Source: an uncultured Methanomassiliicoccales archaeon
GTDB taxonomy: Archaea; Thermoplasmatota; Thermoplasmata; Methanomassiliicoccales; UBA472
DNA: 64,000 nt
Direction: 5' to 3'
Assembly: GCA_963695345.1 (NCBI GenBank)
Contig: OY968769.1
Span: 2,400,001-2,464,000 of the forward strand
Below are positions 1 through 64,000 of the stretch, one piece after another. The notes beneath the pieces are model-generated. The model was not told the DNA's origin. It searched no databases and saw only the letters and a program-made list of their open reading frames with translations. Both the position numbers and the translations under genes were made by a program. The number at the start of each line of letters is the position of its first letter. The stretch's first letter is position 1.

Positions 1-2
1 AT

Positions 3-2153
3 TCGGTCCAGGTCAGGAACGAGATCACCGGCAGCATCGCGGATGCAATGCCGGGAACCGGAATGGAGATCAGCCTGGACAAGAAGGAGATGCTCGACAG
101 CGGTCGCAGCGACCTCAGCCAGTTCACTTCGATGTTCTTTGTCCTGGGATCGTTCTCGGTCATCGCCGGCATGCTCCTGATCGTCAACATCTTCACAATG
201 CTGGGCGAGGAACGCAAGAGCGAGATGGGGATGTCCCGCGCCATCGGCATGAAGAGGACCCACCTGAGAAAGCTTTTCGTCTACGAAGGTCTGGTTTACG
301 CTTGCGTGGCAGCCGGGGTGGGGATGATAGTAGGCGTTCTCATGGCAGGCCTCATAATCCTCGGGATCTCCGGCATGCCGATGTTCGGCGACACCAACCT
401 GAGCAATTACTTCACGTTCTCCTTCTTCTCCCTGGCCATCTCATTCGCCGCCGGGTTCATGATCACCATCGTGACCGTCTACTTCGTGACCCGGAGGATA
501 TCGAACCTGAACATCGTCCGGGCCATAAGGAACATACCGGAACCGGCGATCAGGAAGGAAGACAAGAAAGCATTCCGCATGGGGTTGGGCATGCTTGCCG
601 GGGGCCTCATCCTGATGGTCCTGGGCATGCAGACCAAGAGCCTAGCCCCGGCGGCGGGCGGGCTTTCAATCATGGGCATGTCCTTGGGCCTGTTGCTGCG
701 CCGTTTCATCGGGGACCGGCCGGCCTGGGTCATCGCCGGTGCCTCCGTCCTTTTCGTCTGGTTGCCCAAGGGCGATTTCGAGATATTCGATTATCCCTCG
801 GGAATTGAGATGCTGATCGTCTCGGGGTTGTTCATGATCGTGGCGTGCCTGCTGATCGTGATGTTCAACTCCAAGATGTTCGTGTCTTTCTTCACCGCCA
901 TATTCCGCTTCAAGAACGGATACCGGGCGGTCATCAAGACCTCGATATCGTACCCTCTGAAGGCACATTTCAGGACTGGCATCAGCATTTTCATCTTCGC
1001 CATCGTAATATTCACCATCACCGCCCTTTCGATGATGACCGGAATGCTGGGCGTGGGCATAACCAAGATGGTCAATGAGACCTCCGGAGGGTTCGATGTC
1101 ATCGGCTTCAGCGCGTCCCCGGTAACCTACGATCCGTGGGAGCACATAAACAACACCGCCGGTCCATTGGCAAAGGAGAATGTCTCGGTCATGGAGGCGT
1201 TGCCCACCACGAACGTTTTGGTGCAATATCTGAAGGCCTATCCTAACGGGACGGTCGAGGCGAAATCCTTCACCTATACCGTCACCGGAGTGAAGGCCAG
1301 CTTCAATCATCTGGGCAATTATCCGCTGACCGCCTGGAACGCCACCACCTATCCCACCCAGGAGGATGTATGGACGGCGGTCCAGCAGGACAGCTCACTG
1401 GTGATCCTGGACGGTTCCAAATATCCCTCCAGCAGCAATTTCGGGTTCATGGGCGGTGCTCAGAACACGCTCAACCTGGGGCAGCAGTTCGCCATGGTCT
1501 CGGGGGATGGCACGATGAAGAACGTGACCGTGATCGGGTTCATGAAACAGAGCAACCTCAACGGCGTGTTCATGTCCGAGTCGTCATTCAATGAGACGTA
1601 TCATCCCATCGGATACAGCCTGTTCCTGGTGACGTTCGCCTCCGGATTGGATGTGGATCATCAGGCGGCCCTGTTCAAGCAGGAGTTCGTGGCCTTCGGT
1701 GTACAGACCATCGCCATCAAGACCTTGGCAAAGCAGATAACCGGGACCATCGACAGCTTCATGACGCTGTTCCAGGCCTTCCTGAGCATGGGCCTGGTCA
1801 TCGGGGTGTCCGGGCTCGGCATAATCACCATCCGGTCGATCCACGAGAGGAGGCTGGAGATCGGAATGATGCGCGCCATGGGCTATACCCGGCGCATGGT
1901 GGTCATGAACTTCGCCATCGAATCGGCCTTCATTTCAGCCCTGGGGATTGCCATCGGGTCGGCCCTGGGGATCGTGGTGGGATACGACATCTGGAACCTG
2001 TTCCTCAAGGACATGGGGATGGACTTCGTGATCGCCTGGGTGCCGATCGTGGCATTGGGCCTGGCGGCTTTCTTGGCCACCGTCCTTTGCGTCATCCCGG
2101 CGGCACGCGGGGCGTCCAAGGTGGCCCCGGCAGAGGTCCTGCGCTTCGAGTGA
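3..2153 (+). CDS. ABC transporter permease, FtsX/MacB family (5'-partial; frame open from window start)
   Basis: Two FtsX-type motifs (ERKSEMGMSRAIG, ERRLEIGMMRAMG), multiple TM segments, C-terminal PAEVLRFE; no in-frame stop upstream of ATG 48. Confidence 0.9.
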   Translation, partial: SVQVRNEITGSIADAMPGTGMEISLDKKEMLDSGRSDLSQFTSMFFVLGSFSVIAGMLLIVNIFTMLGEERKSEMGMSRAIGMKRTHLRKLFVYEGLVYACVAAGVGMIVGVLMAGLIILGISGMPMFGDTNLSNYFTFSFFSLAISFAAGFMITIVTVYFVTRRISNLNIVRAIRNIPEPAIRKEDKKAFRMGLGMLAGGLILMVLGMQTKSLAPAAGGLSIMGMSLGLLLRRFIGDRPAWVIAGASVLFVWLPKGDFEIFDYPSGIEMLIVSGLFMIVACLLIVMFNSKMFVSFFTAIFRFKNGYRAVIKTSISYPLKAHFRTGISIFIFAIVIFTITALSMMTGMLGVGITKMVNETSGGFDVIGFSASPVTYDPWEHINNTAGPLAKENVSVMEALPTTNVLVQYLKAYPNGTVEAKSFTYTVTGVKASFNHLGNYPLTAWNATTYPTQEDVWTAVQQDSSLVILDGSKYPSSSNFGFMGGAQNTLNLGQQFAMVSGDGTMKNVTVIGFMKQSNLNGVFMSESSFNETYHPIGYSLFLVTFASGLDVDHQAALFKQEFVAFGVQTIAIKTLAKQITGTIDSFMTLFQAFLSMGLVIGVSGLGIITIRSIHERRLEIGMMRAMGYTRRMVVMNFAIESAFISALGIAIGSALGIVVGYDIWNLFLKDMGMDFVIAWVPIVALGLAAFLATVLCVIPAARGASKVAPAEVLRFE

Positions 2154-2441
2154 TAGGCCAGGACGAAACCCCTTAACCATTTTTCAAAATGATCCACAGC
2201 TTAATGCTTAAAAAATGAAAAGATTGATGCCGGCTCCGTACTTTCTTGGGGGAAAGTGTGAAATTGGGGGGAGGAGTCTAATCGACGGAGTCGGCGAGTC
2301 AAGAAATTTCTTGGCTTTGATTGGACTTCCTTACTAGAACATAATAATATTATTCGCCTTATAAACCTGGTCAGACGGCTATCACTTATAGTATTGAACA
2401 TGGTCAATAATAATATCTTTTCCTTCCACAAGTTACTCCGA

Positions 2442-4190
2442 TCACACAAGCTGGCCGCAGCTAGCGCATTCGACCCCTCTGCCGCCTGCCGTGTAGACCT
2501 GTCCCGGTTTCGTACCTTCCCGATACACGGTTATGCCCTTGCAGCGCAGCTCATGCGCCAGAAGGTAGATGGCACGGACATCCTCGACGGTGCTTGATTC
2601 CGGCAGGTTGATCGTCTTCGACACCGCGTTGTCGACATATCTCTGGAAGATGGATTGCATCCTTACCTGCTTCTGAGGTTCGATGTCATGGGCGGTCACA
2701 AAGACATGCCTCAGGTCCTCCGGTACGGAACCGAGCTCCTGGATCGAGAACCGTTTCGACATCTGACGCAGCAGTTCATCGACATCCAGCCCTCTCTGGC
2801 CGACCGAGTCGATGAAGTAATGGTTCATCTCGTGAAGCGTCTCACCGTCGAGTACGTGCTTGTCATAGACCAGGGCGAAGAAAGGCTCGATCCCCGAGGA
2901 GCAGTTCGCTATCATGGATATGGTACCGGTGGGGGCGATGCTCAGGACCGTGGCATTCCGTCGGGGCGAATCGAAGTCGCTGGCCTCGATGTTCGGGAAG
3001 TCCCCGCGTTCCTCCGCTATCATCCGGGTGGTCCTTTCAGCCTGTTCCCGTACGGTCCTGATGATAAGCTCCGCCAGTTCCTCCGAGCTCCCTGAGCCGT
3101 ATCTTATGCCGAGCTTCGCCAGTGCGTCAGCGAACCCCATCACCCCCAGCCCCACCTTTCTGTTCCCCTTTACAACGACGTCGATCTGCTTCAGTGGGTA
3201 CCGGCTCGCGTCGATCACATTGTCCAGGAACCTTATCCCGGCATCCACGGTATCCTTCAGTTTCTCGATATCGAGCTGATATCCCCCCCTTATCCTCACC
3301 AGCATCCTGTCCAGGTTCACCGATCCCAGGTTGCACGCCTCGAAGGGCAGCAGGGGCACCTCGCCGCACGGATTGGTCGCCTCGATCTCCCCCAGCCGCG
3401 GGGTCGGGTTCGCCCGGTTGATCTCGTCCACGAAAATAATTCCCGGATCTCCCGTCATCCAGGCCCGGGAACATATGTCCCCCAGCAGCGATCCGGCATG
3501 GACCTCTCCCATGACCTTGGCGTTCCGGGGATTGATCAGCTCCTGTCGGCGTCCGTCGGAGGCCCGATGCATGAAGTCGTCGGTGACGCCAACCGAGATG
3601 TTGAAATTGGACAGGGTCTTGAGGTCCGCCTTGGCCCTGATGAATTCCTCGATGTCGGGATGATCGACACGAAGCATCCCCATGTTCGCCCCCCGGCGGC
3701 GCCCGCCTTGCTTGACCGCGTCGGTGGCGACGTCGAAGACCTTCATGAAGGATATCGGTCCCGACGCGTTCCCCCCGGTCGAGGCAACGAAATCACCCGC
3801 TGGCCGCAGCCGGGAGAAGGAGAATCCCGTACCTCCTCCGGTCTGGTGGATCACCGCCGCGAATTTCACCGCGTCGAATATGTGCTCGATCGAATCCTCC
3901 ACCGGGATCACGAAGCAGGCCGCCAGTTGCTGCATGGGGGTGCCGGCGTTCATGATCGTGGGGGAGTTGGGGAGGAATTCCAAGGACCGCATGATACGGT
4001 AGAACTCGGCCGCCTCCTTCTCTGCGTCCCTGTCCCGATGGTTATTGTCAACGGAGGCGACATTCCGCGCGATGCGCCGGAACATGTCCTCGGGTGTCTC
4101 AATGACCTCTCCCGCCCTGTTCTTCAGCAGATACCTTTTACGCAGCACGGTCAAAGCGTTCTCGCTGAGCTTGGGGAACTTCTCGGACAT
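2442..4190 (-). CDS. nrdJ: Adenosylcobalamin-dependent (class II) ribonucleotide reductase
   Basis: [56 protein letters not shown]-terminal CASC. Confidence 0.93.
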
Positions 4191-4300
4191 CAATGTCTCG
4201 GTTGTTGCTCAAAGGGCATAAACCTATGGAACGATGCCCCACTTGAAAACCGGGTAGGGATTAAGTACTCCCCGAGCCCCTCTGGTCTCCGGTGTCTGGT

Positions 4301-4537
4301 ATGCGCTACGGGGCAAGCAGCAAACTCCCGCCTGAGAAAGTGATCGCCAAGGCCAAGGACTACTTTGGCAAGTCAGGGCTAAAGGTGGTCAGCGAGGGCT
4401 CCGGCAATGTCTGCATGGAAGGAGGGGGAGGAAGGGTCACCGTCTCCGCGTGTGGCGAGAACCAAAGCGAGGTCGACATCGAGACCACGGAATGGGACCA
4501 TCAGGTCAAGATGTTCATCCAGATGATCGGGGTCTAA
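4301..4537 (+). CDS. Small hypothetical protein (78 aa)
   Basis: ORF with host-like codon usage, divergent from nrdJ; stop overlaps the stop of the convergent gene. Confidence 0.7.
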   Translation: MRYGASSKLPPEKVIAKAKDYFGKSGLKVVSEGSGNVCMEGGGGRVTVSACGENQSEVDIETTEWDHQVKMFIQMIGV

Positions 4538-5349
4538 ATCCGGAACAACCGCCCTGGCCTGGTCGCCCCGATCTCGGTGACGACCTCGGCGATCAACTCC
4601 AGCGGTGTCGGCTCGAACAGCTGGGTCCGTTCCGATATGCCGCCTTCGTTCCTCTGCTCGATGATCCAATCGGGCTTCAGCTCCGCGGTCACCTTCAGTG
4701 TGCTCGAAGCTACATAGGCGGGAATACCCGCCTGCACCGAAGCCAGGGTGATGGCGTACGTCCCCACCTTGTTTATCAACGCCTGGGGCGTTATGGCGTC
4801 GGCGCCGACGAGACACAGGTCGGCGTTCCTGGCCTCGGCGAAGACCATGGAATCTGTGACCAAAGCGATCTCGATCCCGGCTTTCGTGAGGATTTCCGCG
4901 GTCCTCCTCCCCTCCCCCAACGGGAACGACTCGGCCACAATGACCTTGATGTCCTTCTGCTTGGCTACCGTTTTCAGCACGTTCACGACAGTCCCCGAGT
5001 AGGACAGGGTTAGGACGGTGCCCTCCACCTTTTCCAGAATGTTATCGGCGATCCTGTTCGTCGCCGTCTTCTCATTGCTCATTATCCTCTCTATCGAAGC
5101 CAGCGCCGCCTTGTCCGGTTCTGGACCTTGGGATGCCGCCTCCAGGGACCTGGCGATGTTGCTCAACGGGGCCATCGCTGGCTTGGCCTGCCTCAGTAGT
5201 TTCGAGAAACCGAGCAGCTGTTCACCGCTGGCCTCACTGTTGCTGAGAATATCATGAAGCGCCTTCAGGACATAGATGGCTGTCTCAGATGATCCGGAGA
5301 TCGAATCACCTTTCACCTTTTCAGCGAGCGCTTCAAGTTCTGTCGGCAT
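4534..5349 (-). CDS. eIF2B-alpha/beta/delta-like (IF-2B family) protein
   Basis: SGSSE, AKPAMAPL, TLSYSGTV, AESFPLGEG, VGADAI, NKVGT, FEPTP motifs. Confidence 0.85.
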   Translation of the reverse strand: MPTELEALAEKVKGDSISGSSETAIYVLKALHDILSNSEASGEQLLGFSKLLRQAKPAMAPLSNIARSLEAASQGPEPDKAALASIERIMSNEKTATNRIADNILEKVEGTVLTLSYSGTVVNVLKTVAKQKDIKVIVAESFPLGEGRRTAEILTKAGIEIALVTDSMVFAEARNADLCLVGADAITPQALINKVGTYAITLASVQAGIPAYVASSTLKVTAELKPDWIIEQRNEGGISERTQLFEPTPLELIAEVVTEIGATRPGRLFRI

Positions 5350-5429
5350 GTGCGCACGAATGTGATTCGTAAATATGAATGATGTCGATTCTTTAGAAGA
5401 AAGGAAAACGGAAAGAGAGGGCGATCGCC

Positions 5430-5903
5430 CTAAACCGTCGGATATACGACCTCGTCGGATGCCTTCTCCAGGGCATTGAGGCTTGTCTGATAGTGGTTCT
5501 TGGGGTCAAGGCTGATGATGAAATTGGCTTCACTGGCCTGCATCTCCTTCTGTACTTTCTTGATCACTTCGAGCACAGGCCGCGTCCCGTTCCACATCTC
5601 CAGCACATCGACCCCATTGAGCACGACTATGCCGTCCTGGTTCTGTCTCAAGAAATCCTTGACGTTCTCCTCGAACTTCGCCAGGTTCATCGGGGGAATG
5701 CAGCTATTCTCCGGCCTTGGGGTAAGCCATTTGGTCTGCAGCGGGTCCGAACACAGGCTGAACTGGGTCCCCAATTGGCTTGGCGAATGCTTCGATATGT
5801 ATAAAGCTGCCCGTCCTCGCGCCAGTTCCTTTCTCAGCAGCTGATGCGTTCTCAATGGCACTCTCTCCTCGATCAAATATAACTTTCCTGATGAGATCCT
5901 CAC
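5430..5903 (-). CDS. Stand-alone DUF835-type (inactive RecA/KaiC-like) domain protein
   Basis: YLIEE...LYISK..WLT...IPPMNL...IVVLNGVDVLEMWN...SLDP pattern; clearly similar to the IleRS C-terminal domain in this window. Confidence 0.75.
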   Translation of the reverse strand: MRISSGKLYLIEERVPLRTHQLLRKELARGRAALYISKHSPSQLGTQFSLCSDPLQTKWLTPRPENSCIPPMNLAKFEENVKDFLRQNQDGIVVLNGVDVLEMWNGTRPVLEVIKKVQKEMQASEANFIISLDPKNHYQTSLNALEKASDEVVYPTV

Positions 5904-6184
5904 AAACTCCTCTCCTTCACGCTGCTATAGCTTACGTTAGTGTCTTGATACTAGTTGCCCGAGTTCTTATCGGAAAATCCGTAATATTCCGTAAAGATAA
6001 CGAAAAAATTATGGTTTGCGGCGGAATAAAGGCCAATAGTATTGAAAACATGTCGGAATCTTAAAATGAAGGAACCAGTGCCAGGTATGAAAGGTCAATC
6101 CCTTTCGGGCCGGGTTTGCCGGAAGGGTCTTGTCCGCTGATTCCGCGATTGCGGCGATATTTCGTTATTTATGAGAAATCGTTG

Positions 6185-6485
6185 TGCCAGGTGAGGGTAG
6201 TAGTCCCCTTTCTGTTTCAGGCAGCATTCAACTTAGCGCCCTACCTGCCAGTCCTGAGCTGTCATTCCGGCTGTTTGGGCTTGCTCCTGTGAGGTGTCGC
6301 CGTTTCACCAAATCCCCGGGAACGTCACCGTCTAGCGGATCATTCTATTGATCGGGGCTGTGTCGTTTCTGCGCCCTTGCCCGGGCTCTCGCCCGACCGC
6401 TTGTGCAGTCCACATTTCTCATGGAGTGGGGAACTTCCTCAGCTGGACCGAAGTCCTACCGTCAGCCGCCCTCCCTCTCCTGGCA
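6185..6485 (-). ncRNA. rnpB: Archaeal RNase P RNA
   Basis: Minus strand contains GAGGAAGUUCCCCAC (CR-I), GCAGAAAC, GGUGAAACGGC, GGAGCAAG and AAACAGAAAGGGGACUAC (CR-V); terminal P1 formed by UGCCAGG...CCUGGCA. Confidence 0.96.
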
Positions 6486-7182
6486 ATCGTTCTGAAGTAA
6501 AGCGAGTATTAATAATTCACCTTCATGGCCGCTGTGGCCAACTATCGTCAGCAGGAGGCAGCACTTGTTCCCTATCCGCTTCAAGGGTGGAAGAAACGTT
6601 CGTATGATCATGTGAAATGAACAATCATTCGTCGCAAAAACGAAGCATGAGAACGGACCGATGTATCGTAACATTTCCTTTTTCTTGGAATCTGACAACA
6701 AGATAACGAATGACAATAGCCAGTTAACCTAGCTCTTAATATCAATAGTGATAACAGCCTGCCGAGGTTTATAAGGAGAAAAGGTGGATTGGCATTTGGG
6801 AAGTCCAATCAAAAAGGTAAGACAAACCTTAACCGACTTCGTAGATTGCGATTCTCCTCCTCCTCCAATTTGTAGTCAAAGGAACGAAGTCGGTACTTTT
6901 TTCCCGGTCTTGGCAGGCTTGCAAGTCCCTCAAGGCAAATGGATCCGGCCTTCGCATTCAATAGCTACATCAAAGCGAACAAAGCCGCTGCTTCCAGGCA
7001 TCTACGGCTCCAGGAATTTAGTGATGTTTTCCAGCTTTGGGCCCATTTCGCGGGCTCTTTCTAATTATTCAACCAACATAAGGTTCTGGCACGATTCTCT
7101 CGCCTCGTTCGGGCGGAATTTCGAGTTTTTCTCCATCATGGGACTCCATTTCTTTATCAAGCCATTGTTGTGTCCAATAATT

Positions 7183-7347
7183 ATGAGCAATGATGAAGTG
7201 AAAGGAAAGGGAAAACAAATCGAAGGTAAGGTCCGAGAAGAAGTTGGAAAATTAACGGGCAATAAGACAGAACAGGTCAAAGGCAAGATACAACAGGTGG
7301 AAGGGAAGGTTCAAGAGGAAATCGGGAAGGCGAAGAGAAAGTTATAG
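7183..7347 (+). CDS. CsbD family general stress protein (54 aa)
   Basis: MSNDEVKGKGKQIEGKVREEVGKLTGNKTEQVKGKIQQVEGKVQEEIGKAK is a typical CsbD pattern; true start is ATG 7183, not 6784. Confidence 0.9.
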   Translation: MSNDEVKGKGKQIEGKVREEVGKLTGNKTEQVKGKIQQVEGKVQEEIGKAKRKL

Positions 7348-7483
7348 AATCGTCTCCACATGGATTGGTTGGTAATAGCAAAGATAGCAGGGGTGTTGGG
7401 GCTCTTTGCGTTGTGATCACGTTCCACACCCCTATGGCCAACTCAATGGATATCTCGTTGGTCGTTTACTAACATCATTACCG

Positions 7484-7633
7484 CTAGAAGATGAATGCCA
7501 GGACCGCTATGATGATGAAGATGATAATTAACCATTTCGCAGCGGACAATGAGAATCCTGCTACATTACGAGCTCCCAAAATGGCGGCTACGACTGCCAG
7601 TATGATGAACAGAACAGCTAATTCCAATATCAT
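7484..7633 (-). CDS. DUF1328/UPF0391 small membrane protein (49 aa; not in ORF track)
   Basis: Hand translation [49 protein letters not shown]; GGGG RBS-like run upstream. Confidence 0.85.
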
Positions 7634-7814
7634 TTTTCTTTATCCCCTAATATTTTCCAGTCAATAGTTGGGGTGAGCTTTACTTAATTTCGACCTAATA
7701 ATTAAGCGGGAAAATGCGATGTAAATAAGAAATGAGCGTAATAATTCAATTTTCAGCGATATTTCAACGCCGGCCACATTCATTGATGGAAACGGATGTC
7801 GAGGGGTCTGAACA

Positions 7815-8042
7815 TCATTTACTTTTTTGAATTTTCTTAATGTCCTTCTCGGTGGCTTTCCCTTTAATTTTGGGGTTATCCGAGATATCCTTGATTTCAC
7901 TCTTTTCTCCCTTCTGAATATCCTCAATCTCTTTTTCGATGATCCTCTTCTTCACTGTAGCATCCTCCTCATCATTCCACTTTCCCTTACGAATATCCTC
8001 GATTTGTTTCTCCTTGAGTTTTCTCTTATCTTCTTCCTTCAT
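7815..8042 (-). CDS. Small highly charged (K/E/D-rich) hypothetical protein
   Basis: 75 aa with repeated xIEDIxKG-like units; AAGGTGA RBS just upstream of the ATG. Confidence 0.6.
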   Translation of the reverse strand: MKEEDKRKLKEKQIEDIRKGKWNDEEDATVKKRIIEKEIEDIQKGEKSEIKDISDNPKIKGKATEKDIKKIQKSK

Positions 8043-8442
8043 CCTGTTCACCTTATTGAAAAGAGGCAACACTCCAATGCGTCAATTCCAGATATTAGTC
8101 GGAATTATTTCCTATTTAAGAATAATCAGTCCTAAACTACCACTTCTGAGCAAAAGTTCGTTGATGGAGCGCGTCATTTCCAGAGACATTGGCAAACGGC
8201 GAACGGATATCCCTATAACCATCTGATGATGGATAGATTCGGCTTTCACCCACAGAAGTCACCATGGTGGAATGTTAGAGTTCATTGACAGTTGACATCA
8301 AACGGATATAGGATTGAACCGGGAATATATCCTTACCCAGAAGCTGATGTCATAAGGTAAACTCAAAGAATGTTCAGCAGTCATGGTTCTTTTTTCCTTC
8401 CCACTTTCATTTATATAATCAACCATTTCCATCCGACTGTGC

Positions 8443-8847
8443 ATGGTAGAGCTAACGATGGAGATGATGGAGATCGTCAAAGCGACGAGGATTTTCCCTT
8501 TGGCGACCGCATCAAAGGATTGCGATCCAAACGTGGTTCCAGTAGGTTCGGTCTTCCTGATAGACCCAGAAACGATCTGGATTGGCAATCAGTTTATGAA
8601 ACAGACACTTGAGAACCTCCAGGAAAACCCAAAGGCATGTCTGTATGCGTGGGGCCCTGAGACGAAAGGCTGCCTGAAGATTAAGGGCACGGTGGTCGTG
8701 CACACAAGCGGTCCAGACTACGATAAGATGAAAGATATGGTCAGGGCAAGGAGGGCGGACCTTGTATGCAAGGCATTGCTAGAGTTCAAGGTTACCGAGG
8801 TCTACAACTGCAAGAGCGGGCCAGGAGCCGGAAGCAAATTGTTGTAG
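8443..8847 (+). CDS. Pyridoxamine 5'-phosphate oxidase-like FMN-binding protein
   Basis: LATASKDCDPNVVP, QTLENLQENPK, LKIKG, YNCKSGPGAG; TATA (TTTATATA) about 30 nt upstream. Confidence 0.9.
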   Translation: MVELTMEMMEIVKATRIFPLATASKDCDPNVVPVGSVFLIDPETIWIGNQFMKQTLENLQENPKACLYAWGPETKGCLKIKGTVVVHTSGPDYDKMKDMVRARRADLVCKALLEFKVTEVYNCKSGPGAGSKLL

Positions 8848-9097
8848 GGTTCTCTATTCGATATTATTCGCTGAGTTTGTTCAGAATCGGCTTCGAGGCA
8901 ATCTTCTTGAAATCTTCTACAGTCTGTTCTGTCTTCCCCTCGTCGATCGGCATCTTGTTGATCCAATGAGCCAAATTCCTTGATTGATCCATATTTATCG
9001 GCTGATGATTGGTCAACGACCAGACGATGAACTCCACCAGCGTGACCCACTTCCTTGGGCAAACATTAATAACCGAAGCCAACATTCGGCAGTTTAA

Positions 9098-9181
9098 GCG
9101 GGGATAGCCAAGCATGGCCAACGGCGCTAGATCGAGGGTCTAGTCCCTAGCGGTCCAAGGGTTCAAATCCCTTTCCCCGCA
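9098..9181 (+). tRNA. tRNA-Leu(GAG)
   Basis: Acceptor GCGGGGA/TCCCCGC+A, D-arm with TGGCCAAC, anticodon stem CTAGA/TCTAG around loop TCGAGGG, variable arm, T-loop GTTCAAATC. Confidence 0.95.
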
Positions 9182-9271
9182 CTCTAATTCTTAATTCATC
9201 CATATGTGATTTCACCTCAAATCAACAAGACCAAACAGATTTTAAATTCGGGTAGTTAAAATTGACATTTC

Positions 9272-9661
9272 ATGCGGATCGAATTGACCAGTGTGTTCGT
9301 TAATGATCAAGGGAAAGCACTGAAGTTCTATACCGAGATTCTGGGCTTCGTCAAGAAATCTGACATCAAGGCCGGAGAATACAGATGGCTGACGGTGGTT
9401 TCTCCGGAGAAACCGGATGGTTCCCAGTTACTTCTTGAACCAAACGAGAATCCCGCCGCAAAGACATATCAGGAGGCTATCTTCAGCCAAGGTCTCAGTG
9501 CAGCCATGTTCTTTGTAGACGACATTAGAAGGGAATACGATAGGTTGAAGAAACTCGGAGTCAGGTTCAGCTTGGAGCCGACAAATGTTACTGGCTCAAC
9601 GATCGCTGTGCTTGATGACACCTGCGGCAACCTTTTACAGATAACACAATTGCATTATTAG
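9272..9661 (+). CDS. VOC/glyoxalase family protein
   Basis: SVFVNDQGKALKFYTEILGF...WLTVVSP...DDTCGNLLQI. Confidence 0.92.
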   Translation: MRIELTSVFVNDQGKALKFYTEILGFVKKSDIKAGEYRWLTVVSPEKPDGSQLLLEPNENPAAKTYQEAIFSQGLSAAMFFVDDIRREYDRLKKLGVRFSLEPTNVTGSTIAVLDDTCGNLLQITQLHY

Positions 9662-9777
9662 TTCGGCCGGTATGGCACTATGAACGCTGGCTTAATCGAT
9701 ATTATCCGAGGCGCATTATTTGATGTTTTGACATTGAGCTCATGCGGCTGCCAATTGTACGGCATCCAATCATCGCT

Positions 9778-12700
9778 TTACACCTTCTTTTTGAATCGCC
9801 AGACTACGAAGACTATACCGAATATCGCTGCCATCAAGAGCACGATGGCACCAATATTGTTGACAATATCTTCACCGGCATACCGGGTCGTGGGGGATGC
9901 GGTATCGGTTTCACTGGAGCTCGGTCCGACCGGTGCCGCGGTAATGGCCACCGATTGGTTCCCCAGCCCTGCCGGGCTATGGGCTGCGATCTCGATGGTG
10001 TAGTTGACCCCATTGGTCAGCCCGGTGATCGTGGTCTGGTTCCCTACGGAATGAGCTGCATCAACACCATTTTGATAGACAACGAAATAATCGATATCGA
10101 AGGTGCCTGACTTAGCCGGAAACGCCCATGAAATCGTCAACGTGCCGTTACCTGGCGTTATGGCCAGTTTGGTGGGGGTTCCCGGCGGTTCGGCCCGGGA
10201 AACGAGCATCGCGGTGACCGGAGATGTTTTCCCGCCCATTCCCACGGAATTATGGGCCGATACGGTGAACTCATATGATACCCCATTGGTCAATCCGGTG
10301 ATCGAGGTCACGTTCCCAACCGGATGGATTATGTCCACACCGTTCTGATAGACCACGTAGTAGTCGATCGGAGGACCGCTCTGACTGTCCGGTGCCGTCC
10401 ATGAGATCGTCACCAATCCATCCTCAACCGCGATCATAAGGTTCGCCGGGATACCTGGCGACTCTGATGTCGACGGCGGAATTGCGATGACCGATGAGGT
10501 GTTCCCGCCCATTCCCACGGAATTGTGGGCCGATACTGTGAAATTATACGATCGACCAGCTGTCAGGCCGCCGACGGTCTTTGAGTTGGCCGTCACGTGA
10601 TAGATATCATACCCGTCTTGGCATATCGCATAATAGTCGATCTCGGCACCGCCATTGCTGGCAGGTGTGACCCAGGAAAGGGAAACCCAGCCATCCTCCA
10701 GGGTAACGGTCAGATCGATCGGGGCTCCTGGTACCGTCAATGTGGTCGAGGGCACCACCGTAACCTTGGATGACTGGGGTCCGACCCCGACGGAATTGTG
10801 AGCGGCCACAGTGAAATTATACGGTTGACCGTTGGCCAATCCGGAGATGATCGCGTGGTTTTCGACGTAATGGTCTATTCTCTCGGTGCCTTCGACATAG
10901 ACCATGTAGTAATCGACGCTCGCACCCCCGTTGCTGCCGGGAGCTGTCCAAGAAAGAACAACCTGGCCATCGCCCGGTGTCGCTGTAAGGCTGATGGGAT
11001 GACCAGGGACAGCGATCGTGGCCGATGGCGTGGCGGGCACGATAGACGACCTTGCTCCCGAACCTACGGTGTTGTGGGCGGCCACCGAGAACGAATAAGA
11101 GATTCCGTTGGTCAGGTCGGACACCGTTATGGATAGGGAATCCGCGTGGGCGATTTCGGTCCCATTCTGATAGACCACATAGTAGTCGATCATTGCTCCC
11201 CCGTTGCCGTCGGGTGGAGCCCAGGATAAGAATACCTGACCGTCCTCGGGCACGGCAGTAAGGCCGGTTGGAATGTCTGGAACGGTAAGGGTCACGGACG
11301 GAGCGGAGGTTACCGCGTCTGAACGTAATCCATATCCCACGATGTTATGCGCTGATACAGTAAAGACATATGAGTGGCCATTGGCAAGACCGGTGACGGT
11401 AGCCGTGGTGGTTGAATAGTGGTCCGTAAGGGCGACCCCGTCGACATACACCAGGTAGTAATCGATCATCGCTCCCCCGTTACTCCCTGGAGCTGACCAG
11501 GACAGGGTTACCTGGCCATCGCCATGCATTGCCATGAGTCCGATCGGTGCTCCCGGAACGGTCGTTGTGGCAGAGGGTTTCGCTATCGCGGGGGACGATA
11601 ATGGTCCGATTCCCGCCGCGTTATGGGCGCCGGTCGTGAAACTGTAGGATCTATCATTGGCAAGGCCGGTGACGGTAGCCGTGGTGGTTGAATAGTGGTC
11701 CGTAAGGGCGACCCCGTCGACATACACCAGGTAGTAATCGATCATCGCTCCCCCGTTACTCCCCGGGGCTGACCAGGACAGGGTTACCAGGCCATCGCCG
11801 GGCATCGCTGTCATGTTCCTCGGCATGCCGGCGACGGTCACTGGTGCCAGAGGTGTAGCTGTCACCGCCCCCGATTGCATACTGGTGCCGATGATGTTGT
11901 GCGCTGACACGGTCAGGCTGTACTGACGGCCATTGGTAAGGCCGGTGATGGTCGCCGAGGTGGTGATGTAATGGTCCGTTCTGGCAATCCCGTCGACAAG
12001 GACCAGGTAGTAGTCGATGGCCGCTCCTCCATTATTGATTGGTGCGGTCCAGGAGAGCATTGCCTGACCGTTTCCCGGAACCGCCGTCACGCCGGTCGGG
12101 ACATCGGGGACGGTCTTCGATGTCACAGGGTTGGCGATCACGGCGGAGGTGCTGGGCCCACTACCGGCTGAATTGTGGGCGGCCACGGCATAGCTGTACG
12201 CCTGACCATTGTTCAACCCCGTGATGGTGGCCGAGGTGGCCGTTGGATGCCTGACATCGACTCCGTCCTGATAGACTATGTAATAGTCAATGGGATTTTC
12301 CCCGATACTGCTGGGAACGGTCCAGGAAAGGGTTGCCTGGCTATCGCCGGCCGTTACCTGGAGATCCCTCGGGGCGGAAAGGGATACCGCCGGCCTTGCA
12401 GATATCTCCGCACTTCTCGGCCCCTCGCCGTATGAATTGACCGCGGCGACCTGATAGTAATATGTGACCCCGTTGGTCAAGCCGGTGTCGGTGAAGGTCA
12501 AGACGCCGCCGCTTCCAGTATTTCCCAAATATGTCTTTCCGGCGGATGTCGTTCCCCGGTATATGCGGAAATCACCGATGGGGGCGCCGCCCGGCGAAGG
12601 CGAGGACCAGGTCAGAAGGACCCGGACATCGCCCACGGCGGCCGATAGGCTCGTGGGTGCCTCCGGGATTACCGGAGCGATGTTGGCATCCATCATCAGA

Positions 12701-13575
12701 GCATTGAAGGTGTTGCCTGGCGCAGGAAAGTTCGAGGCGGCATAGGCATGGCCTCTGACAATGTACGAGTTAAGGGGCAACCAGTACGAACCGACAGTGG
12801 GTGCGACCAGCCCTTGGAAGGTGATCGAGGTCAGATGATCGCAGCCATAGAACGCAGAGCTGCCTATGCTGGTCACGCCGCTTCCGATCGTTACCGTGGT
12901 CAGGGCATTACAGTCATAGAAGGCGAAACTGCCGATGGTATGGACCTTGTTGGATATGGTCACAGTGGAAAGCGACGAGCAGCCTTCGAACGCGCTCGTC
13001 CCTATGCTGACCACGTTATTGGGGATCGTCAGCGAGCCGAGCGCGGCGCAACCATCGAAGGCATAGTCGCCGATGGACGTTAGACCGCTACCAAGGGACA
13101 AGGTGGTGATGCCGGTACAGGTGTAGAACGCCCAACTGCCAATTGCGGTGACGCTGTTTGGTATGGTCACTGAGGACAGTTTCGTGCAGTGTTCGAACGC
13201 CCCATTCCCGATGGTCAGGAGGCCTTTTCCGAGGTTCACCGAGGTGAGGGAAGAACAGCCATCGAACGCGTAAACGTCTATCCTGGTCACACTGTCCGGG
13301 ATGACGGCGGAAGTAACTGAAAAGCCGGCGGCACTGCTGAAGGCATAGGCCCCGATCCCGGTCACTTGATACCCTCCGACAGTGCTCGGAATGGTGATCG
13401 CTCCCCCGGCACCGGTATAAGCTGAGATGATGGCGGAACCATCGATAACGGAATATGTATAGTCACCCGCCTGCGCTGCAGACACTGAGCCAGATTGAAG
13501 TACAAAGAACGCCCCAGTCAGGATCATCGTCACTATGACTATAGACCTTAGACGTGTTCCCTCACTACTCTTCAT
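9778..13575 (-). CDS. Surface adhesin-like protein: signal peptide, BspA-type LRRs, about 10 fibronectin type III domains, C-terminal TM anchor
   Basis: IPxSVTxIGxxAFxxCxxL repeats; ten P..P..L...GDG.V.LSW...IDYY.VY...GL.NG..Y.F.V.AHN..G units; hydrophobic C-terminus ending WRFKKKV. Confidence 0.93.
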   Translation of the reverse strand: MKSSEGTRLRSIVIVTMILTGAFFVLQSGSVSAAQAGDYTYSVIDGSAIISAYTGAGGAITIPSTVGGYQVTGIGAYAFSSAAGFSVTSAVIPDSVTRIDVYAFDGCSSLTSVNLGKGLLTIGNGAFEHCTKLSSVTIPNSVTAIGSWAFYTCTGITTLSLGSGLTSIGDYAFDGCAALGSLTIPNNVVSIGTSAFEGCSSLSTVTISNKVHTIGSFAFYDCNALTTVTIGSGVTSIGSSAFYGCDHLTSITFQGLVAPTVGSYWLPLNSYIVRGHAYAASNFPAPGNTFNALMMDANIAPVIPEAPTSLSAAVGDVRVLLTWSSPSPGGAPIGDFRIYRGTTSAGKTYLGNTGSGGVLTFTDTGLTNGVTYYYQVAAVNSYGEGPRSAEISARPAVSLSAPRDLQVTAGDSQATLSWTVPSSIGENPIDYYIVYQDGVDVRHPTATSATITGLNNGQAYSYAVAAHNSAGSGPSTSAVIANPVTSKTVPDVPTGVTAVPGNGQAMLSWTAPINNGGAAIDYYLVLVDGIARTDHYITTSATITGLTNGRQYSLTVSAHNIIGTSMQSGAVTATPLAPVTVAGMPRNMTAMPGDGLVTLSWSAPGSNGGAMIDYYLVYVDGVALTDHYSTTTATVTGLANDRSYSFTTGAHNAAGIGPLSSPAIAKPSATTTVPGAPIGLMAMHGDGQVTLSWSAPGSNGGAMIDYYLVYVDGVALTDHYSTTTATVTGLANGHSYVFTVSAHNIVGYGLRSDAVTSAPSVTLTVPDIPTGLTAVPEDGQVFLSWAPPDGNGGAMIDYYVVYQNGTEIAHADSLSITVSDLTNGISYSFSVAAHNTVGSGARSSIVPATPSATIAVPGHPISLTATPGDGQVVLSWTAPGSNGGASVDYYMVYVEGTERIDHYVENHAIISGLANGQPYNFTVAAHNSVGVGPQSSKVTVVPSTTLTVPGAPIDLTVTLEDGWVSLSWVTPASNGGAEIDYYAICQDGYDIYHVTANSKTVGGLTAGRSYNFTVSAHNSVGMGGNTSSVIAIPPSTSESPGIPANLMIAVEDGLVTISWTAPDSQSGPPIDYYVVYQNGVDIIHPVGNVTSITGLTNGVSYEFTVSAHNSVGMGGKTSPVTAMLVSRAEPPGTPTKLAITPGNGTLTISWAFPAKSGTFDIDYFVVYQNGVDAAHSVGNQTTITGLTNGVNYTIEIAAHSPAGLGNQSVAITAAPVGPSSSETDTASPTTRYAGEDIVNNIGAIVLLMAAIFGIVFVVWRFKKKV
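11379..11799. repeat. Near-identical 145-bp direct repeat (11379-11523 and 11655-11799) within two adjacent FN3 domains
   Basis: Direct comparison gives a 276-bp offset and about 4 mismatches. Confidence 0.9.
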
Positions 13576-13898
13576 ATGGACCCCTCACCAGAACTTCAAT
13601 TGTCGATTGGCCCCAAGGTGATGGTGAAAAAAGATTGAAAAATTACGACTTAATGATATGGCAGTAATTGTCAATTATTGATTTTAGGTGGAAACTTCGC
13701 CAGATGAGGGTCTGCCTTAGTAGATTCAGCATCATGATCAATCATATGCCAGAACTCCGGATGACTCGGTTTCACGTGAAAATCATGTAAAGAGGACTTC
13801 TCCAAGAAAATGGAAGACCCGATCCATTCCTCGGTCGGTTCCATATAACAGAGATCAGTGGAAAAAAGGATTTAGCCAAGTAGGTCAAGAACACAACA

Positions 13899-14237
13899 AT
13901 GCTCATGGAGATGTACAACCAGAACCGGGAAAAGGTCAGCTGGACCCCGTACATATTCGGCACCCTTGCCGGTCTCGTTCCGTGGATAGGCATAACCATC
14001 TATCTGATCGGGTCGAGTTCATCGAGCTCCGCCTCCGTGCCGACCTTTGTCTACTTCATATTCATCTCGTTGGCGGTGTTCTTCTTCTCGTTCGCCTTCA
14101 ACATGATACTGCAGTATCGCAAGGTGGGCAGATGGAAGGACTACCTCTACGGGGAGTACTTCTATATCGTCCTCAGTCTCGTGGCCAAGACCGCACTGGC
14201 ATGGCAGGTGTTCGCTGGAACGCTCAGGCCAGTATGA
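13899..14237 (+). pseudogene. 5'-truncated heliorhodopsin (last three helices only)
   Basis: Aligns to the C-terminal ~110 aa of the HeR at 35014 (MExxNQ, W..FG..AGLVPW, NM.LQY, YLYGEY.YIVLSLVAKTALAW); an in-frame stop lies just upstream and no N-terminal homology is visible. Confidence 0.85.
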
Positions 14238-14328
14238 GCCAACGGCCAGGCTCCCAGCGGGAGCCGAACGTTGGGTCCCATGGAAGGAGGCGGCAGGGTC
14301 AAAGATAAAGACCCGGTCCCCCCTTCCG

Positions 14329-14802
14329 GTGAAAAGAACGGTCGATCACATGGGGTTCATGATAACGAAGGCGGTCCCTGGCGATATCGAAGTGATAGTC
14401 GATAACATCCTGAGTATGGCGATGGAATCGGAAGGGAAGGCGCTTGACAGGGGAACGGTGAACAGCGCCATGAGCCGGTTCCTGAACGAACCGGGCAGAG
14501 GCTTCTACCTTCTGGTAAGGTTGGAAGGCCAGGTGGTCGGGCAGTGCATGATCACCACGGAGTTCAGCGACTGGCGTAATGGGGAGTACTGGTGGGTGCA
14601 GAGCGCCTATGTCGCCACCGATCACCGGCGGAAGGGGGTGCTGCGCTCCCTGCTGGAAGAGATCAGGGGCATGGCGAAACGGCAGGGCGATGTGTTCGGC
14701 CTCCGGCTGTACGTCGACCGGGACAATGTCAACGCCATCGAGGCCTATCGCCGCCTCGGTTTGCCGCTCTCCCACTATCTGATGATGGACGTCCCCATGT
14801 GA
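14329..14802 (+). CDS. GNAT family N-acetyltransferase
   Basis: EFSDWRNG.YWWVQSAYV...HRRKGV, LRLYVDRDN..A...YRRLG. Confidence 0.92.
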   Translation: MKRTVDHMGFMITKAVPGDIEVIVDNILSMAMESEGKALDRGTVNSAMSRFLNEPGRGFYLLVRLEGQVVGQCMITTEFSDWRNGEYWWVQSAYVATDHRRKGVLRSLLEEIRGMAKRQGDVFGLRLYVDRDNVNAIEAYRRLGLPLSHYLMMDVPM

Positions 14803-15042
14803 GCTCGAACCGCTACATGTTTGCCTGAAAAAGGTTATCCAATTAACCGGGAACCGGGACAGTATCGCCCATATCATCGTTGTCCGATCATCGGGGACCA
14901 GAACGGGACACCGACATATTCAAACGGTGACAATCTATGACGATGCAAACGATTTGAGCCTGATTTGGATTTCTCGAGCGTGAACTGGATGGAGAACACA
15001 CGATTCCTTACCATCGTCCTCTTCCCTTCCTCAATAGGCGCC

Positions 15043-15060
15043 GAGAAAGGTTTGATAAGG
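15043..15060 (+). promoter_or_regulatory. Putative BRE-TATA promoter for the primase-like gene
   Basis: GAGAAAGG-TTTGATAA: purine-rich BRE followed by a TATA-like box. Confidence 0.45.
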
Positions 15061-15191
15061 GAAGTGGCCCCACATCTCGCCTCCTGGTATACCGGTTTGC
15101 TCCAAGTGAGGGGTGAGCTAAAGATGGATTCACAGGCGAGCCTGAAGGTGAAGGGAAGAGCATCGTTATTTATGGCTAGGATGAACGATGG

Positions 15192-16502
15192 ATGGGCGAC
15201 ACCATGGTAGTCCCTGCTGAAGGTCCCCCTGACCGATTGGGGGAATTCTATTCCCTGAGCCCTCCGGATCTCGAATTCATCACCGACCTCAACAAGCGCC
15301 ATTTCCGGTTCCTCCTTCCCAACGGAAGGTTCTTCAAGATCAAGGATGTCATTCGCTCCTCATCGGACCTCCAGAGATGGCTCTTGAAAATGAAGCCTCT
15401 GGACGTCTATTACTCCACATCGACCTACCTCAATCCCACCGATGTGGCCCCGAGACCAAAGAACAGCACCGACTATTGGGGGCCAGGAAATGTGGTCCTG
15501 AGCCATGATGTCGCCTTCGACATCGACAGGCAACCGCTGTCCCTCTTCAATCTCGAGCGAGCGAGGAAGGACGCGGTCCATCTCTTGGATTTCCTGACCG
15601 CGCGCAACTATCCTCTGAAGTATGTCGCCTTCAGCGGAAGCAAAGGGTTTCACCTGATTTTCGATGACATCGATAAGAGCATCGAGCCCGATTTCCGGAT
15701 CAGGGAGAAGTCGATCATCCAGAGGAGGAAGGCATTGGTCGACGATGTCATCAAGGAAGGAATAGTGATCGACAAGGCGGTGACCGTGGACACGCGCAGG
15801 ATCATCCGCCTTCCCGGGACCATCAACTCCAAGACCGGCTATTGCTGCCATCCCATCTCCTTGGAGCAATTGCGTTCACCCCTGGCCGACTGGATAGAAA
15901 TGGTCCCCAGACTGGAGGGCCATAAAGCCATACCCTGGTTCAAGATGAGGCCGCTGTTCAACCATAAGCACTCGCCCAAGCCTGTTTTCGCCAATCTAGG
16001 GGCAGGGTATGGCTACACCACATTCATCACCAGTTCCGTTCTGGGGACCAAAGGCCGTCACGCGGTCCTGATTTCGCTTCCAAAAGGCAGTCAGGAAAGA
16101 GCGATCAGCATCCTCCGGCAGGCCCAGATCGATTATGACCTCACCGACCTCTACCTCTTCGAGCTACCACGGGCCTTCCAGGCCATCTGCCTGAAGACCG
16201 TCCAACGCAACCGTTATCAGAAGATCCTGGATTCCGTGCGTTCACCATCGGCGGAGCAGCTCAGGAGGTATGACCGCGTCTCACTCAGGATGGGTCCCCT
16301 GGTCAACAGGGACATGCAGGTCATGGAGCCTCCAGCGCGGTTCATAACATATCTGGAGTGCCATCCAGATATAAGGGAAAGCAACTTTGTGAGCTTGGGG
16401 CACATCAATTTTCTTATGAGGCATGGATTGACGCCCCTTCAATATCCCAAGATGCATGGCAGTGGAGATTTCCAGCTGGTCGATGCGGAGATCAGATTGT
16501 GA
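15192..16502 (+). CDS. Archaeo-eukaryotic primase (PriS-like) paralog with a ~190-aa C-terminal extra domain
   Basis: DVYYS, AFDID (motif I), FSGSKGFH (motif II), IDKAVTVDTRRIIRLPGTINSKTG (motif III). Confidence 0.85.
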   Translation: MGDTMVVPAEGPPDRLGEFYSLSPPDLEFITDLNKRHFRFLLPNGRFFKIKDVIRSSSDLQRWLLKMKPLDVYYSTSTYLNPTDVAPRPKNSTDYWGPGNVVLSHDVAFDIDRQPLSLFNLERARKDAVHLLDFLTARNYPLKYVAFSGSKGFHLIFDDIDKSIEPDFRIREKSIIQRRKALVDDVIKEGIVIDKAVTVDTRRIIRLPGTINSKTGYCCHPISLEQLRSPLADWIEMVPRLEGHKAIPWFKMRPLFNHKHSPKPVFANLGAGYGYTTFITSSVLGTKGRHAVLISLPKGSQERAISILRQAQIDYDLTDLYLFELPRAFQAICLKTVQRNRYQKILDSVRSPSAEQLRRYDRVSLRMGPLVNRDMQVMEPPARFITYLECHPDIRESNFVSLGHINFLMRHGLTPLQYPKMHGSGDFQLVDAEIRL

Positions 16503-16665
16503 TTTTTTCAGTGAAAAACTATATAGCCATCACATCCACATACATGGGTTGCACTCCGTGTGATTCCTTCGGGAAGATGATGAGGACATTCGTCTAGAGG
16601 TACTACATCGGGCGGCTGAACGGGAGTGGTTCTCCGCCCTAATATTTACACCACAGGGGTTCACT

Positions 16666-17130
16666 ATGGGTCTGTTGAAGGGGTTATTGGGAGGCAACAG
16701 CCCTGAGACGTTCTTGGGAAACCACGAGAATGGTTCTAATGCAAATAATGCCTCAAAGTCACCGCTCAGCCCCCAGTACGAGCGGCTCAATGTGTGGATC
16801 GAGTCTCGGATCGGTAACATGGACCCGTCGGATCCAAATCTGAATGCCAGGATGGAAAGGTTTTTGACGGAGGAAGGGTCGAAGTATCCGTCCCCCCGGG
16901 GCAAGCTCGTTTTCACGCCAAGTGGAAATGATACCATAATCACCGGCGATACTAAGCCGTTCAAGGGCAGGCTTAGAAGGATGGGCGGGAAATGGGAAGG
17001 CAAGCTCAAGCGCTGGGTCATCAAGGGCAAGAGCATTTCGGAGGCAGACGTCGAGAACCCGAGCGAGCTGGCAGGATTGAGGGCATACATCAATAAGATG
17101 CCGTACAGGAAGAACCTGGGCGGGAAATAA
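16666..17130 (+). CDS. Hypothetical protein with a GxTxPxKxxLxxxGGxWxxxxKxW (DUF5710-like) motif
   Basis: Motif GDTKPFKGRLRRMGGKWEGKLKRW; AGGGG RBS upstream. Confidence 0.7.
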   Translation: MGLLKGLLGGNSPETFLGNHENGSNANNASKSPLSPQYERLNVWIESRIGNMDPSDPNLNARMERFLTEEGSKYPSPRGKLVFTPSGNDTIITGDTKPFKGRLRRMGGKWEGKLKRWVIKGKSISEADVENPSELAGLRAYINKMPYRKNLGGK

Positions 17131-17268
17131 GCCGCCAAAGCAACAAGCTTGTTATCATTTGTTTAGGTCCGGAGAAAGGTTGGTCTTGCATACGGCGCAA
17201 AGGAACAAACGATTCTTTGTCGAGAACGAGGAAAACAATTTAATCATGTCACAAGGTAGCTGAGGGTC

Positions 17269-17946
17269 ATGCGGATCGCCATCCTAGGATGCGACGCGAT
17301 CAGGGACGAGATCGAACAGGTCACCATGGACGATCCAGACATCGTTCACCGCGAGTATCTCGATTTCGGTCTCCATATCTACACCGACGAGCTCCTGAGG
17401 CAGATCCAGGAACGCCTCGCGGCCATGGAGGGCCAATATGACGCGGTCTTCCTCGGTTACGGTCATTGCCAGACGCTCAAGGGCTTGCCCGCCACGGTGA
17501 ATGTGCCCCTGGTGATGCTGGAATATGAGGACTGCATCTCGGCCATGCTGCCCGAGGGCGAGTACCACCGGGAGAAGAGATCCGGAGGCATTACCTGGTT
17601 CTATCCTTCCGGGTGGGCCCGGAACGGGACCGAAGGTCTGGTCAAGCTCTTCAAACTGGACAGTATGCGGGACCAGGGGTATGAACCGGTCTTCTTCCTG
17701 AAGATGATGTTCGAAGGCTTCACCCGGGTCCTTTTCATCGACACCGGTGCCGGGGATACGGCCTCCAGCGAGAACCAGTCCAAGGAGCTCGCCTGCATGC
17801 TCTGCATGAAGCATGAGCGGAGGGAGGGCACGCTCCAGGCGATCAGCGATGCGATGATAAGGACCAAGGAACTGGCCCGGAATCGTTCGGCCAGTCGAAC
17901 CCTGGAAGGAATCGGTCAGCGCGACAATGGCGGACCTTTTCACTGA
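17269..17946 (+). CDS. DUF1638 domain protein
   Basis: LDFGLH..., FLGYGHC, EDCISAML, WFYPSGW, FTRVLFIDTG. Confidence 0.85.
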   Translation: MRIAILGCDAIRDEIEQVTMDDPDIVHREYLDFGLHIYTDELLRQIQERLAAMEGQYDAVFLGYGHCQTLKGLPATVNVPLVMLEYEDCISAMLPEGEYHREKRSGGITWFYPSGWARNGTEGLVKLFKLDSMRDQGYEPVFFLKMMFEGFTRVLFIDTGAGDTASSENQSKELACMLCMKHERREGTLQAISDAMIRTKELARNRSASRTLEGIGQRDNGGPFH

Positions 17947-18017
17947 ACGGTTAATTACACCTTCCTTGATATCTTCGAACTGATCATGTTCAATGCGACA
18001 AGGTCAATGGTGCAGCA

Positions 18018-18921
18018 ATGAATTTCGAAGAAGGCCATAGGTTGATCTTTTCAGACGGGAAAGGGACACCGCTAGTGGACATCAGTATCCTCGATGACGA
18101 CGCCTCGGCGGACCGGGTCGACGCTCTGGTGGACAATTTCAGGGGAATATATGTCGGCGTGAACATCGGCATGAACCTTCCCCAGAGGATGAGGGCGACG
18201 TATTCCAGCGGTACCAAGTCTGCCTATGCCTGCCCTCAGGCGGACCTTTCGCCGATGGTGGACATGATCATCGCTGGCAGTCAACGAATCCCCGTACGCT
18301 GATTCGGTCAAGGGCTTCGTTCTCTCGAACGTCATCCCCCCGCTGTTCCGTTTCGAAGACCCGTCCGTCACCTCGGGCAACCTGATAGGCTATGGTTGTT
18401 CCTGCTCGAAATGCGACGAGGCATTGGGGATGAGCGACCTGGGGGACAGGTTGGCTCGCATGGAACTGAGGCCCCTCGAGAGGAACGATGGGGACGATAT
18501 CGCCTTCGCCCGCGAGGTCTGGGTATGGGCAGCCGCCAGCTCCGTTCTGGATGACTATCCCGATCTGCTGAACGACCGGGTCCGGTCCTATGCCCCGGTC
18601 ATGTCCCAGCTCTCCGGCCTGAAGGGGGAACGCTACCTGATGTTCTCGGAGACCGATTATCCCGACACCGAGTTCCAGGTCAACGGTTACAACGAGAACT
18701 CCCGTCTCGCCTTCGGGATCGGGGACGACCTGCTGGAAAATCTCACTGGTATGATCGTCTCGCCCTCATTCGGCGTCATAGCCGACCAGGAACATGTCCC
18801 GATCTTCGAGGTCGATGACATCAAAGCATTCATCAAGATGAAGTACTTGGAGCCTAAATCGAAGTTCATGATAGATTCGGTTCTTCCACCGGAGGTGATT
18901 CAGCATGTTCTCCAGGGCTAA
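18018..18921 (+). CDS. Hypothetical ~300-aa protein with CSCSKC motif; one frameshift near 18270 joins ORFs 18018 and 18424
   Basis: The frame of ORF 18424 is open back to 18268 (LAVNESPYADSVKGFVLSNV...GYGCSCSKC); ends 2 nt before the AAA gene. Confidence 0.65.
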
Positions 18922-18923
18922 GA

Positions 18924-19823
18924 ATGTCAAAGGTCAGGGTATTCCCGCTCTTCCGCGGCGATGCGATGAACAGACGCTCGCTCGAGCATTTCATTATAGA
19001 ATATTTCAAGGACGAGGACATCCAGGATTTCAAGATAGGCGAGATGATATATGTCAAGGTGGAGAAGATCGAGCCGGCGGAAGCCCTTCACACTGACCGG
19101 CACACCCGTCTGGACCTGACCGTCCAGGAGGACGGCATGGACGTGGAAAGGTTCGGATTCGTGAAACGTCCGGAAGAGAACATGGACGAGTCGCTGATCT
19201 CCTCTGACCTGGCCAAGGCCTACCTCAGCCTCTTCCGGAACGGAAAGGAGCCCTGGAGGAAGATCCTTCTCAGCGGAGAGCCGGGAACCGGCAAGACACT
19301 GTTCGCCCATGAACTGCTGGCAAACGCCCAGCAGCGCGGACTGAAGACCTATTCAATTCCCGCCTCGATGCTCCTCGGCGAGTACATAGGGGACACCATC
19401 CGGGTCGTCAACTCGGTAAAAAGGGCGGTGGGCAAGGACTGCGTGCTGTTCATCGACGACTGCGACCTGATCCTGCACAACCGTAACGACATGAAATCGT
19501 TCGGATCACTGCTCGAATCGGTGGTGGCCTTCCTGAACTTCATCGACGAGTTCGAGGGTTACATGATCGCCGCATCGAACGACCGGGAGATCGACCCGGC
19601 GATCGAGAACCGCATGTTCGGCATCCGGTTCGATCTGCCCAGCACCGATATGCTGTACCGTTTCATGAAGAAAGCGGACGCGACGGTCACGCCTCGGGAG
19701 GCCAATGCCATACACGACAAGCGCGGCAGTTACCGGGACGCCCAAAAATACCAGGTCATGAAACTTGCCGGCATGGGCAACGAACACAAGCTGGCCACGT
19801 CCCACGATCCGCTCTACCGTTAA
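18924..19823 (+). CDS. AAA+ ATPase (single classical AAA domain)
   Basis: Walker A GEPGTGKT, LLGEYIGDT pore loop, Walker B LFIDDCD, ASN...IDPAIENR. Confidence 0.9.
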   Translation: MSKVRVFPLFRGDAMNRRSLEHFIIEYFKDEDIQDFKIGEMIYVKVEKIEPAEALHTDRHTRLDLTVQEDGMDVERFGFVKRPEENMDESLISSDLAKAYLSLFRNGKEPWRKILLSGEPGTGKTLFAHELLANAQQRGLKTYSIPASMLLGEYIGDTIRVVNSVKRAVGKDCVLFIDDCDLILHNRNDMKSFGSLLESVVAFLNFIDEFEGYMIAASNDREIDPAIENRMFGIRFDLPSTDMLYRFMKKADATVTPREANAIHDKRGSYRDAQKYQVMKLAGMGNEHKLATSHDPLYR

Positions 19824-20824
19824 GCCTGGTCCAACATCGGCCAGCACCGCCGCGGTGAACTCCTCGGTGGTGGCCTTGCCGCCGGCATCGGGCGTCCGCA
19901 CCCCGCTCCTCAAGGCGGAGACGACCGCGGCATCGACGCGCATCGCCTCATGCCTCAGGCCCAGGTCCTTCAGCATCATGCTGGCGGATAGCATCGCGGC
20001 GGTGGGATTGGCGATGCCCTTTCCGGCGATGTCCGGGGCAGAGCCGTGGGTGGGCTCATAGATATCGAAGGCATCGCCGTGATTCACGGAAGGCGCGAAA
20101 CCCAGACCGCCGACGATGGCCGCCGCCTCATCCGAAAGGATGTCTCCATACAGGTTCAGCGTGACCAGGCAGCCGAACTGCTGAGGCCTGGTGATCAGGG
20201 CAGCCGCCGCCGCATCGACCAGCAGGTCGTTCGCCTGCAGGTCCGATCCCGCCACCTCCTCGTAGAAGATGCGCTTGAACATACCATCCGACATCCTCAG
20301 GACGTTGGACTTGTGTACGCAGGTGATCCTGCCAACGCCCTCCCGATGGCAGTAGTTCCACGGCATAGCGCACCAATCGGCGGCACACCTTCTCCGACAC
20401 CCTGCGTTCCAGCGTGACCACTCCGTCCTTCATGTGTTCGATGCCGGTGTACATGCCCTCGGTGTTCTCGCGCACGATGACCGCGTTCAGGTCACCGACG
20501 CCAAGTTCCGGGAGCAGCCTTGCCACCGGTCTCACGTTGGCGTAGAGGTCGAAGTGCTTTCGGAGCCAGAGGATCGGCGAGCTATAGTTCTTTACGCTAG
20601 CGTCAGGCGACGTGATCGCCCCGAAAAGGCAGGCGTCCGCACCGTCCAGCGCGTTAACCGTTTCGTCTGGCAGATAGGACCCGGTCCTTCTGATGGCATT
20701 CCAGGCCCATCTCCGCGAAGGACAGGTCCAGCGGCGCCTTGACCGCGCCTAGCACCTCGATCGCCGACGCGACGACCTCCGGACCTATGCCGTCCCCGCC
20801 GATGACCACGACGTTCCAGCTCAT
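19820..20824 (-). CDS. Isocitrate/isopropylmalate (beta-decarboxylating) dehydrogenase family; about 3 apparent frameshifts (~20700, ~20355, ~19840)
   Basis: MSWNVVVIGGDGIGPEV, DLYANVRP, IVRENTEG, VHKSNVL, NLYGDILSD, EPTHGSAPDIAGKGIANP spread over successive frames. Confidence 0.88.
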
Positions 20825-21753
20825 TTCATTCGCTCAACGATACTGGCGACGATCAACGGAAGGGCTATCGTGGCATCGCCTTCGACGGTGATCTGGGCTG
20901 CCCCTTCCTTTACCTTTCCCCAGGAGACCGCTTCCCTGACCTGGGCACCGCTCAGCGAACCATCATACTCAAGGGCCGTGGTCAGATAGACGGCGTAGTC
21001 CAGCCCGCCCTTGAACTGGTTCCACCAGATCACATGGTGCTTGGATATGCCGCCGCCGACGATCAAGGCCCCGGTGTCGTCCGCATGGAATATGATGTCG
21101 GAGAGCTCCTGCTCATCGGCGAAGAGGTCGATCTTGAAATCACGGTGGGTCTGCCAATACATCCAGGCCTGGGACCCGAAGGAACCATCGGTGATGCCGG
21201 GTACGAAGATCGGGATATTGTTCTTGTGCGCCCAATAGAGCAACGATTCCTCGTTGTCCATGCGCTTGCCGACCTCATCGATCAGTTCCCGGGTGGAAAT
21301 CGAGTCCCGCCCTTCTAGAATCTCCTCGAACATGGGAATCAGCCTCTCCTCGAGGACCAGTCCGTAGCTCTCGTCCGGAACGAGGACGTTTCCGAGACGG
21401 TTCATACCTTCCCGCCTGAGCTCTGCGTCGTCCATCAGGAAATCGCCCTTGTAGTAATGCTTCCAGCTACGGGCCAGGTCGTGGTCGAGCGTACCGCAGG
21501 TGGTGATGATGACATCGACCAGCTTCCTTTTTACCAGCTCCACCAGGACGCCCCGGGTCCCCGTGGCCATGATGCAAGCCGGGAACGACAGGAAAGTGAC
21601 GCATTTCTCGTCCCTTACCATCTTCTCGATGATATCCGTGGCGTCGGCGAGCTTACGTCCGGTGAAACCGCCGGATTCGCCCATCTGGCGCATCAATTCG
21701 TCGACGGTCATTGGGCCTTCGATCTTGATGTCCTTGACCTTGATCTCTTCCAT
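20821..21753 (-). CDS. dys: Deoxyhypusine synthase
   Basis: GGFTG, MATGTRG, NRLGNV, PGITDGSFG, GGGISKHH, YDGSLSGA...EAVSWGKV, GDATI. Confidence 0.96.
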   Translation of the reverse strand: MEEIKVKDIKIEGPMTVDELMRQMGESGGFTGRKLADATDIIEKMVRDEKCVTFLSFPACIMATGTRGVLVELVKRKLVDVIITTCGTLDHDLARSWKHYYKGDFLMDDAELRREGMNRLGNVLVPDESYGLVLEERLIPMFEEILEGRDSISTRELIDEVGKRMDNEESLLYWAHKNNIPIFVPGITDGSFGSQAWMYWQTHRDFKIDLFADEQELSDIIFHADDTGALIVGGGISKHHVIWWNQFKGGLDYAVYLTTALEYDGSLSGAQVREAVSWGKVKEGAAQITVEGDATIALPLIVASIVERMK

Positions 21754-21979
21754 TGTTCCACTACCAGGTCATCTGAAGGACTGCTCCTAGAAAAAAGTTC
21801 CTCACCCTCTTCGGGGAGATATCAATGGTCCGCCGATAACATCTCGCAACCGAAGCATCCGTGCCTAGGATCTGATGCCGACTCCGATGGATACAAATCA
21901 TGAATGACCACAGCGACATCAATGTGCAGTAAACGGACGGTCGGGGCATAACCCTATAAGCCAGTATCAAATTGGCCTA

Positions 21980-22912
21980 GTGTTGACAAACAGAAAGGTC
22001 CGCGTGGCGAGATATTCCATCTACAGCAATTCAGGCTTGGTCGGGCTGAAGCTGCTCACCGGGGTGTCGATCGGTTCGATCTCGGTCATCTCCGAAGGGA
22101 TACACTCGATGATCGACCTGGTGGCGGCGGTCATCGCCAACTACTCGGTCAAGAAATCCGGTCAACCAGCGGACAAGGAACATCCCTACGGCCATGGCAA
22201 GTATGAGAACTATGCCGGGGTCATCGAGGCCATCCTGATACTGTTCGCCGCCGGCATAATCGTATACGAGGCGATGGGGAAACTGTTCGACCACACCGCC
22301 CCCGAGTTCTTGCTTGCCGGTATCGTGATAATGGGCATATCCGTGGTCGTCAACATGTATGTCTCCCACATGCTGCTGAAGGTCGGCCGGGAAGAGGATT
22401 CCATGGCGTTGGTCGCCGACGGGCTCCACCTAAGGACCGACGTCCTTACCTCCCTCGGTGTGTTCGTCGGACTGATCCTGATCCAGATCACCCAGATAGC
22501 CATATTGGACCCCATCGTCGCAATTCTGGTGGCATGCCTCATCGTCAAGGCCGCCTGGGACCTGACGAAGGAAGCGAGCAAGGGCCTTGTCGACCAGCAA
22601 TTGCCGCCCGAGGAGGAGGCGGTCATAAAGACGATAATGGCCAAACACTGCAGGATGTTCGTAGGATATCACGCGCTTCGGACCCGAAAGGCCGGGTCGG
22701 AGAGGTTCATAGACATGCACCTGGTGGTGAAGAAGGATATCAGTGTCCAGGAGGCGCATGCGGTCTGTGACACCCTGGAGAAGGAGATCGAGGCACGTTT
22801 GAGGAACACGAACGTTTTGATCCATATCGAACCGTGCGAATCGGAGGCATGCCCTCTCCTGCATGAGGAGCACTTCGTCGAGATCCAGATCCCGCCGGAC
22901 AAACGGTGCTAG
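21980..22912 (+). CDS. Cation diffusion facilitator (FieF-like) transporter
   Basis: HSMID, PADKEHPYGHGKYE, HLRTD, C-terminal dimerisation domain with IHIEP. Confidence 0.94.
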   Translation: MLTNRKVRVARYSIYSNSGLVGLKLLTGVSIGSISVISEGIHSMIDLVAAVIANYSVKKSGQPADKEHPYGHGKYENYAGVIEAILILFAAGIIVYEAMGKLFDHTAPEFLLAGIVIMGISVVVNMYVSHMLLKVGREEDSMALVADGLHLRTDVLTSLGVFVGLILIQITQIAILDPIVAILVACLIVKAAWDLTKEASKGLVDQQLPPEEEAVIKTIMAKHCRMFVGYHALRTRKAGSERFIDMHLVVKKDISVQEAHAVCDTLEKEIEARLRNTNVLIHIEPCESEACPLLHEEHFVEIQIPPDKRC

Positions 22913-22914
22913 GA

Positions 22915-23520
22915 TCAATCAGGACCAAACTTCCGGTCCCAATCCTCCAGTATCTGAAGGAGCGATTCTTTGCCCTTCTCCATCGGGACGGAATTGTCGA
23001 TGACCTTCCAATCCCCCGTCGCCAATGACCGCAATTTTTCCCTGGCCTTCTTCAGATTGGCCGGGTCCTCGAACATCTCCTTCTTCTCGGCGCGCTTGGA
23101 GATCCTTTCATTGGCGATCGCCGGATCGATATCGATGAGCACCAGCCTCTCCGGCAGGGGAAGCAGTTTGGCGATGAACTCATAACCTATTGGGGCCAGC
23201 CGGTCTGGTAGATAAGCCGTCGCCAAAATATAGCGGACGAAGACGGCGGTGTCGTACCGGGTCATTTCTTTTTTCATCGCGCTCAGGGACATGAGCACGT
23301 CGCCGATGAAGAAAAACGTGGCCAGAGCGTGCATCGCCTTCCCGCTCGACTCCAATGCCCGGCGGGATATCCGGCCGAGCCGGCCCGATGAGGGATGGAC
23401 GTGGACGATGACCTTCTCCCCGCGCTCCCGATAGTGATCCGCGATGAGGCCCGCGTATGTCGATTTGCCTGACCCATCAATGCCCTCGACGATTATCCAT
23501 CTCAATTCAGACACCCGCAA
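22915..23520 (-). CDS. tmk: Thymidylate kinase family protein
   Basis: IVEGIDGSGKST P-loop; VRYILATAYL; EMFE lid. Confidence 0.82.
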   Translation of the reverse strand: MRVSELRWIIVEGIDGSGKSTYAGLIADHYRERGEKVIVHVHPSSGRLGRISRRALESSGKAMHALATFFFIGDVLMSLSAMKKEMTRYDTAVFVRYILATAYLPDRLAPIGYEFIAKLLPLPERLVLIDIDPAIANERISKRAEKKEMFEDPANLKKAREKLRSLATGDWKVIDNSVPMEKGKESLLQILEDWDRKFGPD

Positions 23521-24226
23521 GCAATAGTATGGCTCCCACCGACAGTGGGATTATCAGGTTATCGAATTCACCGGGTGTAATCAATTCGACGATGGACACA
23601 TATCCTCCTATCAGCAGAGCGATCAGCAACGCCGTGGCCAGTGAGATTTCATGCACCGGGAACCATCCCAGGATGGAGATCGAGCCATAGAAAGCTATCA
23701 CCCCGAGTATGGCCACGGCGGTGAAAACGAAGACCGCTGACGATCCCTCGAGCGTTTTTTTCCCCAGAAGCTTCCTCTTCCCGTATCTCCTGCCGATGAG
23801 TCCCCCCATTCCATCCCCATAGGCCATGGCCACTATCGCGATGGAGGCGATCAGGCGATGATCGAACAATAGGAACGCGAGCATGGTCCATGAGATAGCA
23901 TAGTATACAAGCCCGAAGCGATGACCGTTCAAGGACGCTTCGGCCAGGGCGGAACGGATGGATCGTTTCCCGTTCATCCCCTCTTTGCGGCAGTCCCTCA
24001 GCGATGAGTACATCAGGATCGGTATGAAGGGAGCGGCCGCCAGGAAGGCCATCACGAACGGATCGTTGAAGATCCACCATATCAGCACGATATTGCCGAT
24101 CATGATGTGTATGAACTTCCGGTTCCAACCCCTATCGTTGAGGAATCTGGACCGGATGGCTATCGTGACGACTGTCCCTATGTACAGATAAACCAACAGT
24201 AGTCCAACTAGGTCCGACTGGTCCAA
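23507..24226 (-). CDS. Polyprenol/dolichol kinase (SEC59/phytol kinase) family membrane protein
   Basis: RKFIHI, GLVYYA, YGDGMGGLIG, KTLEGS, DNLIIP. Confidence 0.88.
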   Translation of the reverse strand: MDQSDLVGLLLVYLYIGTVVTIAIRSRFLNDRGWNRKFIHIMIGNIVLIWWIFNDPFVMAFLAAAPFIPILMYSSLRDCRKEGMNGKRSIRSALAEASLNGHRFGLVYYAISWTMLAFLLFDHRLIASIAIVAMAYGDGMGGLIGRRYGKRKLLGKKTLEGSSAVFVFTAVAILGVIAFYGSISILGWFPVHEISLATALLIALLIGGYVSIVELITPGEFDNLIIPLSVGAILLLAGV

Positions 24227-24356
24227 ATTAACACTCCGCGCATAATGTCAGTAATAGTAGAATAGTATATTGGAAGACGATATATCGATAGCTCGCCATC
24301 CATGGCAGAACGGCCCATGACAAGGTGTGAGCTGGGAATCTTTCTAGATAAGCACC

Positions 24357-24374
24357 AAAAAGGGTTTAAATATA
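24357..24374 (+). promoter_or_regulatory. BRE-TATA promoter of the RecA-like/KaiC pair
   Basis: AAAAAGGG-TTTAAATA about 30 nt before ATG 24403. Confidence 0.65.
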
Positions 24375-24402
24375 ACATTTTACGATTTATCGAAAGACTG
24401 GC

Positions 24403-25083
24403 ATGAACGAGAAGGATATCAAACTGACAGCGCGTCTTAAGGAAAGCGTAGGGGATCCTTCGTTTACTGGCCCCATCCTTCTTGACGTCAAATCGACCCA
24501 GTTCGTCAGGGTCAACATGCTTCTCCTCAAAGCGCTTTCAAATGAGAACGGCAGATCCGGCATGTTCATTTCCGTAGACCGCCCGCACCAATACATGGTG
24601 CACCTGCTGACCATGCACCAGATCAATGTCCAGGGCCTAATATTCGTCGACGCCATCAGCCAGTTTTCCGCGGACTGCAAGGTCGCCCAGGCAAATGTAA
24701 GCTTCGTAGATGGACCATTCCATATCGACGACCTGCCCGGGGCGATAAAGGAGTGGACATTGCGGAGCAATGGCAATTCGATCGATCTCAAGGGATGCGC
24801 GTTCGCCATGATAGACAATCTGGCCGCGCTGCTCACCTACAATAGTTTCTCAGCTGTGGAATCGTTCCTTCACGATTTCGTGAACGTCCTCAGCATGAAT
24901 GGGAGGATCGCCATCCCCCTGGTAGTGGACAAAGAGAGGAACCAAGCCCTCTATGAAATGGCCAGATCCCTCTGCAAGAAAGAGGTAAACATCAACGAGA
25001 CGTCCACCGGGCTACCGGATGCCGAAATGGAGAGGCGCTCCAGGCGTATCAGCGACGTGAGTTTCACCGGGGTGAGCCAATAA
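24403..25083 (+). CDS. Inactive RecA/KaiC-like domain protein (DUF835/DUF7504-like)
   Basis: GMFISVDRP, LIFVDAIS, MIDNLAALLTYN pattern with no Walker A; stop overlaps the start of the KaiC gene. Confidence 0.7.
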   Translation: MNEKDIKLTARLKESVGDPSFTGPILLDVKSTQFVRVNMLLLKALSNENGRSGMFISVDRPHQYMVHLLTMHQINVQGLIFVDAISQFSADCKVAQANVSFVDGPFHIDDLPGAIKEWTLRSNGNSIDLKGCAFAMIDNLAALLTYNSFSAVESFLHDFVNVLSMNGRIAIPLVVDKERNQALYEMARSLCKKEVNINETSTGLPDAEMERRSRRISDVSFTGVSQ

Positions 25084-25787
25084 TGGAAAAGGAATCAACT
25101 AAGAAGCGGCCTGACTTGATCCGGTTGACCAGCGGCATACCTGGTCTCGATGATATGATCGAGGGAGGATTTCCGTTCCCTTCAGTCATCCTTGTCGCCG
25201 GTCCAGCGGGGACTGGTAAGACCACATTCGCCCTGAAGTACCTGTGCGAGGGGGCCAAGAAAGGAGAGCAGGGTCTCTATTTCACCACCCTCAGCGAACC
25301 GACCCAATGGATGCTGCGTTATGCGTCCCAGTTCGATTTCATGGACCAGGGCTATTTCAACGATGAGATAGTCTACATGGACCTGGGAGCGATGATCAGG
25401 GACACGAAGCCGAGCGAGCTCATGTCGATCATCGAAGAGAAGATCGCCGAGGTCGTGCCCCAGCGTATCGTGATCGACCCGATCACCGTGATCGGCGGCA
25501 TGATGAAGGGAGACTACCGCCAGTTCCTTTTCGATCTGTCCAACCGCCTGAAGAACTGGAACGCCACCACCTTGGTCACCGGCGAGGTCAACCCGGGAGA
25601 GCTCTACCCGACCGAGATATCCTATGCAGTGGACGGGATCATCCTGCTTATGCTCTCGGAGGAGATGGGCGCCCGCCGCAAGTACCTTGAGGTCCTGAAG
25701 ATGAGGGGTACCAACCATCAGACCGGCAAGCAGTCGATCGACATCTCCCGCAGGGAAGGGATGGTCGTCCTCAAGGCAAGGTTCTGA
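25083..25787 (+). CDS. Single-domain KaiC/RAD55 family ATPase
   Basis: SGIPGLDDMIEGG, GPAGTGKT, RIVIDP, VDGII, LEVLKMRGT. Confidence 0.93.
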   Translation: MEKESTKKRPDLIRLTSGIPGLDDMIEGGFPFPSVILVAGPAGTGKTTFALKYLCEGAKKGEQGLYFTTLSEPTQWMLRYASQFDFMDQGYFNDEIVYMDLGAMIRDTKPSELMSIIEEKIAEVVPQRIVIDPITVIGGMMKGDYRQFLFDLSNRLKNWNATTLVTGEVNPGELYPTEISYAVDGIILLMLSEEMGARRKYLEVLKMRGTNHQTGKQSIDISRREGMVVLKARF

Positions 25788-26088
25788 ACCGTTCGGCACC
25801 TAAAAACCATTTTTTCACATTTGCAGGGCCTTTGTCCTGCTTACGATTTCTCTTAAGAATCAGCTTTTTCGCACCACATTTTCGTTTTGAGTATTTTATG
25901 AATCAGAAAATGTCTCCATCGCATGCCATATCGGAAAAGTTGCTATTCTGATAGTAATATAGGACAGCCTAACAACGCACATTGCTTGGCACGTCATCCA
26001 GATTAAGCTTTTCGACCCTGATATCAGGATAAGCGATTTATATGCGAACCTTTATTATGCCGTAAACTCGCAAACGGGGGTTTAAACT

Positions 26089-28258
26089 ATGGATATGAAT
26101 TCATTGGTTTACGTTATACCAATTGCGGGCTTGGTTGGTCTGCTTACCGCGGGCATCCTATCTTGGCAGATATTCAAGAAGGACACCGGAACGCCTGAGA
26201 TGAAGGCGATCGGTGACGCTATACGCGAAGGAGCCATGGCTTATCTTGCTCGTCAATACAAGACGATAGCTATAATCAGCGTCATTCTTGGTGTCATCAT
26301 TGTCTTTGGCATCAACTGGCAGACTGGCATAGCTTTCCTGATGGGTGCCTTTTTCTCAGCCCTTTCGGGATACATCGGAATGTATGTGTCTGTGAACTCG
26401 AACATCAGGACCGCGAGCGCCGCGAGAAGGACGCTCGGAGAGGCCCTGCAAGTCTCCTTCCGTGGAGGAGCAGTCTCTGGATTGGCTGTCGTCTCGCTAT
26501 CCCTATTGGGTGTGGCCGGCATGTTCTTCCTGTTCCAGGGATACCTCGTGCCCGGTGACATTGTCACCGTCAACGGCATCACCTATGACAGGGGTATCGG
26601 AACTGCGCTCTTCATGGTCGTCGGATACGCGTTCGGTGCGTCCTTCGCCGCTCTCTTCGCCCAGCTGGGTGGAGGAATCTACACGAAGGCCGCCGATGTC
26701 GGTGCTGACCTGGTAGGAAAGGTCGAGGCCGGTATCCCGGAAGACTCGCCAAAGAACCCAGCCGTCATCGCTGACCTCGTCGGTGACAACGTCGGCGACT
26801 GCGCTGGTCGTGGCGCTGACCTGTTCGAATCGACCGCCGCCGAGAACATCGGTGCAATGATCCTCGGATTCTCAATATACGCTCTCACTGGCGACACTGG
26901 CTGGATACTGTTCCCGCTTATCGTCCGTGCGTTCGGTGTGTTCGCCGGTATTGTCGGTATCTTCACCGTCAAGTTGAGGAACGAGAACGAGGAGCCGATG
27001 AAGGCCCTCAACCGCGGATACTATATCGCATGCGTCATCGCAGCGGCATTGTTCGGGTACACGACATACGCCCTCTTGGGAACTGGATGGGGATACTTCT
27101 TCGCTTGCGGAGTCGTCGGTATCGTCCTGAGCATAGCCATCGTCTACATCACCCAGTACTACACTGCTGGTGAGTACCGCCCGGTCAGGGAGATCGCCAA
27201 GGCCTCCGAGACCGGCCCGGCAACGAACATCATCACCGGTATCTCGGTCGGTCTGGAGACCACCGCTGCGCCGGTCATCGCCATCGCAGTGTCATTGCTG
27301 ACCTCGTTCTACCTGGGCGGATTGGCCTGCACCCACTGCGGCAGAGACGTTCATCTACGGACTGTACGGAACGGCAGTGGCCACCATGGGTATGCTGGCA
27401 ACCTGCGCCTTCGTCCTGGCCGAGGACACGTTCGGCCCGATCACCGACAACGCCGGCGGCATCGTCGAGATGTCCGACCAGCCGAAGGAGATCAGGGACA
27501 GGACCGACAAGCTGGACGCTGTCGGCAACACCACCAAGGCCCTCACCAAGGGATACGCCATGGGATCCGCGGCACTGGCCGCCTATCTGCTGTTCGGCGC
27601 GTTCTTCGACAGGGTCCTGGAGATCCTGAACGCGAGCGGCAAATACGGTGTCCTGACCATCCAAGAAGTGTTCGTGGTCGACATCGCCAAACCACCAGTG
27701 TTCGTCGGTGCGCTCATCGGCGGCATGATGGTCTTCCTGTTCGCCTCGTTGGCCATCCGTGCGGTCGGTAAGGCCGCCGGTAACATGATCGACGAGGTCA
27801 GGAGGCAGTTCAAGGAGAACCCCAACATCCTGCTCGGCGACGACAAGCCAGACTACGCACGGTGCGTCGATATCTCGACCAAGGGCGCTTTGAAGGCCAT
27901 GATCCTTCCGAGTCTCCTGCCGGTCGTGGTCCCGGTCGCCTTCGGTCTGCTGATGCGGTTCGCCTACACTGGCGACTACACCATTCCGTACCAGGCGGTC
28001 GGCGCCATGCTGATGGTCGGTACCATCGTCGGTGTGCTGATGGCCCTCTTCCTGAACAACGGTGGAGGAGCTTGGGACAACGCCAAGAAATACGTCGAGT
28101 CGAAGGGTCTGAAGAAGACCCCGCAGCACGCTGCCGCCGTCGTCGGTGACACCGTCGGTGACCCGTTCAAGGACACCGCTGGACCGTCCCTGCACGTGCT
28201 GGTCAAGCTGCTCTCGACCATCACCTTGGTGTTCGCCTCGGTCATCGTCGTGGCGTAA
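26089..28258 (+). CDS. hppA: Membrane pyrophosphatase, predicted K+-independent H+-PPase; apparent frameshift near 27330
   Basis: GGGIYTKAADVGADLVGKVE, DNVGDCAG, FGPITDNAGG, DAVGNTTKA (Lys at this position marks the K+-independent type), GDTVGDPFKD. Confidence 0.93.
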
Positions 28259-28385
28259 AAACCAGGAAAAACCCTTTTCCAATTCCTTTCCCTTTCTTTT
28301 TATCCAGCTTAGCCAAGTTCGACCTTCCAGGTTATCAATATTTATATAAGAGATACCTCATGCCTTGCTAGTTAAGGGTATACCA

Positions 28386-28952
28386 ATGTACATGTTGACG
28401 CAGAGAGAAAAGGTCGTTCGGATCCCTCCAGACAAGTTGGGCGACGATCTGAACAGTGTCGTCAATTCACTCGCGAGGGAGGCGTACGAAGGTCAGATAG
28501 AGGGTAATGACTCTCTCACCGTGCTCGTGAAGAACATCGAGCCGATAGGCCAAGGCCGTATCGTCCACGGTGACGGGGCTGTTTACCAGACCGTAAAGTA
28601 CGAGGCGATCATCTTCCGCCCCCAGCTCCAAGAGGTCATCGAAGGGACCGTGGTAGAGGTTCTGAAGTTCGGTGCCTTCGTGCGATTCGGACCTCTGGAC
28701 GGACTCCTGCACATCAGCCAGATCATGGACGACAGGATCGATGTGGATGACTCCGGTCAGAGACTGCTAGGCAAGGACACCAAGCGGGACCTGAAGGTCG
28801 GGGACATCGTCCGCGCCAGGATTGTCGCGCTATCGTTGAACGAGCGCAACCCGCGCGAGAGCAAGATCGGCCTCACCATGAGGCAGCCAGGACTGGGCAA
28901 GATCGAATGGATCGCCGAGGACCGGGCCAAGAAGGGAGGCGCCGCCCAATGA
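28386..28952 (+). CDS. rpoE1: DNA-directed RNA polymerase subunit E' (Rpo7)
   Basis: VRIPP, GDGAVY, FGAFVRFGPLDGLLHISQ, KIGLTMRQPGLGK. Confidence 0.96.
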   Translation: MYMLTQREKVVRIPPDKLGDDLNSVVNSLAREAYEGQIEGNDSLTVLVKNIEPIGQGRIVHGDGAVYQTVKYEAIIFRPQLQEVIEGTVVEVLKFGAFVRFGPLDGLLHISQIMDDRIDVDDSGQRLLGKDTKRDLKVGDIVRARIVALSLNERNPRESKIGLTMRQPGLGKIEWIAEDRAKKGGAAQ

Positions 28953-29134
28953 AGATCCAGAAGGCGTGTAAACATTGCAGCTTCATAACTGAGGAGGACG
29001 TGTGCCCCCTCTGCGGAAACCCTACATCAAAGGACTGGCAGGGATATGTCATCATCATTGACCACAGCAAGTCCGAGATCGCAAAAAGGATGGGCATAAA
29101 TGTCAATGGTAAATTCGCCCTCAAGGTGCGATAA
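28949..29134 (+). CDS. spt4: Transcription elongation factor Spt4 (RpoE'')
   Basis: ACKHC..CPLCG...WQGYVIIID..SEIAK...GKFALKVR; ATGA overlap with rpoE'. Confidence 0.95.
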   Translation: MKIQKACKHCSFITEEDVCPLCGNPTSKDWQGYVIIIDHSKSEIAKRMGINVNGKFALKVR

Positions 29135-29657
29135 ACTCAAGGTCCCCAGTAAAGGCTGGAAACTACCAGACAAGATGAGAAAGGACCTAGGAATGCCGCT
29201 CGGGGAGATGCTGTCGGAAAGCTCAGTCATAACGCAACTGCGCAATTGCGACAATGTCATATCCGTCGGCGATGTGGTTTCCCTTTCCTTGATCCAGAAT
29301 GGTTTGGTCCCTCACGTGACCATCTACGATTGCCAGACCGAGAGGTCGATGATGACGACCCTTGAAACAAAGATCGAAGATATCGCCGGGATCAAGGTGA
29401 CCGTGAGCAACCCTGCGGGAATGATCACCCTGCAGATGGTAAGGGAGATAGAAAAGGCCGTGAGCAACCCCTCACCCACCAAGATAAGGGTCGAGGGCGA
29501 GGAGGACCTTGCCGCACTGGTATGTGCTGCAGTGGCCCCATCCGGCTCCTGCCTGGTCTATGGCGTCCCAAAGAAGGGAATGGCGTTGGTGAGGATCACG
29601 CCAGAGATCAACAGCAAGGCTAAGGAAATCATCTACCAGATGGAGGAATCAATATGA
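29100..29657 (+). CDS. GTP-dependent dephospho-CoA kinase (DUF359); start uncertain
   Basis: ISVGDVVS, VSNPAGMIT, VEGEEDL, VYGVP; conserved position after spt4. Confidence 0.88.
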   Translation: MSMVNSPSRCDKLKVPSKGWKLPDKMRKDLGMPLGEMLSESSVITQLRNCDNVISVGDVVSLSLIQNGLVPHVTIYDCQTERSMMTTLETKIEDIAGIKVTVSNPAGMITLQMVREIEKAVSNPSPTKIRVEGEEDLAALVCAAVAPSGSCLVYGVPKKGMALVRITPEINSKAKEIIYQMEESI

Positions 29658-29992
29658 AGGTCGAGATTGACAGCAAGAAAGAGAACGTTCTCCACAAGAG
29701 GACAGAAGTAATATTCACCGCCGAGCATGGCGGCGAACCGACACCGAAGAGAAGCGACCTACGGGCCGGCATCGCCGACAAGTTGGGCGTAAACAAGGAC
29801 CGCGTCGTCATTGACCACACGAACAGCGAGTTCGGGATTGGCAGGTCGCACGGATACGCCAAGGTCTACGAGACCGGGGAACTGGCCAAGTCAAGCGAGA
29901 AGAACCACATCTTGGCGCGCCAGGGATTGGCCGAGAAGAAGCCGAAGAAAGTCAAGATGGTAAAGGCCAAGGCAGCGCCGAAGATCAAGTAA
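29654..29992 (+). CDS. rps24e: 30S ribosomal protein S24e
   Basis: ENVLHKRTEV, TPKR, EFG..GYAKVY. Confidence 0.95.
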   Translation: MKVEIDSKKENVLHKRTEVIFTAEHGGEPTPKRSDLRAGIADKLGVNKDRVVIDHTNSEFGIGRSHGYAKVYETGELAKSSEKNHILARQGLAEKKPKKVKMVKAKAAPKIK

Positions 29993-30004
29993 GGAGGTCA
30001 TGAC

Positions 30005-30214
30005 ATGGCAGAGAAAGCAGCTGGAAAGGCACCAAAGGCCAAGCCCAAGGAAAAGAACAAGAAGGACCTCTACTCGGTCTCCAAGGACGGAAAGATCGAG
30101 CGCAAGAGGAAACACTGCCCGAAGTGCGGCCCAGGCGTGTTCCTCGGCGAGCACAAGGACCGTGTATCCTGCGGAAAATGCGGATACACCGAGTTCGCCA
30201 AGAAGTCTAAGTAA
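30005..30214 (+). CDS. rps27ae: 30S ribosomal protein S27ae
   Basis: [26 protein letters not shown]. Confidence 0.97.
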
Positions 30215-30217
30215 ACC

Positions 30218-30658
30218 TCAATCAACCTTTTCCGACCGCGCCTTAAGGGCGCGGTCCATCTCTTCATATCCTTTTTTCGTCTTTCTGTCGAGCGTTCTCC
30301 TCAAGAACGGCACCAGGATCCCGCTGAATTCTTCCCGTTGGATAAAAGTCACTCCGGTGGACGTTGGAATTATTTCAAACGAATGGTCACCGGCGAACAT
30401 GTGCGGGATCGCAGCCCGTCCGAACCATCTTATCCCCTTCTCCTTTGAATATTCCAGGAGCCTGGCCTTGAATCTCTTGCTTATGAAGTAGTCAGGATTA
30501 ATGGAAACGGTGAGCCTAGAGCCTGTAGATATCCCTCCAGTAACTGATATGAGACAAGGATTCCAATCCGGATAACGATCGAAATCCTTCAGGATATCCC
30601 ATACTATCTGTTGATCGGCGGATATATCGATCGATGTACGAAGGACATGGGTTGGCAT
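30218..30658 (-). CDS. SRPBCC (polyketide cyclase-like) domain protein
   Basis: VWDILKDFDRYPDWNP, F.G.HSF, FIQREEFSGILVP. Confidence 0.88.
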   Translation of the reverse strand: MPTHVLRTSIDISADQQIVWDILKDFDRYPDWNPCLISVTGGISTGSRLTVSINPDYFISKRFKARLLEYSKEKGIRWFGRAAIPHMFAGDHSFEIIPTSTGVTFIQREEFSGILVPFLRRTLDRKTKKGYEEMDRALKARSEKVD

Positions 30659-30786
30659 GATATCTCACGAATAGACTCACATCATCTTTTCTCTGATATT
30701 TACGTCCACTATACCACGAGGTTCGTGACATGTCTGTTACCAGTGGAGTAAACTATATTGACCCCATCTGCCATCGGTCGCCTAAC

Positions 30787-30883
30787 GGGCTCGTAGTGTA
30801 GCTTGGATATCACTGAGGCCTCCGACGTCCTTTCCAAAGGACAGGGAAAGCCTCGAACTCGGGTTCGAATCCCGACGGGCCCG
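30787..30883 (+). tRNA. tRNA-Arg(CCG) with canonical 37/38 intron (~30826-30848)
   Basis: Acceptor GGGCTCG/CGGGCCC+G, D-loop GGATA (A20 Arg identity), anticodon stem GAGGC/GCCTC, loop CT-CCG-A interrupted by a hairpin intron GTCCTTT..AAAGGAC, T-loop GTTCGAATC. Confidence 0.92.
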
Positions 30884-30899
30884 CTTCAATTATAGCCAG

Positions 30900-31872
30900 T
30901 CATCTCAATTTCGAGCGAATAACGGGTGTTTTTACCCTTATCGTCTGGCTCGTTGGTCCGGTAGTGGGGATTTTCGGTGCGTTTTCGTTCTGATATATGT
31001 CCCCCTTTACCGGGTTCAAAGCCTTACGGAACTCAATTCCTACGTTCCTTGCCTCGATACGTGCGTAGTATCTCTGTGTGGTTGCAGAGTCTTTGTGCCC
31101 CAATTGAGTCGATACAACGGGTAGCTGCTTCGAATCCACGTGCAGAGCGTTGCTTGCGCTTGAACTTCTGAAGTCCTTTATTAAGAACTTCACTCCTGAC
31201 TCCTTCTCGATCTCCCGCTTGATCTTATTGAAGTTGGACAACGAATAGACATTTCCTGCTGGTGTTGGAAACAATGCTTCTGACTTGAGTCCACTCTTCT
31301 TCAAAAAGCATTCCCGGTCGGTTTGATATTGCCTGAGATATGGAAACATGTCATCCCTTACTATCATGACGTTGGTCGGTCCAAACCAGCTACTGCTCCC
31401 CTAGGATATTCGATATGCAGCGATAGGTTGGTTAGGTCCAGGTCCTGTATCCGGGATGTCCGGATCTCCGAAGGTCGGCGCATGGTCCCCCAATAAAGAG
31501 CCATTGCCCCTCGCATCATCTGGCCATCCCATTCATTTTCCCATCCTTTGGTCGATTCGAGAATAACGTCCAGATCGGCTTTTGAAAACGTGCGTATGGG
31601 TTTCTCTGTCTCTCTCGGCATCTTGAAACCCTTCTGCTTCATCCGGTCAAAAACAAAGTTGTCGAAATGATCGAGCATTCCCTTCAACTCGTTGAGCAAT
31701 TTCTTCTGAGTCCCCGGATCATAGTTCTTACTCTCTTCTTATATTCATATGGCTTGTCGTATAGAATCTCAGTATCGGCAGTTTGAGCGATGCTATTGTC
31801 TATCTCCTTCTGGCACTGCCCCTTGAAGTCCCACCATTGGCGATGCAGGTGCCACCTTGCCGAAATCTTCAT
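30900..31872 (-). pseudogene. Tyrosine recombinase/integrase in three frame fragments, abutting the tRNA-Arg 3' end
   Basis: MRRPSEI (Arg-I box), KDFRSS, LGHKDSATTQRYYA (His/Tyr box). Confidence 0.82.
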
Positions 31873-31986
31873 TGGAATTCATTGCCGATCTGAAGGGTGG
31901 TATCTAACGAAAGCATAATCTCTCATACTTTGATGTAAGAATATACAACGACAAATACAAATCATCAGGAAGGCGTTACTCTGTTC

Positions 31987-33021
31987 ATGAGGGGTCATTT
32001 CTCAAAGAGGTCGATTAGCATTGCCATAATTGGGCTTTTGTTAATTCCAACCTTGTTTCAGATGACTCTAGTATGTTCAGGAGAGGGCCAGTTTCTATTT
32101 TCGGAGGATTTCGAATCATATTCTGGTGGATATTGCCCATCGGAATTCGAATTGAGAGGTACTGGAGCGGGTGTGAGTCGTCAAGTGGTCACTGAGAACT
32201 ATGCCCATAGTGGTTATAGGTCATTCCAGATGCAAGGGGAGGCTGGGTCGGTTGTAAGCGTTGATCGACAATTCGTAAGCCCCAGCAATGAGAATTTGAT
32301 AACTGCCCAGATCATGTCAGAAGATTACACTTACTCAAAGAATTCGGGGGGTTATTATAACACAAATATTGGAATTGGTTTCTCTTCCGTTAATGATACA
32401 AAAATATTCGGATGTATATGGTTTGGCGATGATGGGAACATATACTTCGACGATGGCGAAAGTAGTATCACATTGAAGGCTTTCAACGCCTACAGTTGGT
32501 ATAAATGTGATGTGTATCTCAATTCTACGAGTAATCGTGTAACTGCCTGGATTGACGACATACTTCTTGGCACAATGGACATACAACCAGAGAAACAAAT
32601 TGATTGTGTTTCCATCATCGCTGGTGAATCTGGGGTCACCAGCTATATTGATGATCTCACATTATATGCATTTATCAGCAACATCAGCACCAATCATCAA
32701 TCTGTTACTGATGCAAGTAATCTCTATCCCATCGTAATGATACCAATCGTGGCGTTGCTGATCGGAGTTCCAGGTCTTCTCTTGCTCCTGGAAGTAAGAT
32801 CGTTCAATTCAATGCCCAAAAAGAACCTTAAGATTGAGGAAATACTAAAAGCGATTGGATTGGGATCTCCATTACTATCAATCGGTCTAGTATTGATCTT
32901 GAACCATCGAACTTTTGGTGATCAGTATGGAGATATGATGATAATTGGAGGAGTTGTTACCTTGATCATAACCCTTATGATAGTTACTCATATCGTCATT
33001 CGATGGGAACATGAAGTCTAA
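31987..33021 (+). CDS. Hypothetical membrane protein: signal peptide, beta-sandwich (ConA/LamG-like) domain, three C-terminal TM helices
   Basis: FSEDFES, AHSG.RS, WY...., AWIDD, YIDDL motifs; AT-rich. Confidence 0.7.
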   Translation: MRGHFSKRSISIAIIGLLLIPTLFQMTLVCSGEGQFLFSEDFESYSGGYCPSEFELRGTGAGVSRQVVTENYAHSGYRSFQMQGEAGSVVSVDRQFVSPSNENLITAQIMSEDYTYSKNSGGYYNTNIGIGFSSVNDTKIFGCIWFGDDGNIYFDDGESSITLKAFNAYSWYKCDVYLNSTSNRVTAWIDDILLGTMDIQPEKQIDCVSIIAGESGVTSYIDDLTLYAFISNISTNHQSVTDASNLYPIVMIPIVALLIGVPGLLLLLEVRSFNSMPKKNLKIEEILKAIGLGSPLLSIGLVLILNHRTFGDQYGDMMIIGGVVTLIITLMIVTHIVIRWEHEV

Positions 33022-33197
33022 TAGTATGTTGACCTGTTCGAAGACATCTTTCCAAAGACCTCGACCATGAATCCCAGCCAAAATCGAGAATAAGTCGGAT
33101 GTTTGAGATCGGCTATGAAAGATGAGCTGGACAAGTTATCAATTATCTTTCCTCAATAGATTTAATAATTATTCAGACCTAAATCCTATAAGAGGAC

Positions 33198-34565
33198 ATG
33201 AATGAACTCAAGCGGGCAGTGGGTTTTCCCAAGCTACTGATCTATGCCATTGGCGTGATCTTCGGAGCAGGTATCTACGCAATCATAGGGGAAGCAGCGG
33301 GAATCGCCGGACCTAGCCTCTGGCTTTCCTTTCTGCTAGCTGCTTTGGTCGCCTCTCTCACCGGCTTGAGCTATGCCGAGCTGGCCTCAATCAAGCCAAC
33401 CACGGCTTCTGAGTATCACTACGTCAAGCAAAGTTTCAACAAGCGATTTGCCTTTTTGATTGGCTGGATCCTTAATATCGTCAACACCATTGCGATCGCC
33501 ACGGTCGCCGTTGGCTTTTCTAGCTATTTCGTGGCTCTGTTCTTTCCGGGGGATTTGGGAACCGTTCTATTCAGTTCTTCTTTTCTGACCATTACCCCGG
33601 CGGTCTTCATAGCGATAATGGCCATCCTTGCGATGGCCTTGATCAACTACACTGGGATCGAGCAGTCAGCTTCTATCAATGTCGTGCTCACATTGGTAGA
33701 GACTGCGGGGTTGCTATTGATATTAGCGGTCGGTCTTGTTTACTTCGGAAACGGCGGAGCAGCCCCTAATTTGCTTGAGATGCCATTTGGATTCTCAGGT
33801 ATGTTCGGGGCTGTCGCCCTGGTTTTCTTTGCATACATCGGATTTGAAGGTCTGGTCAATCTCGGGGAGGAGGTTATTGAGCCTAAAAAGAGCATACCGA
33901 AGGCTATCGTTTATTCTTTGATCATAACAACCGTCGTGTACGTGTTGTTAGCGGTCGTAGCCATTAGCGTCGTTCCGTGGAATGAACTGGGTTCTTCCCC
34001 TGAGCCATTGACGGCTGTGGCAGAGGTTGTTCTAGGTTCGGAAGCAGGTGTTTTGCTTTCCTTCATAGCCTTGTTCGCGACCATCAACACCGTTCTTATA
34101 ATGATAACGGCCAACTCTCGTTTCTTGTATGGTATGGCAAAGGACAAGATCCTACCTTCTTTCCTGATAAAAGTAAGTGAGAAACGTAGGACTCCTTTCA
34201 ATGCAATAATCGTCGTTGCCACTGTCGGCTGCTTGTTCGTTCTGGTAAAAGATATCGGAACGCTTGCTGAGATGACCACACTAGGGATTTTTGTTGTTTT
34301 TGCAATGATAAATGCTTCTTTGATTAAGATGAGGATCAAGGATGACCTTCCGGAAGACCGGTTCAAGAGCCCGGTTAACATCGGCAAGTTCCCTTTGTTG
34401 GCTTTTTTTGGTCTTGTTTCCTGCATTTGGATGATTGGGACCTTTCTCATAAAACTCACTCCACAGGGGGTTTCGGTTGATTTTTCGAGCCCTGCTCTTA
34501 TTTTTTTAGTAATTGAAATGATATCTGGCTTTATTGCCTACGAAATATTGAAGGAAAAATCGTGA
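33198..34565 (+). CDS. APC family amino acid permease
   Basis: IFGAGIY, SYAELAS, FFAYIGFE, EE..EPKK.IPKAI, SRFLYGMA, RRTP. Confidence 0.94.
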   Translation: MNELKRAVGFPKLLIYAIGVIFGAGIYAIIGEAAGIAGPSLWLSFLLAALVASLTGLSYAELASIKPTTASEYHYVKQSFNKRFAFLIGWILNIVNTIAIATVAVGFSSYFVALFFPGDLGTVLFSSSFLTITPAVFIAIMAILAMALINYTGIEQSASINVVLTLVETAGLLLILAVGLVYFGNGGAAPNLLEMPFGFSGMFGAVALVFFAYIGFEGLVNLGEEVIEPKKSIPKAIVYSLIITTVVYVLLAVVAISVVPWNELGSSPEPLTAVAEVVLGSEAGVLLSFIALFATINTVLIMITANSRFLYGMAKDKILPSFLIKVSEKRRTPFNAIIVVATVGCLFVLVKDIGTLAEMTTLGIFVVFAMINASLIKMRIKDDLPEDRFKSPVNIGKFPLLAFFGLVSCIWMIGTFLIKLTPQGVSVDFSSPALIFLVIEMISGFIAYEILKEKS

Positions 34566-34629
34566 GGAAGCATTCTGGATCTCCACCATCACGTTAATTT
34601 TTTGAACTTTGAAGGGGAGTTCCTGTCCT

Positions 34630-34957
34630 GGGTCGCGTTCGTGACACGGTTCGGGAACAGCTGAATTTCTGTCGAGCGGCCAGCTGTCCCTCCCTTCAGG
34701 GAACTCGATTCGGATATCGTGCTGCTCCAGGTCGAGGTCTCGGATGCGGCTCATGTGAATATCTGGAAGGCGTCTCACGGTCACTAAATATGGCGTGAAT
34801 GCCTCCCGGATCATTTATCTGCGCCAATCGATATCAAATTCGCTGAGGCCTCGAGCATCTTCTGCAGGTTCTTATCCTTGAAGGTGCGGATCGTTTCATC
34901 AATCTCCTCAGGCATCCTGAACCCTTTGGGTTTCAGCTCTTCCCCAATGACAATCAT
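34630..34957 (-). pseudogene. Second, more eroded integrase fragment paralogous to 31364-31699
   Basis: KGFRMPEEIDETIRTF...VRRLPDIHMSRIRDLDL matches KGFKMPRETEKPIRTF...MRRPSEIRTSRIQDLDL. Confidence 0.8.
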
Positions 34958-35013
34958 GATATACTCGTCAAGTCCAATTGAAATGGATGATTTTTTGGAG
35001 GAGAGTGTAAAAC

Positions 35014-35799
35014 ATGGTAAAATTTGCTGACGTTCCAGATGAACAAAAGTTCACCAAATTGAGGCGTTTCAACCTGATCGCAGGTTTCTTGCACCTCATT
35101 CAGGCGATGGTAATGCTTGTGATCGCTAACTATGCCGTGAAGATGTACTTCACCACTTCATATTACGATGCGACGAACGGATTTCCTCCTACCATTGCTT
35201 CAAACCCCAGTCAGTTCTTCTCCGTACCGCTCGGTCCCATGGTTGCGGCGTTCCTGATAATGTCTGCCATCGCGCATTTCTGTGTATCGACGTTCGGTTA
35301 TAGCTGGTATGTAAAGAACCTCAAGATGAACATCAACAAGGCGAGATGGTTCGAATATGCGGTCTCCTCTTCGTTCATGTTGATCGTCATCGCCTGGCTA
35401 TGCGGCATGTGGGACTTCGTCTCCATAATGCTGCTGTTCTCTCTGAATGCCTGCATGAACCTGTTCGGTTACATGATGGAGCTGCATAACCAGACAACGG
35501 AAAAGACCAATTGGACCTCCTTCATATTCGGTTGCTTCGCCGGTCTGGTCCCCTGGATCGCCTTGATGATGTACTTCACTGGCGTAAGGGGAGGAAGTCC
35601 TCCGCTATTCGTATATGGAATCATAATATCCATTGCCTTCTTCTTCAACATCTTCGCGGTGAACATGCTGCTCCAGTACAGGAAGAAGGGGAAGTTCAAG
35701 GACTACCTTTATGGCGAGTACCTATACATCGTCCTGAGCTTGGTGGCTAAAACTGCCTTGGCATGGCAAGTGTTTGCCGGTACCTTGCGCGGTGGTTGA
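35014..35799 (+). CDS. heR: Heliorhodopsin (full length)
   Basis: Basic N-terminus LRRFN, His in GFLHLIQ and SAIAH, INKARWFEYAVSSS (Arg and counterion Glu), retinal-binding Lys in LSLVAK; 7 TM. Confidence 0.95.
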   Translation: MVKFADVPDEQKFTKLRRFNLIAGFLHLIQAMVMLVIANYAVKMYFTTSYYDATNGFPPTIASNPSQFFSVPLGPMVAAFLIMSAIAHFCVSTFGYSWYVKNLKMNINKARWFEYAVSSSFMLIVIAWLCGMWDFVSIMLLFSLNACMNLFGYMMELHNQTTEKTNWTSFIFGCFAGLVPWIALMMYFTGVRGGSPPLFVYGIIISIAFFFNIFAVNMLLQYRKKGKFKDYLYGEYLYIVLSLVAKTALAWQVFAGTLRGG

Positions 35800-36097
35800 A
35801 AACCTCTTTCATCCTTTTTTTATTCCGGCTGGTAACGGTCAATTCGACCGAAGCTGGCCAATTTTTATTCATCCAGGATCGAGACTGCTCCATGACCGCC
35901 GCATATTGGTAGGTGTTTTTTCTTCCACGTTTTTTTAACCGCCCATCTTTCAGAAGCTGAATGAATATCCTATTCAAGATAAAACGGGATGTTTCTGGCT
36001 CCGGGCATAGCAATTTCTGTGACAAGGTCAGTGCGCGTTTAAGTCCGACTGAGAAGCGTCGTTCGATTCAAATATCATAAGAAAGCTAAAGCACTAA

Positions 36098-37390
36098 ATG
36101 CGATGCGAAAAGGGCTCTCCTTGGATAATGGAGATGGACAATGATCTGCGTTTTCCCGTGCTGGACCATGACCTCGAGGTGGATGTGGTCATCGTGGGAG
36201 GGGGGATTGCAGGCATGTCCACCGCCTACTACCTAGCGCAAGGGTCCGAACTTCGGGTCGCAGTGCTGGAAAAGAACCGGATCGGCCAAGGCTCTAGCGG
36301 CCGCAACGCAGGGCAGGGTTTGGCCGTTCTGGAGAAAAGCTTCGCCGACCTCATCAAGGATCACGATGGAGAACTTATCGCGGATATTCTGAACCAGCTG
36401 GAATCAGGCCATAAGCTCCTACGTGAGCTGTGCCAGGAGGTAGGCCATCGACCCGAGCCGATAGAGGGCGTGGTCTGGACTGGCCTCTCTGGCATCGAAG
36501 AGGTCAACGGCGCCTTGATCGAGCTGGAGCTGCGTCAAAGGTTCAAAGCGCCCTTACAATCACTATTTGTGGCGGAAGAGATCGTAGGGGGGCTACAAAT
36601 CCACTCCTCAATTAAGGACCTGGTGTCGACGGAGAAGGCTCGGCGGCTGCAGGAGGTGCTACGCACTAAGGATGACTATCTGGCCGCCTTCGCCTCCCCG
36701 GTCTCGCTGGTCAACAGCGGGAAGCTCTGTCAGTCCGTCGCCAGATATCTCATGCGCGAGCACTTCGGACGAATCGCTATCTTCGAAGGCAGCGCCGTAG
36801 AGGGGATCGATGGAGGGCCTGGACTCAGGGCACGGCTCGGAAGAAACAGCGTATCCGCGAGGGCGGTGGTGCTCTGTACCAACGGCTATCCGCTACCGCG
36901 TATTTCATCTGGCATGTTTCAGAAATCCACCGCCTCGCTCAAGCAGTATCTGGCATCCATGGTGGCATACGAACCCGCGGACAGACGGAGACCGGAGGCT
37001 TTCATCTATTACCATGAGGATGGTGACCCGCGCGAGGAGCCTTATTTCTACTTCACCCGAAGGCCTTTCGACGTGACCGGAAAAGATCTGATCGCAGTCG
37101 GAGGCCCCCAATTGCAGGTCGTAGGAGACCTAGATCAGGAGGCGGAGCTGCCGGAAGGAGTCTACGGTCGAATCGACGAATTCATCAAACGTTCTTCCCT
37201 CGACCCTCTGATGAACAGCAAGGCGAGGTGCTGGAATGGGCTGATGGCCTACACATCGGACAGTCTCAGATTGGTCGGGCCCGATCCTGAGGTGAAAGGT
37301 CTATGGTATAACCTCGGCTGCAACGGCGTAGGCTTGCTGCCCTCCTTGGTATCGGGGCGAAAGTTAGCAAGGCAGCTGGAATATCTTTAA
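36098..37390 (+). CDS. FAD-dependent oxidoreductase (DadA/PuuB-like)
   Basis: DVVIVGGGIAG, GSSGRNAG, VVLCTNGY, WNGLMAYT.D...VG, NLGCNGVG. Confidence 0.9.
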   Translation: MRCEKGSPWIMEMDNDLRFPVLDHDLEVDVVIVGGGIAGMSTAYYLAQGSELRVAVLEKNRIGQGSSGRNAGQGLAVLEKSFADLIKDHDGELIADILNQLESGHKLLRELCQEVGHRPEPIEGVVWTGLSGIEEVNGALIELELRQRFKAPLQSLFVAEEIVGGLQIHSSIKDLVSTEKARRLQEVLRTKDDYLAAFASPVSLVNSGKLCQSVARYLMREHFGRIAIFEGSAVEGIDGGPGLRARLGRNSVSARAVVLCTNGYPLPRISSGMFQKSTASLKQYLASMVAYEPADRRRPEAFIYYHEDGDPREEPYFYFTRRPFDVTGKDLIAVGGPQLQVVGDLDQEAELPEGVYGRIDEFIKRSSLDPLMNSKARCWNGLMAYTSDSLRLVGPDPEVKGLWYNLGCNGVGLLPSLVSGRKLARQLEYL

Positions 37391-37415
37391 GCATTCACAA
37401 ATCAGACCATGGTGC

Positions 37416-38123
37416 ATGGAGAATGCAGTGGATCGCTTCCTTAACCAGATCAAACTTAACTGGAAATTGAAGGTCGCGATCGTTGCTACTTGTCTCATCG
37501 AGCTAATGATCATCGGATCCAGCAATGTGGAGAAGTTCGGACCCATACTCGCCTACTGCTATGGCTCTATTCCCTTCGGATTCATAATCACAAAATTCTG
37601 GACCGGGAAGGACCTCTCCGCTGAGGGGTCCACCAACGTGGGTATGGCTAACTCCTATAACGTCGGAGGCATGGTCCCGGCCATCATTACTGTCACAGGG
37701 GAGATATCCAAAGCATTGGTCCCATTGGCCGTCTCCTATCTCTTCTTCGACTTCTCCCTTACCATCTCCTGCGCCCTGTTGGTCGGCTGCTACCTGGGAA
37801 CCAACTTCTCCATATTCCTCAATGGCAAGGGTGGGATGGGGACGACGATGATGCTCTGGTCCTTGATCTTCCTCTCTCCCTTCTCCGCCCTGGCATTACT
37901 CATCTTCATGGCCATCACTATGAAGCTGATGAAAGACTCCTACCATATGGCCCTGCTGAACTACGCGGTCGGGCCATTCCTAGTTGCCATCATCGACCAA
38001 CGCTTGGTGCTCATAGCCTTCGTCACCTTCGCCGCCTTCATCTATCTCATTAAACTGAAGCCGGACATGGACGATTTCGGTGTACGAAAAAGAATGATGC
38101 ATGGCCGGAGAAAGTCCTCATGA
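37416..38123 (+). CDS. PlsY-like (glycerol-3-phosphate acyltransferase family) membrane protein with degenerate motifs
   Basis: GSIPFG, DL..EGSTNVGMAN, EISKA, FSIFLNGKGGMG. Confidence 0.8.
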   Translation: MENAVDRFLNQIKLNWKLKVAIVATCLIELMIIGSSNVEKFGPILAYCYGSIPFGFIITKFWTGKDLSAEGSTNVGMANSYNVGGMVPAIITVTGEISKALVPLAVSYLFFDFSLTISCALLVGCYLGTNFSIFLNGKGGMGTTMMLWSLIFLSPFSALALLIFMAITMKLMKDSYHMALLNYAVGPFLVAIIDQRLVLIAFVTFAAFIYLIKLKPDMDDFGVRKRMMHGRRKSS

Positions 38124-40478
38124 GATCTTCTCCACCCGTACCTGCCCGCTGTACCCATCGACCACGATGATGCTACCCTCCGGTATGCTCATGGCGTCCT
38201 TCACCGATACGACAGCCGGTATTCCACACTCGCGAGCCACAATGGATGAGTGAGACAGCATACCTCCCGATTCCGATAGGACCGCTCCCGCCTTAGCGAA
38301 AATGCTGCTCCAGCTTACATCGCTGAACGGTATCACGATGACGTCACCCTTTTGCACCGAAGGGAAGTCAGCCAAGCCCCGCACCATCCTGGCCGGACCT
38401 CTATAATAACCACCCGAGCTCGCTATGCCGCGCAGGGATAGCGCATCAAAGCTTTGGAACGGTGGCTCTTCCTCCCCGAAGATCAGCTCGGGTAGACAGA
38501 CATTTTCGCTCCTGGACATCTCCAATTTTCGAGAGACGATCAGTGTCTTAAGGTCGTCGCAAGCGTCCATCTTCAGCGCTTTCCGCAGTTCCTCCAAGTA
38601 AAGATAGAAGATATCATCTGGTCGCTCTAGCAGACCTCTTTGCGATAACCTTGATCCGAGGGACAGGAAGTAGCGGCGGAATATGCCATACCCCTTGGTA
38701 TAGGTGGAGCTCATTCGCTCTCGAAGGTCAGAAAACAATGCCGCCCTCCGCCCGATGCCCTCAACATAAGTTCTGGACATCAATGACAGGTGCAGCTCTG
38801 AAAGCTCCTTCTTTTTATCCCTCGACCTGTCTTGAGGCTCCGCAATCATGATCAGCCTCCAGACCACCTCGGGTTGCTCCCGCCACGGCGACCTGCTGAA
38901 ATCGTTCCCGCTCTCACTGTAATGGCCGAACCTCTGGATGTGCGCATCGAACTCCTGGCGCAAAGCGGTTGCCGTCGGCTCATCGCTCAGACCCGTGTAT
39001 CCGATCTTGGCCAGTCTATCTTTGGCACCTTGGTCCAATGAGTCATACAGGTTCCTCATTCGCTCGATACCTTCGTGTGGGTATGTGTTCACAGAGCGCT
39101 CGTTCATTGAGAGCCATTCCACCTTGTCCACCGGCACCTCATATCGCTTCAGCGTTCTCTTAGCCATGCGATCGAACATCATAGCGAAGAGGATGGATAG
39201 AATGTTGTAGTAGACCGCTCTGCGATCATACTGGAATAACGAGTCTACCTTGGCTATGAGCTCAGTCTCCGAAAGGCCGGACAGCTCCTCCGCCACCAAC
39301 ATGTCGTAGTAGGGTTCAGCCTGTTCGATGAAGTCGTTGACCTCGTGCCTTACGTTCAACTTCTTCAGGGCCCAAAATGACATTCGCGGTGTCAGAGCGA
39401 GCATTTTGGGGTTAATTCTGAAGCGCAGCCCTTTCTGCCCAGACATCATCATCTCCAACGACTCCCGTGGTAGCCCCATCTGCTGGAAGACCTTGCCCGC
39501 CTCGCTCATGTTGAAGTAGGCGCGATAGTGGAAAGGTTTGGCCAAGGTCAGTGGATCCATGTCCCTGACCCCGGTCAGCTCCTTGAAAATGCGCACCCAG
39601 GCACCGTTCACCAGAGGGATGTTAACGCTCCAGACCAGGGGCTTAATCTGCCCTGGGAGCATCTCTTTGGCCAGGCGATTGGAATACATGGTCTTGCGCT
39701 GCACCTCATGCACCGGACGCACCTGCACCCACCACACCTTACTACCATCGAACACCCATTCCATGTCCAGGTCGAACTTCAACTGATCCCTGAACTGTTT
39801 GGTCTCCTTGGCCACCTGAGCGAGTAGCTCGGCGGGGATTCCATCCTCCGTTCCCGTGACCACGCCGTCCTCCCAGCGAGCTGTATCAGTACCTTTCTGT
39901 ACTAGCAGCTCCCCGCTCCCCCGCACCGCTTCCACCACCGGTCTGGAGATACCTGTGATCGGGTTGAGGCTGAACGATACGCCCGACACCTCTTGTCGGA
40001 CCATCTCCTGGATCACCACGGCCATCAACACCTTTTGCTCTGACTTCCCGGACCGGTCCATGTAGCTTATGACATCATCTTCCTGTGATGAGCCCCAGAC
40101 CTTGAGGATGGCATCGAGCAATGCTTCGGTCCCGGTGACATTCAATATCGACCGGAACTGCCCCGCGAAGGAAACGGAACTTAGGTCCTCAACGTTGGCG
40201 CTTGACCTCACTGCGAACGCAGTTTTCTTAGGCAGCTTCCATTCTAGCTCTGCCCTCAGTTGAGCCATCGTACCTTTTCGGTCTCTTAATTGATCTTCAT
40301 AAGCGGGTATTATAACGACCCAGCCCCTTGGCACAGGGGCACCCAGCTGTATCAGAGTGGCTAGACCTGTCGCCTTGGACCCGACCAAGGACCGATCGAT
40401 GCCTGGCTTAATCTCGATTAGTATCTCATTGCCAACTGCGGTCGGCGAATCCTTCCCATTGAGCATACGAGAGGGCAC
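38118..40478 (-). CDS. PEP-synthase/rifampin-phosphotransferase-like dikinase (ATP-grasp, central helical domain, C-terminal phospho-His swivel domain)
   Basis: GSKATGL, AVRSSA.VED..SFAGQF, MAVVIQEMV, DMEW..VQVRP, GGMLSHSSIVARECGIPAVV. Confidence 0.9.
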   Translation of the reverse strand: MPSRMLNGKDSPTAVGNEILIEIKPGIDRSLVGSKATGLATLIQLGAPVPRGWVVIIPAYEDQLRDRKGTMAQLRAELEWKLPKKTAFAVRSSANVEDLSSVSFAGQFRSILNVTGTEALLDAILKVWGSSQEDDVISYMDRSGKSEQKVLMAVVIQEMVRQEVSGVSFSLNPITGISRPVVEAVRGSGELLVQKGTDTARWEDGVVTGTEDGIPAELLAQVAKETKQFRDQLKFDLDMEWVFDGSKVWWVQVRPVHEVQRKTMYSNRLAKEMLPGQIKPLVWSVNIPLVNGAWVRIFKELTGVRDMDPLTLAKPFHYRAYFNMSEAGKVFQQMGLPRESLEMMMSGQKGLRFRINPKMLALTPRMSFWALKKLNVRHEVNDFIEQAEPYYDMLVAEELSGLSETELIAKVDSLFQYDRRAVYYNILSILFAMMFDRMAKRTLKRYEVPVDKVEWLSMNERSVNTYPHEGIERMRNLYDSLDQGAKDRLAKIGYTGLSDEPTATALRQEFDAHIQRFGHYSESGNDFSRSPWREQPEVVWRLIMIAEPQDRSRDKKKELSELHLSLMSRTYVEGIGRRAALFSDLRERMSSTYTKGYGIFRRYFLSLGSRLSQRGLLERPDDIFYLYLEELRKALKMDACDDLKTLIVSRKLEMSRSENVCLPELIFGEEEPPFQSFDALSLRGIASSGGYYRGPARMVRGLADFPSVQKGDVIVIPFSDVSWSSIFAKAGAVLSESGGMLSHSSIVARECGIPAVVSVKDAMSIPEGSIIVVDGYSGQVRVEKIS

Positions 40479-40700
40479 GCCTTGATACTAGTCATCTTTA
40501 GAAATAAAATGATTCACTTGTCTGGTCTTAAAAGAACCCATGGCATGTCGTCCAATTCTTTGATGATATTCCTTATGAAAATCGCTCGACTGAATTAGAG
40601 TCCAGATAGTCACCAACCAGAATCACTATTGATAATCAAATAGGAAGTCTAATGATATGCAAAAGGCCTTCAAAAATTAGGGTTTGAATAGGTGTCAATC

Positions 40701-40868
40701 ATGGTCCATATGAAGGTCGGTTGCAAGTTCTGCCATAACACGGGAAAGGTAAGTCAGGTAACATCGAACGGAACCAGAACGGAGATCTGTTTCATGTGCC
40801 ATGGACGAGGCTTCACCGTAATGACGATCCGTCAGAACCAGTGCGCCGCGGTCGAAACGACCGGCTAA
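40701..40868 (+). CDS. 55-aa DnaJ-type zinc-finger mini-protein (not in ORF track)
   Basis: Hand translation MVHMKVGCKFCHNTGKVSQVTSNGTRTEICFMCHGRGFTVMTIRQNQCAAVETTG*; AGGTG RBS upstream. Confidence 0.75.
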   Translation: MVHMKVGCKFCHNTGKVSQVTSNGTRTEICFMCHGRGFTVMTIRQNQCAAVETTG

Positions 40869-41000
40869 ACCTCTCCAACAATCCTATTGTTTTACAATCA
40901 GGGGTTCGCCCTGATATCTTCATCTGAATGTCTAATAGTCATTCACTTTTGAACTCGTCGTTTTGAAATGCATATGGTGACGAGTCCCAAAATGAGGTTC

Positions 41001-41786
41001 TCATGACCAGGCCCACCATCGGTCATCATGCTGACATATCCTGACTGGCACCCTGAAAAGACTGGTGAGGTTCTTCTCATTGATCGCTTCAATCCCTTCG
41101 TCCAGGAAGATCTTGCCGTTCTTGACCATGACCACCCTGTCTATCTCGGGTATGATATCCGAAGGATCTTGCGTTACCATGATGAGGGCCTTTCCCTGAT
41201 TCACCGACCTGCGCATGGCCTCCCTTACAAGATGCTTCCCGGTAAGGTCCAATCCGTTCATCGGTTCGTCGAGTATCAGGGCTTCCGGCTCGTTCACCAA
41301 TGCGCGGGCCATGATGACCCTCCTTGCTTCACCCATCGACATTACCGACATAGGCTTCTTGGCCATTCGTTCAGACCCTACGACCGCCAGCGCCCCTCTC
41401 GCCCTCCGGCCCATCTCCCGGGTGACATTCTGCGATCGGTTCGTCCCTATCGAACCAAAGAATCCGGAAAGGACCACATCTAGCCCGTCCATATCCCGCC
41501 TGAAATCGTTCTGGACCTCACCAGAGACCAGTCCGAAGGCCCGATGGACATCATGGATGTCCCAGTATTCCGAACCCAGTATCTTGACATAGGAACGCTC
41601 GTTGGTGGTGTCATGTCGGTACTCCCCGGTAAAGGTCTTGATGAGCGATGATTTTCCGGAACCGTTTGGGCCTAGGATCACCAATCGTTCACCTGCCTCG
41701 ATCTTGAGCGTGATGTCCCTCAGTATCTTCGAATCGCCTTTGGAGATCGTGACCCTGTGCAATTCAATTATCGGTTCCGAGGACAT
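41001..41786 (-). CDS. ABC transporter ATP-binding protein (ModF-like, orphan)
   Basis: GPNGSGKS, VVLSGFFGSIG, MSMGE, LILDEP. Confidence 0.92.
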   Translation of the reverse strand: MSSEPIIELHRVTISKGDSKILRDITLKIEAGERLVILGPNGSGKSSLIKTFTGEYRHDTTNERSYVKILGSEYWDIHDVHRAFGLVSGEVQNDFRRDMDGLDVVLSGFFGSIGTNRSQNVTREMGRRARGALAVVGSERMAKKPMSVMSMGEARRVIMARALVNEPEALILDEPMNGLDLTGKHLVREAMRRSVNQGKALIMVTQDPSDIIPEIDRVVMVKNGKIFLDEGIEAINEKNLTSLFRVPVRICQHDDRWWAWS

Positions 41787-41907
41787 CAGCCCTTCAATCC
41801 AGAATGGATATTTCAGGGTGTTGAATGGAAGGGTCAGGGTTCTTAGATTGAAGTTAAACTATAGTAACTGAACACTTCCGTCTGATCCGGTGTTGGTGGT
41901 CGGAGGT

Positions 41908-42075
41908 TCAGACCGGACCCTTGACCTCTGTGACAGCGGATTTGCGTCTCCCGTTCACGCAGCCCAGAACCTGTCCCCTCTTTCCGTATAGGATCTCTCT
42001 GGGCAATGGAGGCACTGGAATGACACATTTCCATCCATTTCGGAAGCAACATTCCACGCATTCGATGACTACCAT
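41908..42075 (-). CDS. Possible small Cys-rich protein (55 aa)
   Basis: MVVIECVECCFRNGWKC...GCVNG; composition only. Confidence 0.35.
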   Translation of the reverse strand: MVVIECVECCFRNGWKCVIPVPPLPREILYGKRGQVLGCVNGRRKSAVTEVKGPV

Positions 42076-42425
42076 GGAATAACGATAGTGTTTTGCCCCT
42101 AATCCCATTATCGCACATACCAACCAATTCAACGTATGAAATGAAACAGTTAGAAATTTACCAAATAGGAACATAGGTGGAACCCGAACTGCCATAAAAT
42201 AACGAATCGGGTTCGTAATTGAAAGAACCCCATTCTTACGGGTCTGATCCTTTGAGTGTGCTCATGACATTCCGGTCAAATGCTACATCAGCCCGATCTT
42301 GTTATCACGATGAATATCCTGGCAAATAGCCATATCTAGGTCTATTTCAATTCTTTCAAGAGGCCAGAATCATTTCTGCTCATCAAGGACCTTACAAGGG
42401 ACGGTATAAGGCAACACGGCACACC

Positions 42426-43373
42426 ATGCCGCAGCTGGCCCGGTTCCATCGCTCCTACATTTTGGTGGTCTTTATCGTCCTGATGGGAATATCTCTGACC
42501 GTGGTCCCGGCGAGCGCCACGGCATCGGACGGGTCAGATACCCCAGATGTGGTGTATGTCGGTATCTACGTTAAGGACTTCAATGAGTTCAGCGTGGCCG
42601 ATGGGACCATCAAGGCCAGCTTCTATTTGACTTTGAGATCAGATACCAATGTGTCGATGGATGATCTCGAGATCACCAACGGAATCGCAACTTCCGTCGA
42701 CACCATTGACAATCAGACCAATGTGAAGGAATATCGCCTCACGGCAGAACTGAATGTCGATCCCGATCTGCACCGGTTCCCATTCGACCGCCATGTCATC
42801 CAGATCGAAATAGAACCCAAGAATCGCGACCAGAGGGAGATGGTCCTGGTCATAGAACAATCGGAGATCGGGAGGGATGTTGAGGCAGATCTTCCCGGGT
42901 GGGAATTCACCGATATGGACGCATCCATCGCGAACAAGACCTACACTCATGACGATATCTCATATTCCCGGGCGGTTTTCGTCTACGGGATCTCCAGGGA
43001 CGTCACCTCGACAGTACTGAAGTTCTTCCTTCCGATCATGCTCATCATCATCGTGGCTCTCTCCTCTCTGATGATAAAGATATCGTCCCGGCTGGGGCTC
43101 AATGCATCGATGTTCCTGGCAGCCGTTCTCATCCATTGGCGGATAGCCGACTCCATCCCCCTGGTGGCCTATGCGACCTTCCTCGATATGTTCATGATCA
43201 TCACCTATGCCACCTTGGTCATGGTGCTGGTCTCGGGACTATTGATCCTCAGGTCCACTGAAGCAAAAGATGTGGATCAGGTTAAGAGAGTCAATCGATG
43301 GTCGATAAAGATCATCCCGACCATCTCGCTGACCCTGTACTTTCTGCTCTTCATTTCACTGCTGGCGCAGTGA
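42426..43373 (+). CDS. Prokaryotic pentameric ligand-gated ion channel homolog (GLIC/ELIC-like)
   Basis: Signal peptide; V.VGIYV, DLHRFPFDRH (Pro-loop), LPGWE, pre-M1 Arg and M1 Pro (SR....LKFFLP), M2-M3 loop IPLVAYATFLD; four TM helices. Confidence 0.85.
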   Translation: MPQLARFHRSYILVVFIVLMGISLTVVPASATASDGSDTPDVVYVGIYVKDFNEFSVADGTIKASFYLTLRSDTNVSMDDLEITNGIATSVDTIDNQTNVKEYRLTAELNVDPDLHRFPFDRHVIQIEIEPKNRDQREMVLVIEQSEIGRDVEADLPGWEFTDMDASIANKTYTHDDISYSRAVFVYGISRDVTSTVLKFFLPIMLIIIVALSSLMIKISSRLGLNASMFLAAVLIHWRIADSIPLVAYATFLDMFMIITYATLVMVLVSGLLILRSTEAKDVDQVKRVNRWSIKIIPTISLTLYFLLFISLLAQ

Positions 43374-43431
43374 CAGGGGATGGAAGGTCGGGAATGATGT
43401 CTGATTGAAAAGAAAAGGAAATGAAAGGAGT

Positions 43432-43794
43432 TCAGGCGTGCTGCTTGGCCATCTCCATATACGCCGCCAGGTCAATGTCGTAAGAGGCATCCTGAGTGGT
43501 GCCGTCGATCATCTCGATCTTGGCCCTGATGTTGTTTCTTTCAAAGACTATCTGGGCGTTCTTCACGTTCGACTTGTAAACGCTTATCCTCTTTCCCGCC
43601 TGCGTCAGCTTCCTTTCCGGGCTGAACATGAGGCCAGATTCCTCGAGTAGTTTGATCTTGCGGTAACAGACAGCAATTGGGATACCGAGCATCTTGCTCA
43701 GCTCATACACGTCCTTCGGCTTCCCCATGGTAGCCAGGAGTATCTTCCCACAGTGCTCTTCGGTAAATAGTCTTGACTTTTCTAAAGCGTGCAT
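43432..43794 (-). CDS. Winged-helix (ArsR-like) transcriptional regulator
   Basis: KILLAT..PK...ELS...GIPIAVCYRKIKLL...GL...GKR...YKS. Confidence 0.85.
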   Translation of the reverse strand: MHALEKSRLFTEEHCGKILLATMGKPKDVYELSKMLGIPIAVCYRKIKLLEESGLMFSPERKLTQAGKRISVYKSNVKNAQIVFERNNIRAKIEMIDGTTQDASYDIDLAAYMEMAKQHA

Positions 43795-44184
43795 CTTTAA
43801 ACCACCCTAAGCAAAGAACGCCGATTCAGAGTATATAAACCAAATCAGGCTGTTATCATTATTGATTTTAGTAAATAATCCCTACCCAGATTGATTTACA
43901 TTATGCCCCGTCAATCAAAATGTGAATATTATAGACGGTCTTTTTATGGAAAAATGGATGACAAGGATTGACAAGGTCATGGGAATCCGGGTAGCGCATT
44001 CCAGATAATCCCCTATCTGGGGAGGTCAAATCGAGCAAAGCGTGAACGAAACCAATGAACGATCCGCCGAGGAGCAAGAAGATCATCGTCAGGTTCCAGC
44101 ACCCGGGAGCGAGATCCTTGCTTTGCGGCTCCTCTGAGGTAATTCACAAACGTTTTATCTTACCATATTCCTCGCCTGTGCATC

Positions 44185-45357
44185 ATGTACCTGACCAGAG
44201 AGGAGGAGTCCATACTTGCCGGAGAACAGGGCAATGGCAGGCGCAGGGCTATGGAACTGTTGGTCGCGGTCGGAAAGATATACGGCGCGGACAAGCTCGT
44301 TCCAATAAAATCAGCGCATCTATCCGGCGTATCGTACAAGACGATAGGCGAGGGAGGTATCGATTTCCTCCAGGAGATGTCGCAGGACAGCAATGTCTCC
44401 GTCATCACCACCCTGAACCCATCTGGCATGGACAGCGAGCGCTGGAAGGAGATGCACGTCTCCGAAGAGTTCGCCCGCAAGCAATTGGAGATCATCGAGT
44501 GCTATGGAAAGCTGGGCGTCAAGACGACATGCAGCTGCACACCATATCTCTCCATCAATGCACCAGGCAAGGGTGACACCATCGCCTGGGCGGAATCCTC
44601 GGCCCTTTCCTATGCCAACTCTGTGCTGGGGGCGAGGACCAACCGGGAAGGAGGCCCCGGGGCTTTGGCTGCTTCCATAATCGGCAAGACCCCGCTCTAC
44701 GGGCTACATCTGGACGCCAACCGCGTTCCAACCGTGGTCATCGAGGCCGAGATGAAGGAGGACCTGCTGGACTATTCGCTGCTTGGTCATGCCATAGGCA
44801 CCAGGATAGGCGGTGCCGTGCCGTTCATCAGGGGAGTAAGGCCGGGCAGCGACAAGCTCAAGATGATGGCCGCCGCGATGGCCGCGTCCGGTTCGGTGGC
44901 GTTGTTCCATGTGGAAGGGATCACCCCCGACGCCGATAGACAGGCAACCAATGGACTAGAGGTCATCAAGATCGACGAGAAAGAGCTCAGATCGTTCAAG
45001 GACAAGGTCTCCAGCGGCAAGGATCCGGACCTGATCGCCCTCGGCTGCCCCCATCTCAGCGAGGATGAGGTAAGACACCTGGCTAACGTCGTTAAGGGGA
45101 AGAGGAAGGTCAAAGACACCGATGTCTGGTTCTGCACTTCCCGGGCGGTCAAGGCCCGTTGCCCCAATGAGACCAAGGAGCTGGAGAGGATAGGCAAAGT
45201 GGTCTGCGACACCTGCATGATAGTCACCCCGATCGAGGGCGTCTACCGATGCACCGCCACGAATTCCTGTAAAGCCTGCAGCTACCTGCCATCCTTGTGC
45301 TCCCAGAAGGTGGTCTGTGAATCGGCCGAAACACTGTTGGGTTCGGTGATGCAATGA
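44185..45357 (+). CDS. Aconitase X large subunit (phosphomevalonate dehydratase, large subunit)
   Basis: AHLSGVSY, TTLNP, CSCTPY, AWAESSA, GARTNREGG, LGCPH, DTCMIV. Confidence 0.92.
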   Translation: MYLTREEESILAGEQGNGRRRAMELLVAVGKIYGADKLVPIKSAHLSGVSYKTIGEGGIDFLQEMSQDSNVSVITTLNPSGMDSERWKEMHVSEEFARKQLEIIECYGKLGVKTTCSCTPYLSINAPGKGDTIAWAESSALSYANSVLGARTNREGGPGALAASIIGKTPLYGLHLDANRVPTVVIEAEMKEDLLDYSLLGHAIGTRIGGAVPFIRGVRPGSDKLKMMAAAMAASGSVALFHVEGITPDADRQATNGLEVIKIDEKELRSFKDKVSSGKDPDLIALGCPHLSEDEVRHLANVVKGKRKVKDTDVWFCTSRAVKARCPNETKELERIGKVVCDTCMIVTPIEGVYRCTATNSCKACSYLPSLCSQKVVCESAETLLGSVMQ

Positions 45358-46130
45358 AGGGACGCTCAATATCCGGCGGCGAAGGAGAAGGCAAGGCGGT
45401 CATCCTCAAGGACGCGTTCAGCTTCCTTGGGGGAGTAGATTCCAAGACCGGCGAGCTTTCGGTCGCGACGGGAAAGGCAGGCACTTCGATCAAGGACAAG
45501 GTATTCATCTTTCCCAAGGGAAGAGGTAGCACCGTGGGGTCCTACACCATCCTCGACATGAAGAAGCACGGGACCCAACCGGCGGCGATAATCAATGAGA
45601 AGGCGGAGACCATCGTCGCCACCGGTGCGGTGATGGCCGGCGTTCCCATGGTCGATTCGGTGAACATCTCGCTCTTCCGCGATGGGGACGAGGTCTTCGT
45701 CGATGGCAACACCGGGGCGGTAAGCATCGCCGGCGTAAAGGAGAGCGAGGTCACCACCAGCATCCTGCGTTGCAAGGACAGGATACTCATTCTCAAGCGC
45801 AGTGACAAAGTGGGGACGAACAAGGGCAAGTGGGCCGGGGTGAGCGGTCACATCGAGCCCGGGGAGAACGCTGAGCAGACAGCGCCGAGGGAGATCCGGG
45901 AGGAGCTCTCCATCGACAGATTCGTGCTGATCGCCCAGGCGGCCCCGATCACCATACGGGAAGCGGGGCACATCTGGACCATATATCCGTTCCTGTTCGA
46001 GACCGAGAACGAAAAGGTGACCACGGATTGGGAGCATACGGAGCACAAATGGGTGCTGCCGGAAGAGGTCAAGGACTATGATGTGGTCCCCGGTTTGCTC
46101 GATCTATTGCATGACCTCAAGTTGACCTGA
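45354..46130 (+). CDS. Aconitase X small (swivel, DUF126) subunit fused to a Nudix hydrolase
   Basis: N-terminal SFLGGVD, GRGSTVGSY, VDG.TG; C-terminal Nudix box GHIEPGENAEQTAPREIREELSI and DWEHTEHKW. Confidence 0.9.
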   Translation: MKGRSISGGEGEGKAVILKDAFSFLGGVDSKTGELSVATGKAGTSIKDKVFIFPKGRGSTVGSYTILDMKKHGTQPAAIINEKAETIVATGAVMAGVPMVDSVNISLFRDGDEVFVDGNTGAVSIAGVKESEVTTSILRCKDRILILKRSDKVGTNKGKWAGVSGHIEPGENAEQTAPREIREELSIDRFVLIAQAAPITIREAGHIWTIYPFLFETENEKVTTDWEHTEHKWVLPEEVKDYDVVPGLLDLLHDLKLT

Positions 46131-46351
46131 GAGATGTCGTTCTGATATCGACGTTCAGACACATCCACCAGTAGTGACCGAACAAGGACAATAAATTGAA
46201 AACCTGGGCTCCTTTGGTCCGCCAATCTTCTATCGGCGGTCTTCGTGTGCACTAGAACAAAGGTCGATCTATCAGAAGGGTCGAACATTCACTGTTGAAT
46301 TGATTTTAGAGAAAAGAGCTGGCGGTCGAACAACCGCCATAAGAAGGTTGG

Positions 46352-49300
46352 TTAGAGGGCGATGTCGACCTCTTTCTCCAGAAGGTTCAGCTCGTGCGGG
46401 TCCAGCGTTGACGGGTTCACCGCCATGATCAGTATGGAGCGGTTTATCGCCACCTGGTCCCTGAGCGACTGGATGAACCTGAGGACGGTCAGGAAATTGT
46501 TGTTGGTTATGAGATACTCCAGCCCGTCCAAGAGGATCACCCCCGAGTTGTTGGCCAGGAACTGTTCGAGCGAGTAGCTCAATTTCTCCAGGTCCTTCGG
46601 GCGCAGCGACTCTTCCTTCCCCACGTTCGACAGCCAAAGGATCTGAGTGTCGCCCAGATTGTACTTCGACTTGATCTTCAGGGGATAGTTCCGGGTAACG
46701 CAGAAGCCCTTGAGGTCCTGTGTCAACGCCTTCTCGAAGTAGGAATAGGCCCTTTCGGACTTGTCCTCCTTGATCAGATAGGCATACGAACGCTCCAGTT
46801 CACCCACCGGCTTCGGTTTGACCTTCTCCTCTTCCTCTTCCTCGACCAGGTCATCTCTGAACGCCGTTCCGCAGGCAGGGCATTTGAGCTCGTCGGGCTG
46901 CAGCTCGGCCCCGCAGGATTGGCATTTCACCACCGCTTGGAAACCTCTGCCCTGGGCATATACCAGTAACGCGTCGATGGTCCTGGCGCCGAGCCCGCTC
47001 ACCTTGGCCAGGTCTTCCTTCCCGGCGGCCGTGATCTTCTCGATGCTGTCGAACCCCGCGTCATAGAGCATTTCTGCCTTGAGCCTGTTCATGCGGGGAA
47101 CGCGGAGCAGGTAAGGCAGGAGCCTTTCCTTGGGCGTACCCTTGTTCGACCTCGGGTCGCAGGCGGCGCATCTGCCGTCAGCATCCAGGGCCCCGCCGCA
47201 GTTATCGCACTTCCGACCCTCATCCTTCCTTATGAGATGGTTGAAGATGCGCTTGGCATCGGACCGGGTGAACCCCTCCAAGTTGCCGAGCTTGTCCTCG
47301 CCCAGGTTCTTCAGGTCATCCATCGTGCAGAACCCTTTCTCGGCCAAGCAAATGGCCATCTTCTGGGTCAGTCCGGGTATGCCGGTCAGCTTGGTGATGG
47401 CCTCTTTTATGTGGGTCGAGGCGAGGGCAATCTCCATCTTGTGCCCCTCCACCTCCCAGGTCACGTTGTAGGTGCCGTTGGGGTCGTCGACGAAGTCCAG
47501 CTTCTTGGCCCTGGTCTCCGACATGATGTGCTCCTTCCAGATCTTGAAGTACTCGGTGATCTTGGCGGGGGCGGTCACCTCCACCTTGACGAACTCCTCG
47601 ACGTCCAGCTTCATGTCCTTTCGCATTTGCTGGATGCGTCGGATGATCTCCCTGGCGAAGCCCTCGGCCTCTATCTCCTGGGTTATCTCGAAGTCCAGGT
47701 AGACCTCGCCACCGCTGAACTTGGCCCCCACCACATCGTTCGGTAGGGACGAGGTGAACGAGACCATGTTGGGCTCGATCTTCACCAGCTGGCCTTCTAT
47801 GCCGAGCGAGTACTCGCCCTTGTCTATGCTGTCCTTGATCTGCCTCGCCGGCCTGGATTTGAGCAGCACCGCTATCTTCGAGGACCATTGCCGGTAGACC
47901 TTGCCTATGGCGTGGGGGTTCGGGATCACGTTAAGGATCGTCTCCTCCCATTCCTGGCCCGGTTTTATGTACTGTACCGCTTTGGTGTTGGACTGGGCAA
48001 GCAGTATGTCGTCCAGCGCCATGATGGAGTCCATGGCCTCCTGGGTCGAGGCCTTGATGATGATGCGCTTCATGGGCCAGCGCAGCTTGACGTTGCGTGC
48101 CTGGCGCTCCCTGGTGATGATCTCCACCAGTTCCGCGCATTCCTTCATGGAGGTCTCGAGACGCTCATCCACCTTGGTGAGGTCGGCCGTCGGCCACTCC
48201 AGCATGTGGACCGATCCCTTGGTCCCGTCCAGGTGCTGGTATATGTCCTCGGTGGCGTGGGGGCAGAACGGCGCCAGCAACAGGTTCGTGGCCATTACCG
48301 AATCGAACAGGACCTTGTATGCGGCCAGCTTGTCCAGGTCGCCCTCCTCCTTCCACATCCTGTCCCTGATCAGACGCACGTACCAGCGGGAAAGGTCGTC
48401 CAGGACGAACTCCTCGATGGCCCGGCAGGCCTTGTGCAGGTCGTAGGTGTTGATGTTGCGGGTGACCTCATGCTTGAGCTTCTCGGTCTTGGAGATCAGC
48501 CAGCGGTCCTCGGAGCGCAGATGGCCCTTCAGCCGGTCATAGTCCACCAGGGCCGGGTCGAACTTGTCGATGGCCATGTACTGGGTGGCGAAGTTGACCA
48601 CGTTCCAGAAGACGTTGAGCATCTTTCTGGCGTTCTTCACTCCCTCCGTCTGGAAGGCGATGTCCTCCCAGGGGGCGGACGACCGCAGCATGTAGAACCG
48701 GAGCGCGTCCGCGCCGTATTCAGCGATGACCTTGCTCGGCTCGATGACGTTGCCCTTGCTCTTGGACATCGGCTGTCCTGACGGGTCCAGCATCCAACCG
48801 TGCATGAGCACGCTCTCGTAAGGCGCCCGGCCGAAGGCTATGCATCCGGCCGCCAGCTGGGAATAGAACCAACCTCTGGTCTGGTCCTGGGCCTCGGTGA
48901 TCCAGCGTCCCGGCCACCAGCGGTCGAACTCCGTCCGCTTGCCCGGGAATCCCAGCTGCGCCCAGGAGGCCACCGCCGAATCGAACCATACGTCCAGGAC
49001 GTCCGGGACCCGCCTCATGGTCTTGCTGCAGCGGGGGCATTCGCAGGTCACCGAGTCGATCCATGGCCGGTGCAGCTCCATGTCCTTCCGGTAACCGTCC
49101 AGCTTTCTCCAGCTCGGCCACCGAGCCGACTACCTTGATCTCGCCGCAGGCGGCGCAGGTCCACACCGGGATCGGTATGCCCCAGTATCTCTGCCGGGAG
49201 ATGCACCAATCCCGGGCGTTGAGCACCCAGTCGTACATGCGGGAGGAACCGGCCCAGTCCGGGGTCCAGCGGATCCTTTCGACCTCCTCGAGCATCAGGT

Positions 49301-50575
49301 TCTTTATCGGCGGTCACTTTGAGGAACCACTGCTGCGTGTTCCGGAAAATGACCGGCGTGTTGCATCTCCAGCAGTGTCCGAAACGGTGCTCGATGATGC
49401 CGCTCCAGAACAGGACGTTCTTCTCCTTGAGGTCCTCGATGATCAATGGATTGGCCTTTTTGATATGCAATCCCCGATATTTCTCTCCGACATCGGAGTT
49501 GAACTTGCCGTTGGCGTCCACCGGGCAGAACGGATCGATGCCGAACTCCTTGCCCAGCTCGAAGTCCTCCGGACCGTGTCCGGGCGCGATATGCACCAGA
49601 CCGGTGTTCTCGGGCTTCCACGGTCTTGGAGGGGATGACCTTATGCACCCACTTTCCGTTGACCTCCCTCTGGAAGGGTACCTCGTCGGCGAACGGCGAT
49701 ACATATTCCGTCCCCACCAGGTCGTCCCCCTCGATCGTTTCCAGGATATCGTACTTCTCCCAGCCGCCGATCTCCCGGATCTTCTCCACCAGCTCCTTCA
49801 GGACTATTACCGTCTCGGTCTCCCCGATCCGGCGGTAGCGGACCTTGTCATACTTGAAATCAGGATGGGCGGCCACCGCCATGTTCGCCGGCAAGGTCCA
49901 TGGTGTGGTGGTCCATATGAGCAGGGATACCTTCTCATCGTTCCTCAGGGGGAACTTGACGTAGATCGAAGGGTCCTTCTCGTCCGAGTACTCGATCTCC
50001 GCCTCGGCCAGCGCCGTTTCGCAGCGGGGACATCCGGGCAGCACCCGGTTCGAAGTGACCAGAAGGCCCTTGTCATGGGCCCGCTTCAGCGTCCACCAGG
50101 CCGCCTCTATGTAGCTCGAGTTGATGGTGAGGTACGGGTTGTCCCAGTCCATCCAGACGCCCAGTTCGGAGAACTGCTCGTTCATCTTCTTCTGGAAGCC
50201 CAAGGCGAATTCCTTGCAGGTCCCGACGAAGCGGTCGATGCCGTATTCCTCGATCTCCTTCTTGTTCTTCACACCGATGGACTGCTCTACCTTGACCTCG
50301 ATGGGCAGACCGTGCATATCATATCCAGGGGTGTCGGTGACATTGAACCGCTGCATCCTCTTGAACCTGATGATGGTATCCTTGATGGTCTTGTTCCACG
50401 CCGTTCCCAGGTGGATGTATCCAGTGGTGTAGGGGGGACCATCGACGAAGTAATAGTCAGGACCGCTCGCCCGGAGCTCCTTCGTCTTCTTGTAGGCATC
50501 GGTCTTGGTCCAGAATTCCCGGACCGCTTTCTCTAGTTTAGCAGGATTGTAACTGGCTTGGACTTGCTTTATCAT
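46352..50575 (-). CDS. ileS: Isoleucyl-tRNA synthetase with a long C-terminal extension (HhH, CxxC ribbons, DUF835); apparent frameshifts at ~49612, ~49297 and ~49100
   Basis: DGPPY..G.IHLGT, GYDMHGLPIE, WTTTPWT, TGLVHIAPGHG, WCISRQRYWG, DQTRGWF, PMSKS. Confidence 0.95.
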
Positions 50576-50770
50576 CGCCGTCCCTTCTGTCGCCCAGATG
50601 CCGCCAGACAATATAAACTACATGGTCCAGAAAGCTGTGCTTCGTAACATCGGCATTGAGGGGACCGCAATAAATTGGCCGGTCATCTTATTAAGGTTCC
50701 TTTCCCAGGAACGGAAAACGAAATCATATGTCCGGAACAACGCGTTTGCCGATCATTTCCGGGACCCGGC

Positions 50771-51796
50771 TCAGAACATGTCCAGGCTGGACTGGTTCTT
50801 GGTCTCCTTCTTGACCTTCTTGGGGATCATCTTGTCCAGGGCGGAATTCACCCTTTGTTCCGAGAAATCGTATTGGCCGACCAACATCTCCACCACCTTT
50901 GGCCGGTCCGGCTCCTTCCATTCGAGGGTGTAGTTGTCGGTCTTCTCGAAATCCAGGAACAATCCCTTGACCTTGTCGTACTCGGGAAAGACCTTGTCGA
51001 TCGACCCCATGGCTTTCTCGAAGTTGCCATGCTCCCTGACCAGCTTCAGCGCGCGCTTGGGACCGATACCGCTGACCCCAACGTTGTAATCGGTGCCCAT
51101 CATGATGCAGAGGTCGATCAGCTGTTCCCGGGTTATTTCCAGTTCCCTCAGGGCCAGGTCCGCTTCGATGATCTCCATCTTCACGTCCCGGTACTCGTTC
51201 CGCCCGGGCATCTTCCGCCGCCCTGCCAGTGTCAGGTTCCGCAGCAGCCTCGGGGCGCCGAACAGCAGCGAGTCGAAATCCTGGGAGGATGCCGCCCAGA
51301 CGATGCCCTTCTGTGCCATATAGGCGGCCTGCGCCTCCCCTTCCTCCGCCGCCTGGACGACCGGGATGCCGAGATGGGTCAACAATATCCGCGAGGATTC
51401 CACGATCTCGTTCGTGATACGCGATGATTGGGTGGCCTTGGAGAATGCCTTTTCCGTCTCTCCCTTCTCCATCGAGGTCTGCCAATCCTGCTGGGCCTTC
51501 ACCCGGCGTTCGTGCCGGTCCTGGATCGTTCCGCTCTTCATCTCCGAGGGGATGCCGTCGAAAACATAGGCGGGGCGAACCCCCATCTCGATGAGGTTCG
51601 CGTTCCTGTTGAGCAGGCCAGACAGATGTGAGGTGATCCTTCCCTTGCCGTCCTTCAGAGGTGTCCCGTCTGGTTGGCGTATCACCGACAGGAACTGGTA
51701 GATGGCGTTATAGGCGTCGATGGCCACGCTCTTGCCCTGCAGCTCCTCCGGAGTGACATCCCTTGCCTTGATGATGTCCGCCAGGTTCACGCCCAT
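50771..51796 (-). CDS. fen: Flap endonuclease 1
   Basis: DAYNAIYQFL, TSHLSG, EGEAQAA, SQDFDSLLFG, GTDYN..GIGPK, PIP box QSSLDMF. Confidence 0.97.
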   Translation of the reverse strand: MGVNLADIIKARDVTPEELQGKSVAIDAYNAIYQFLSVIRQPDGTPLKDGKGRITSHLSGLLNRNANLIEMGVRPAYVFDGIPSEMKSGTIQDRHERRVKAQQDWQTSMEKGETEKAFSKATQSSRITNEIVESSRILLTHLGIPVVQAAEEGEAQAAYMAQKGIVWAASSQDFDSLLFGAPRLLRNLTLAGRRKMPGRNEYRDVKMEIIEADLALRELEITREQLIDLCIMMGTDYNVGVSGIGPKRALKLVREHGNFEKAMGSIDKVFPEYDKVKGLFLDFEKTDNYTLEWKEPDRPKVVEMLVGQYDFSEQRVNSALDKMIPKKVKKETKNQSSLDMF

Positions 51797-52001
51797 TCCG
51801 TGCCGCCTCCTTTAGCCGTCAATCCTGAGCCCTGCCCTCTGAATCATCCACTGGAATTATAACCATTTCGTGGAACGGTTCTTTGATGATATCGGGGTTC
51901 TTGACATCCTCTGACCCTAAATCCAGCCAGCATTGACCCGGCCATGAAAATCCGGCTATGATGCAAACAATTATTATCCGACCCTTACCTAGTTTATCGC
52001 C

Positions 52002-52214
52002 ATGGAGTACTCGGGAGGTTCCAAGGAGAAGAAACCGGTGGAGGAAGGACACACATACACCGTAACGATTTCTGACATCGGGTCCCAGGGTGATGGAGTT
52101 GGGAAGATCGAGGGGTTTGTCATCATTGTGCCGGACACGAAGATCGGCGAAACGGTCCAGGTCCGCATCAACCGGGTCAGCAAGAAGGTGGCCTTCGGCA
52201 CGTTGGTGAAATGA
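52002..52214 (+). CDS. Single TRAM domain protein (RNA chaperone)
   Basis: PVEEG..Y.V.I.DIG.QGDGVGKIEGFVIIVP. Confidence 0.92.
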   Translation: MEYSGGSKEKKPVEEGHTYTVTISDIGSQGDGVGKIEGFVIIVPDTKIGETVQVRINRVSKKVAFGTLVK

Positions 52215-52397
52215 TCATTCCTTGAACTGGGGCATGTACAGCAAGACCATCGCGATCCCGATCCATACCAGGATGGCCATGAATACGCAGATCCCCGCAT
52301 TGAAGGCCATCGCCAATACCAGAAGAATCAGGGGTAGGACTACTGTAAGCAGTATCAGCTGGTGTCTCTTCGTGAATTCCATGAGGCCACTCAGCAC
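52215..52397 (-). CDS. Small two-TM membrane protein
   Basis: Hydrophobic ORF convergent with the TRAM gene. Confidence 0.6.
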   Translation of the reverse strand: MLSGLMEFTKRHQLILLTVVLPLILLVLAMAFNAGICVFMAILVWIGIAMVLLYMPQFKE

Positions 52398-52495
52398 GGA
52401 ATGAGAGGGGGCATTTATTTACCTTTCCCCTTCAAAATGATTCCAGATGCGCTCCCGGCCGATTTCAACCGATGCGTTCTGGCGGAAACCGGGGT

Positions 52496-52906
52496 TTAGT
52501 CCTTCTCCTTGGCCTTGTTGACGAACTTGAGCCCAGACCACGTGTCATCGATGGAAGACACCTTGACATCGACCATTCCGTTGGTGACTCCAACCTCGCG
52601 CACCATCGCGCCGGTTAGGTCCGTCTTCATCTTGGAAGAGCCTTTCGGCCAACATACCCAGATGATGCCCTCGTGCTTGATGGACTCGAGGAGCTTGGGG
52701 AACGTGGTGTCCACTTCTTTCTTGCTCTTGCTGAACATCTGCACAAAATCAAGCTCTTCGGTGATATCATCGACCACCACAACGTTCTTTGGAAGCCTGC
52801 CGAGGACCTCGTCGAATCCCTGGGGTGAGTTGATGAACAGGAGTTTCATCCCGTCCTTTATTCCAAGCTTTGTGACCAATGATTTCTTAGATCCAATTCG
52901 GGCCAT
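52496..52906 (-). CDS. DUF3052-like protein
   Basis: LVTKLGIK, IWVCWPKGSS, VDVKVSSIDDTWSGLKF. Confidence 0.85.
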   Translation of the reverse strand: MARIGSKKSLVTKLGIKDGMKLLFINSPQGFDEVLGRLPKNVVVVDDITEELDFVQMFSKSKKEVDTTFPKLLESIKHEGIIWVCWPKGSSKMKTDLTGAMVREVGVTNGMVDVKVSSIDDTWSGLKFVNKAKEKD

Positions 52907-53049
52907 GGGATTTCCTTTCGGGGAGCGGGTATCACCTAAAGTAGCATTTGACTTTTGGTATACGAGCCCGGAGATAGCGTTCATCATTAATAAAATGTCG
53001 ATTCTCTTGGAGACTCAAAATCGACTATTATTTGGATGTCTGGGTATCC

Positions 53050-53697
53050 CTAAAACTTGTGCCAGGCTCCTATCTCGGCCTTCATGTCCTTGGAACCGAA
53101 GAGCGCGCTGCCCGCGGCCAGGGCGGAAGCACCCGCCCGGACACACCTTGAACCGGTGTCGGCATTGATGCCCCCGTCGATCTCAATATCGAATCCCAGG
53201 CCGTTCTGGTCCGCATAGTCCCGGGCCATGGTTATCTTGGGGACCACCTCTTCCATGAAGGATTGTCCCCCGAAACCGGGATGGACGGTCATGATCAGCA
53301 GGAGATCGATCTCATTCAGATAGGGCAGCACGGCCTCGAAGGGCGTCTCCGGGTTGATGGAGATGCCCGCCCGCTTTCCCATCGAACGGATCTTGGACAG
53401 AGTCCCGGAGATATGGTCCGAGGCTTCGACATGGATGGTGATGAAATCGGCACCGGACCGGGCGAACGCCTCAATGTAGCGTTCCGGTTGGACTATCATC
53501 AGGTGCACATCGAAAGGGAGCTTGGTATGCGGCCGGATCTTCCTGATGACCTCTGGCCCTATGGTGATGTTGGGGACGAACATACCGTCCATCACGTCGA
53601 CATGGACCCAGTCCGCACCCGCCTCCTCGATCCTCCGCACCTCGTTCGCCAGCGCCCCGAAGTCTGCCGAAAGAATGGATGGAGCTACCTTGATCAT
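53050..53697 (-). CDS. rpe: Ribulose-phosphate 3-epimerase
   Basis: APSILSADF, HVDVMDG.FVPN, DVHLM, MTVHPGFGGQ, IDGGI. Confidence 0.96.
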   Translation of the reverse strand: MIKVAPSILSADFGALANEVRRIEEAGADWVHVDVMDGMFVPNITIGPEVIRKIRPHTKLPFDVHLMIVQPERYIEAFARSGADFITIHVEASDHISGTLSKIRSMGKRAGISINPETPFEAVLPYLNEIDLLLIMTVHPGFGGQSFMEEVVPKITMARDYADQNGLGFDIEIDGGINADTGSRCVRAGASALAAGSALFGSKDMKAEIGAWHKF

Positions 53698-53714
53698 CTT
53701 GACACGCCTCCTAC

Positions 53715-54134
53715 CTATGGGACCACCATGACCGGCACTTTCGAGAACTGGACCACCCGGGAGGAGACGCTTCCCATGAGGAAGCGCGCCAAACCGCTGA
53801 TGCCCCTGGAACCTACGATCACCAGGTCATAATCCTTCTCTGAGAGGTCCAGGATGGCCTCTGCCGGATTGCCCAGCATTACCTTCTGGAGCGTCCTCAG
53901 GCCGGCCTCCTCACAGACCATCCTTGCCTGATAGAGCTTCATCTCGCCCTTGGCCTGTTCCGCCTCCTCCGTCGTCGGCATCCCGGTGTAGTAGGCCGAC
54001 TCGGTCGGTTGGAGCACATGAAGGAGGGTGATCTCGGAATGGAACGGGGCGGCGATATCTGCCGCCATCCGTGCCGCGCGGAGCGAGTTCTCAGAACCGT
54101 CCACTCCGACCAATATCCGGTTGAGCACAGTCAT
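53715..54134 (-). CDS. Universal stress protein (UspA family)
   Basis: ILVGVDGSENS, DLVIVGSRG, MGSVSSRVV..PVMVV. Confidence 0.94.
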   Translation of the reverse strand: MTVLNRILVGVDGSENSLRAARMAADIAAPFHSEITLLHVLQPTESAYYTGMPTTEEAEQAKGEMKLYQARMVCEEAGLRTLQKVMLGNPAEAILDLSEKDYDLVIVGSRGISGLARFLMGSVSSRVVQFSKVPVMVVP

Positions 54135-54234
54135 TCGATCGTCCGGTGATGGAACCAGACGAACATAATGTTGTCGATGTTCGGGCGATACTCAGGGCAA
54201 AACGTTAAAATGAAGGTGAGCGAATGCCAGACTC

Positions 54235-54447
54235 ATGGCAGAGACCCACCATGCGGTAGAGAAAGAGGAACCCTGTGACGTCGCAGGATGCGGAAAACCG
54301 GCCGAGAGGTCAATTTCGCAGAACAGCGCCCAAGAGGCAGGGCTCGCTGTCGATGAGGACCTGAAACGGGTCCATCTGTGCAAGGAGCACTACAAGTCCT
54401 ACAAGAAAGCGACGAAGACTGAGAGAAAGATCGGCTCCATACGTTAG
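54235..54447 (+). CDS. Small Cys/His zinc-binding hypothetical protein
   Basis: C-x4-C ... HLCKEHYK; AGGTGA RBS upstream. Confidence 0.75.
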   Translation: MAETHHAVEKEEPCDVAGCGKPAERSISQNSAQEAGLAVDEDLKRVHLCKEHYKSYKKATKTERKIGSIR

Positions 54448-54498
54448 ACGGTAACAAACCCGGAAAGGATTAAGGCCTGCGAAGGTTTCCACCGGTGG

Positions 54499-55599
54499 AT
54501 GAAGGTCGCGTGGATCCAAGTTCTATCCAGCGCTGGGCTTTCCGGCTCCGCGTTGCTGATCCCGAACATGCTTCGGGGGGATTTTGGCGCCAACACCATC
54601 GAGATCGGCCTCATCACCGCAGTTTTCAACGCCGCCGTCTTCTCCTCCTCATGGATATTCGGCAGGGCCACCGACGTACACGGTAAAAGACGCATATTGC
54701 GGATGGGGCTGCTGATAACCTCCATCGCCCTTATCCTTCAGGTATTCGCCCACGACACCATGATGCTGGGCCTTTCCCGGATATTCGTGGGAATGGCCTG
54801 CGGCATCTATCCCTCCGCCCTGCTTTGCCACGTATACGAGAGCGACAAGAAGGTGGGCAAGTTCAGTGCCTTCGGCAGCCTGGGCTTCGGTGTCGGAACC
54901 TTCCTGGCAGGCGCCATCGGGATATATTACGGCATATTCATCGTGAGCGGGGCCATGCTCTTCCTGGCGTTCCTCATCTCGCTCTATCTGCCGTTCCATG
55001 CGGAGCGTTGCCATAAGGTACCATATTTCCCGGCGAAGATAATCAGGCGCAATTTCCCGGTGTACATTTCGGTCATGTTCCGGCATATCGGCGCCAACAT
55101 GATATGGGTGGTTTACGCGCTGTTCCTGGCCGACCTGGGGGCGGACCCGCTATTCATCGGTCTGGTCTACGGCATCAATGCCGGGGCCCAGTTCGTTTTC
55201 ATGAACTTCGTCGATCGTTTCGGGTCGAGGAGGCTGGTGCTCTTCGGGTTCATATTCTCCATGCTGACCTTCCCATCGTACACGCTGGCCACCAGCTACT
55301 GGATGATAATCCCGAGCCAGGTGATGATCGCCGCCTCGTGGTCCTGCCTCTATGTGGGCTCGGTCAAATACATCATGGAGCGGAACGAGGAGAAAGGGAC
55401 CAGCGCCGGACTGCTGCAGTCCTTCCTCAGCATCTCGGCGATCGCCGGGGCATTGATCGGAGGAATGGCCACCTTCAGCCTGGGATATCATGGGACCATG
55501 TACTTGGCCACGGTAATGGCCGTGCTGGGCCTGGTAGTGTTCTTCTTCAGCAACAAATGGATGGAGCGCCACGACGCAAAAGAGCTTAATGCATCATGA
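54499..55599 (+). CDS. MFS transporter
   Basis: 12 TM; motif A FGRATDVHGKR and VDRFGSRR. Confidence 0.92.
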   Translation: MKVAWIQVLSSAGLSGSALLIPNMLRGDFGANTIEIGLITAVFNAAVFSSSWIFGRATDVHGKRRILRMGLLITSIALILQVFAHDTMMLGLSRIFVGMACGIYPSALLCHVYESDKKVGKFSAFGSLGFGVGTFLAGAIGIYYGIFIVSGAMLFLAFLISLYLPFHAERCHKVPYFPAKIIRRNFPVYISVMFRHIGANMIWVVYALFLADLGADPLFIGLVYGINAGAQFVFMNFVDRFGSRRLVLFGFIFSMLTFPSYTLATSYWMIIPSQVMIAASWSCLYVGSVKYIMERNEEKGTSAGLLQSFLSISAIAGALIGGMATFSLGYHGTMYLATVMAVLGLVVFFFSNKWMERHDAKELNAS

Positions 55600-56076
55600 T
55601 TTGACTGGCTCAGGGGCTTCGGGGCAAGCTTGTCCATCGCTGCGGCAAGACGGTCCTCCGTCACACCGATATAGCACTTGAAGGTCGTGTTCGGGTTGTC
55701 GTGCCTCATCAGCAAGGCGATCGTCTCCAATTCTACACCCTGCTCCCAAAGCCGATATCCGAATGTCCTCCGCATGTCGCGGGGGCGGAACTTCACTCCT
55801 GACGCCTGCGAAATCTCCGCCACTTGATGCCTCGTCGACTTGGTTCATTGGCTTCGGGCCGAATTTCCCCGTCCACATGAGGAAGGTCCCGTTCGCCAGA
55901 AACTTCGCTGCCCGTAGCTCCATGGACTGCTCGATGTATGCCTTGGCGTACTTGTTTGCCTTCTGCCAGGCGACTTTCCCACCGTTCCTGCCCTTCCCCC
56001 GGATCATTGACCCATTCAGGGACAGGAATTCCAAGGCGTTCACCTGTGTTAGCCTGCACATGTCGACCGGACGCAA
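55594..56076 (-). pseudogene. Tyrosine integrase C-terminal fragment (frameshifted, no N-terminus)
   Basis: RPVDM, IRGKGRNGGK, FRPRDMRRTFG...IALLMRHDNPNTTFKCYIG. Confidence 0.82.
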
Positions 56077-56078
56077 CC

Positions 56079-56444
56079 AATATCATCGGAGCGGCACCGG
56101 GAACGCACTACCTCGACATCTCCGCCGACGGCAACTGGACTGTGACTATCGAGCAACCGAGGACGAGCTCGGCTCCAGCAATACCGCAGACCCTCACAGG
56201 GACGAGCGACGACGCCAAGGCGGTCATGCTGACGTCCGGGGCGATCAAGTTCGACATGAGCTATATCGGGGACGGCAACTTCATCGACCTGGTTTACGAC
56301 GCTGATGGTAATGCTGAGGGGTTGCTCGCCAACGAGATCGATACGTACTCCGGATCGAAGTCCATCAGCGTGACGACGCCCGGGATACACTACCTCTACA
56401 TCACCGGCATCGGCTCCTGGAGCATCACCGTCACGCATCTGTGA
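56079..56444 (+). pseudogene. 3' fragment of a surface protein with repeated beta-rich domains
   Basis: GTHYLDISADGNWTVTI / GIHYLYITGIGSWSITV repeat; no start codon, joined to the integrase fragment. Confidence 0.6.
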
Positions 56445-56729
56445 ATGGAATTTCGGGATAGCTCCAAACCTCAAATCTATCGACCAAAGTGGAGTTCCTG
56501 CTTCTTCAGGCCGTGCTTCCCGTTGAGGGCCGAATTGTCGGCAATTATGTACTCATCGCAGAAGTGACAGAGGTTGTGCTGTCTATTACCACAATGTTGC
56601 CCCGCCTTTGGTCAACACCGGCCATCTCCAAGAGTGAAAGGACCTGTTCCCGGACCTTGCCCCTTCCGTCCAATCCAGTCAGACGGACCGGGCAAAAGAG
56701 CTTAATGCATCATGATACGATGAGGGGCC

Positions 56730-57704
56730 GTGGAAATCGTCTTCCTTGGGACTGGAGGTAGCGTACCGACCAGAAATCGCAACACCAGCGCTACCGCGGT
56801 CCGGGTCGGGTCGGAGATATTGCTGTTCGATTGCGGTGAGGGGACCCAAAGGCAGCTGATGAGTTCCACCGTCTCCTTCATGAAGATCACCAGGATCTTC
56901 ATCACCCATCTACACGGAGATCATTTCCTGGGCCTGCCCGGTCTGATCCAGTCGATGAACTTCGCCGGACGGCTGGAGCCTTTGGAAATCTACGGTCCGG
57001 AAGGAACATCGACCACCGTCGACACGATACTGAACCTGGGTTATTTCCAGGCCGGGTTCGAGGTGGTCGGCCACGACGTCGCTGACCTTGACGCAGTTCA
57101 TGGAAAGGGCTATACGGTCAAGGCGGTAAGGACCGACCATAGCATTCCCTCGTTCGGTTTCGTTCTCAGCGAGGATGTCCGGCCAGGTAAGTTCAACAAG
57201 GCGAAGGCGATGGAACTGGGGGTGCCCGAGGGCCCTTTCTATTCCAAGCTGCAGTCCGGTTCCAGCGTCAATGTCGATGGCAGAACGATATCGCCGGAGA
57301 TGGTCATCGGCGACCCCCGGCCCGGGCTCAAGGTGGCATTCTCCGGAGACACCAGACCGAGCGAGCATTTCATGGAATCGGTCCTGGGATGCGACCTGCT
57401 GGTGCACGAGGCGACCGCTGACGTCTCGTTGCAGGAGAAGGCGAAGGAATTCGGCCATTCCACCGCCCGGGATGCGGCCACCATCGCCCTGTTGGCCGGT
57501 GTCAAGGCCCTCTACCTGAATCATTTCAGCGGCAGGTACGAGGACGTCGGCCTGCTGGTGGATGAGGCCCGGGACATATTCCCGAACACCTTCGCCTCCG
57601 AGGACCTCATGGTCCTGCAGGTCAACTATGACGGGACGGTCACCTCAAAGCAGCTTCAGCACGTCCGAGCTGGTTATGATCCCGACGATCGAGCCCTTCC
57701 TTGA
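56730..57704 (+). CDS. rnz: Ribonuclease Z
   Basis: FLGTGG, FDCGEGTQRQ, ITHLHGDH, GVPEGP exosite, SGDTRP, HEAT, HST, HFSGRY. Confidence 0.96.
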   Translation: MEIVFLGTGGSVPTRNRNTSATAVRVGSEILLFDCGEGTQRQLMSSTVSFMKITRIFITHLHGDHFLGLPGLIQSMNFAGRLEPLEIYGPEGTSTTVDTILNLGYFQAGFEVVGHDVADLDAVHGKGYTVKAVRTDHSIPSFGFVLSEDVRPGKFNKAKAMELGVPEGPFYSKLQSGSSVNVDGRTISPEMVIGDPRPGLKVAFSGDTRPSEHFMESVLGCDLLVHEATADVSLQEKAKEFGHSTARDAATIALLAGVKALYLNHFSGRYEDVGLLVDEARDIFPNTFASEDLMVLQVNYDGTVTSKQLQHVRAGYDPDDRALP

Positions 57705-58208
57705 TACGAGCACGGCGTTGGAGGCCGACAGCAGCGAGGTCACCACTTCGACGGCGGCCTCCTCGCTGACTATGGGAAAGGAATCCATCATGATGGAGCC
57801 GACGCTCTGTTCTCCGAGGTCCTCCATCTTGGTGCCGTCCCGGAGCATGCTCAATATCTTGAACTCGCTGATGCTCCCGACATGCTGGACACCGTTGAAG
57901 ACCGGAAGCTGCGAGTAGCCGCTCTCCCTCATGACCTCGGTGGCCCGCTTGACCTTCTCATTGGACTGGATGCTGATGATGTTGGTGGAGGCGACATCCT
58001 TTGCCCTCATCCCCTCGCGCCTCTTGCTCATCTCCTCCTGCAGGACCTCGAAGATCCTGACAACGGCAGCATAACTCCCCTTGATGCTGCCCCTTTCCAT
58101 CTTGGCAATGGTCGATTGACTTACACCGGATAGCGAGGCCAATTCGGACTGGGTGATGTCCAGGCTCTTCCGCAATTTCTTGATCTCGGTCTCATCAGGG
58201 AACTTCAT
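57645..58208 (-). CDS. XRE-HTH + CBS-pair transcriptional regulator (COG3620-like)
   Basis: LRKSLDITQSELASLSGVSQSTIAKME; YSQLPV; VGIIT.SD. Confidence 0.92.
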   Translation of the reverse strand: MKFPDETEIKKLRKSLDITQSELASLSGVSQSTIAKMERGSIKGSYAAVVRIFEVLQEEMSKRREGMRAKDVASTNIISIQSNEKVKRATEVMRESGYSQLPVFNGVQHVGSISEFKILSMLRDGTKMEDLGEQSVGSIMMDSFPIVSEEAAVEVVTSLLSASNAVLVSRKGSIVGIITSSDVLKLL

Positions 58209-58229
58209 GGCAATACCCACATGTTATTA

Positions 58230-58268
58230 GTCATATATGAATAATTGAGTCAATAGGGCTTATATGAC
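58230..58268. promoter_or_regulatory. Symmetric divergent promoter/operator between the HTH-CBS regulator and mat
   Basis: GTCATATA (58230-37) / TATATGAC (58261-68) inverted arms and inner ATTGA-G-TCAAT share the same centre at 58249. Confidence 0.6.
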
Positions 58269-58366
58269 CGAACCAATTACAAGCGCCTAGCTCAGTTCCC
58301 GGCCAGACCTTGTCATCCATTTGTCTGGTCAAGGGATTGTGATTACATAACGAACAGGTGACCATC

Positions 58367-59650
58367 ATGGCATCCAAGCCGATCAAGAAGACCACAGCAA
58401 AGAAGCCAGCGGCAAAGAAGATCCAGAAGAACATCATTATCGAGAGCTTGAACCTGACTCCCATCGAGAAGCAGAGGGTAGAGCTCGTTGAGCGCAAGGG
58501 CCTGGGACACCCGGACACGATCTCCGACGGATTGGCAGAATCGGTCAGCCGAGCGCTCTGCAAGATGTACCTGGACCGGTACGGGGAGGTCCTCCACCAC
58601 AACACCGACCAGAACGAGGTAGTGGGCGGACAGAGCGCCCCCAAGTTCGGCGGCGGAAGAATGCTGGAGCCCATATATATCGTCCTGATCGGCAGGGCCA
58701 TAACTCAGGTGGACGGCGAAAGGCTCCCGTATGCCACGACCGCCATCGGAGCGGCCAAGGATTACCTGAAGAACTTCCCGCACCTGGACGTCAACAACGA
58801 TGTCATTGTCGACTGCAAGATCGGGAAGGGCAGCATCGACCTGATCAAGAACTTCGAATCCCTCGCGGACAAGTGCAAGATCAACGGCAACCAGAACAGC
58901 TGCATGCTGGCCAACGATACGTCCTTCGGATGCAGCTTCGCGCCGCTCTCCCAGACCGAGACGGTTACGCTCGAGGTCGAGAGGTACATCAACGGCGCGA
59001 TGAAGAAGAAACTGAAGGAGACCGGTCAGGACGTCAAGGTCATGGCCGCCAGGAACAACGACAAGATCACCCTGACCATCGCCTGCGCCATGGTGGACAA
59101 GTTCGTCCCGGACGCCGACCACTACGTCAATGTCGTGCAGGAGATGACCGAGCGGGTGTCCGACTACGCCTCGAAGTTCACCGAGTACGATGTCAAGGTC
59201 GACATCAACCACGCCGACGACTACAAGAACGGCAACTACTACCTGACCGTGACCGGCCTCAGCGCGGAGAACGGGGACGACGGCTCTGTGGGCCGCGGAA
59301 ACCGGGTCAACGGCCTGATCACCCCCTACCGCTCCATGAGCATGGAGGCGTCCGCCGGAAAGAACCCGATCACCCACGTCGGCAAGATGTACAACATCCT
59401 CGCCAACTGGATCGCCCGGGACATAGTCAAGGAGGCCGGCGGGGACGTTCAGGAAGCCCAGGTCAGGATCCTGTCCCAGATCGGAAGGCCGATCAACGAC
59501 CCGCAGACCTGCAGCGTCCAGCTTATCCTGGGAGATGGTGTTAACTTCGAAAAGACCCAGAAAAAGGCCCTCGCGGTGGCCGACAACTGGTTCGAGAACA
59601 TCAACAAGGTCACGGAGAAAGTTGTAAAAGGCGAAGTAACGGTATTCTAA
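58367..59650 (+). CDS. mat: Archaeal S-adenosylmethionine synthetase
   Basis: ELVERKGLGHPD, LHHNTD, ANDTSFG, GQDVKVM, SAENGDDG.VGRGNR, GKNP..HVGK. Confidence 0.96.
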   Translation: MASKPIKKTTAKKPAAKKIQKNIIIESLNLTPIEKQRVELVERKGLGHPDTISDGLAESVSRALCKMYLDRYGEVLHHNTDQNEVVGGQSAPKFGGGRMLEPIYIVLIGRAITQVDGERLPYATTAIGAAKDYLKNFPHLDVNNDVIVDCKIGKGSIDLIKNFESLADKCKINGNQNSCMLANDTSFGCSFAPLSQTETVTLEVERYINGAMKKKLKETGQDVKVMAARNNDKITLTIACAMVDKFVPDADHYVNVVQEMTERVSDYASKFTEYDVKVDINHADDYKNGNYYLTVTGLSAENGDDGSVGRGNRVNGLITPYRSMSMEASAGKNPITHVGKMYNILANWIARDIVKEAGGDVQEAQVRILSQIGRPINDPQTCSVQLILGDGVNFEKTQKKALAVADNWFENINKVTEKVVKGEVTVF

Positions 59651-59653
59651 GCG

Positions 59654-60238
59654 ATGAAACTCGTTGATTTGCCCAGATATGGTCCGGTGCACCGGTTCGC
59701 CGATTACCACGTCTTCAAAACCCTTTCCATCCTATCCGATGGGAAGCGCAAGGGGCGCAAGCAACTTGCAGACATGGTCAATGTGGGCGAGGGCAGCATG
59801 CGGACCATCATCGAATACCTGCGCGACCGGGAGATGATCGATGTCAAGCAGACCGGCGTCAAGATCTCCAGCAAAGGACACGAGTTCCTCGGCAACCTTC
59901 CCATCTACATGGAGAGGGTCGAGCCTACCGACAGTACGCTGGGTGAGAGGAGCGCGGCGGTGCTGGTCAAGGGCCAAAGCATGAAGATCAAGTTAGGGGT
60001 CGAACAGAGGGACAGCGCCATCAAGGCCGGGGCGGAGGGGGCGACCACCATCATCGTCTCCGGTGACCACCTGATCGTCCCTCCGGATTATGATCTGGAT
60101 GTCGAACGGCCGGAGTTCACGCAGACGCTGAGGAGACTTCTGGCACTGAGCGAGGGCGATGTGATAATCATCGGCACCGGGAAGACCTACGATAGGGCGG
60201 AGGACGGTGCCCTGGCGGCCGCCTTCGAACTGATCTGA
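59654..60238 (+). CDS. wHTH + DUF4443-like protein
   Basis: GRKQLA...VGEGSMRT; EQRDSAIKAGA.GATT. Confidence 0.82.
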   Translation: MKLVDLPRYGPVHRFADYHVFKTLSILSDGKRKGRKQLADMVNVGEGSMRTIIEYLRDREMIDVKQTGVKISSKGHEFLGNLPIYMERVEPTDSTLGERSAAVLVKGQSMKIKLGVEQRDSAIKAGAEGATTIIVSGDHLIVPPDYDLDVERPEFTQTLRRLLALSEGDVIIIGTGKTYDRAEDGALAAAFELI

Positions 60239-60495
60239 CAATGCCCCGCCCATAGACCATTTGGAATAAACGGGTTCTCGGGGTCAATCCGCCTCGCGCA
60301 TTCCGCCCCATCATCTCTTTCCCTCGCGGTCAGGATATGGAAATGCCATATGACCGTTCCACTGGCTGTTTTTGATGGATGGGGGCCGTTGTCGGAATTT
60401 CCCATTAACAAAACAGACGACTTGTGCAGCAGGCCGTCCCGATGATCATTGTCTCACTAACGTTACAGAATTTCACAAGGTAGCCTTTTCTGAGG

Positions 60496-60681
60496 CCATC
60501 GGTCAACACATTACCTGGGGATTACTCGATCCAGAAAACGAGACCAGATGGTTCGTCGATTCGTCAGGAATTGACTGGCGGAAGCGAACGGTCCGAATAT
60601 GTGAATTCTGACAATTCCTCGTTGGACGAGGGTTGAAATATTGGATAATACATCCAACTACTAGGACCGGTCAAAAACCGG
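60496..60681 (+). ncRNA. Candidate structured 5' leader RNA upstream of the putative corrinoid uptake operon
   Basis: Contiguous stems found by eye (see findings); no recognised riboswitch consensus. Confidence 0.4.
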
Positions 60682-60696
60682 CGGGTGGAGTTTGTA

Positions 60697-62587
60697 ATGA
60701 ATGTGAAAAGCATCATCGCATGTTTCATGGTTATTTCCTTCATGTTAATGAGCGCAGTTCCGGTCAACGCGGCATCGTCCCAAGCGACCGCGGCAGTACT
60801 GATCGATTTCGGCGATGGCACCGCCTATTGGGCGGACGTGCCGGTCGGATCGGATATGAACGCGTTCAATCTGACCACTGAGGCTACCACAGCATTGAGC
60901 CTCCCGATCGACTATACGGTCTTCTCCTGGGGAGTATCGGTCAACTCGATAGGTGGGTATACTGGGGGCTGGCCTAACGAATGGTGGCATTTCTGGACCT
61001 GGAACACGACCACCAGCTCCTGGAGCATGTCCATGCTCGGTGCCTCCAGCGTCAATGCATCAAGCTACACCGCATACGCCTGGAGCTATGTCCAGGACAG
61101 GCCGGACTATTCCGCTCCCCTGCCCCAGTCCGACCCGGTGAACCGTTACAGCTGGGGACAGAGCAGGCACGATAACCTCAACACCGGTTACAGCAACATC
61201 ACCACCAGCATTTCCAATGACACGGTCTTCACGACCAACCTGAACAACGGCAAGATCGACCCGACCATGGTGGTCAGCGGATCGCGCATCTTCGTCGTCA
61301 CCGAGGGGATCTATAATTACACCACCTACTCGTACGACAAATCCCCCAAGGTATTCTGCCTCAATCTCGCTGGATCGATCGTCTGGTCCGCCAACATCTC
61401 CGGTGGCGGCTGGCAGCTGGCATCGGCCGTGGTCGCAGGAGACCAGCTCATCGTCCCGTCCACCGACTGTAACGTGTACTCGTTCAGCGTTACGAACGGT
61501 TCCTTGCTCTGGACCTATGCACTGCCCTTCTCATGGACCGGGATCACTTCCTCGCCCATAGTCTATCGCGACCAGATCATAATTGCCAGCGGTGACGGAA
61601 ACGTAACTGCGCTGGCCTTGAACGGCACCAAGCTCTGGAACACCAAGATAGCGTCTTCGATCTACTTCTCTGCCCCGTCCGTGAAGGATGGAGTGATCTA
61701 TGTCGGTTCCGAGGACAGCAAACTGCACGCAGTGAGTGCCAACGGTTCCGGGGAGGCATGGAACGTAACCGTGCCCGGTAAGGTCCGCAGCTCGCCTCTG
61801 CTGCTCGGAGACAAGATCGTGATCACATACGCTGTCTACAGCGGAATGGTGGCCATTGATGGAGGGGTCGCAGCATACAACTATACCGGTGTGCAAAAGT
61901 GGAACGTGAACATTAATTCCACCTCCTCTTCGGTGGCATGGACGCCTAAGGGCATCATCGCCACAAGTGTGACCGGTGCGACCATGATATCCGAGGAGGG
62001 AGCCGTGCTCTGGAGCAAGGACCTCGGCGTGGTCAAGAGCTCGCCCGGCGTGAGCCGGTCCGGAATATACCTGGTCAGCTACGGGACCCCGGCTACCCTG
62101 ACCATGCTGGACTTCAACGGCACAATGCTGTTCAACAAGACCCTTTCACCATCTGACTATTCGATGGTTTCACCGACGATCGCGAATGGAAGGGTCTATG
62201 TGGCCGCAGACAACGGTTACGTCTACTGTCTGGAGAACCTGCCGCCCGTGCTGACCCTGTCCAGCGCCGTTGTCGATCAGCATGAAGGTGACGTTCACCG
62301 CCCAAGCCATAGATGCGGAGGCGGTCACGGTGACCTGGGACTTCGGCGATGGCAACACCAGCACAGGCTTGGTGGTCAACCACACCTACGCAAAGGCCGG
62401 CAACTACAGTGTCGCCTTCTGGGCAACGGACGCACAGGGAGGAAATGCCCATGAGGTGTTCACGGTGAACGTGGCAGCGATCGCTGCCGAGACCGACAAC
62501 ACCTTGCTGTACGGCGTAGTGGCCATAGTGGCCATCGTCCTCGTGGCGGGTATCGTGGTCTTCTTCATGAGGGGCAAGAAGAAGTAG
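60697..62587 (+). CDS. Surface protein: signal peptide, DUF4430-like domain, PQQ-like beta-propeller, PKD domain, TM anchor; apparent frameshift near 62270
   Basis: LIDFGDG, VNSIGG..WWHFW...W, SSP/W propeller repeats, WDFGDG...HTY...GNY, C-terminal TM + KKK. Confidence 0.85.
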
Positions 62588-62595
62588 GTGGTCAA

Positions 62596-63102
62596 ATGAA
62601 AAAAACAACACTGGTGGTCATTGCCGTCGTCGTGCTGGCAGCGGTGGTGCTGGTGAGCGGCATGGGGCTTTTCCCCGGCAGCTCCAGCAACGGCGCCAAG
62701 AACAAGACCGCGACCATGACCATCAGCTTTTCCGATGCCTCGACCAGTCACTTCCGGGGCAACGTCACCACCTGGTCCAACGCGTCCGGGAGCTGGACCT
62801 ACGAGACCCATGCCAGCGGCGACGGGACCACCCGGTTCGTGTTCGAGAACATGAGCTTCGGTTCGAACGTGATGGACCTGATGATGGAGTGTTCCAAGGT
62901 CGGCGATTTCACGGTGGTTCGGCAGGCCTACGTCGGGATGGGGACGATAATCCAGAGCTTGGACGGCGTCGCCAATGAGAATCCGGGAAGGGGCTGGCAG
63001 TACTACGTGAACGGGACCTATGCCCTGATCGCGTGCGACAAGACATTGCTCAACGGCGGAGAGGTCATCGACTGGAAGTTCGTCACGCTACAAGGAAGCT
63101 AG
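62596..63102 (+). CDS. DUF4430 (transcobalamin C-terminal-like) membrane-anchored protein
   Basis: IQSLDGVAN...GWQYYVNG...L..GEVIDW. Confidence 0.85.
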   Translation: MKKTTLVVIAVVVLAAVVLVSGMGLFPGSSSNGAKNKTATMTISFSDASTSHFRGNVTTWSNASGSWTYETHASGDGTTRFVFENMSFGSNVMDLMMECSKVGDFTVVRQAYVGMGTIIQSLDGVANENPGRGWQYYVNGTYALIACDKTLLNGGEVIDWKFVTLQGS

Positions 63103-63104
63103 AA

Positions 63105-64000
63105 ATGATATTCCCGTATAAGGACACTAACTCAAGGATCCATAAGTTGGATGCCCGGCCCAAGATCGTGTTCGTACTGGCAATGTTCGTGATGTCCGTG
63201 CTTCTTTCGGACATCGTCTACCTGGTGATCCTGTTCCTTTTCATCCTGGTGGTGGCGCTCGCCGGCAGGGTGCTCCGCTCCACATTGTCCCTTCTCAAGT
63301 ACACATCGTTCATGATCCCGTTCATATTCCTTTTCAACGTGCTGTTGTCCCAGGGCTATGACGTGATATTCAGCTACGGGATAATCAGGATCACGTCGGA
63401 ATCGATATGGTTCGCAACCAGCATGTGCTTCCGGCTGTTCGTGGCGGTAGGCTCCTTCTCGCTGCTCGCCTTCATCGTGCATCCGGACGAAGCACTCCGG
63501 GCCATGTCAAGGTTCGGCCACAAGACCACAACGTCGTTCTCCCTGGCCACCAGGATGTACCCCACCATAGCGACCGATTCGAAGAACATCATGGACGCCA
63601 TGCGGGTAAGGGGGGTGGAGTTCGATGAGGGGGGAGCGCTCAAGAAGGCCCAGGCCCGCTCACCGGTGGTAATGCCCCTGTTGATGAACTCTCTCGAGCG
63701 GTCGGTAGGGATATCAGAGGCCATGGAGGCGCGCGGATTCGGGTCCGGCAAGAGGACGGCCTACATCATCGCCATGATCACGCCCCGGGAGATCGCCATG
63801 GTGGTCTCGTTCTTCGCGGCGATGGTGTTCGCCGTCGCCATGTTCATACTGGGATATGGACAGGTCGATTACCTGGCCGGTGAGATGACCAGGCCGACCC
63901 TGACCGACTTCGAGATCGTCGGCGTCATATTGCTGTTGCTGGTACGCCAATATTCCTGGGGGGAAAGAAATGATAGAGGTGGATCGGCTCTCTTTCCAGT
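63105..64000 (+). CDS. ecfT: ECF transporter transmembrane T component (no stop before window end)
   Basis: IHKLDARPK, HPDE, A.R.RG, SEAMEARGF motifs; hand translated from ATG 63105. Confidence 0.9.
   Translation, partial: MIFPYKDTNSRIHKLDARPKIVFVLAMFVMSVLLSDIVYLVILFLFILVVALAGRVLRSTLSLLKYTSFMIPFIFLFNVLLSQGYDVIFSYGIIRITSESIWFATSMCFRLFVAVGSFSLLAFIVHPDEALRAMSRFGHKTTTSFSLATRMYPTIATDSKNIMDAMRVRGVEFDEGGALKKAQARSPVVMPLLMNSLERSVGISEAMEARGFGSGKRTAYIIAMITPREIAMVVSFFAAMVFAVAMFILGYGQVDYLAGEMTRPTLTDFEIVGVILLLLVRQYSWGERNDRGGSALFP
63970..64000 (+). CDS. Start of probable ECF ATPase (partial)
   Basis: MIEVDRLSFQ resembles an EcfA N-terminus; follows ecfT. Confidence 0.55.
   Translation, partial: MIEVDRLSFQ

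What the first reader, a model, noticed from the sequence alone, without database searches (positions are those of the whole stretch)
36098..40478. Degenerate PlsY-like membrane protein paired with a PEP-dikinase-like phosphotransferase (plus an FAD oxidoreductase) in an archaeal island
Seen: a PlsY-fold gene and an ATP-grasp/phospho-His dikinase of rifampin-phosphotransferase architecture converge with overlapping ends (38118-38123), in the region interpreted as the tRNA-Arg island. The PlsY motifs are altered: GSGNxGATN becomes GSTNVGMAN, DxxKG becomes EISKA, GHxFP..GGKG becomes GTNFS..GGMG, and the C-terminal HxxN motif with the catalytic His is absent. Known: bacterial PlsY transfers acyl groups from acyl-phosphate to G3P, and archaea make ether isoprenoid lipids without it. 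From memory, to be verified: cyanobacteria carry G3P_acyltransf-PPDK_N-PEP-utilizer fusion proteins of unknown function. Inference: this is a split form of an uncharacterised two-part system in which the dikinase phosphorylates a lipophilic or small substrate and the PlsY-like subunit binds, transfers or presents it at the membrane (lipid remodelling or detoxification), possibly aided by the upstream co-oriented flavoenzyme.
Basis: partly seen in the sequence, partly recalled or inferred. Interest (0 to 1): 0.8.

Follow-up and report, generated by a model that had tools for sequence, protein, structure and literature searches.

The report
PlsY-like membrane protein with dikinase partner
A divergent relative of the bacterial lipid enzyme PlsY and an ATP-driven phosphotransferase form a conserved two-part (elsewhere fused) system of unknown substrate, found in this methanogen-related archaeon, in Asgard archaea and in many cyanobacteria.

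Summary
Window 37416-38123(+) encodes a PF02660 (PlsY-fold) protein. Window 38118-40478(-) encodes a PPDK_N + PEP-utilizers dikinase whose closest solved relative is rifampin phosphotransferase. Their two TGA stop codons abut.

The pairing is not chance. All 9 genomes of the order that carry this PlsY type have the dikinase convergent beside it. Of 42 metagenome loci picked by a PlsY-like motif alone, 30 have the dikinase next door: 5 convergent, 7 co-directional, 18 in one open frame. Fused proteins of about 1000 aa exist in an Asgard archaeon and in cyanobacteria-dominated clusters.

The PlsY-like protein is not degenerate. It belongs to a conserved sister clade of canonical PlsY that keeps the glycine-rich "phosphate hole". 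It has replaced the residues that bind glycerol-3-phosphate (R45, K104, H177, N180, R183) and H92, and it gains an invariant acidic pair.

The genome shows no PlsX, PlsC, FakB or ACP. The FAD oxidoreductase is not part of the system. It is unique to this genome.

An accessory heliorhodopsin travels with the pair.

Best reading: the dikinase phospho-activates a lipophilic substrate, most likely a fatty acid to acyl-phosphate. The membrane subunit then transfers it to an acceptor that is not glycerol-3-phosphate. The substrate is inferred, not shown.

The parts
37416..38123 (+). PlsY-like integral membrane protein (235 aa). It has the PlsY 7-TM fold plus one extra N-terminal helix and belongs to a divergent clade with GEISK, LGTNFS, GGMG and a C-terminal DD motif.
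   Evidence: PF02660 E 9.7e-25. TIGR00023 scores 65.4 bits, below its cut-off of 137.2. The fold matches 5xj5-5xj8 only. Clade residue table.
38118..40478 (-). Rph/PigC-type dikinase (786 aa): N-terminal ATP-grasp (PPDK_N), long central domain, C-terminal swivelling phospho-His domain (GGMLSH743).
   Evidence: Pfam. Best PDB matches are 5fbs and 5hv1, E about 1e-40, deposited as 'phosphoenolpyruvate synthase'; that these entries are Listeria rifampin phosphotransferase is recalled. H743 and its motif are invariant in 20 of 20 aligned homologs. The protein aligns end to end with the dikinase part of fusion P0121 (35% identity over 766 columns, E 3e-163).
35014..35799 (+). Heliorhodopsin, an accessory paralog that travels with the pair. 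It is a candidate associated gene, not a proven part.
   Evidence: PF18761 E 2.7e-95. It lies directly upstream of the PlsY-like gene in G065/L002. Within the genus this copy is found only in the two genomes that carry the pair.
36098..37390 (+). DAO-family FAD oxidoreductase, inserted between the heliorhodopsin and the PlsY-like gene. It is NOT a conserved part of the system.
   Evidence: PF01266 E 2.7e-38. It is absent beside the pair in all other loci. Its DNA has no match in 7 of 7 other genomes of the genus.
30787..30884 (+). tRNA-like gene (ARAGORN reports a 4-base anticodon 'ccga') that marks the conserved flank of the variable region holding the cassette.
   Evidence: The tRNA stretch (query 746-950) matches at 90-94% in 6 of the 7 other genomes of the genus; no match over it was listed for G109.

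Best explanation
The PlsY-like membrane protein and the convergent dikinase are two halves of one enzyme system, which many other organisms encode as a single fused protein of about 1000 aa (shown). The dikinase belongs to the ATP-grasp / swivelling-histidine family, which uses ATP (giving AMP + Pi) to load a phosphoryl group on a conserved histidine (H743 here) and pass it to a hydrophobic acceptor (family knowledge). The membrane half keeps the PlsY fold and the glycine-rich loop that forms the 'phosphate hole' for the acyl-phosphate head group in PlsY. It has lost the side chains that clamp glycerol-3-phosphate and carries an invariant acidic pair instead (shown). Inferred mechanism: at the cytoplasmic face, the dikinase phosphorylates a lipophilic substrate, most likely a free fatty acid, giving acyl-phosphate. 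This would stand in for PlsX or FakAB, which the genome lacks. The PlsY-like subunit binds that phosphorylated head group in the membrane and transfers the lipid moiety, releasing phosphate, to an acceptor that is not glycerol-3-phosphate and is probably neutral or cationic. My odds: one functional unit about 0.95; 'phospho-activation followed by transfer in the PlsY-like pocket' about 0.45; a fatty acid as the substrate about 0.3.
For: Linkage. In the order, the PlsY-like query hit 17 of 151 genomes. All 9 with hits of 42% identity or more have the dikinase convergent and abutting, although their other flanks differ: heliorhodopsin/permease, ValRS/FtsX, Fpg/ArsA. Of 42 metagenome loci selected only by the motif [LI]GT[NF][FY]S.., 30 have the dikinase adjacent: 5 convergent, 7 co-directional separate ORFs, 18 in one open frame. 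Seven have an AMP-binding gene upstream, 4 are cut by contig ends, and 1 has no partner. Fusions. P0121 (993 aa, labelled Asgard group archaeon) and P0192 (980 aa) are fused. A profile search of 1.84 billion representatives gave 9 full-length and 3 partial fused representatives, and all 12 carry PF02660 + PPDK_N by Pfam. Three fused Atlas clusters have 235, 155 and 73 members, mostly cyanobacterial. Congruent trees. The convergent PlsY-likes form one group (SH-aLRT 92), and their dikinases form one group (98). Residues, canonical 22 rows versus dikinase-linked 49 rows: H92 21/22 versus 0/49 (T in 43); T41 22/22 versus 0/49; K104 22/22 versus 6/49; H177 22/22 versus 0/49; N180 22/22 versus 0/49; R183 21/22 versus 0/49 (D28/E21); G102, G103 and G105 kept in 46-47 of 49; D59->E in 48/49; K62 kept in 48/49. 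N180D and R45K cripple G3P binding in Aquifex PlsY (PMC5700162, passages). Missing pathway. The own genome (one 2.56-Mb contig) shows no PlsX, no PlsC-type acyltransferase, no DegV/FakB and no ACP, while the same searches ring in 6-11 control genomes. Topology. In fusions the dikinase follows the PlsY-like C-terminus, next to the cytoplasm-facing active site described for PlsY. A weak pointer to a carboxylate substrate: in sister lineages the PlsY-like gene sits directly behind an adenylate-forming (carboxylate-activating) enzyme, inside a block that also holds the PcrB-family and UbiA-family archaeal lipid genes.
Against: No substrate is shown. All characterised relatives of this dikinase type that I can name phosphorylate hydroxyl or enolate oxygens (rifampin, the prodigiosin precursor, phenols, pyruvate), not carboxylates; this is recalled family knowledge. 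The two side chains that touch acyl-phosphate in PlsY (H92, T41) are also replaced, so even the donor may differ. The dikinase keeps its own large central domain, which binds the substrate in rifampin phosphotransferase, so the membrane half may only anchor or present a substrate. The AMP-binding neighbour is weak evidence: a 56-61% identical ortholog sits in the same syntenic block in genomes where no PlsY-like gene is beside it. Many loci are near-duplicates or kin, and the metagenome loci were chosen by a motif that fixes T at position 92.
Confidence: 0.45

Rival explanations
1. Membrane-lipid (or prenol) dikinase. The PlsY-like domain is the acceptor-binding module. It holds a membrane lipid with a free hydroxyl (core archaeol, a polyprenol such as dolichol or phytol, or a quinol) in the former phosphate hole. 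The acidic pair binds Mg2+, and the phospho-histidine domain phosphorylates the lipid directly. The end product is a lipid phosphate and no acyl transfer occurs.
For: Known members of the dikinase type phosphorylate hydroxyls (recalled). G3P clamp residues are lost and an invariant D-D/E pair is gained. The glycine loop is retained. In fusions the swivelling His domain lies at the far C-terminus. Neighbours recur from light and pigment or prenyl contexts: heliorhodopsin, Staygreen, PcrB/UbiA.
Against: The conserved central domain already provides a substrate pocket in the solved relative. No kinase role is known for any PF02660 protein. The neighbour themes rest on few loci.
Confidence: 0.3
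2. Ordinary PlsY. The membrane protein makes lysophosphatidic acid from glycerol-3-phosphate (or glycerol-1-phosphate) and acyl-phosphate, and the dikinase merely replaces PlsX.
For: The PF02660 fold is present. PlsY enzymes accept both glycerol-phosphate stereoisomers (PMC13400652, abstract and passages). Archaeal 'PlsY' is annotated this way in databases.
Against: TIGR00023 scores 65.4 bits against a cut-off of 137.2. R45, K104, H177, N180 and R183 are replaced clade-wide, and R183 becomes acidic. N180D costs more than 95% of activity in Aquifex PlsY. No PlsC-type enzyme was found to use the product. Cyanobacteria hold the fusion beside their canonical pathway: the Synechococcus control rings for both PF02660 and PF02504.
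Confidence: 0.08
3. Xenobiotic or antibiotic inactivation in the manner of rifampin phosphotransferase, with the PlsY-like protein acting as a membrane tether or sensor for a lipophilic toxin.
For: The closest solved structures are 5fbs and 5hv1. The pair is accessory, patchily distributed (17 of 151 genomes) and sits in a variable cassette.
Against: The NCBIfam Rph model scores 193 against a cut-off of 999. The strict clade-specific conservation of pocket residues in the membrane half argues for catalysis or binding, not tethering. Wide vertical-looking spread in cyanobacteria.
Confidence: 0.07
4. Chance neighbours with no functional link.
For: The genes are convergent, so they are not one operon in this genome.
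Against: Adjacency in 9 of 9 genomes and 30 of 42 motif-selected loci, in three different arrangements, plus many fusions.
Confidence: 0.02

Closest known systems
PlsY (acyl-phosphate:glycerol-3-phosphate acyltransferase, PF02660 / TIGR00023; Aquifex structures 5xj5-5xj8)
   Same: Same 7-TM fold (TM 0.65 by query, 0.75 by target). Conserved S/T35, N37, N42, K62 and the G102-G103-x-G105 loop that builds the phosphate hole.
   Different: H92, T41, R45, K104, H177, N180 and R183 are replaced clade-wide. There is an invariant acidic pair after the last helix. D59 becomes E. The window protein has one extra N-terminal helix. The clade separates from the sampled canonical PlsY (SH-aLRT 91). It is always partnered with a dikinase instead of PlsX.
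Rifampin phosphotransferase (Rph) and the prodigiosin ligases PigC/RedH (ATP-grasp, central domain, swivelling His domain)
   Same: Same three-part architecture and the conserved phospho-His motif. Homologs carry the central PF27448 'Rph_4th' domain. There is no PEP/pyruvate TIM-barrel domain, so it is not a PEP synthase.
   Different: Scores lie far below every equivalog cut-off: Rph 193 of 999, PigC 206 of 1300, PEP synthase 170 of 740. It is dedicated to a membrane partner. The substrate is unknown.
Uncharacterised fused G3P_acyltransf-PPDK_N-PEP-utilizers proteins (cyanobacteria; Asgard P0121)
   Same: Both halves are homologous end to end: 37% identity over 75% of the PlsY-like protein and 35% over 766 columns of the dikinase. 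They carry the same clade residues.
   Different: In the window the halves are separate, convergent genes with abutting stop codons. The fused forms lack the extra N-terminal helix.
FakAB / PlsX, the known suppliers of acyl-phosphate to PlsY
   Same: Proposed analogous role: ATP-driven (FakAB) or acyl-ACP-driven (PlsX) formation of acyl-phosphate for a PlsY-fold enzyme (PMC10146087, abstract seen in listing).
   Different: No homology. Neither DegV/FakB nor PlsX was found in this genome. The chemistry would run through phospho-histidine and yield AMP + Pi.

Membership tests
PlsY, glycerol-3-phosphate acyltransferase (TIGR00023 equivalog) | PF02660 domain and 7-TM PlsY fold | tested here: met
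   PF02660 at 88 bits against a cut-off of 24.1. The model matches only 5xj5-5xj8.
PlsY, glycerol-3-phosphate acyltransferase (TIGR00023 equivalog) | Score above the curated equivalog cut-off | tested here: not met
   65.4 bits against 137.2.
PlsY, glycerol-3-phosphate acyltransferase (TIGR00023 equivalog) | G3P phosphate clamp S35/R45/K104/N180 and the 2-OH ligand H177 | tested here: not met
   Window residues are S, N, M, D and L. In the clade, H177 and N180 are 0 of 49 and K104 is 6 of 49, against 22 of 22 in canonical rows. Roles are from PMC5700162.
PlsY, glycerol-3-phosphate acyltransferase (TIGR00023 equivalog) | Acyl-phosphate site: H92 and T41 side chains plus the glycine-rich Loop3 | tested here: inconclusive
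   H92->T and T41->A, but G102, G103 and G105, whose backbone forms the hole, are kept.
PlsY, glycerol-3-phosphate acyltransferase (TIGR00023 equivalog) | Pathway partners PlsX (or FakAB) and PlsC in the genome | tested here: not met
   PF02504, PF01553, PF02645 and PF00550 each gave 0 hits in the single-contig genome (85% complete by markers), with the controls ringing.
PlsY, glycerol-3-phosphate acyltransferase (TIGR00023 equivalog) | Acyl-phosphate-dependent acylation of G3P | not testable with these tools
   Needs an enzyme assay or complementation of a plsY mutant.
Rph/PigC-type PEP-utilising dikinase | N-terminal ATP-grasp (PPDK_N) and C-terminal mobile domain with a conserved His | tested here: met
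   PPDK_N 2.9e-38 and PEP-utilizers 2.4e-19. H743 is invariant in 20 of 20 and aligns with the His of the motif in 5fbs.
Rph/PigC-type PEP-utilising dikinase | Central Rph-type substrate domain (PF27448 Rph_4th) | tested here: inconclusive
   The precomputed Pfam list for the window's own protein (P0122) lacks PF27448, while most homologs at 35-57% identity carry it. The Pfam copy scanned here reported no PF27448 match even for P0128 and P0174, which carry it precomputed, so it may not hold the model.
Rph/PigC-type PEP-utilising dikinase | Equivalog-level identity with Rph, PigC/RedH or PEP synthase | tested here: not met
   All scores lie far below the cut-offs. No PEP/pyruvate-binding domain was found.
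Fused/split PlsY-like + dikinase family (uncharacterised) | Both halves homologous to a fused protein, and adjacency conserved | tested here: met

The most novel reading that the evidence does not exclude
The 'PlsY homologs' of archaea, including the Asgard ones cited in the lipid-divide debate, and a large cyanobacterial paralog family are not glycerol-3-phosphate acyltransferases. They would be the membrane half of a previously undescribed enzyme. A swivelling-histidine dikinase makes an activated lipid phosphate (acyl-phosphate from free fatty acid, independent of ACP and PlsX). The PlsY-fold domain then couples it to a non-phosphorylated acceptor, making a lipid class not yet assigned to any gene. 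In several lineages this would be under light control through an adjacent heliorhodopsin.
Probability: 0.2. Interest if true: 0.88.

Novelty: new variant of a known kind. Interest (0 to 1): 0.72.

Why it matters
Archaeal PlsY homologs are repeatedly cited as hints that some archaea, Asgard lineages among them, could make bacterial-type ester lipids. The same papers note that no archaeal PlsX exists and that the function "remains to be elucidated" (PMC6431249 and PMC9385802, passages read). This analysis gives a concrete and testable answer for at least one archaeal PlsY clade. It has lost the glycerol-3-phosphate site, and it always comes with, or fused to, an ATP-dependent phosphotransferase. 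That both weakens the "bacterial lipids in archaea" reading and supplies the missing activating enzyme. The same fused protein is common in cyanobacteria, where genetics is easy, so the function is directly testable. Six literature searches found no paper on the pairing. Whether the specific Loki, Heimdall and Thor sequences used in those papers belong to this clade was not checked.

Tried and rejected
- Complex prediction on the dikinase plus PlsY-like residues 40-235, using my own alignments: score 0.01, no verdict.
- The look-up of sequencing runs (kind rna) for 35000-40500: no RNA holder was listed.
The Atlas was used instead.
- The profile for unintentionally took in part of the dikinase half of P0121 (582 positions). 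Most of the 150 listed hits are therefore dikinases, and the totals (27160 at E<=0.001) say nothing about the PlsY-like clade. Only the fused and short hits were used.
- Idea rejected, dikinase replaced by an AMP-binding enzyme in sister lineages: 2 of 5 such genomes keep an intact ortholog of the dikinase elsewhere, 2 have it in pieces and 1 has none. The AMP-binding gene also has orthologs at the same site in genomes without a PlsY-like neighbour.
- Idea rejected, the FAD oxidoreductase as a third component.
- Idea rejected, an ABC/FtsX transporter as a third component: FtsX precedes the dikinase only in L003 and L004, and the window's ABC ATPase belongs to the conserved flank.
- The Rfam gathering scan of 30000-44500 found nothing, not even the ARAGORN tRNA.
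- The bacterial-type promoter/terminator scan was uninformative for an archaeon.
- PF01210 (GpsA) gave only marginal Rossmann-type hits, and the model rings in all 14 controls, so it says nothing.

Full report
**1. What is there**

Window 33-44 kb holds these genes in order:
- an amino-acid permease (33198-34565, +)
- a heliorhodopsin (35014-35799, +; PF18761 E 2.7e-95)
- a DAO-family FAD oxidoreductase (36098-37390, +)
- a 235-aa PF02660 protein (37416-38123, +)
- on the other strand, a 786-aa protein with PPDK_N (residues 83-194) and PEP-utilizers (709-778) domains (38118-40478, -)
- an ABC ATPase (41001-41786, -)

The two genes of the finding end on abutting TGA codons, tcaTGA at 38118-38123. 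The window is G000:C1:2400001-2464000 of a single-contig 2.56-Mb genome. The closest named relatives of its proteins are Methanomassiliicoccales archaea. The genome has only one PF02660 gene. It has other PPDK_N paralogs, including a 770-aa PEP-synthase-like one, so the dikinase of the pair is an extra paralog.

**2. The membrane protein is a true PlsY-fold protein but not a PlsY**

An AlphaFold2 model built on 21 homologs has pLDDT 91.2 and pTM 0.87. It matches only the five Aquifex PlsY chains (TM 0.62-0.65 by query, 0.73-0.76 by target). The next PDB hit has E 0.7.

The model shows the family's helices plus one extra N-terminal helix (residues 16-33) and a C-terminal helix (220-234). The NCBIfam PlsY equivalog scores 65.4 bits against a cut-off of 137.2.

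I took residue roles from the Aquifex structure paper (PMC5700162, passages read):
- G3P phosphate clamp: S35, R45, K104, N180
- G3P 2-OH ligands: S142, H177
- acyl-phosphate: H92, T41, and the backbone of 104-107

I then tabulated a 115-row alignment.

| Position | Canonical, 22 rows | Dikinase-linked, 49 rows |
|---|---|---|
| S35 | S 22/22 | T27 / S22 |
| T41 | T 22/22 | A38 / I11 |
| R45 | R 22/22 | M, W, R, N, G... |
| D59 | D 22/22 | E 48 |
| K62 | K 22/22 | K 48 |
| H92 | H 21/22 | T 43, no H |
| K104 | K 22/22 | M 28, K 6, R 5, L 4, H 4 |
| H177 | H 22/22 | F/Y/S/T/L, no H |
| N180 | N 22/22 | S 31, no N |
| position 182 | variable | D 44 |
| R183 | R 21/22 | D 28 / E 21 |
| G102, G103, G105 | G 22/22 | kept in 46-47 |

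The column for S142 did not align cleanly, so I make no claim for it.

Two caveats apply. The metagenome rows were picked by a motif that fixes T at position 92. Several rows are near-duplicates.

So the protein is not degenerate. It belongs to a conserved sister clade that keeps the backbone-built phosphate hole, dismantles the G3P site, and installs an acidic pair at the cytoplasmic end of the last helix. In a quick ML tree (LG+G4, SH-aLRT only) the 93 clade rows separate from the 22 canonical rows with support 91. The canonical rows were taken as outgroup, so the root is assumed.

**3. The dikinase**

The best solved relatives are 5fbs and 5hv1, E about 1e-40. They are deposited as phosphoenolpyruvate synthase; that they are the Listeria rifampin phosphotransferase is recalled.

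The motif GGMLSH743 aligns with their His motif and is invariant in 20 of 20 homologs. No PEP/pyruvate-binding domain is detected. All NCBIfam equivalogs (Rph, PigC, RedH, PEP synthase) score far below their cut-offs. Homologs carry the central Pfam domain PF27448, named Rph_4th in the Atlas.

**4. The two genes are one system**

(a) Genomes of the order. The PlsY-like query hit 17 of 151 genomes.
- In the 9 genomes with hits of 42% identity or more, tblastn finds the dikinase convergent and abutting every time. These are G000, G065, G023, G029, G021, G084, G103, G062 and G050.
- G023 has two tandem PlsY-like copies before it.
- The other flanks differ from locus to locus.

(b) Fusions.
- A search for longer proteins found P0121 (993 aa, labelled Asgard group archaeon) with PF02660 (12-188), PPDK_N and PEP-utilizers.
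- Its residues 228-987 align with window dikinase residues 31-784 at 35% identity, E 3e-163.
- P0192 (980 aa) is another fusion.
- A profile search of 1.84 billion cluster representatives put 9 full-length fused proteins (975-1025 aa) and 3 partial ones at or near the top (P0262 ranked 21st). All 12 were confirmed by Pfam.
- The Atlas lists three fused clusters of 235, 155 and 73 members. PF02660, PPDK_N and PEP-utilizers are each present in 94-100% of members, the clusters are Bacteria 100%, and the commonest phylum is Cyanobacteriota.

(c) Metagenomes. One scan used the clade motif [LI]GT[NF][FY]S[IPV][FY][LN][KRG]. It matched 128 stretches, and 42 encode a relative. Partners were then sought by tblastn and ORF reading.

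| Partner arrangement | Loci, of 42 |
|---|---|
| Dikinase convergent | 5 |
| Dikinase directly downstream on the same strand | 25 |
| of those, one open frame (fused) | 18 |
| of those, separate ORFs | 7 |
| AMP-binding gene directly upstream | 7 |
| Cut by a contig end | 4 |
| No partner despite flanks (L030) | 1 |

Several of these loci are duplicates of one another or of genome loci.

(d) The dikinase tree (65 rows, rooted on the genome's PEP-synthase paralog).
- All 6 convergent partners fall in one 12-row group (support 98).
- That group is sister (support 96) to a 3-row group: the unlinked dikinase of genome G059, P0149 (Methanomassiliicoccales-labelled) and P0138 (no label).
- Fused forms fall in at least two further groups.
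- Unfused bacterial-labelled proteins (Anaerolineales, Chloroflexota, KSB1, WOR-3), whose gene context I could not see, lie among them.

**5. What is not part of it**

The FAD oxidoreductase lies beside the pair only here.
- tblastn found it in no related locus.
- Its DNA (query 6099-7390) has no match in the 7 other genomes of the genus.
- In G065, the 91%-identical relative, the heliorhodopsin directly precedes the PlsY-like gene.

**6. The cassette and the heliorhodopsin**

Within the genus, the stretch carrying the PlsY-like gene and the dikinase is found only in G065 (91% identity). The heliorhodopsin copy next to it is likewise found only in G065 (88%). The other genomes have a heliorhodopsin only 67-68% identical, located elsewhere.

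In G043 the matches to the tRNA-side flank and to the far flank lie about 1.8 kb apart, with only the permease between them. So heliorhodopsin, PlsY-like gene and dikinase behave as an accessory cassette next to the tRNA-like gene at 30787-30884.

| Heliorhodopsin position relative to the pair | Loci |
|---|---|
| About 2 kb beyond the dikinase | G062, L024, L027 |
| Within 5.4-kb locus L029, about 1.5 kb past the end of its interrupted fused frame | L029 (fused type) |
| 14-245 kb away | G023, G029, G059, G077 |

Heliorhodopsin is common in the order (67 of 151 genomes), so co-occurrence alone means little. The repeated proximity in three different arrangements is suggestive.

Other light- or UV-related neighbours:
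- photolyase, convergent to standalone second copies (L030, L044)
- UvdE and Staygreen after a fused gene (L038)

The published heliorhodopsin neighbourhood survey lists photolyases, UvdE, carotenoid genes and glyoxylases. Its main text contains no occurrence of PlsY, acyltransferase, phosphoenolpyruvate or dikinase (PMC8612252, term search). Its supplementary tables on figshare were not seen.

**7. The AMP-binding neighbour**

The 8 genomes with more distant PlsY-like hits (30-36% identity) share the clade residues. They have no dikinase within 1.5 kb.
- In 6 of the 8, an AMP-binding (adenylate-forming) gene of about 450 aa lies directly upstream on the same strand.
- In the tree these rows are sister to the convergent group.

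This is tempting support for a carboxylate substrate, but it is weak.
- A 56-61% identical ortholog of that gene sits in the same block (DUF7479 ... AMP-binding - SNO - ... - UbiA - M50) in G000, with no PlsY-like gene there. G065, G023 and G062 also hold such an ortholog at a site away from their PlsY-like gene, but their gene order there was not examined.
- An ortholog of the dikinase is intact elsewhere in 2 of 5 such genomes, in pieces in 2 and not found in 1.
- What can be said is that here the PlsY-like gene was inserted into a block that also contains a PcrB-family gene (GGGP synthase family) and a UbiA-family gene (DGGGP synthase family).

**8. Genome context for mechanism**

No PlsX (PF02504), PlsC-type acyltransferase (PF01553), DegV/FakB (PF02645) or ACP (PF00550) was found in the genome. 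The genome is one contig and 85% complete by markers. The same searches ring in 6-11 of 14 control genomes.

In a sample of 401 genomes of the phylum, PF02660 was found in 4. Three are in this order. The fourth (G155) keeps the canonical GH motif and has a different C-terminal extension.

**9. Mechanism**

Shown: one functional unit; a PlsY fold with a retained phosphate hole and a lost G3P site; an intact phospho-His dikinase; no canonical pathway partners.

Inferred:
- The dikinase (ATP to AMP + Pi by way of His~P, as in its family) phosphorylates a lipophilic substrate.
- The membrane half binds the resulting phosphate head group and transfers the lipid moiety to an acceptor that is not G3P.
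- Acyl-phosphate is the most economical guess, because it is the only donor known for this fold and nothing else in the genome could make it.

The main rival is direct phosphorylation of a membrane lipid alcohol held by the PlsY-like domain, with the acidic pair binding Mg2+. I cannot separate the two computationally.

**10. Literature**

The archaeal PlsY literature that I read in passages (PMC6431249, PMC9385802, PMC13400652) treats these genes as PlsY homologs of unknown role. It notes that archaea lack PlsX.

These searches found nothing on this pairing:
- 'PlsY' + 'archaea' + 'PEP-utilizing' + 'fusion' (at least 3 of the 4 terms)
- 'PlsY' + 'Asgard' + 'PlsC' + 'homologs' + 'archaeal'
- 'PlsY' + 'dikinase'
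- 'PlsY-like'
- 'PF02660' / 'PF01326'
- 'heliorhodopsin' + 'acyltransferase'

Subscription journals are not covered by the library.

**Verdict**

This is a real, conserved, widespread and apparently uncharacterised two-part enzyme. The core interpretation is supported, the flavoenzyme part is rejected, and the substrate remains open.

Noticed in passing
window 35014-35799 (also L002 5113-5898; L024 9835-10551; L027 9830-10549; L029 4097-4858): A heliorhodopsin gene lies within about 2 kb of the PlsY-like/dikinase unit in three different arrangements. Within the window's genus this heliorhodopsin paralog occurs only in the two genomes that carry the pair, so it may link the system to light.
   Followed up: partly
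window 13899-14225 (and G000:C1:2552812-2553084, outside the window): Partial heliorhodopsin matches: profile positions 136-242, and 143-234 with an internal TAA. The genus-typical heliorhodopsin copy seems degraded in this genome, which would leave the cassette copy as the only intact one.
   Followed up: no
L073 (G059:C6:312000-324000) 4044-10893; L014, L016-L019, L021; L032, L037, L041, L046-L049: In sister genera a clade-type PlsY-like gene sits directly behind an AMP-binding gene. It is followed by a 410-423-aa CbiX/ferrochelatase-like gene and/or SNO (PdxT), within a block that also holds PcrB (GGGPS family) and UbiA (DGGGPS family). The window's own genome has the block without the PlsY-like gene (L072).
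   Followed up: partly
L030 2057-3457; L044 5631-6677; L038 7895-9648; L038 4174-4731 and L051 2034-2573: Fused or standalone clade members are flanked by DNA photolyase, by UvdE and a Staygreen-family protein, and by a nitroreductase directly upstream. L044 and L051 also carry a second, standalone PlsY-like copy beside the fused gene.
   Followed up: no
P0301 (1093 aa): A short-chain dehydrogenase (adh_short) fused to the same type of dikinase. This is another fusion partner for this dikinase family.
   Followed up: no
L007/L022 (G023:C1:675575-677035): Two tandem PlsY-like genes, 43% and 69% identical to the window protein, precede the convergent dikinase in one genome.
   Followed up: no
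window 30787-30884: ARAGORN reports a 98-nt tRNA with a 4-base anticodon 'ccga' (type undetermined; possibly intron-bearing). The Rfam gathering scan of 30000-44500 did not report it. The stretch is 90-94% conserved in 6 of the 7 other genomes of the genus and marks the edge of the variable region.
   Followed up: partly
G000:C1:1474153-1475054 (outside the window; L065/L070): A PPDK_N paralog with one in-frame TAG. It is either a broken gene or a read-through (pyrrolysine-type) codon; not examined.
   Followed up: no
L075 1432-2667 (G155): The only PF02660 hit outside the order in 401 genomes of the phylum keeps the canonical GH and D..K motifs. It is fused to a C-terminal membrane extension of about 200 aa with no Pfam match.
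   Followed up: partly
window 31987-33021 and 42426-43373: Two predicted membrane or secreted proteins (344 and 315 aa) with no Pfam family lie in the low-GC (0.44-0.48) flanks of the cassette.
   Followed up: no
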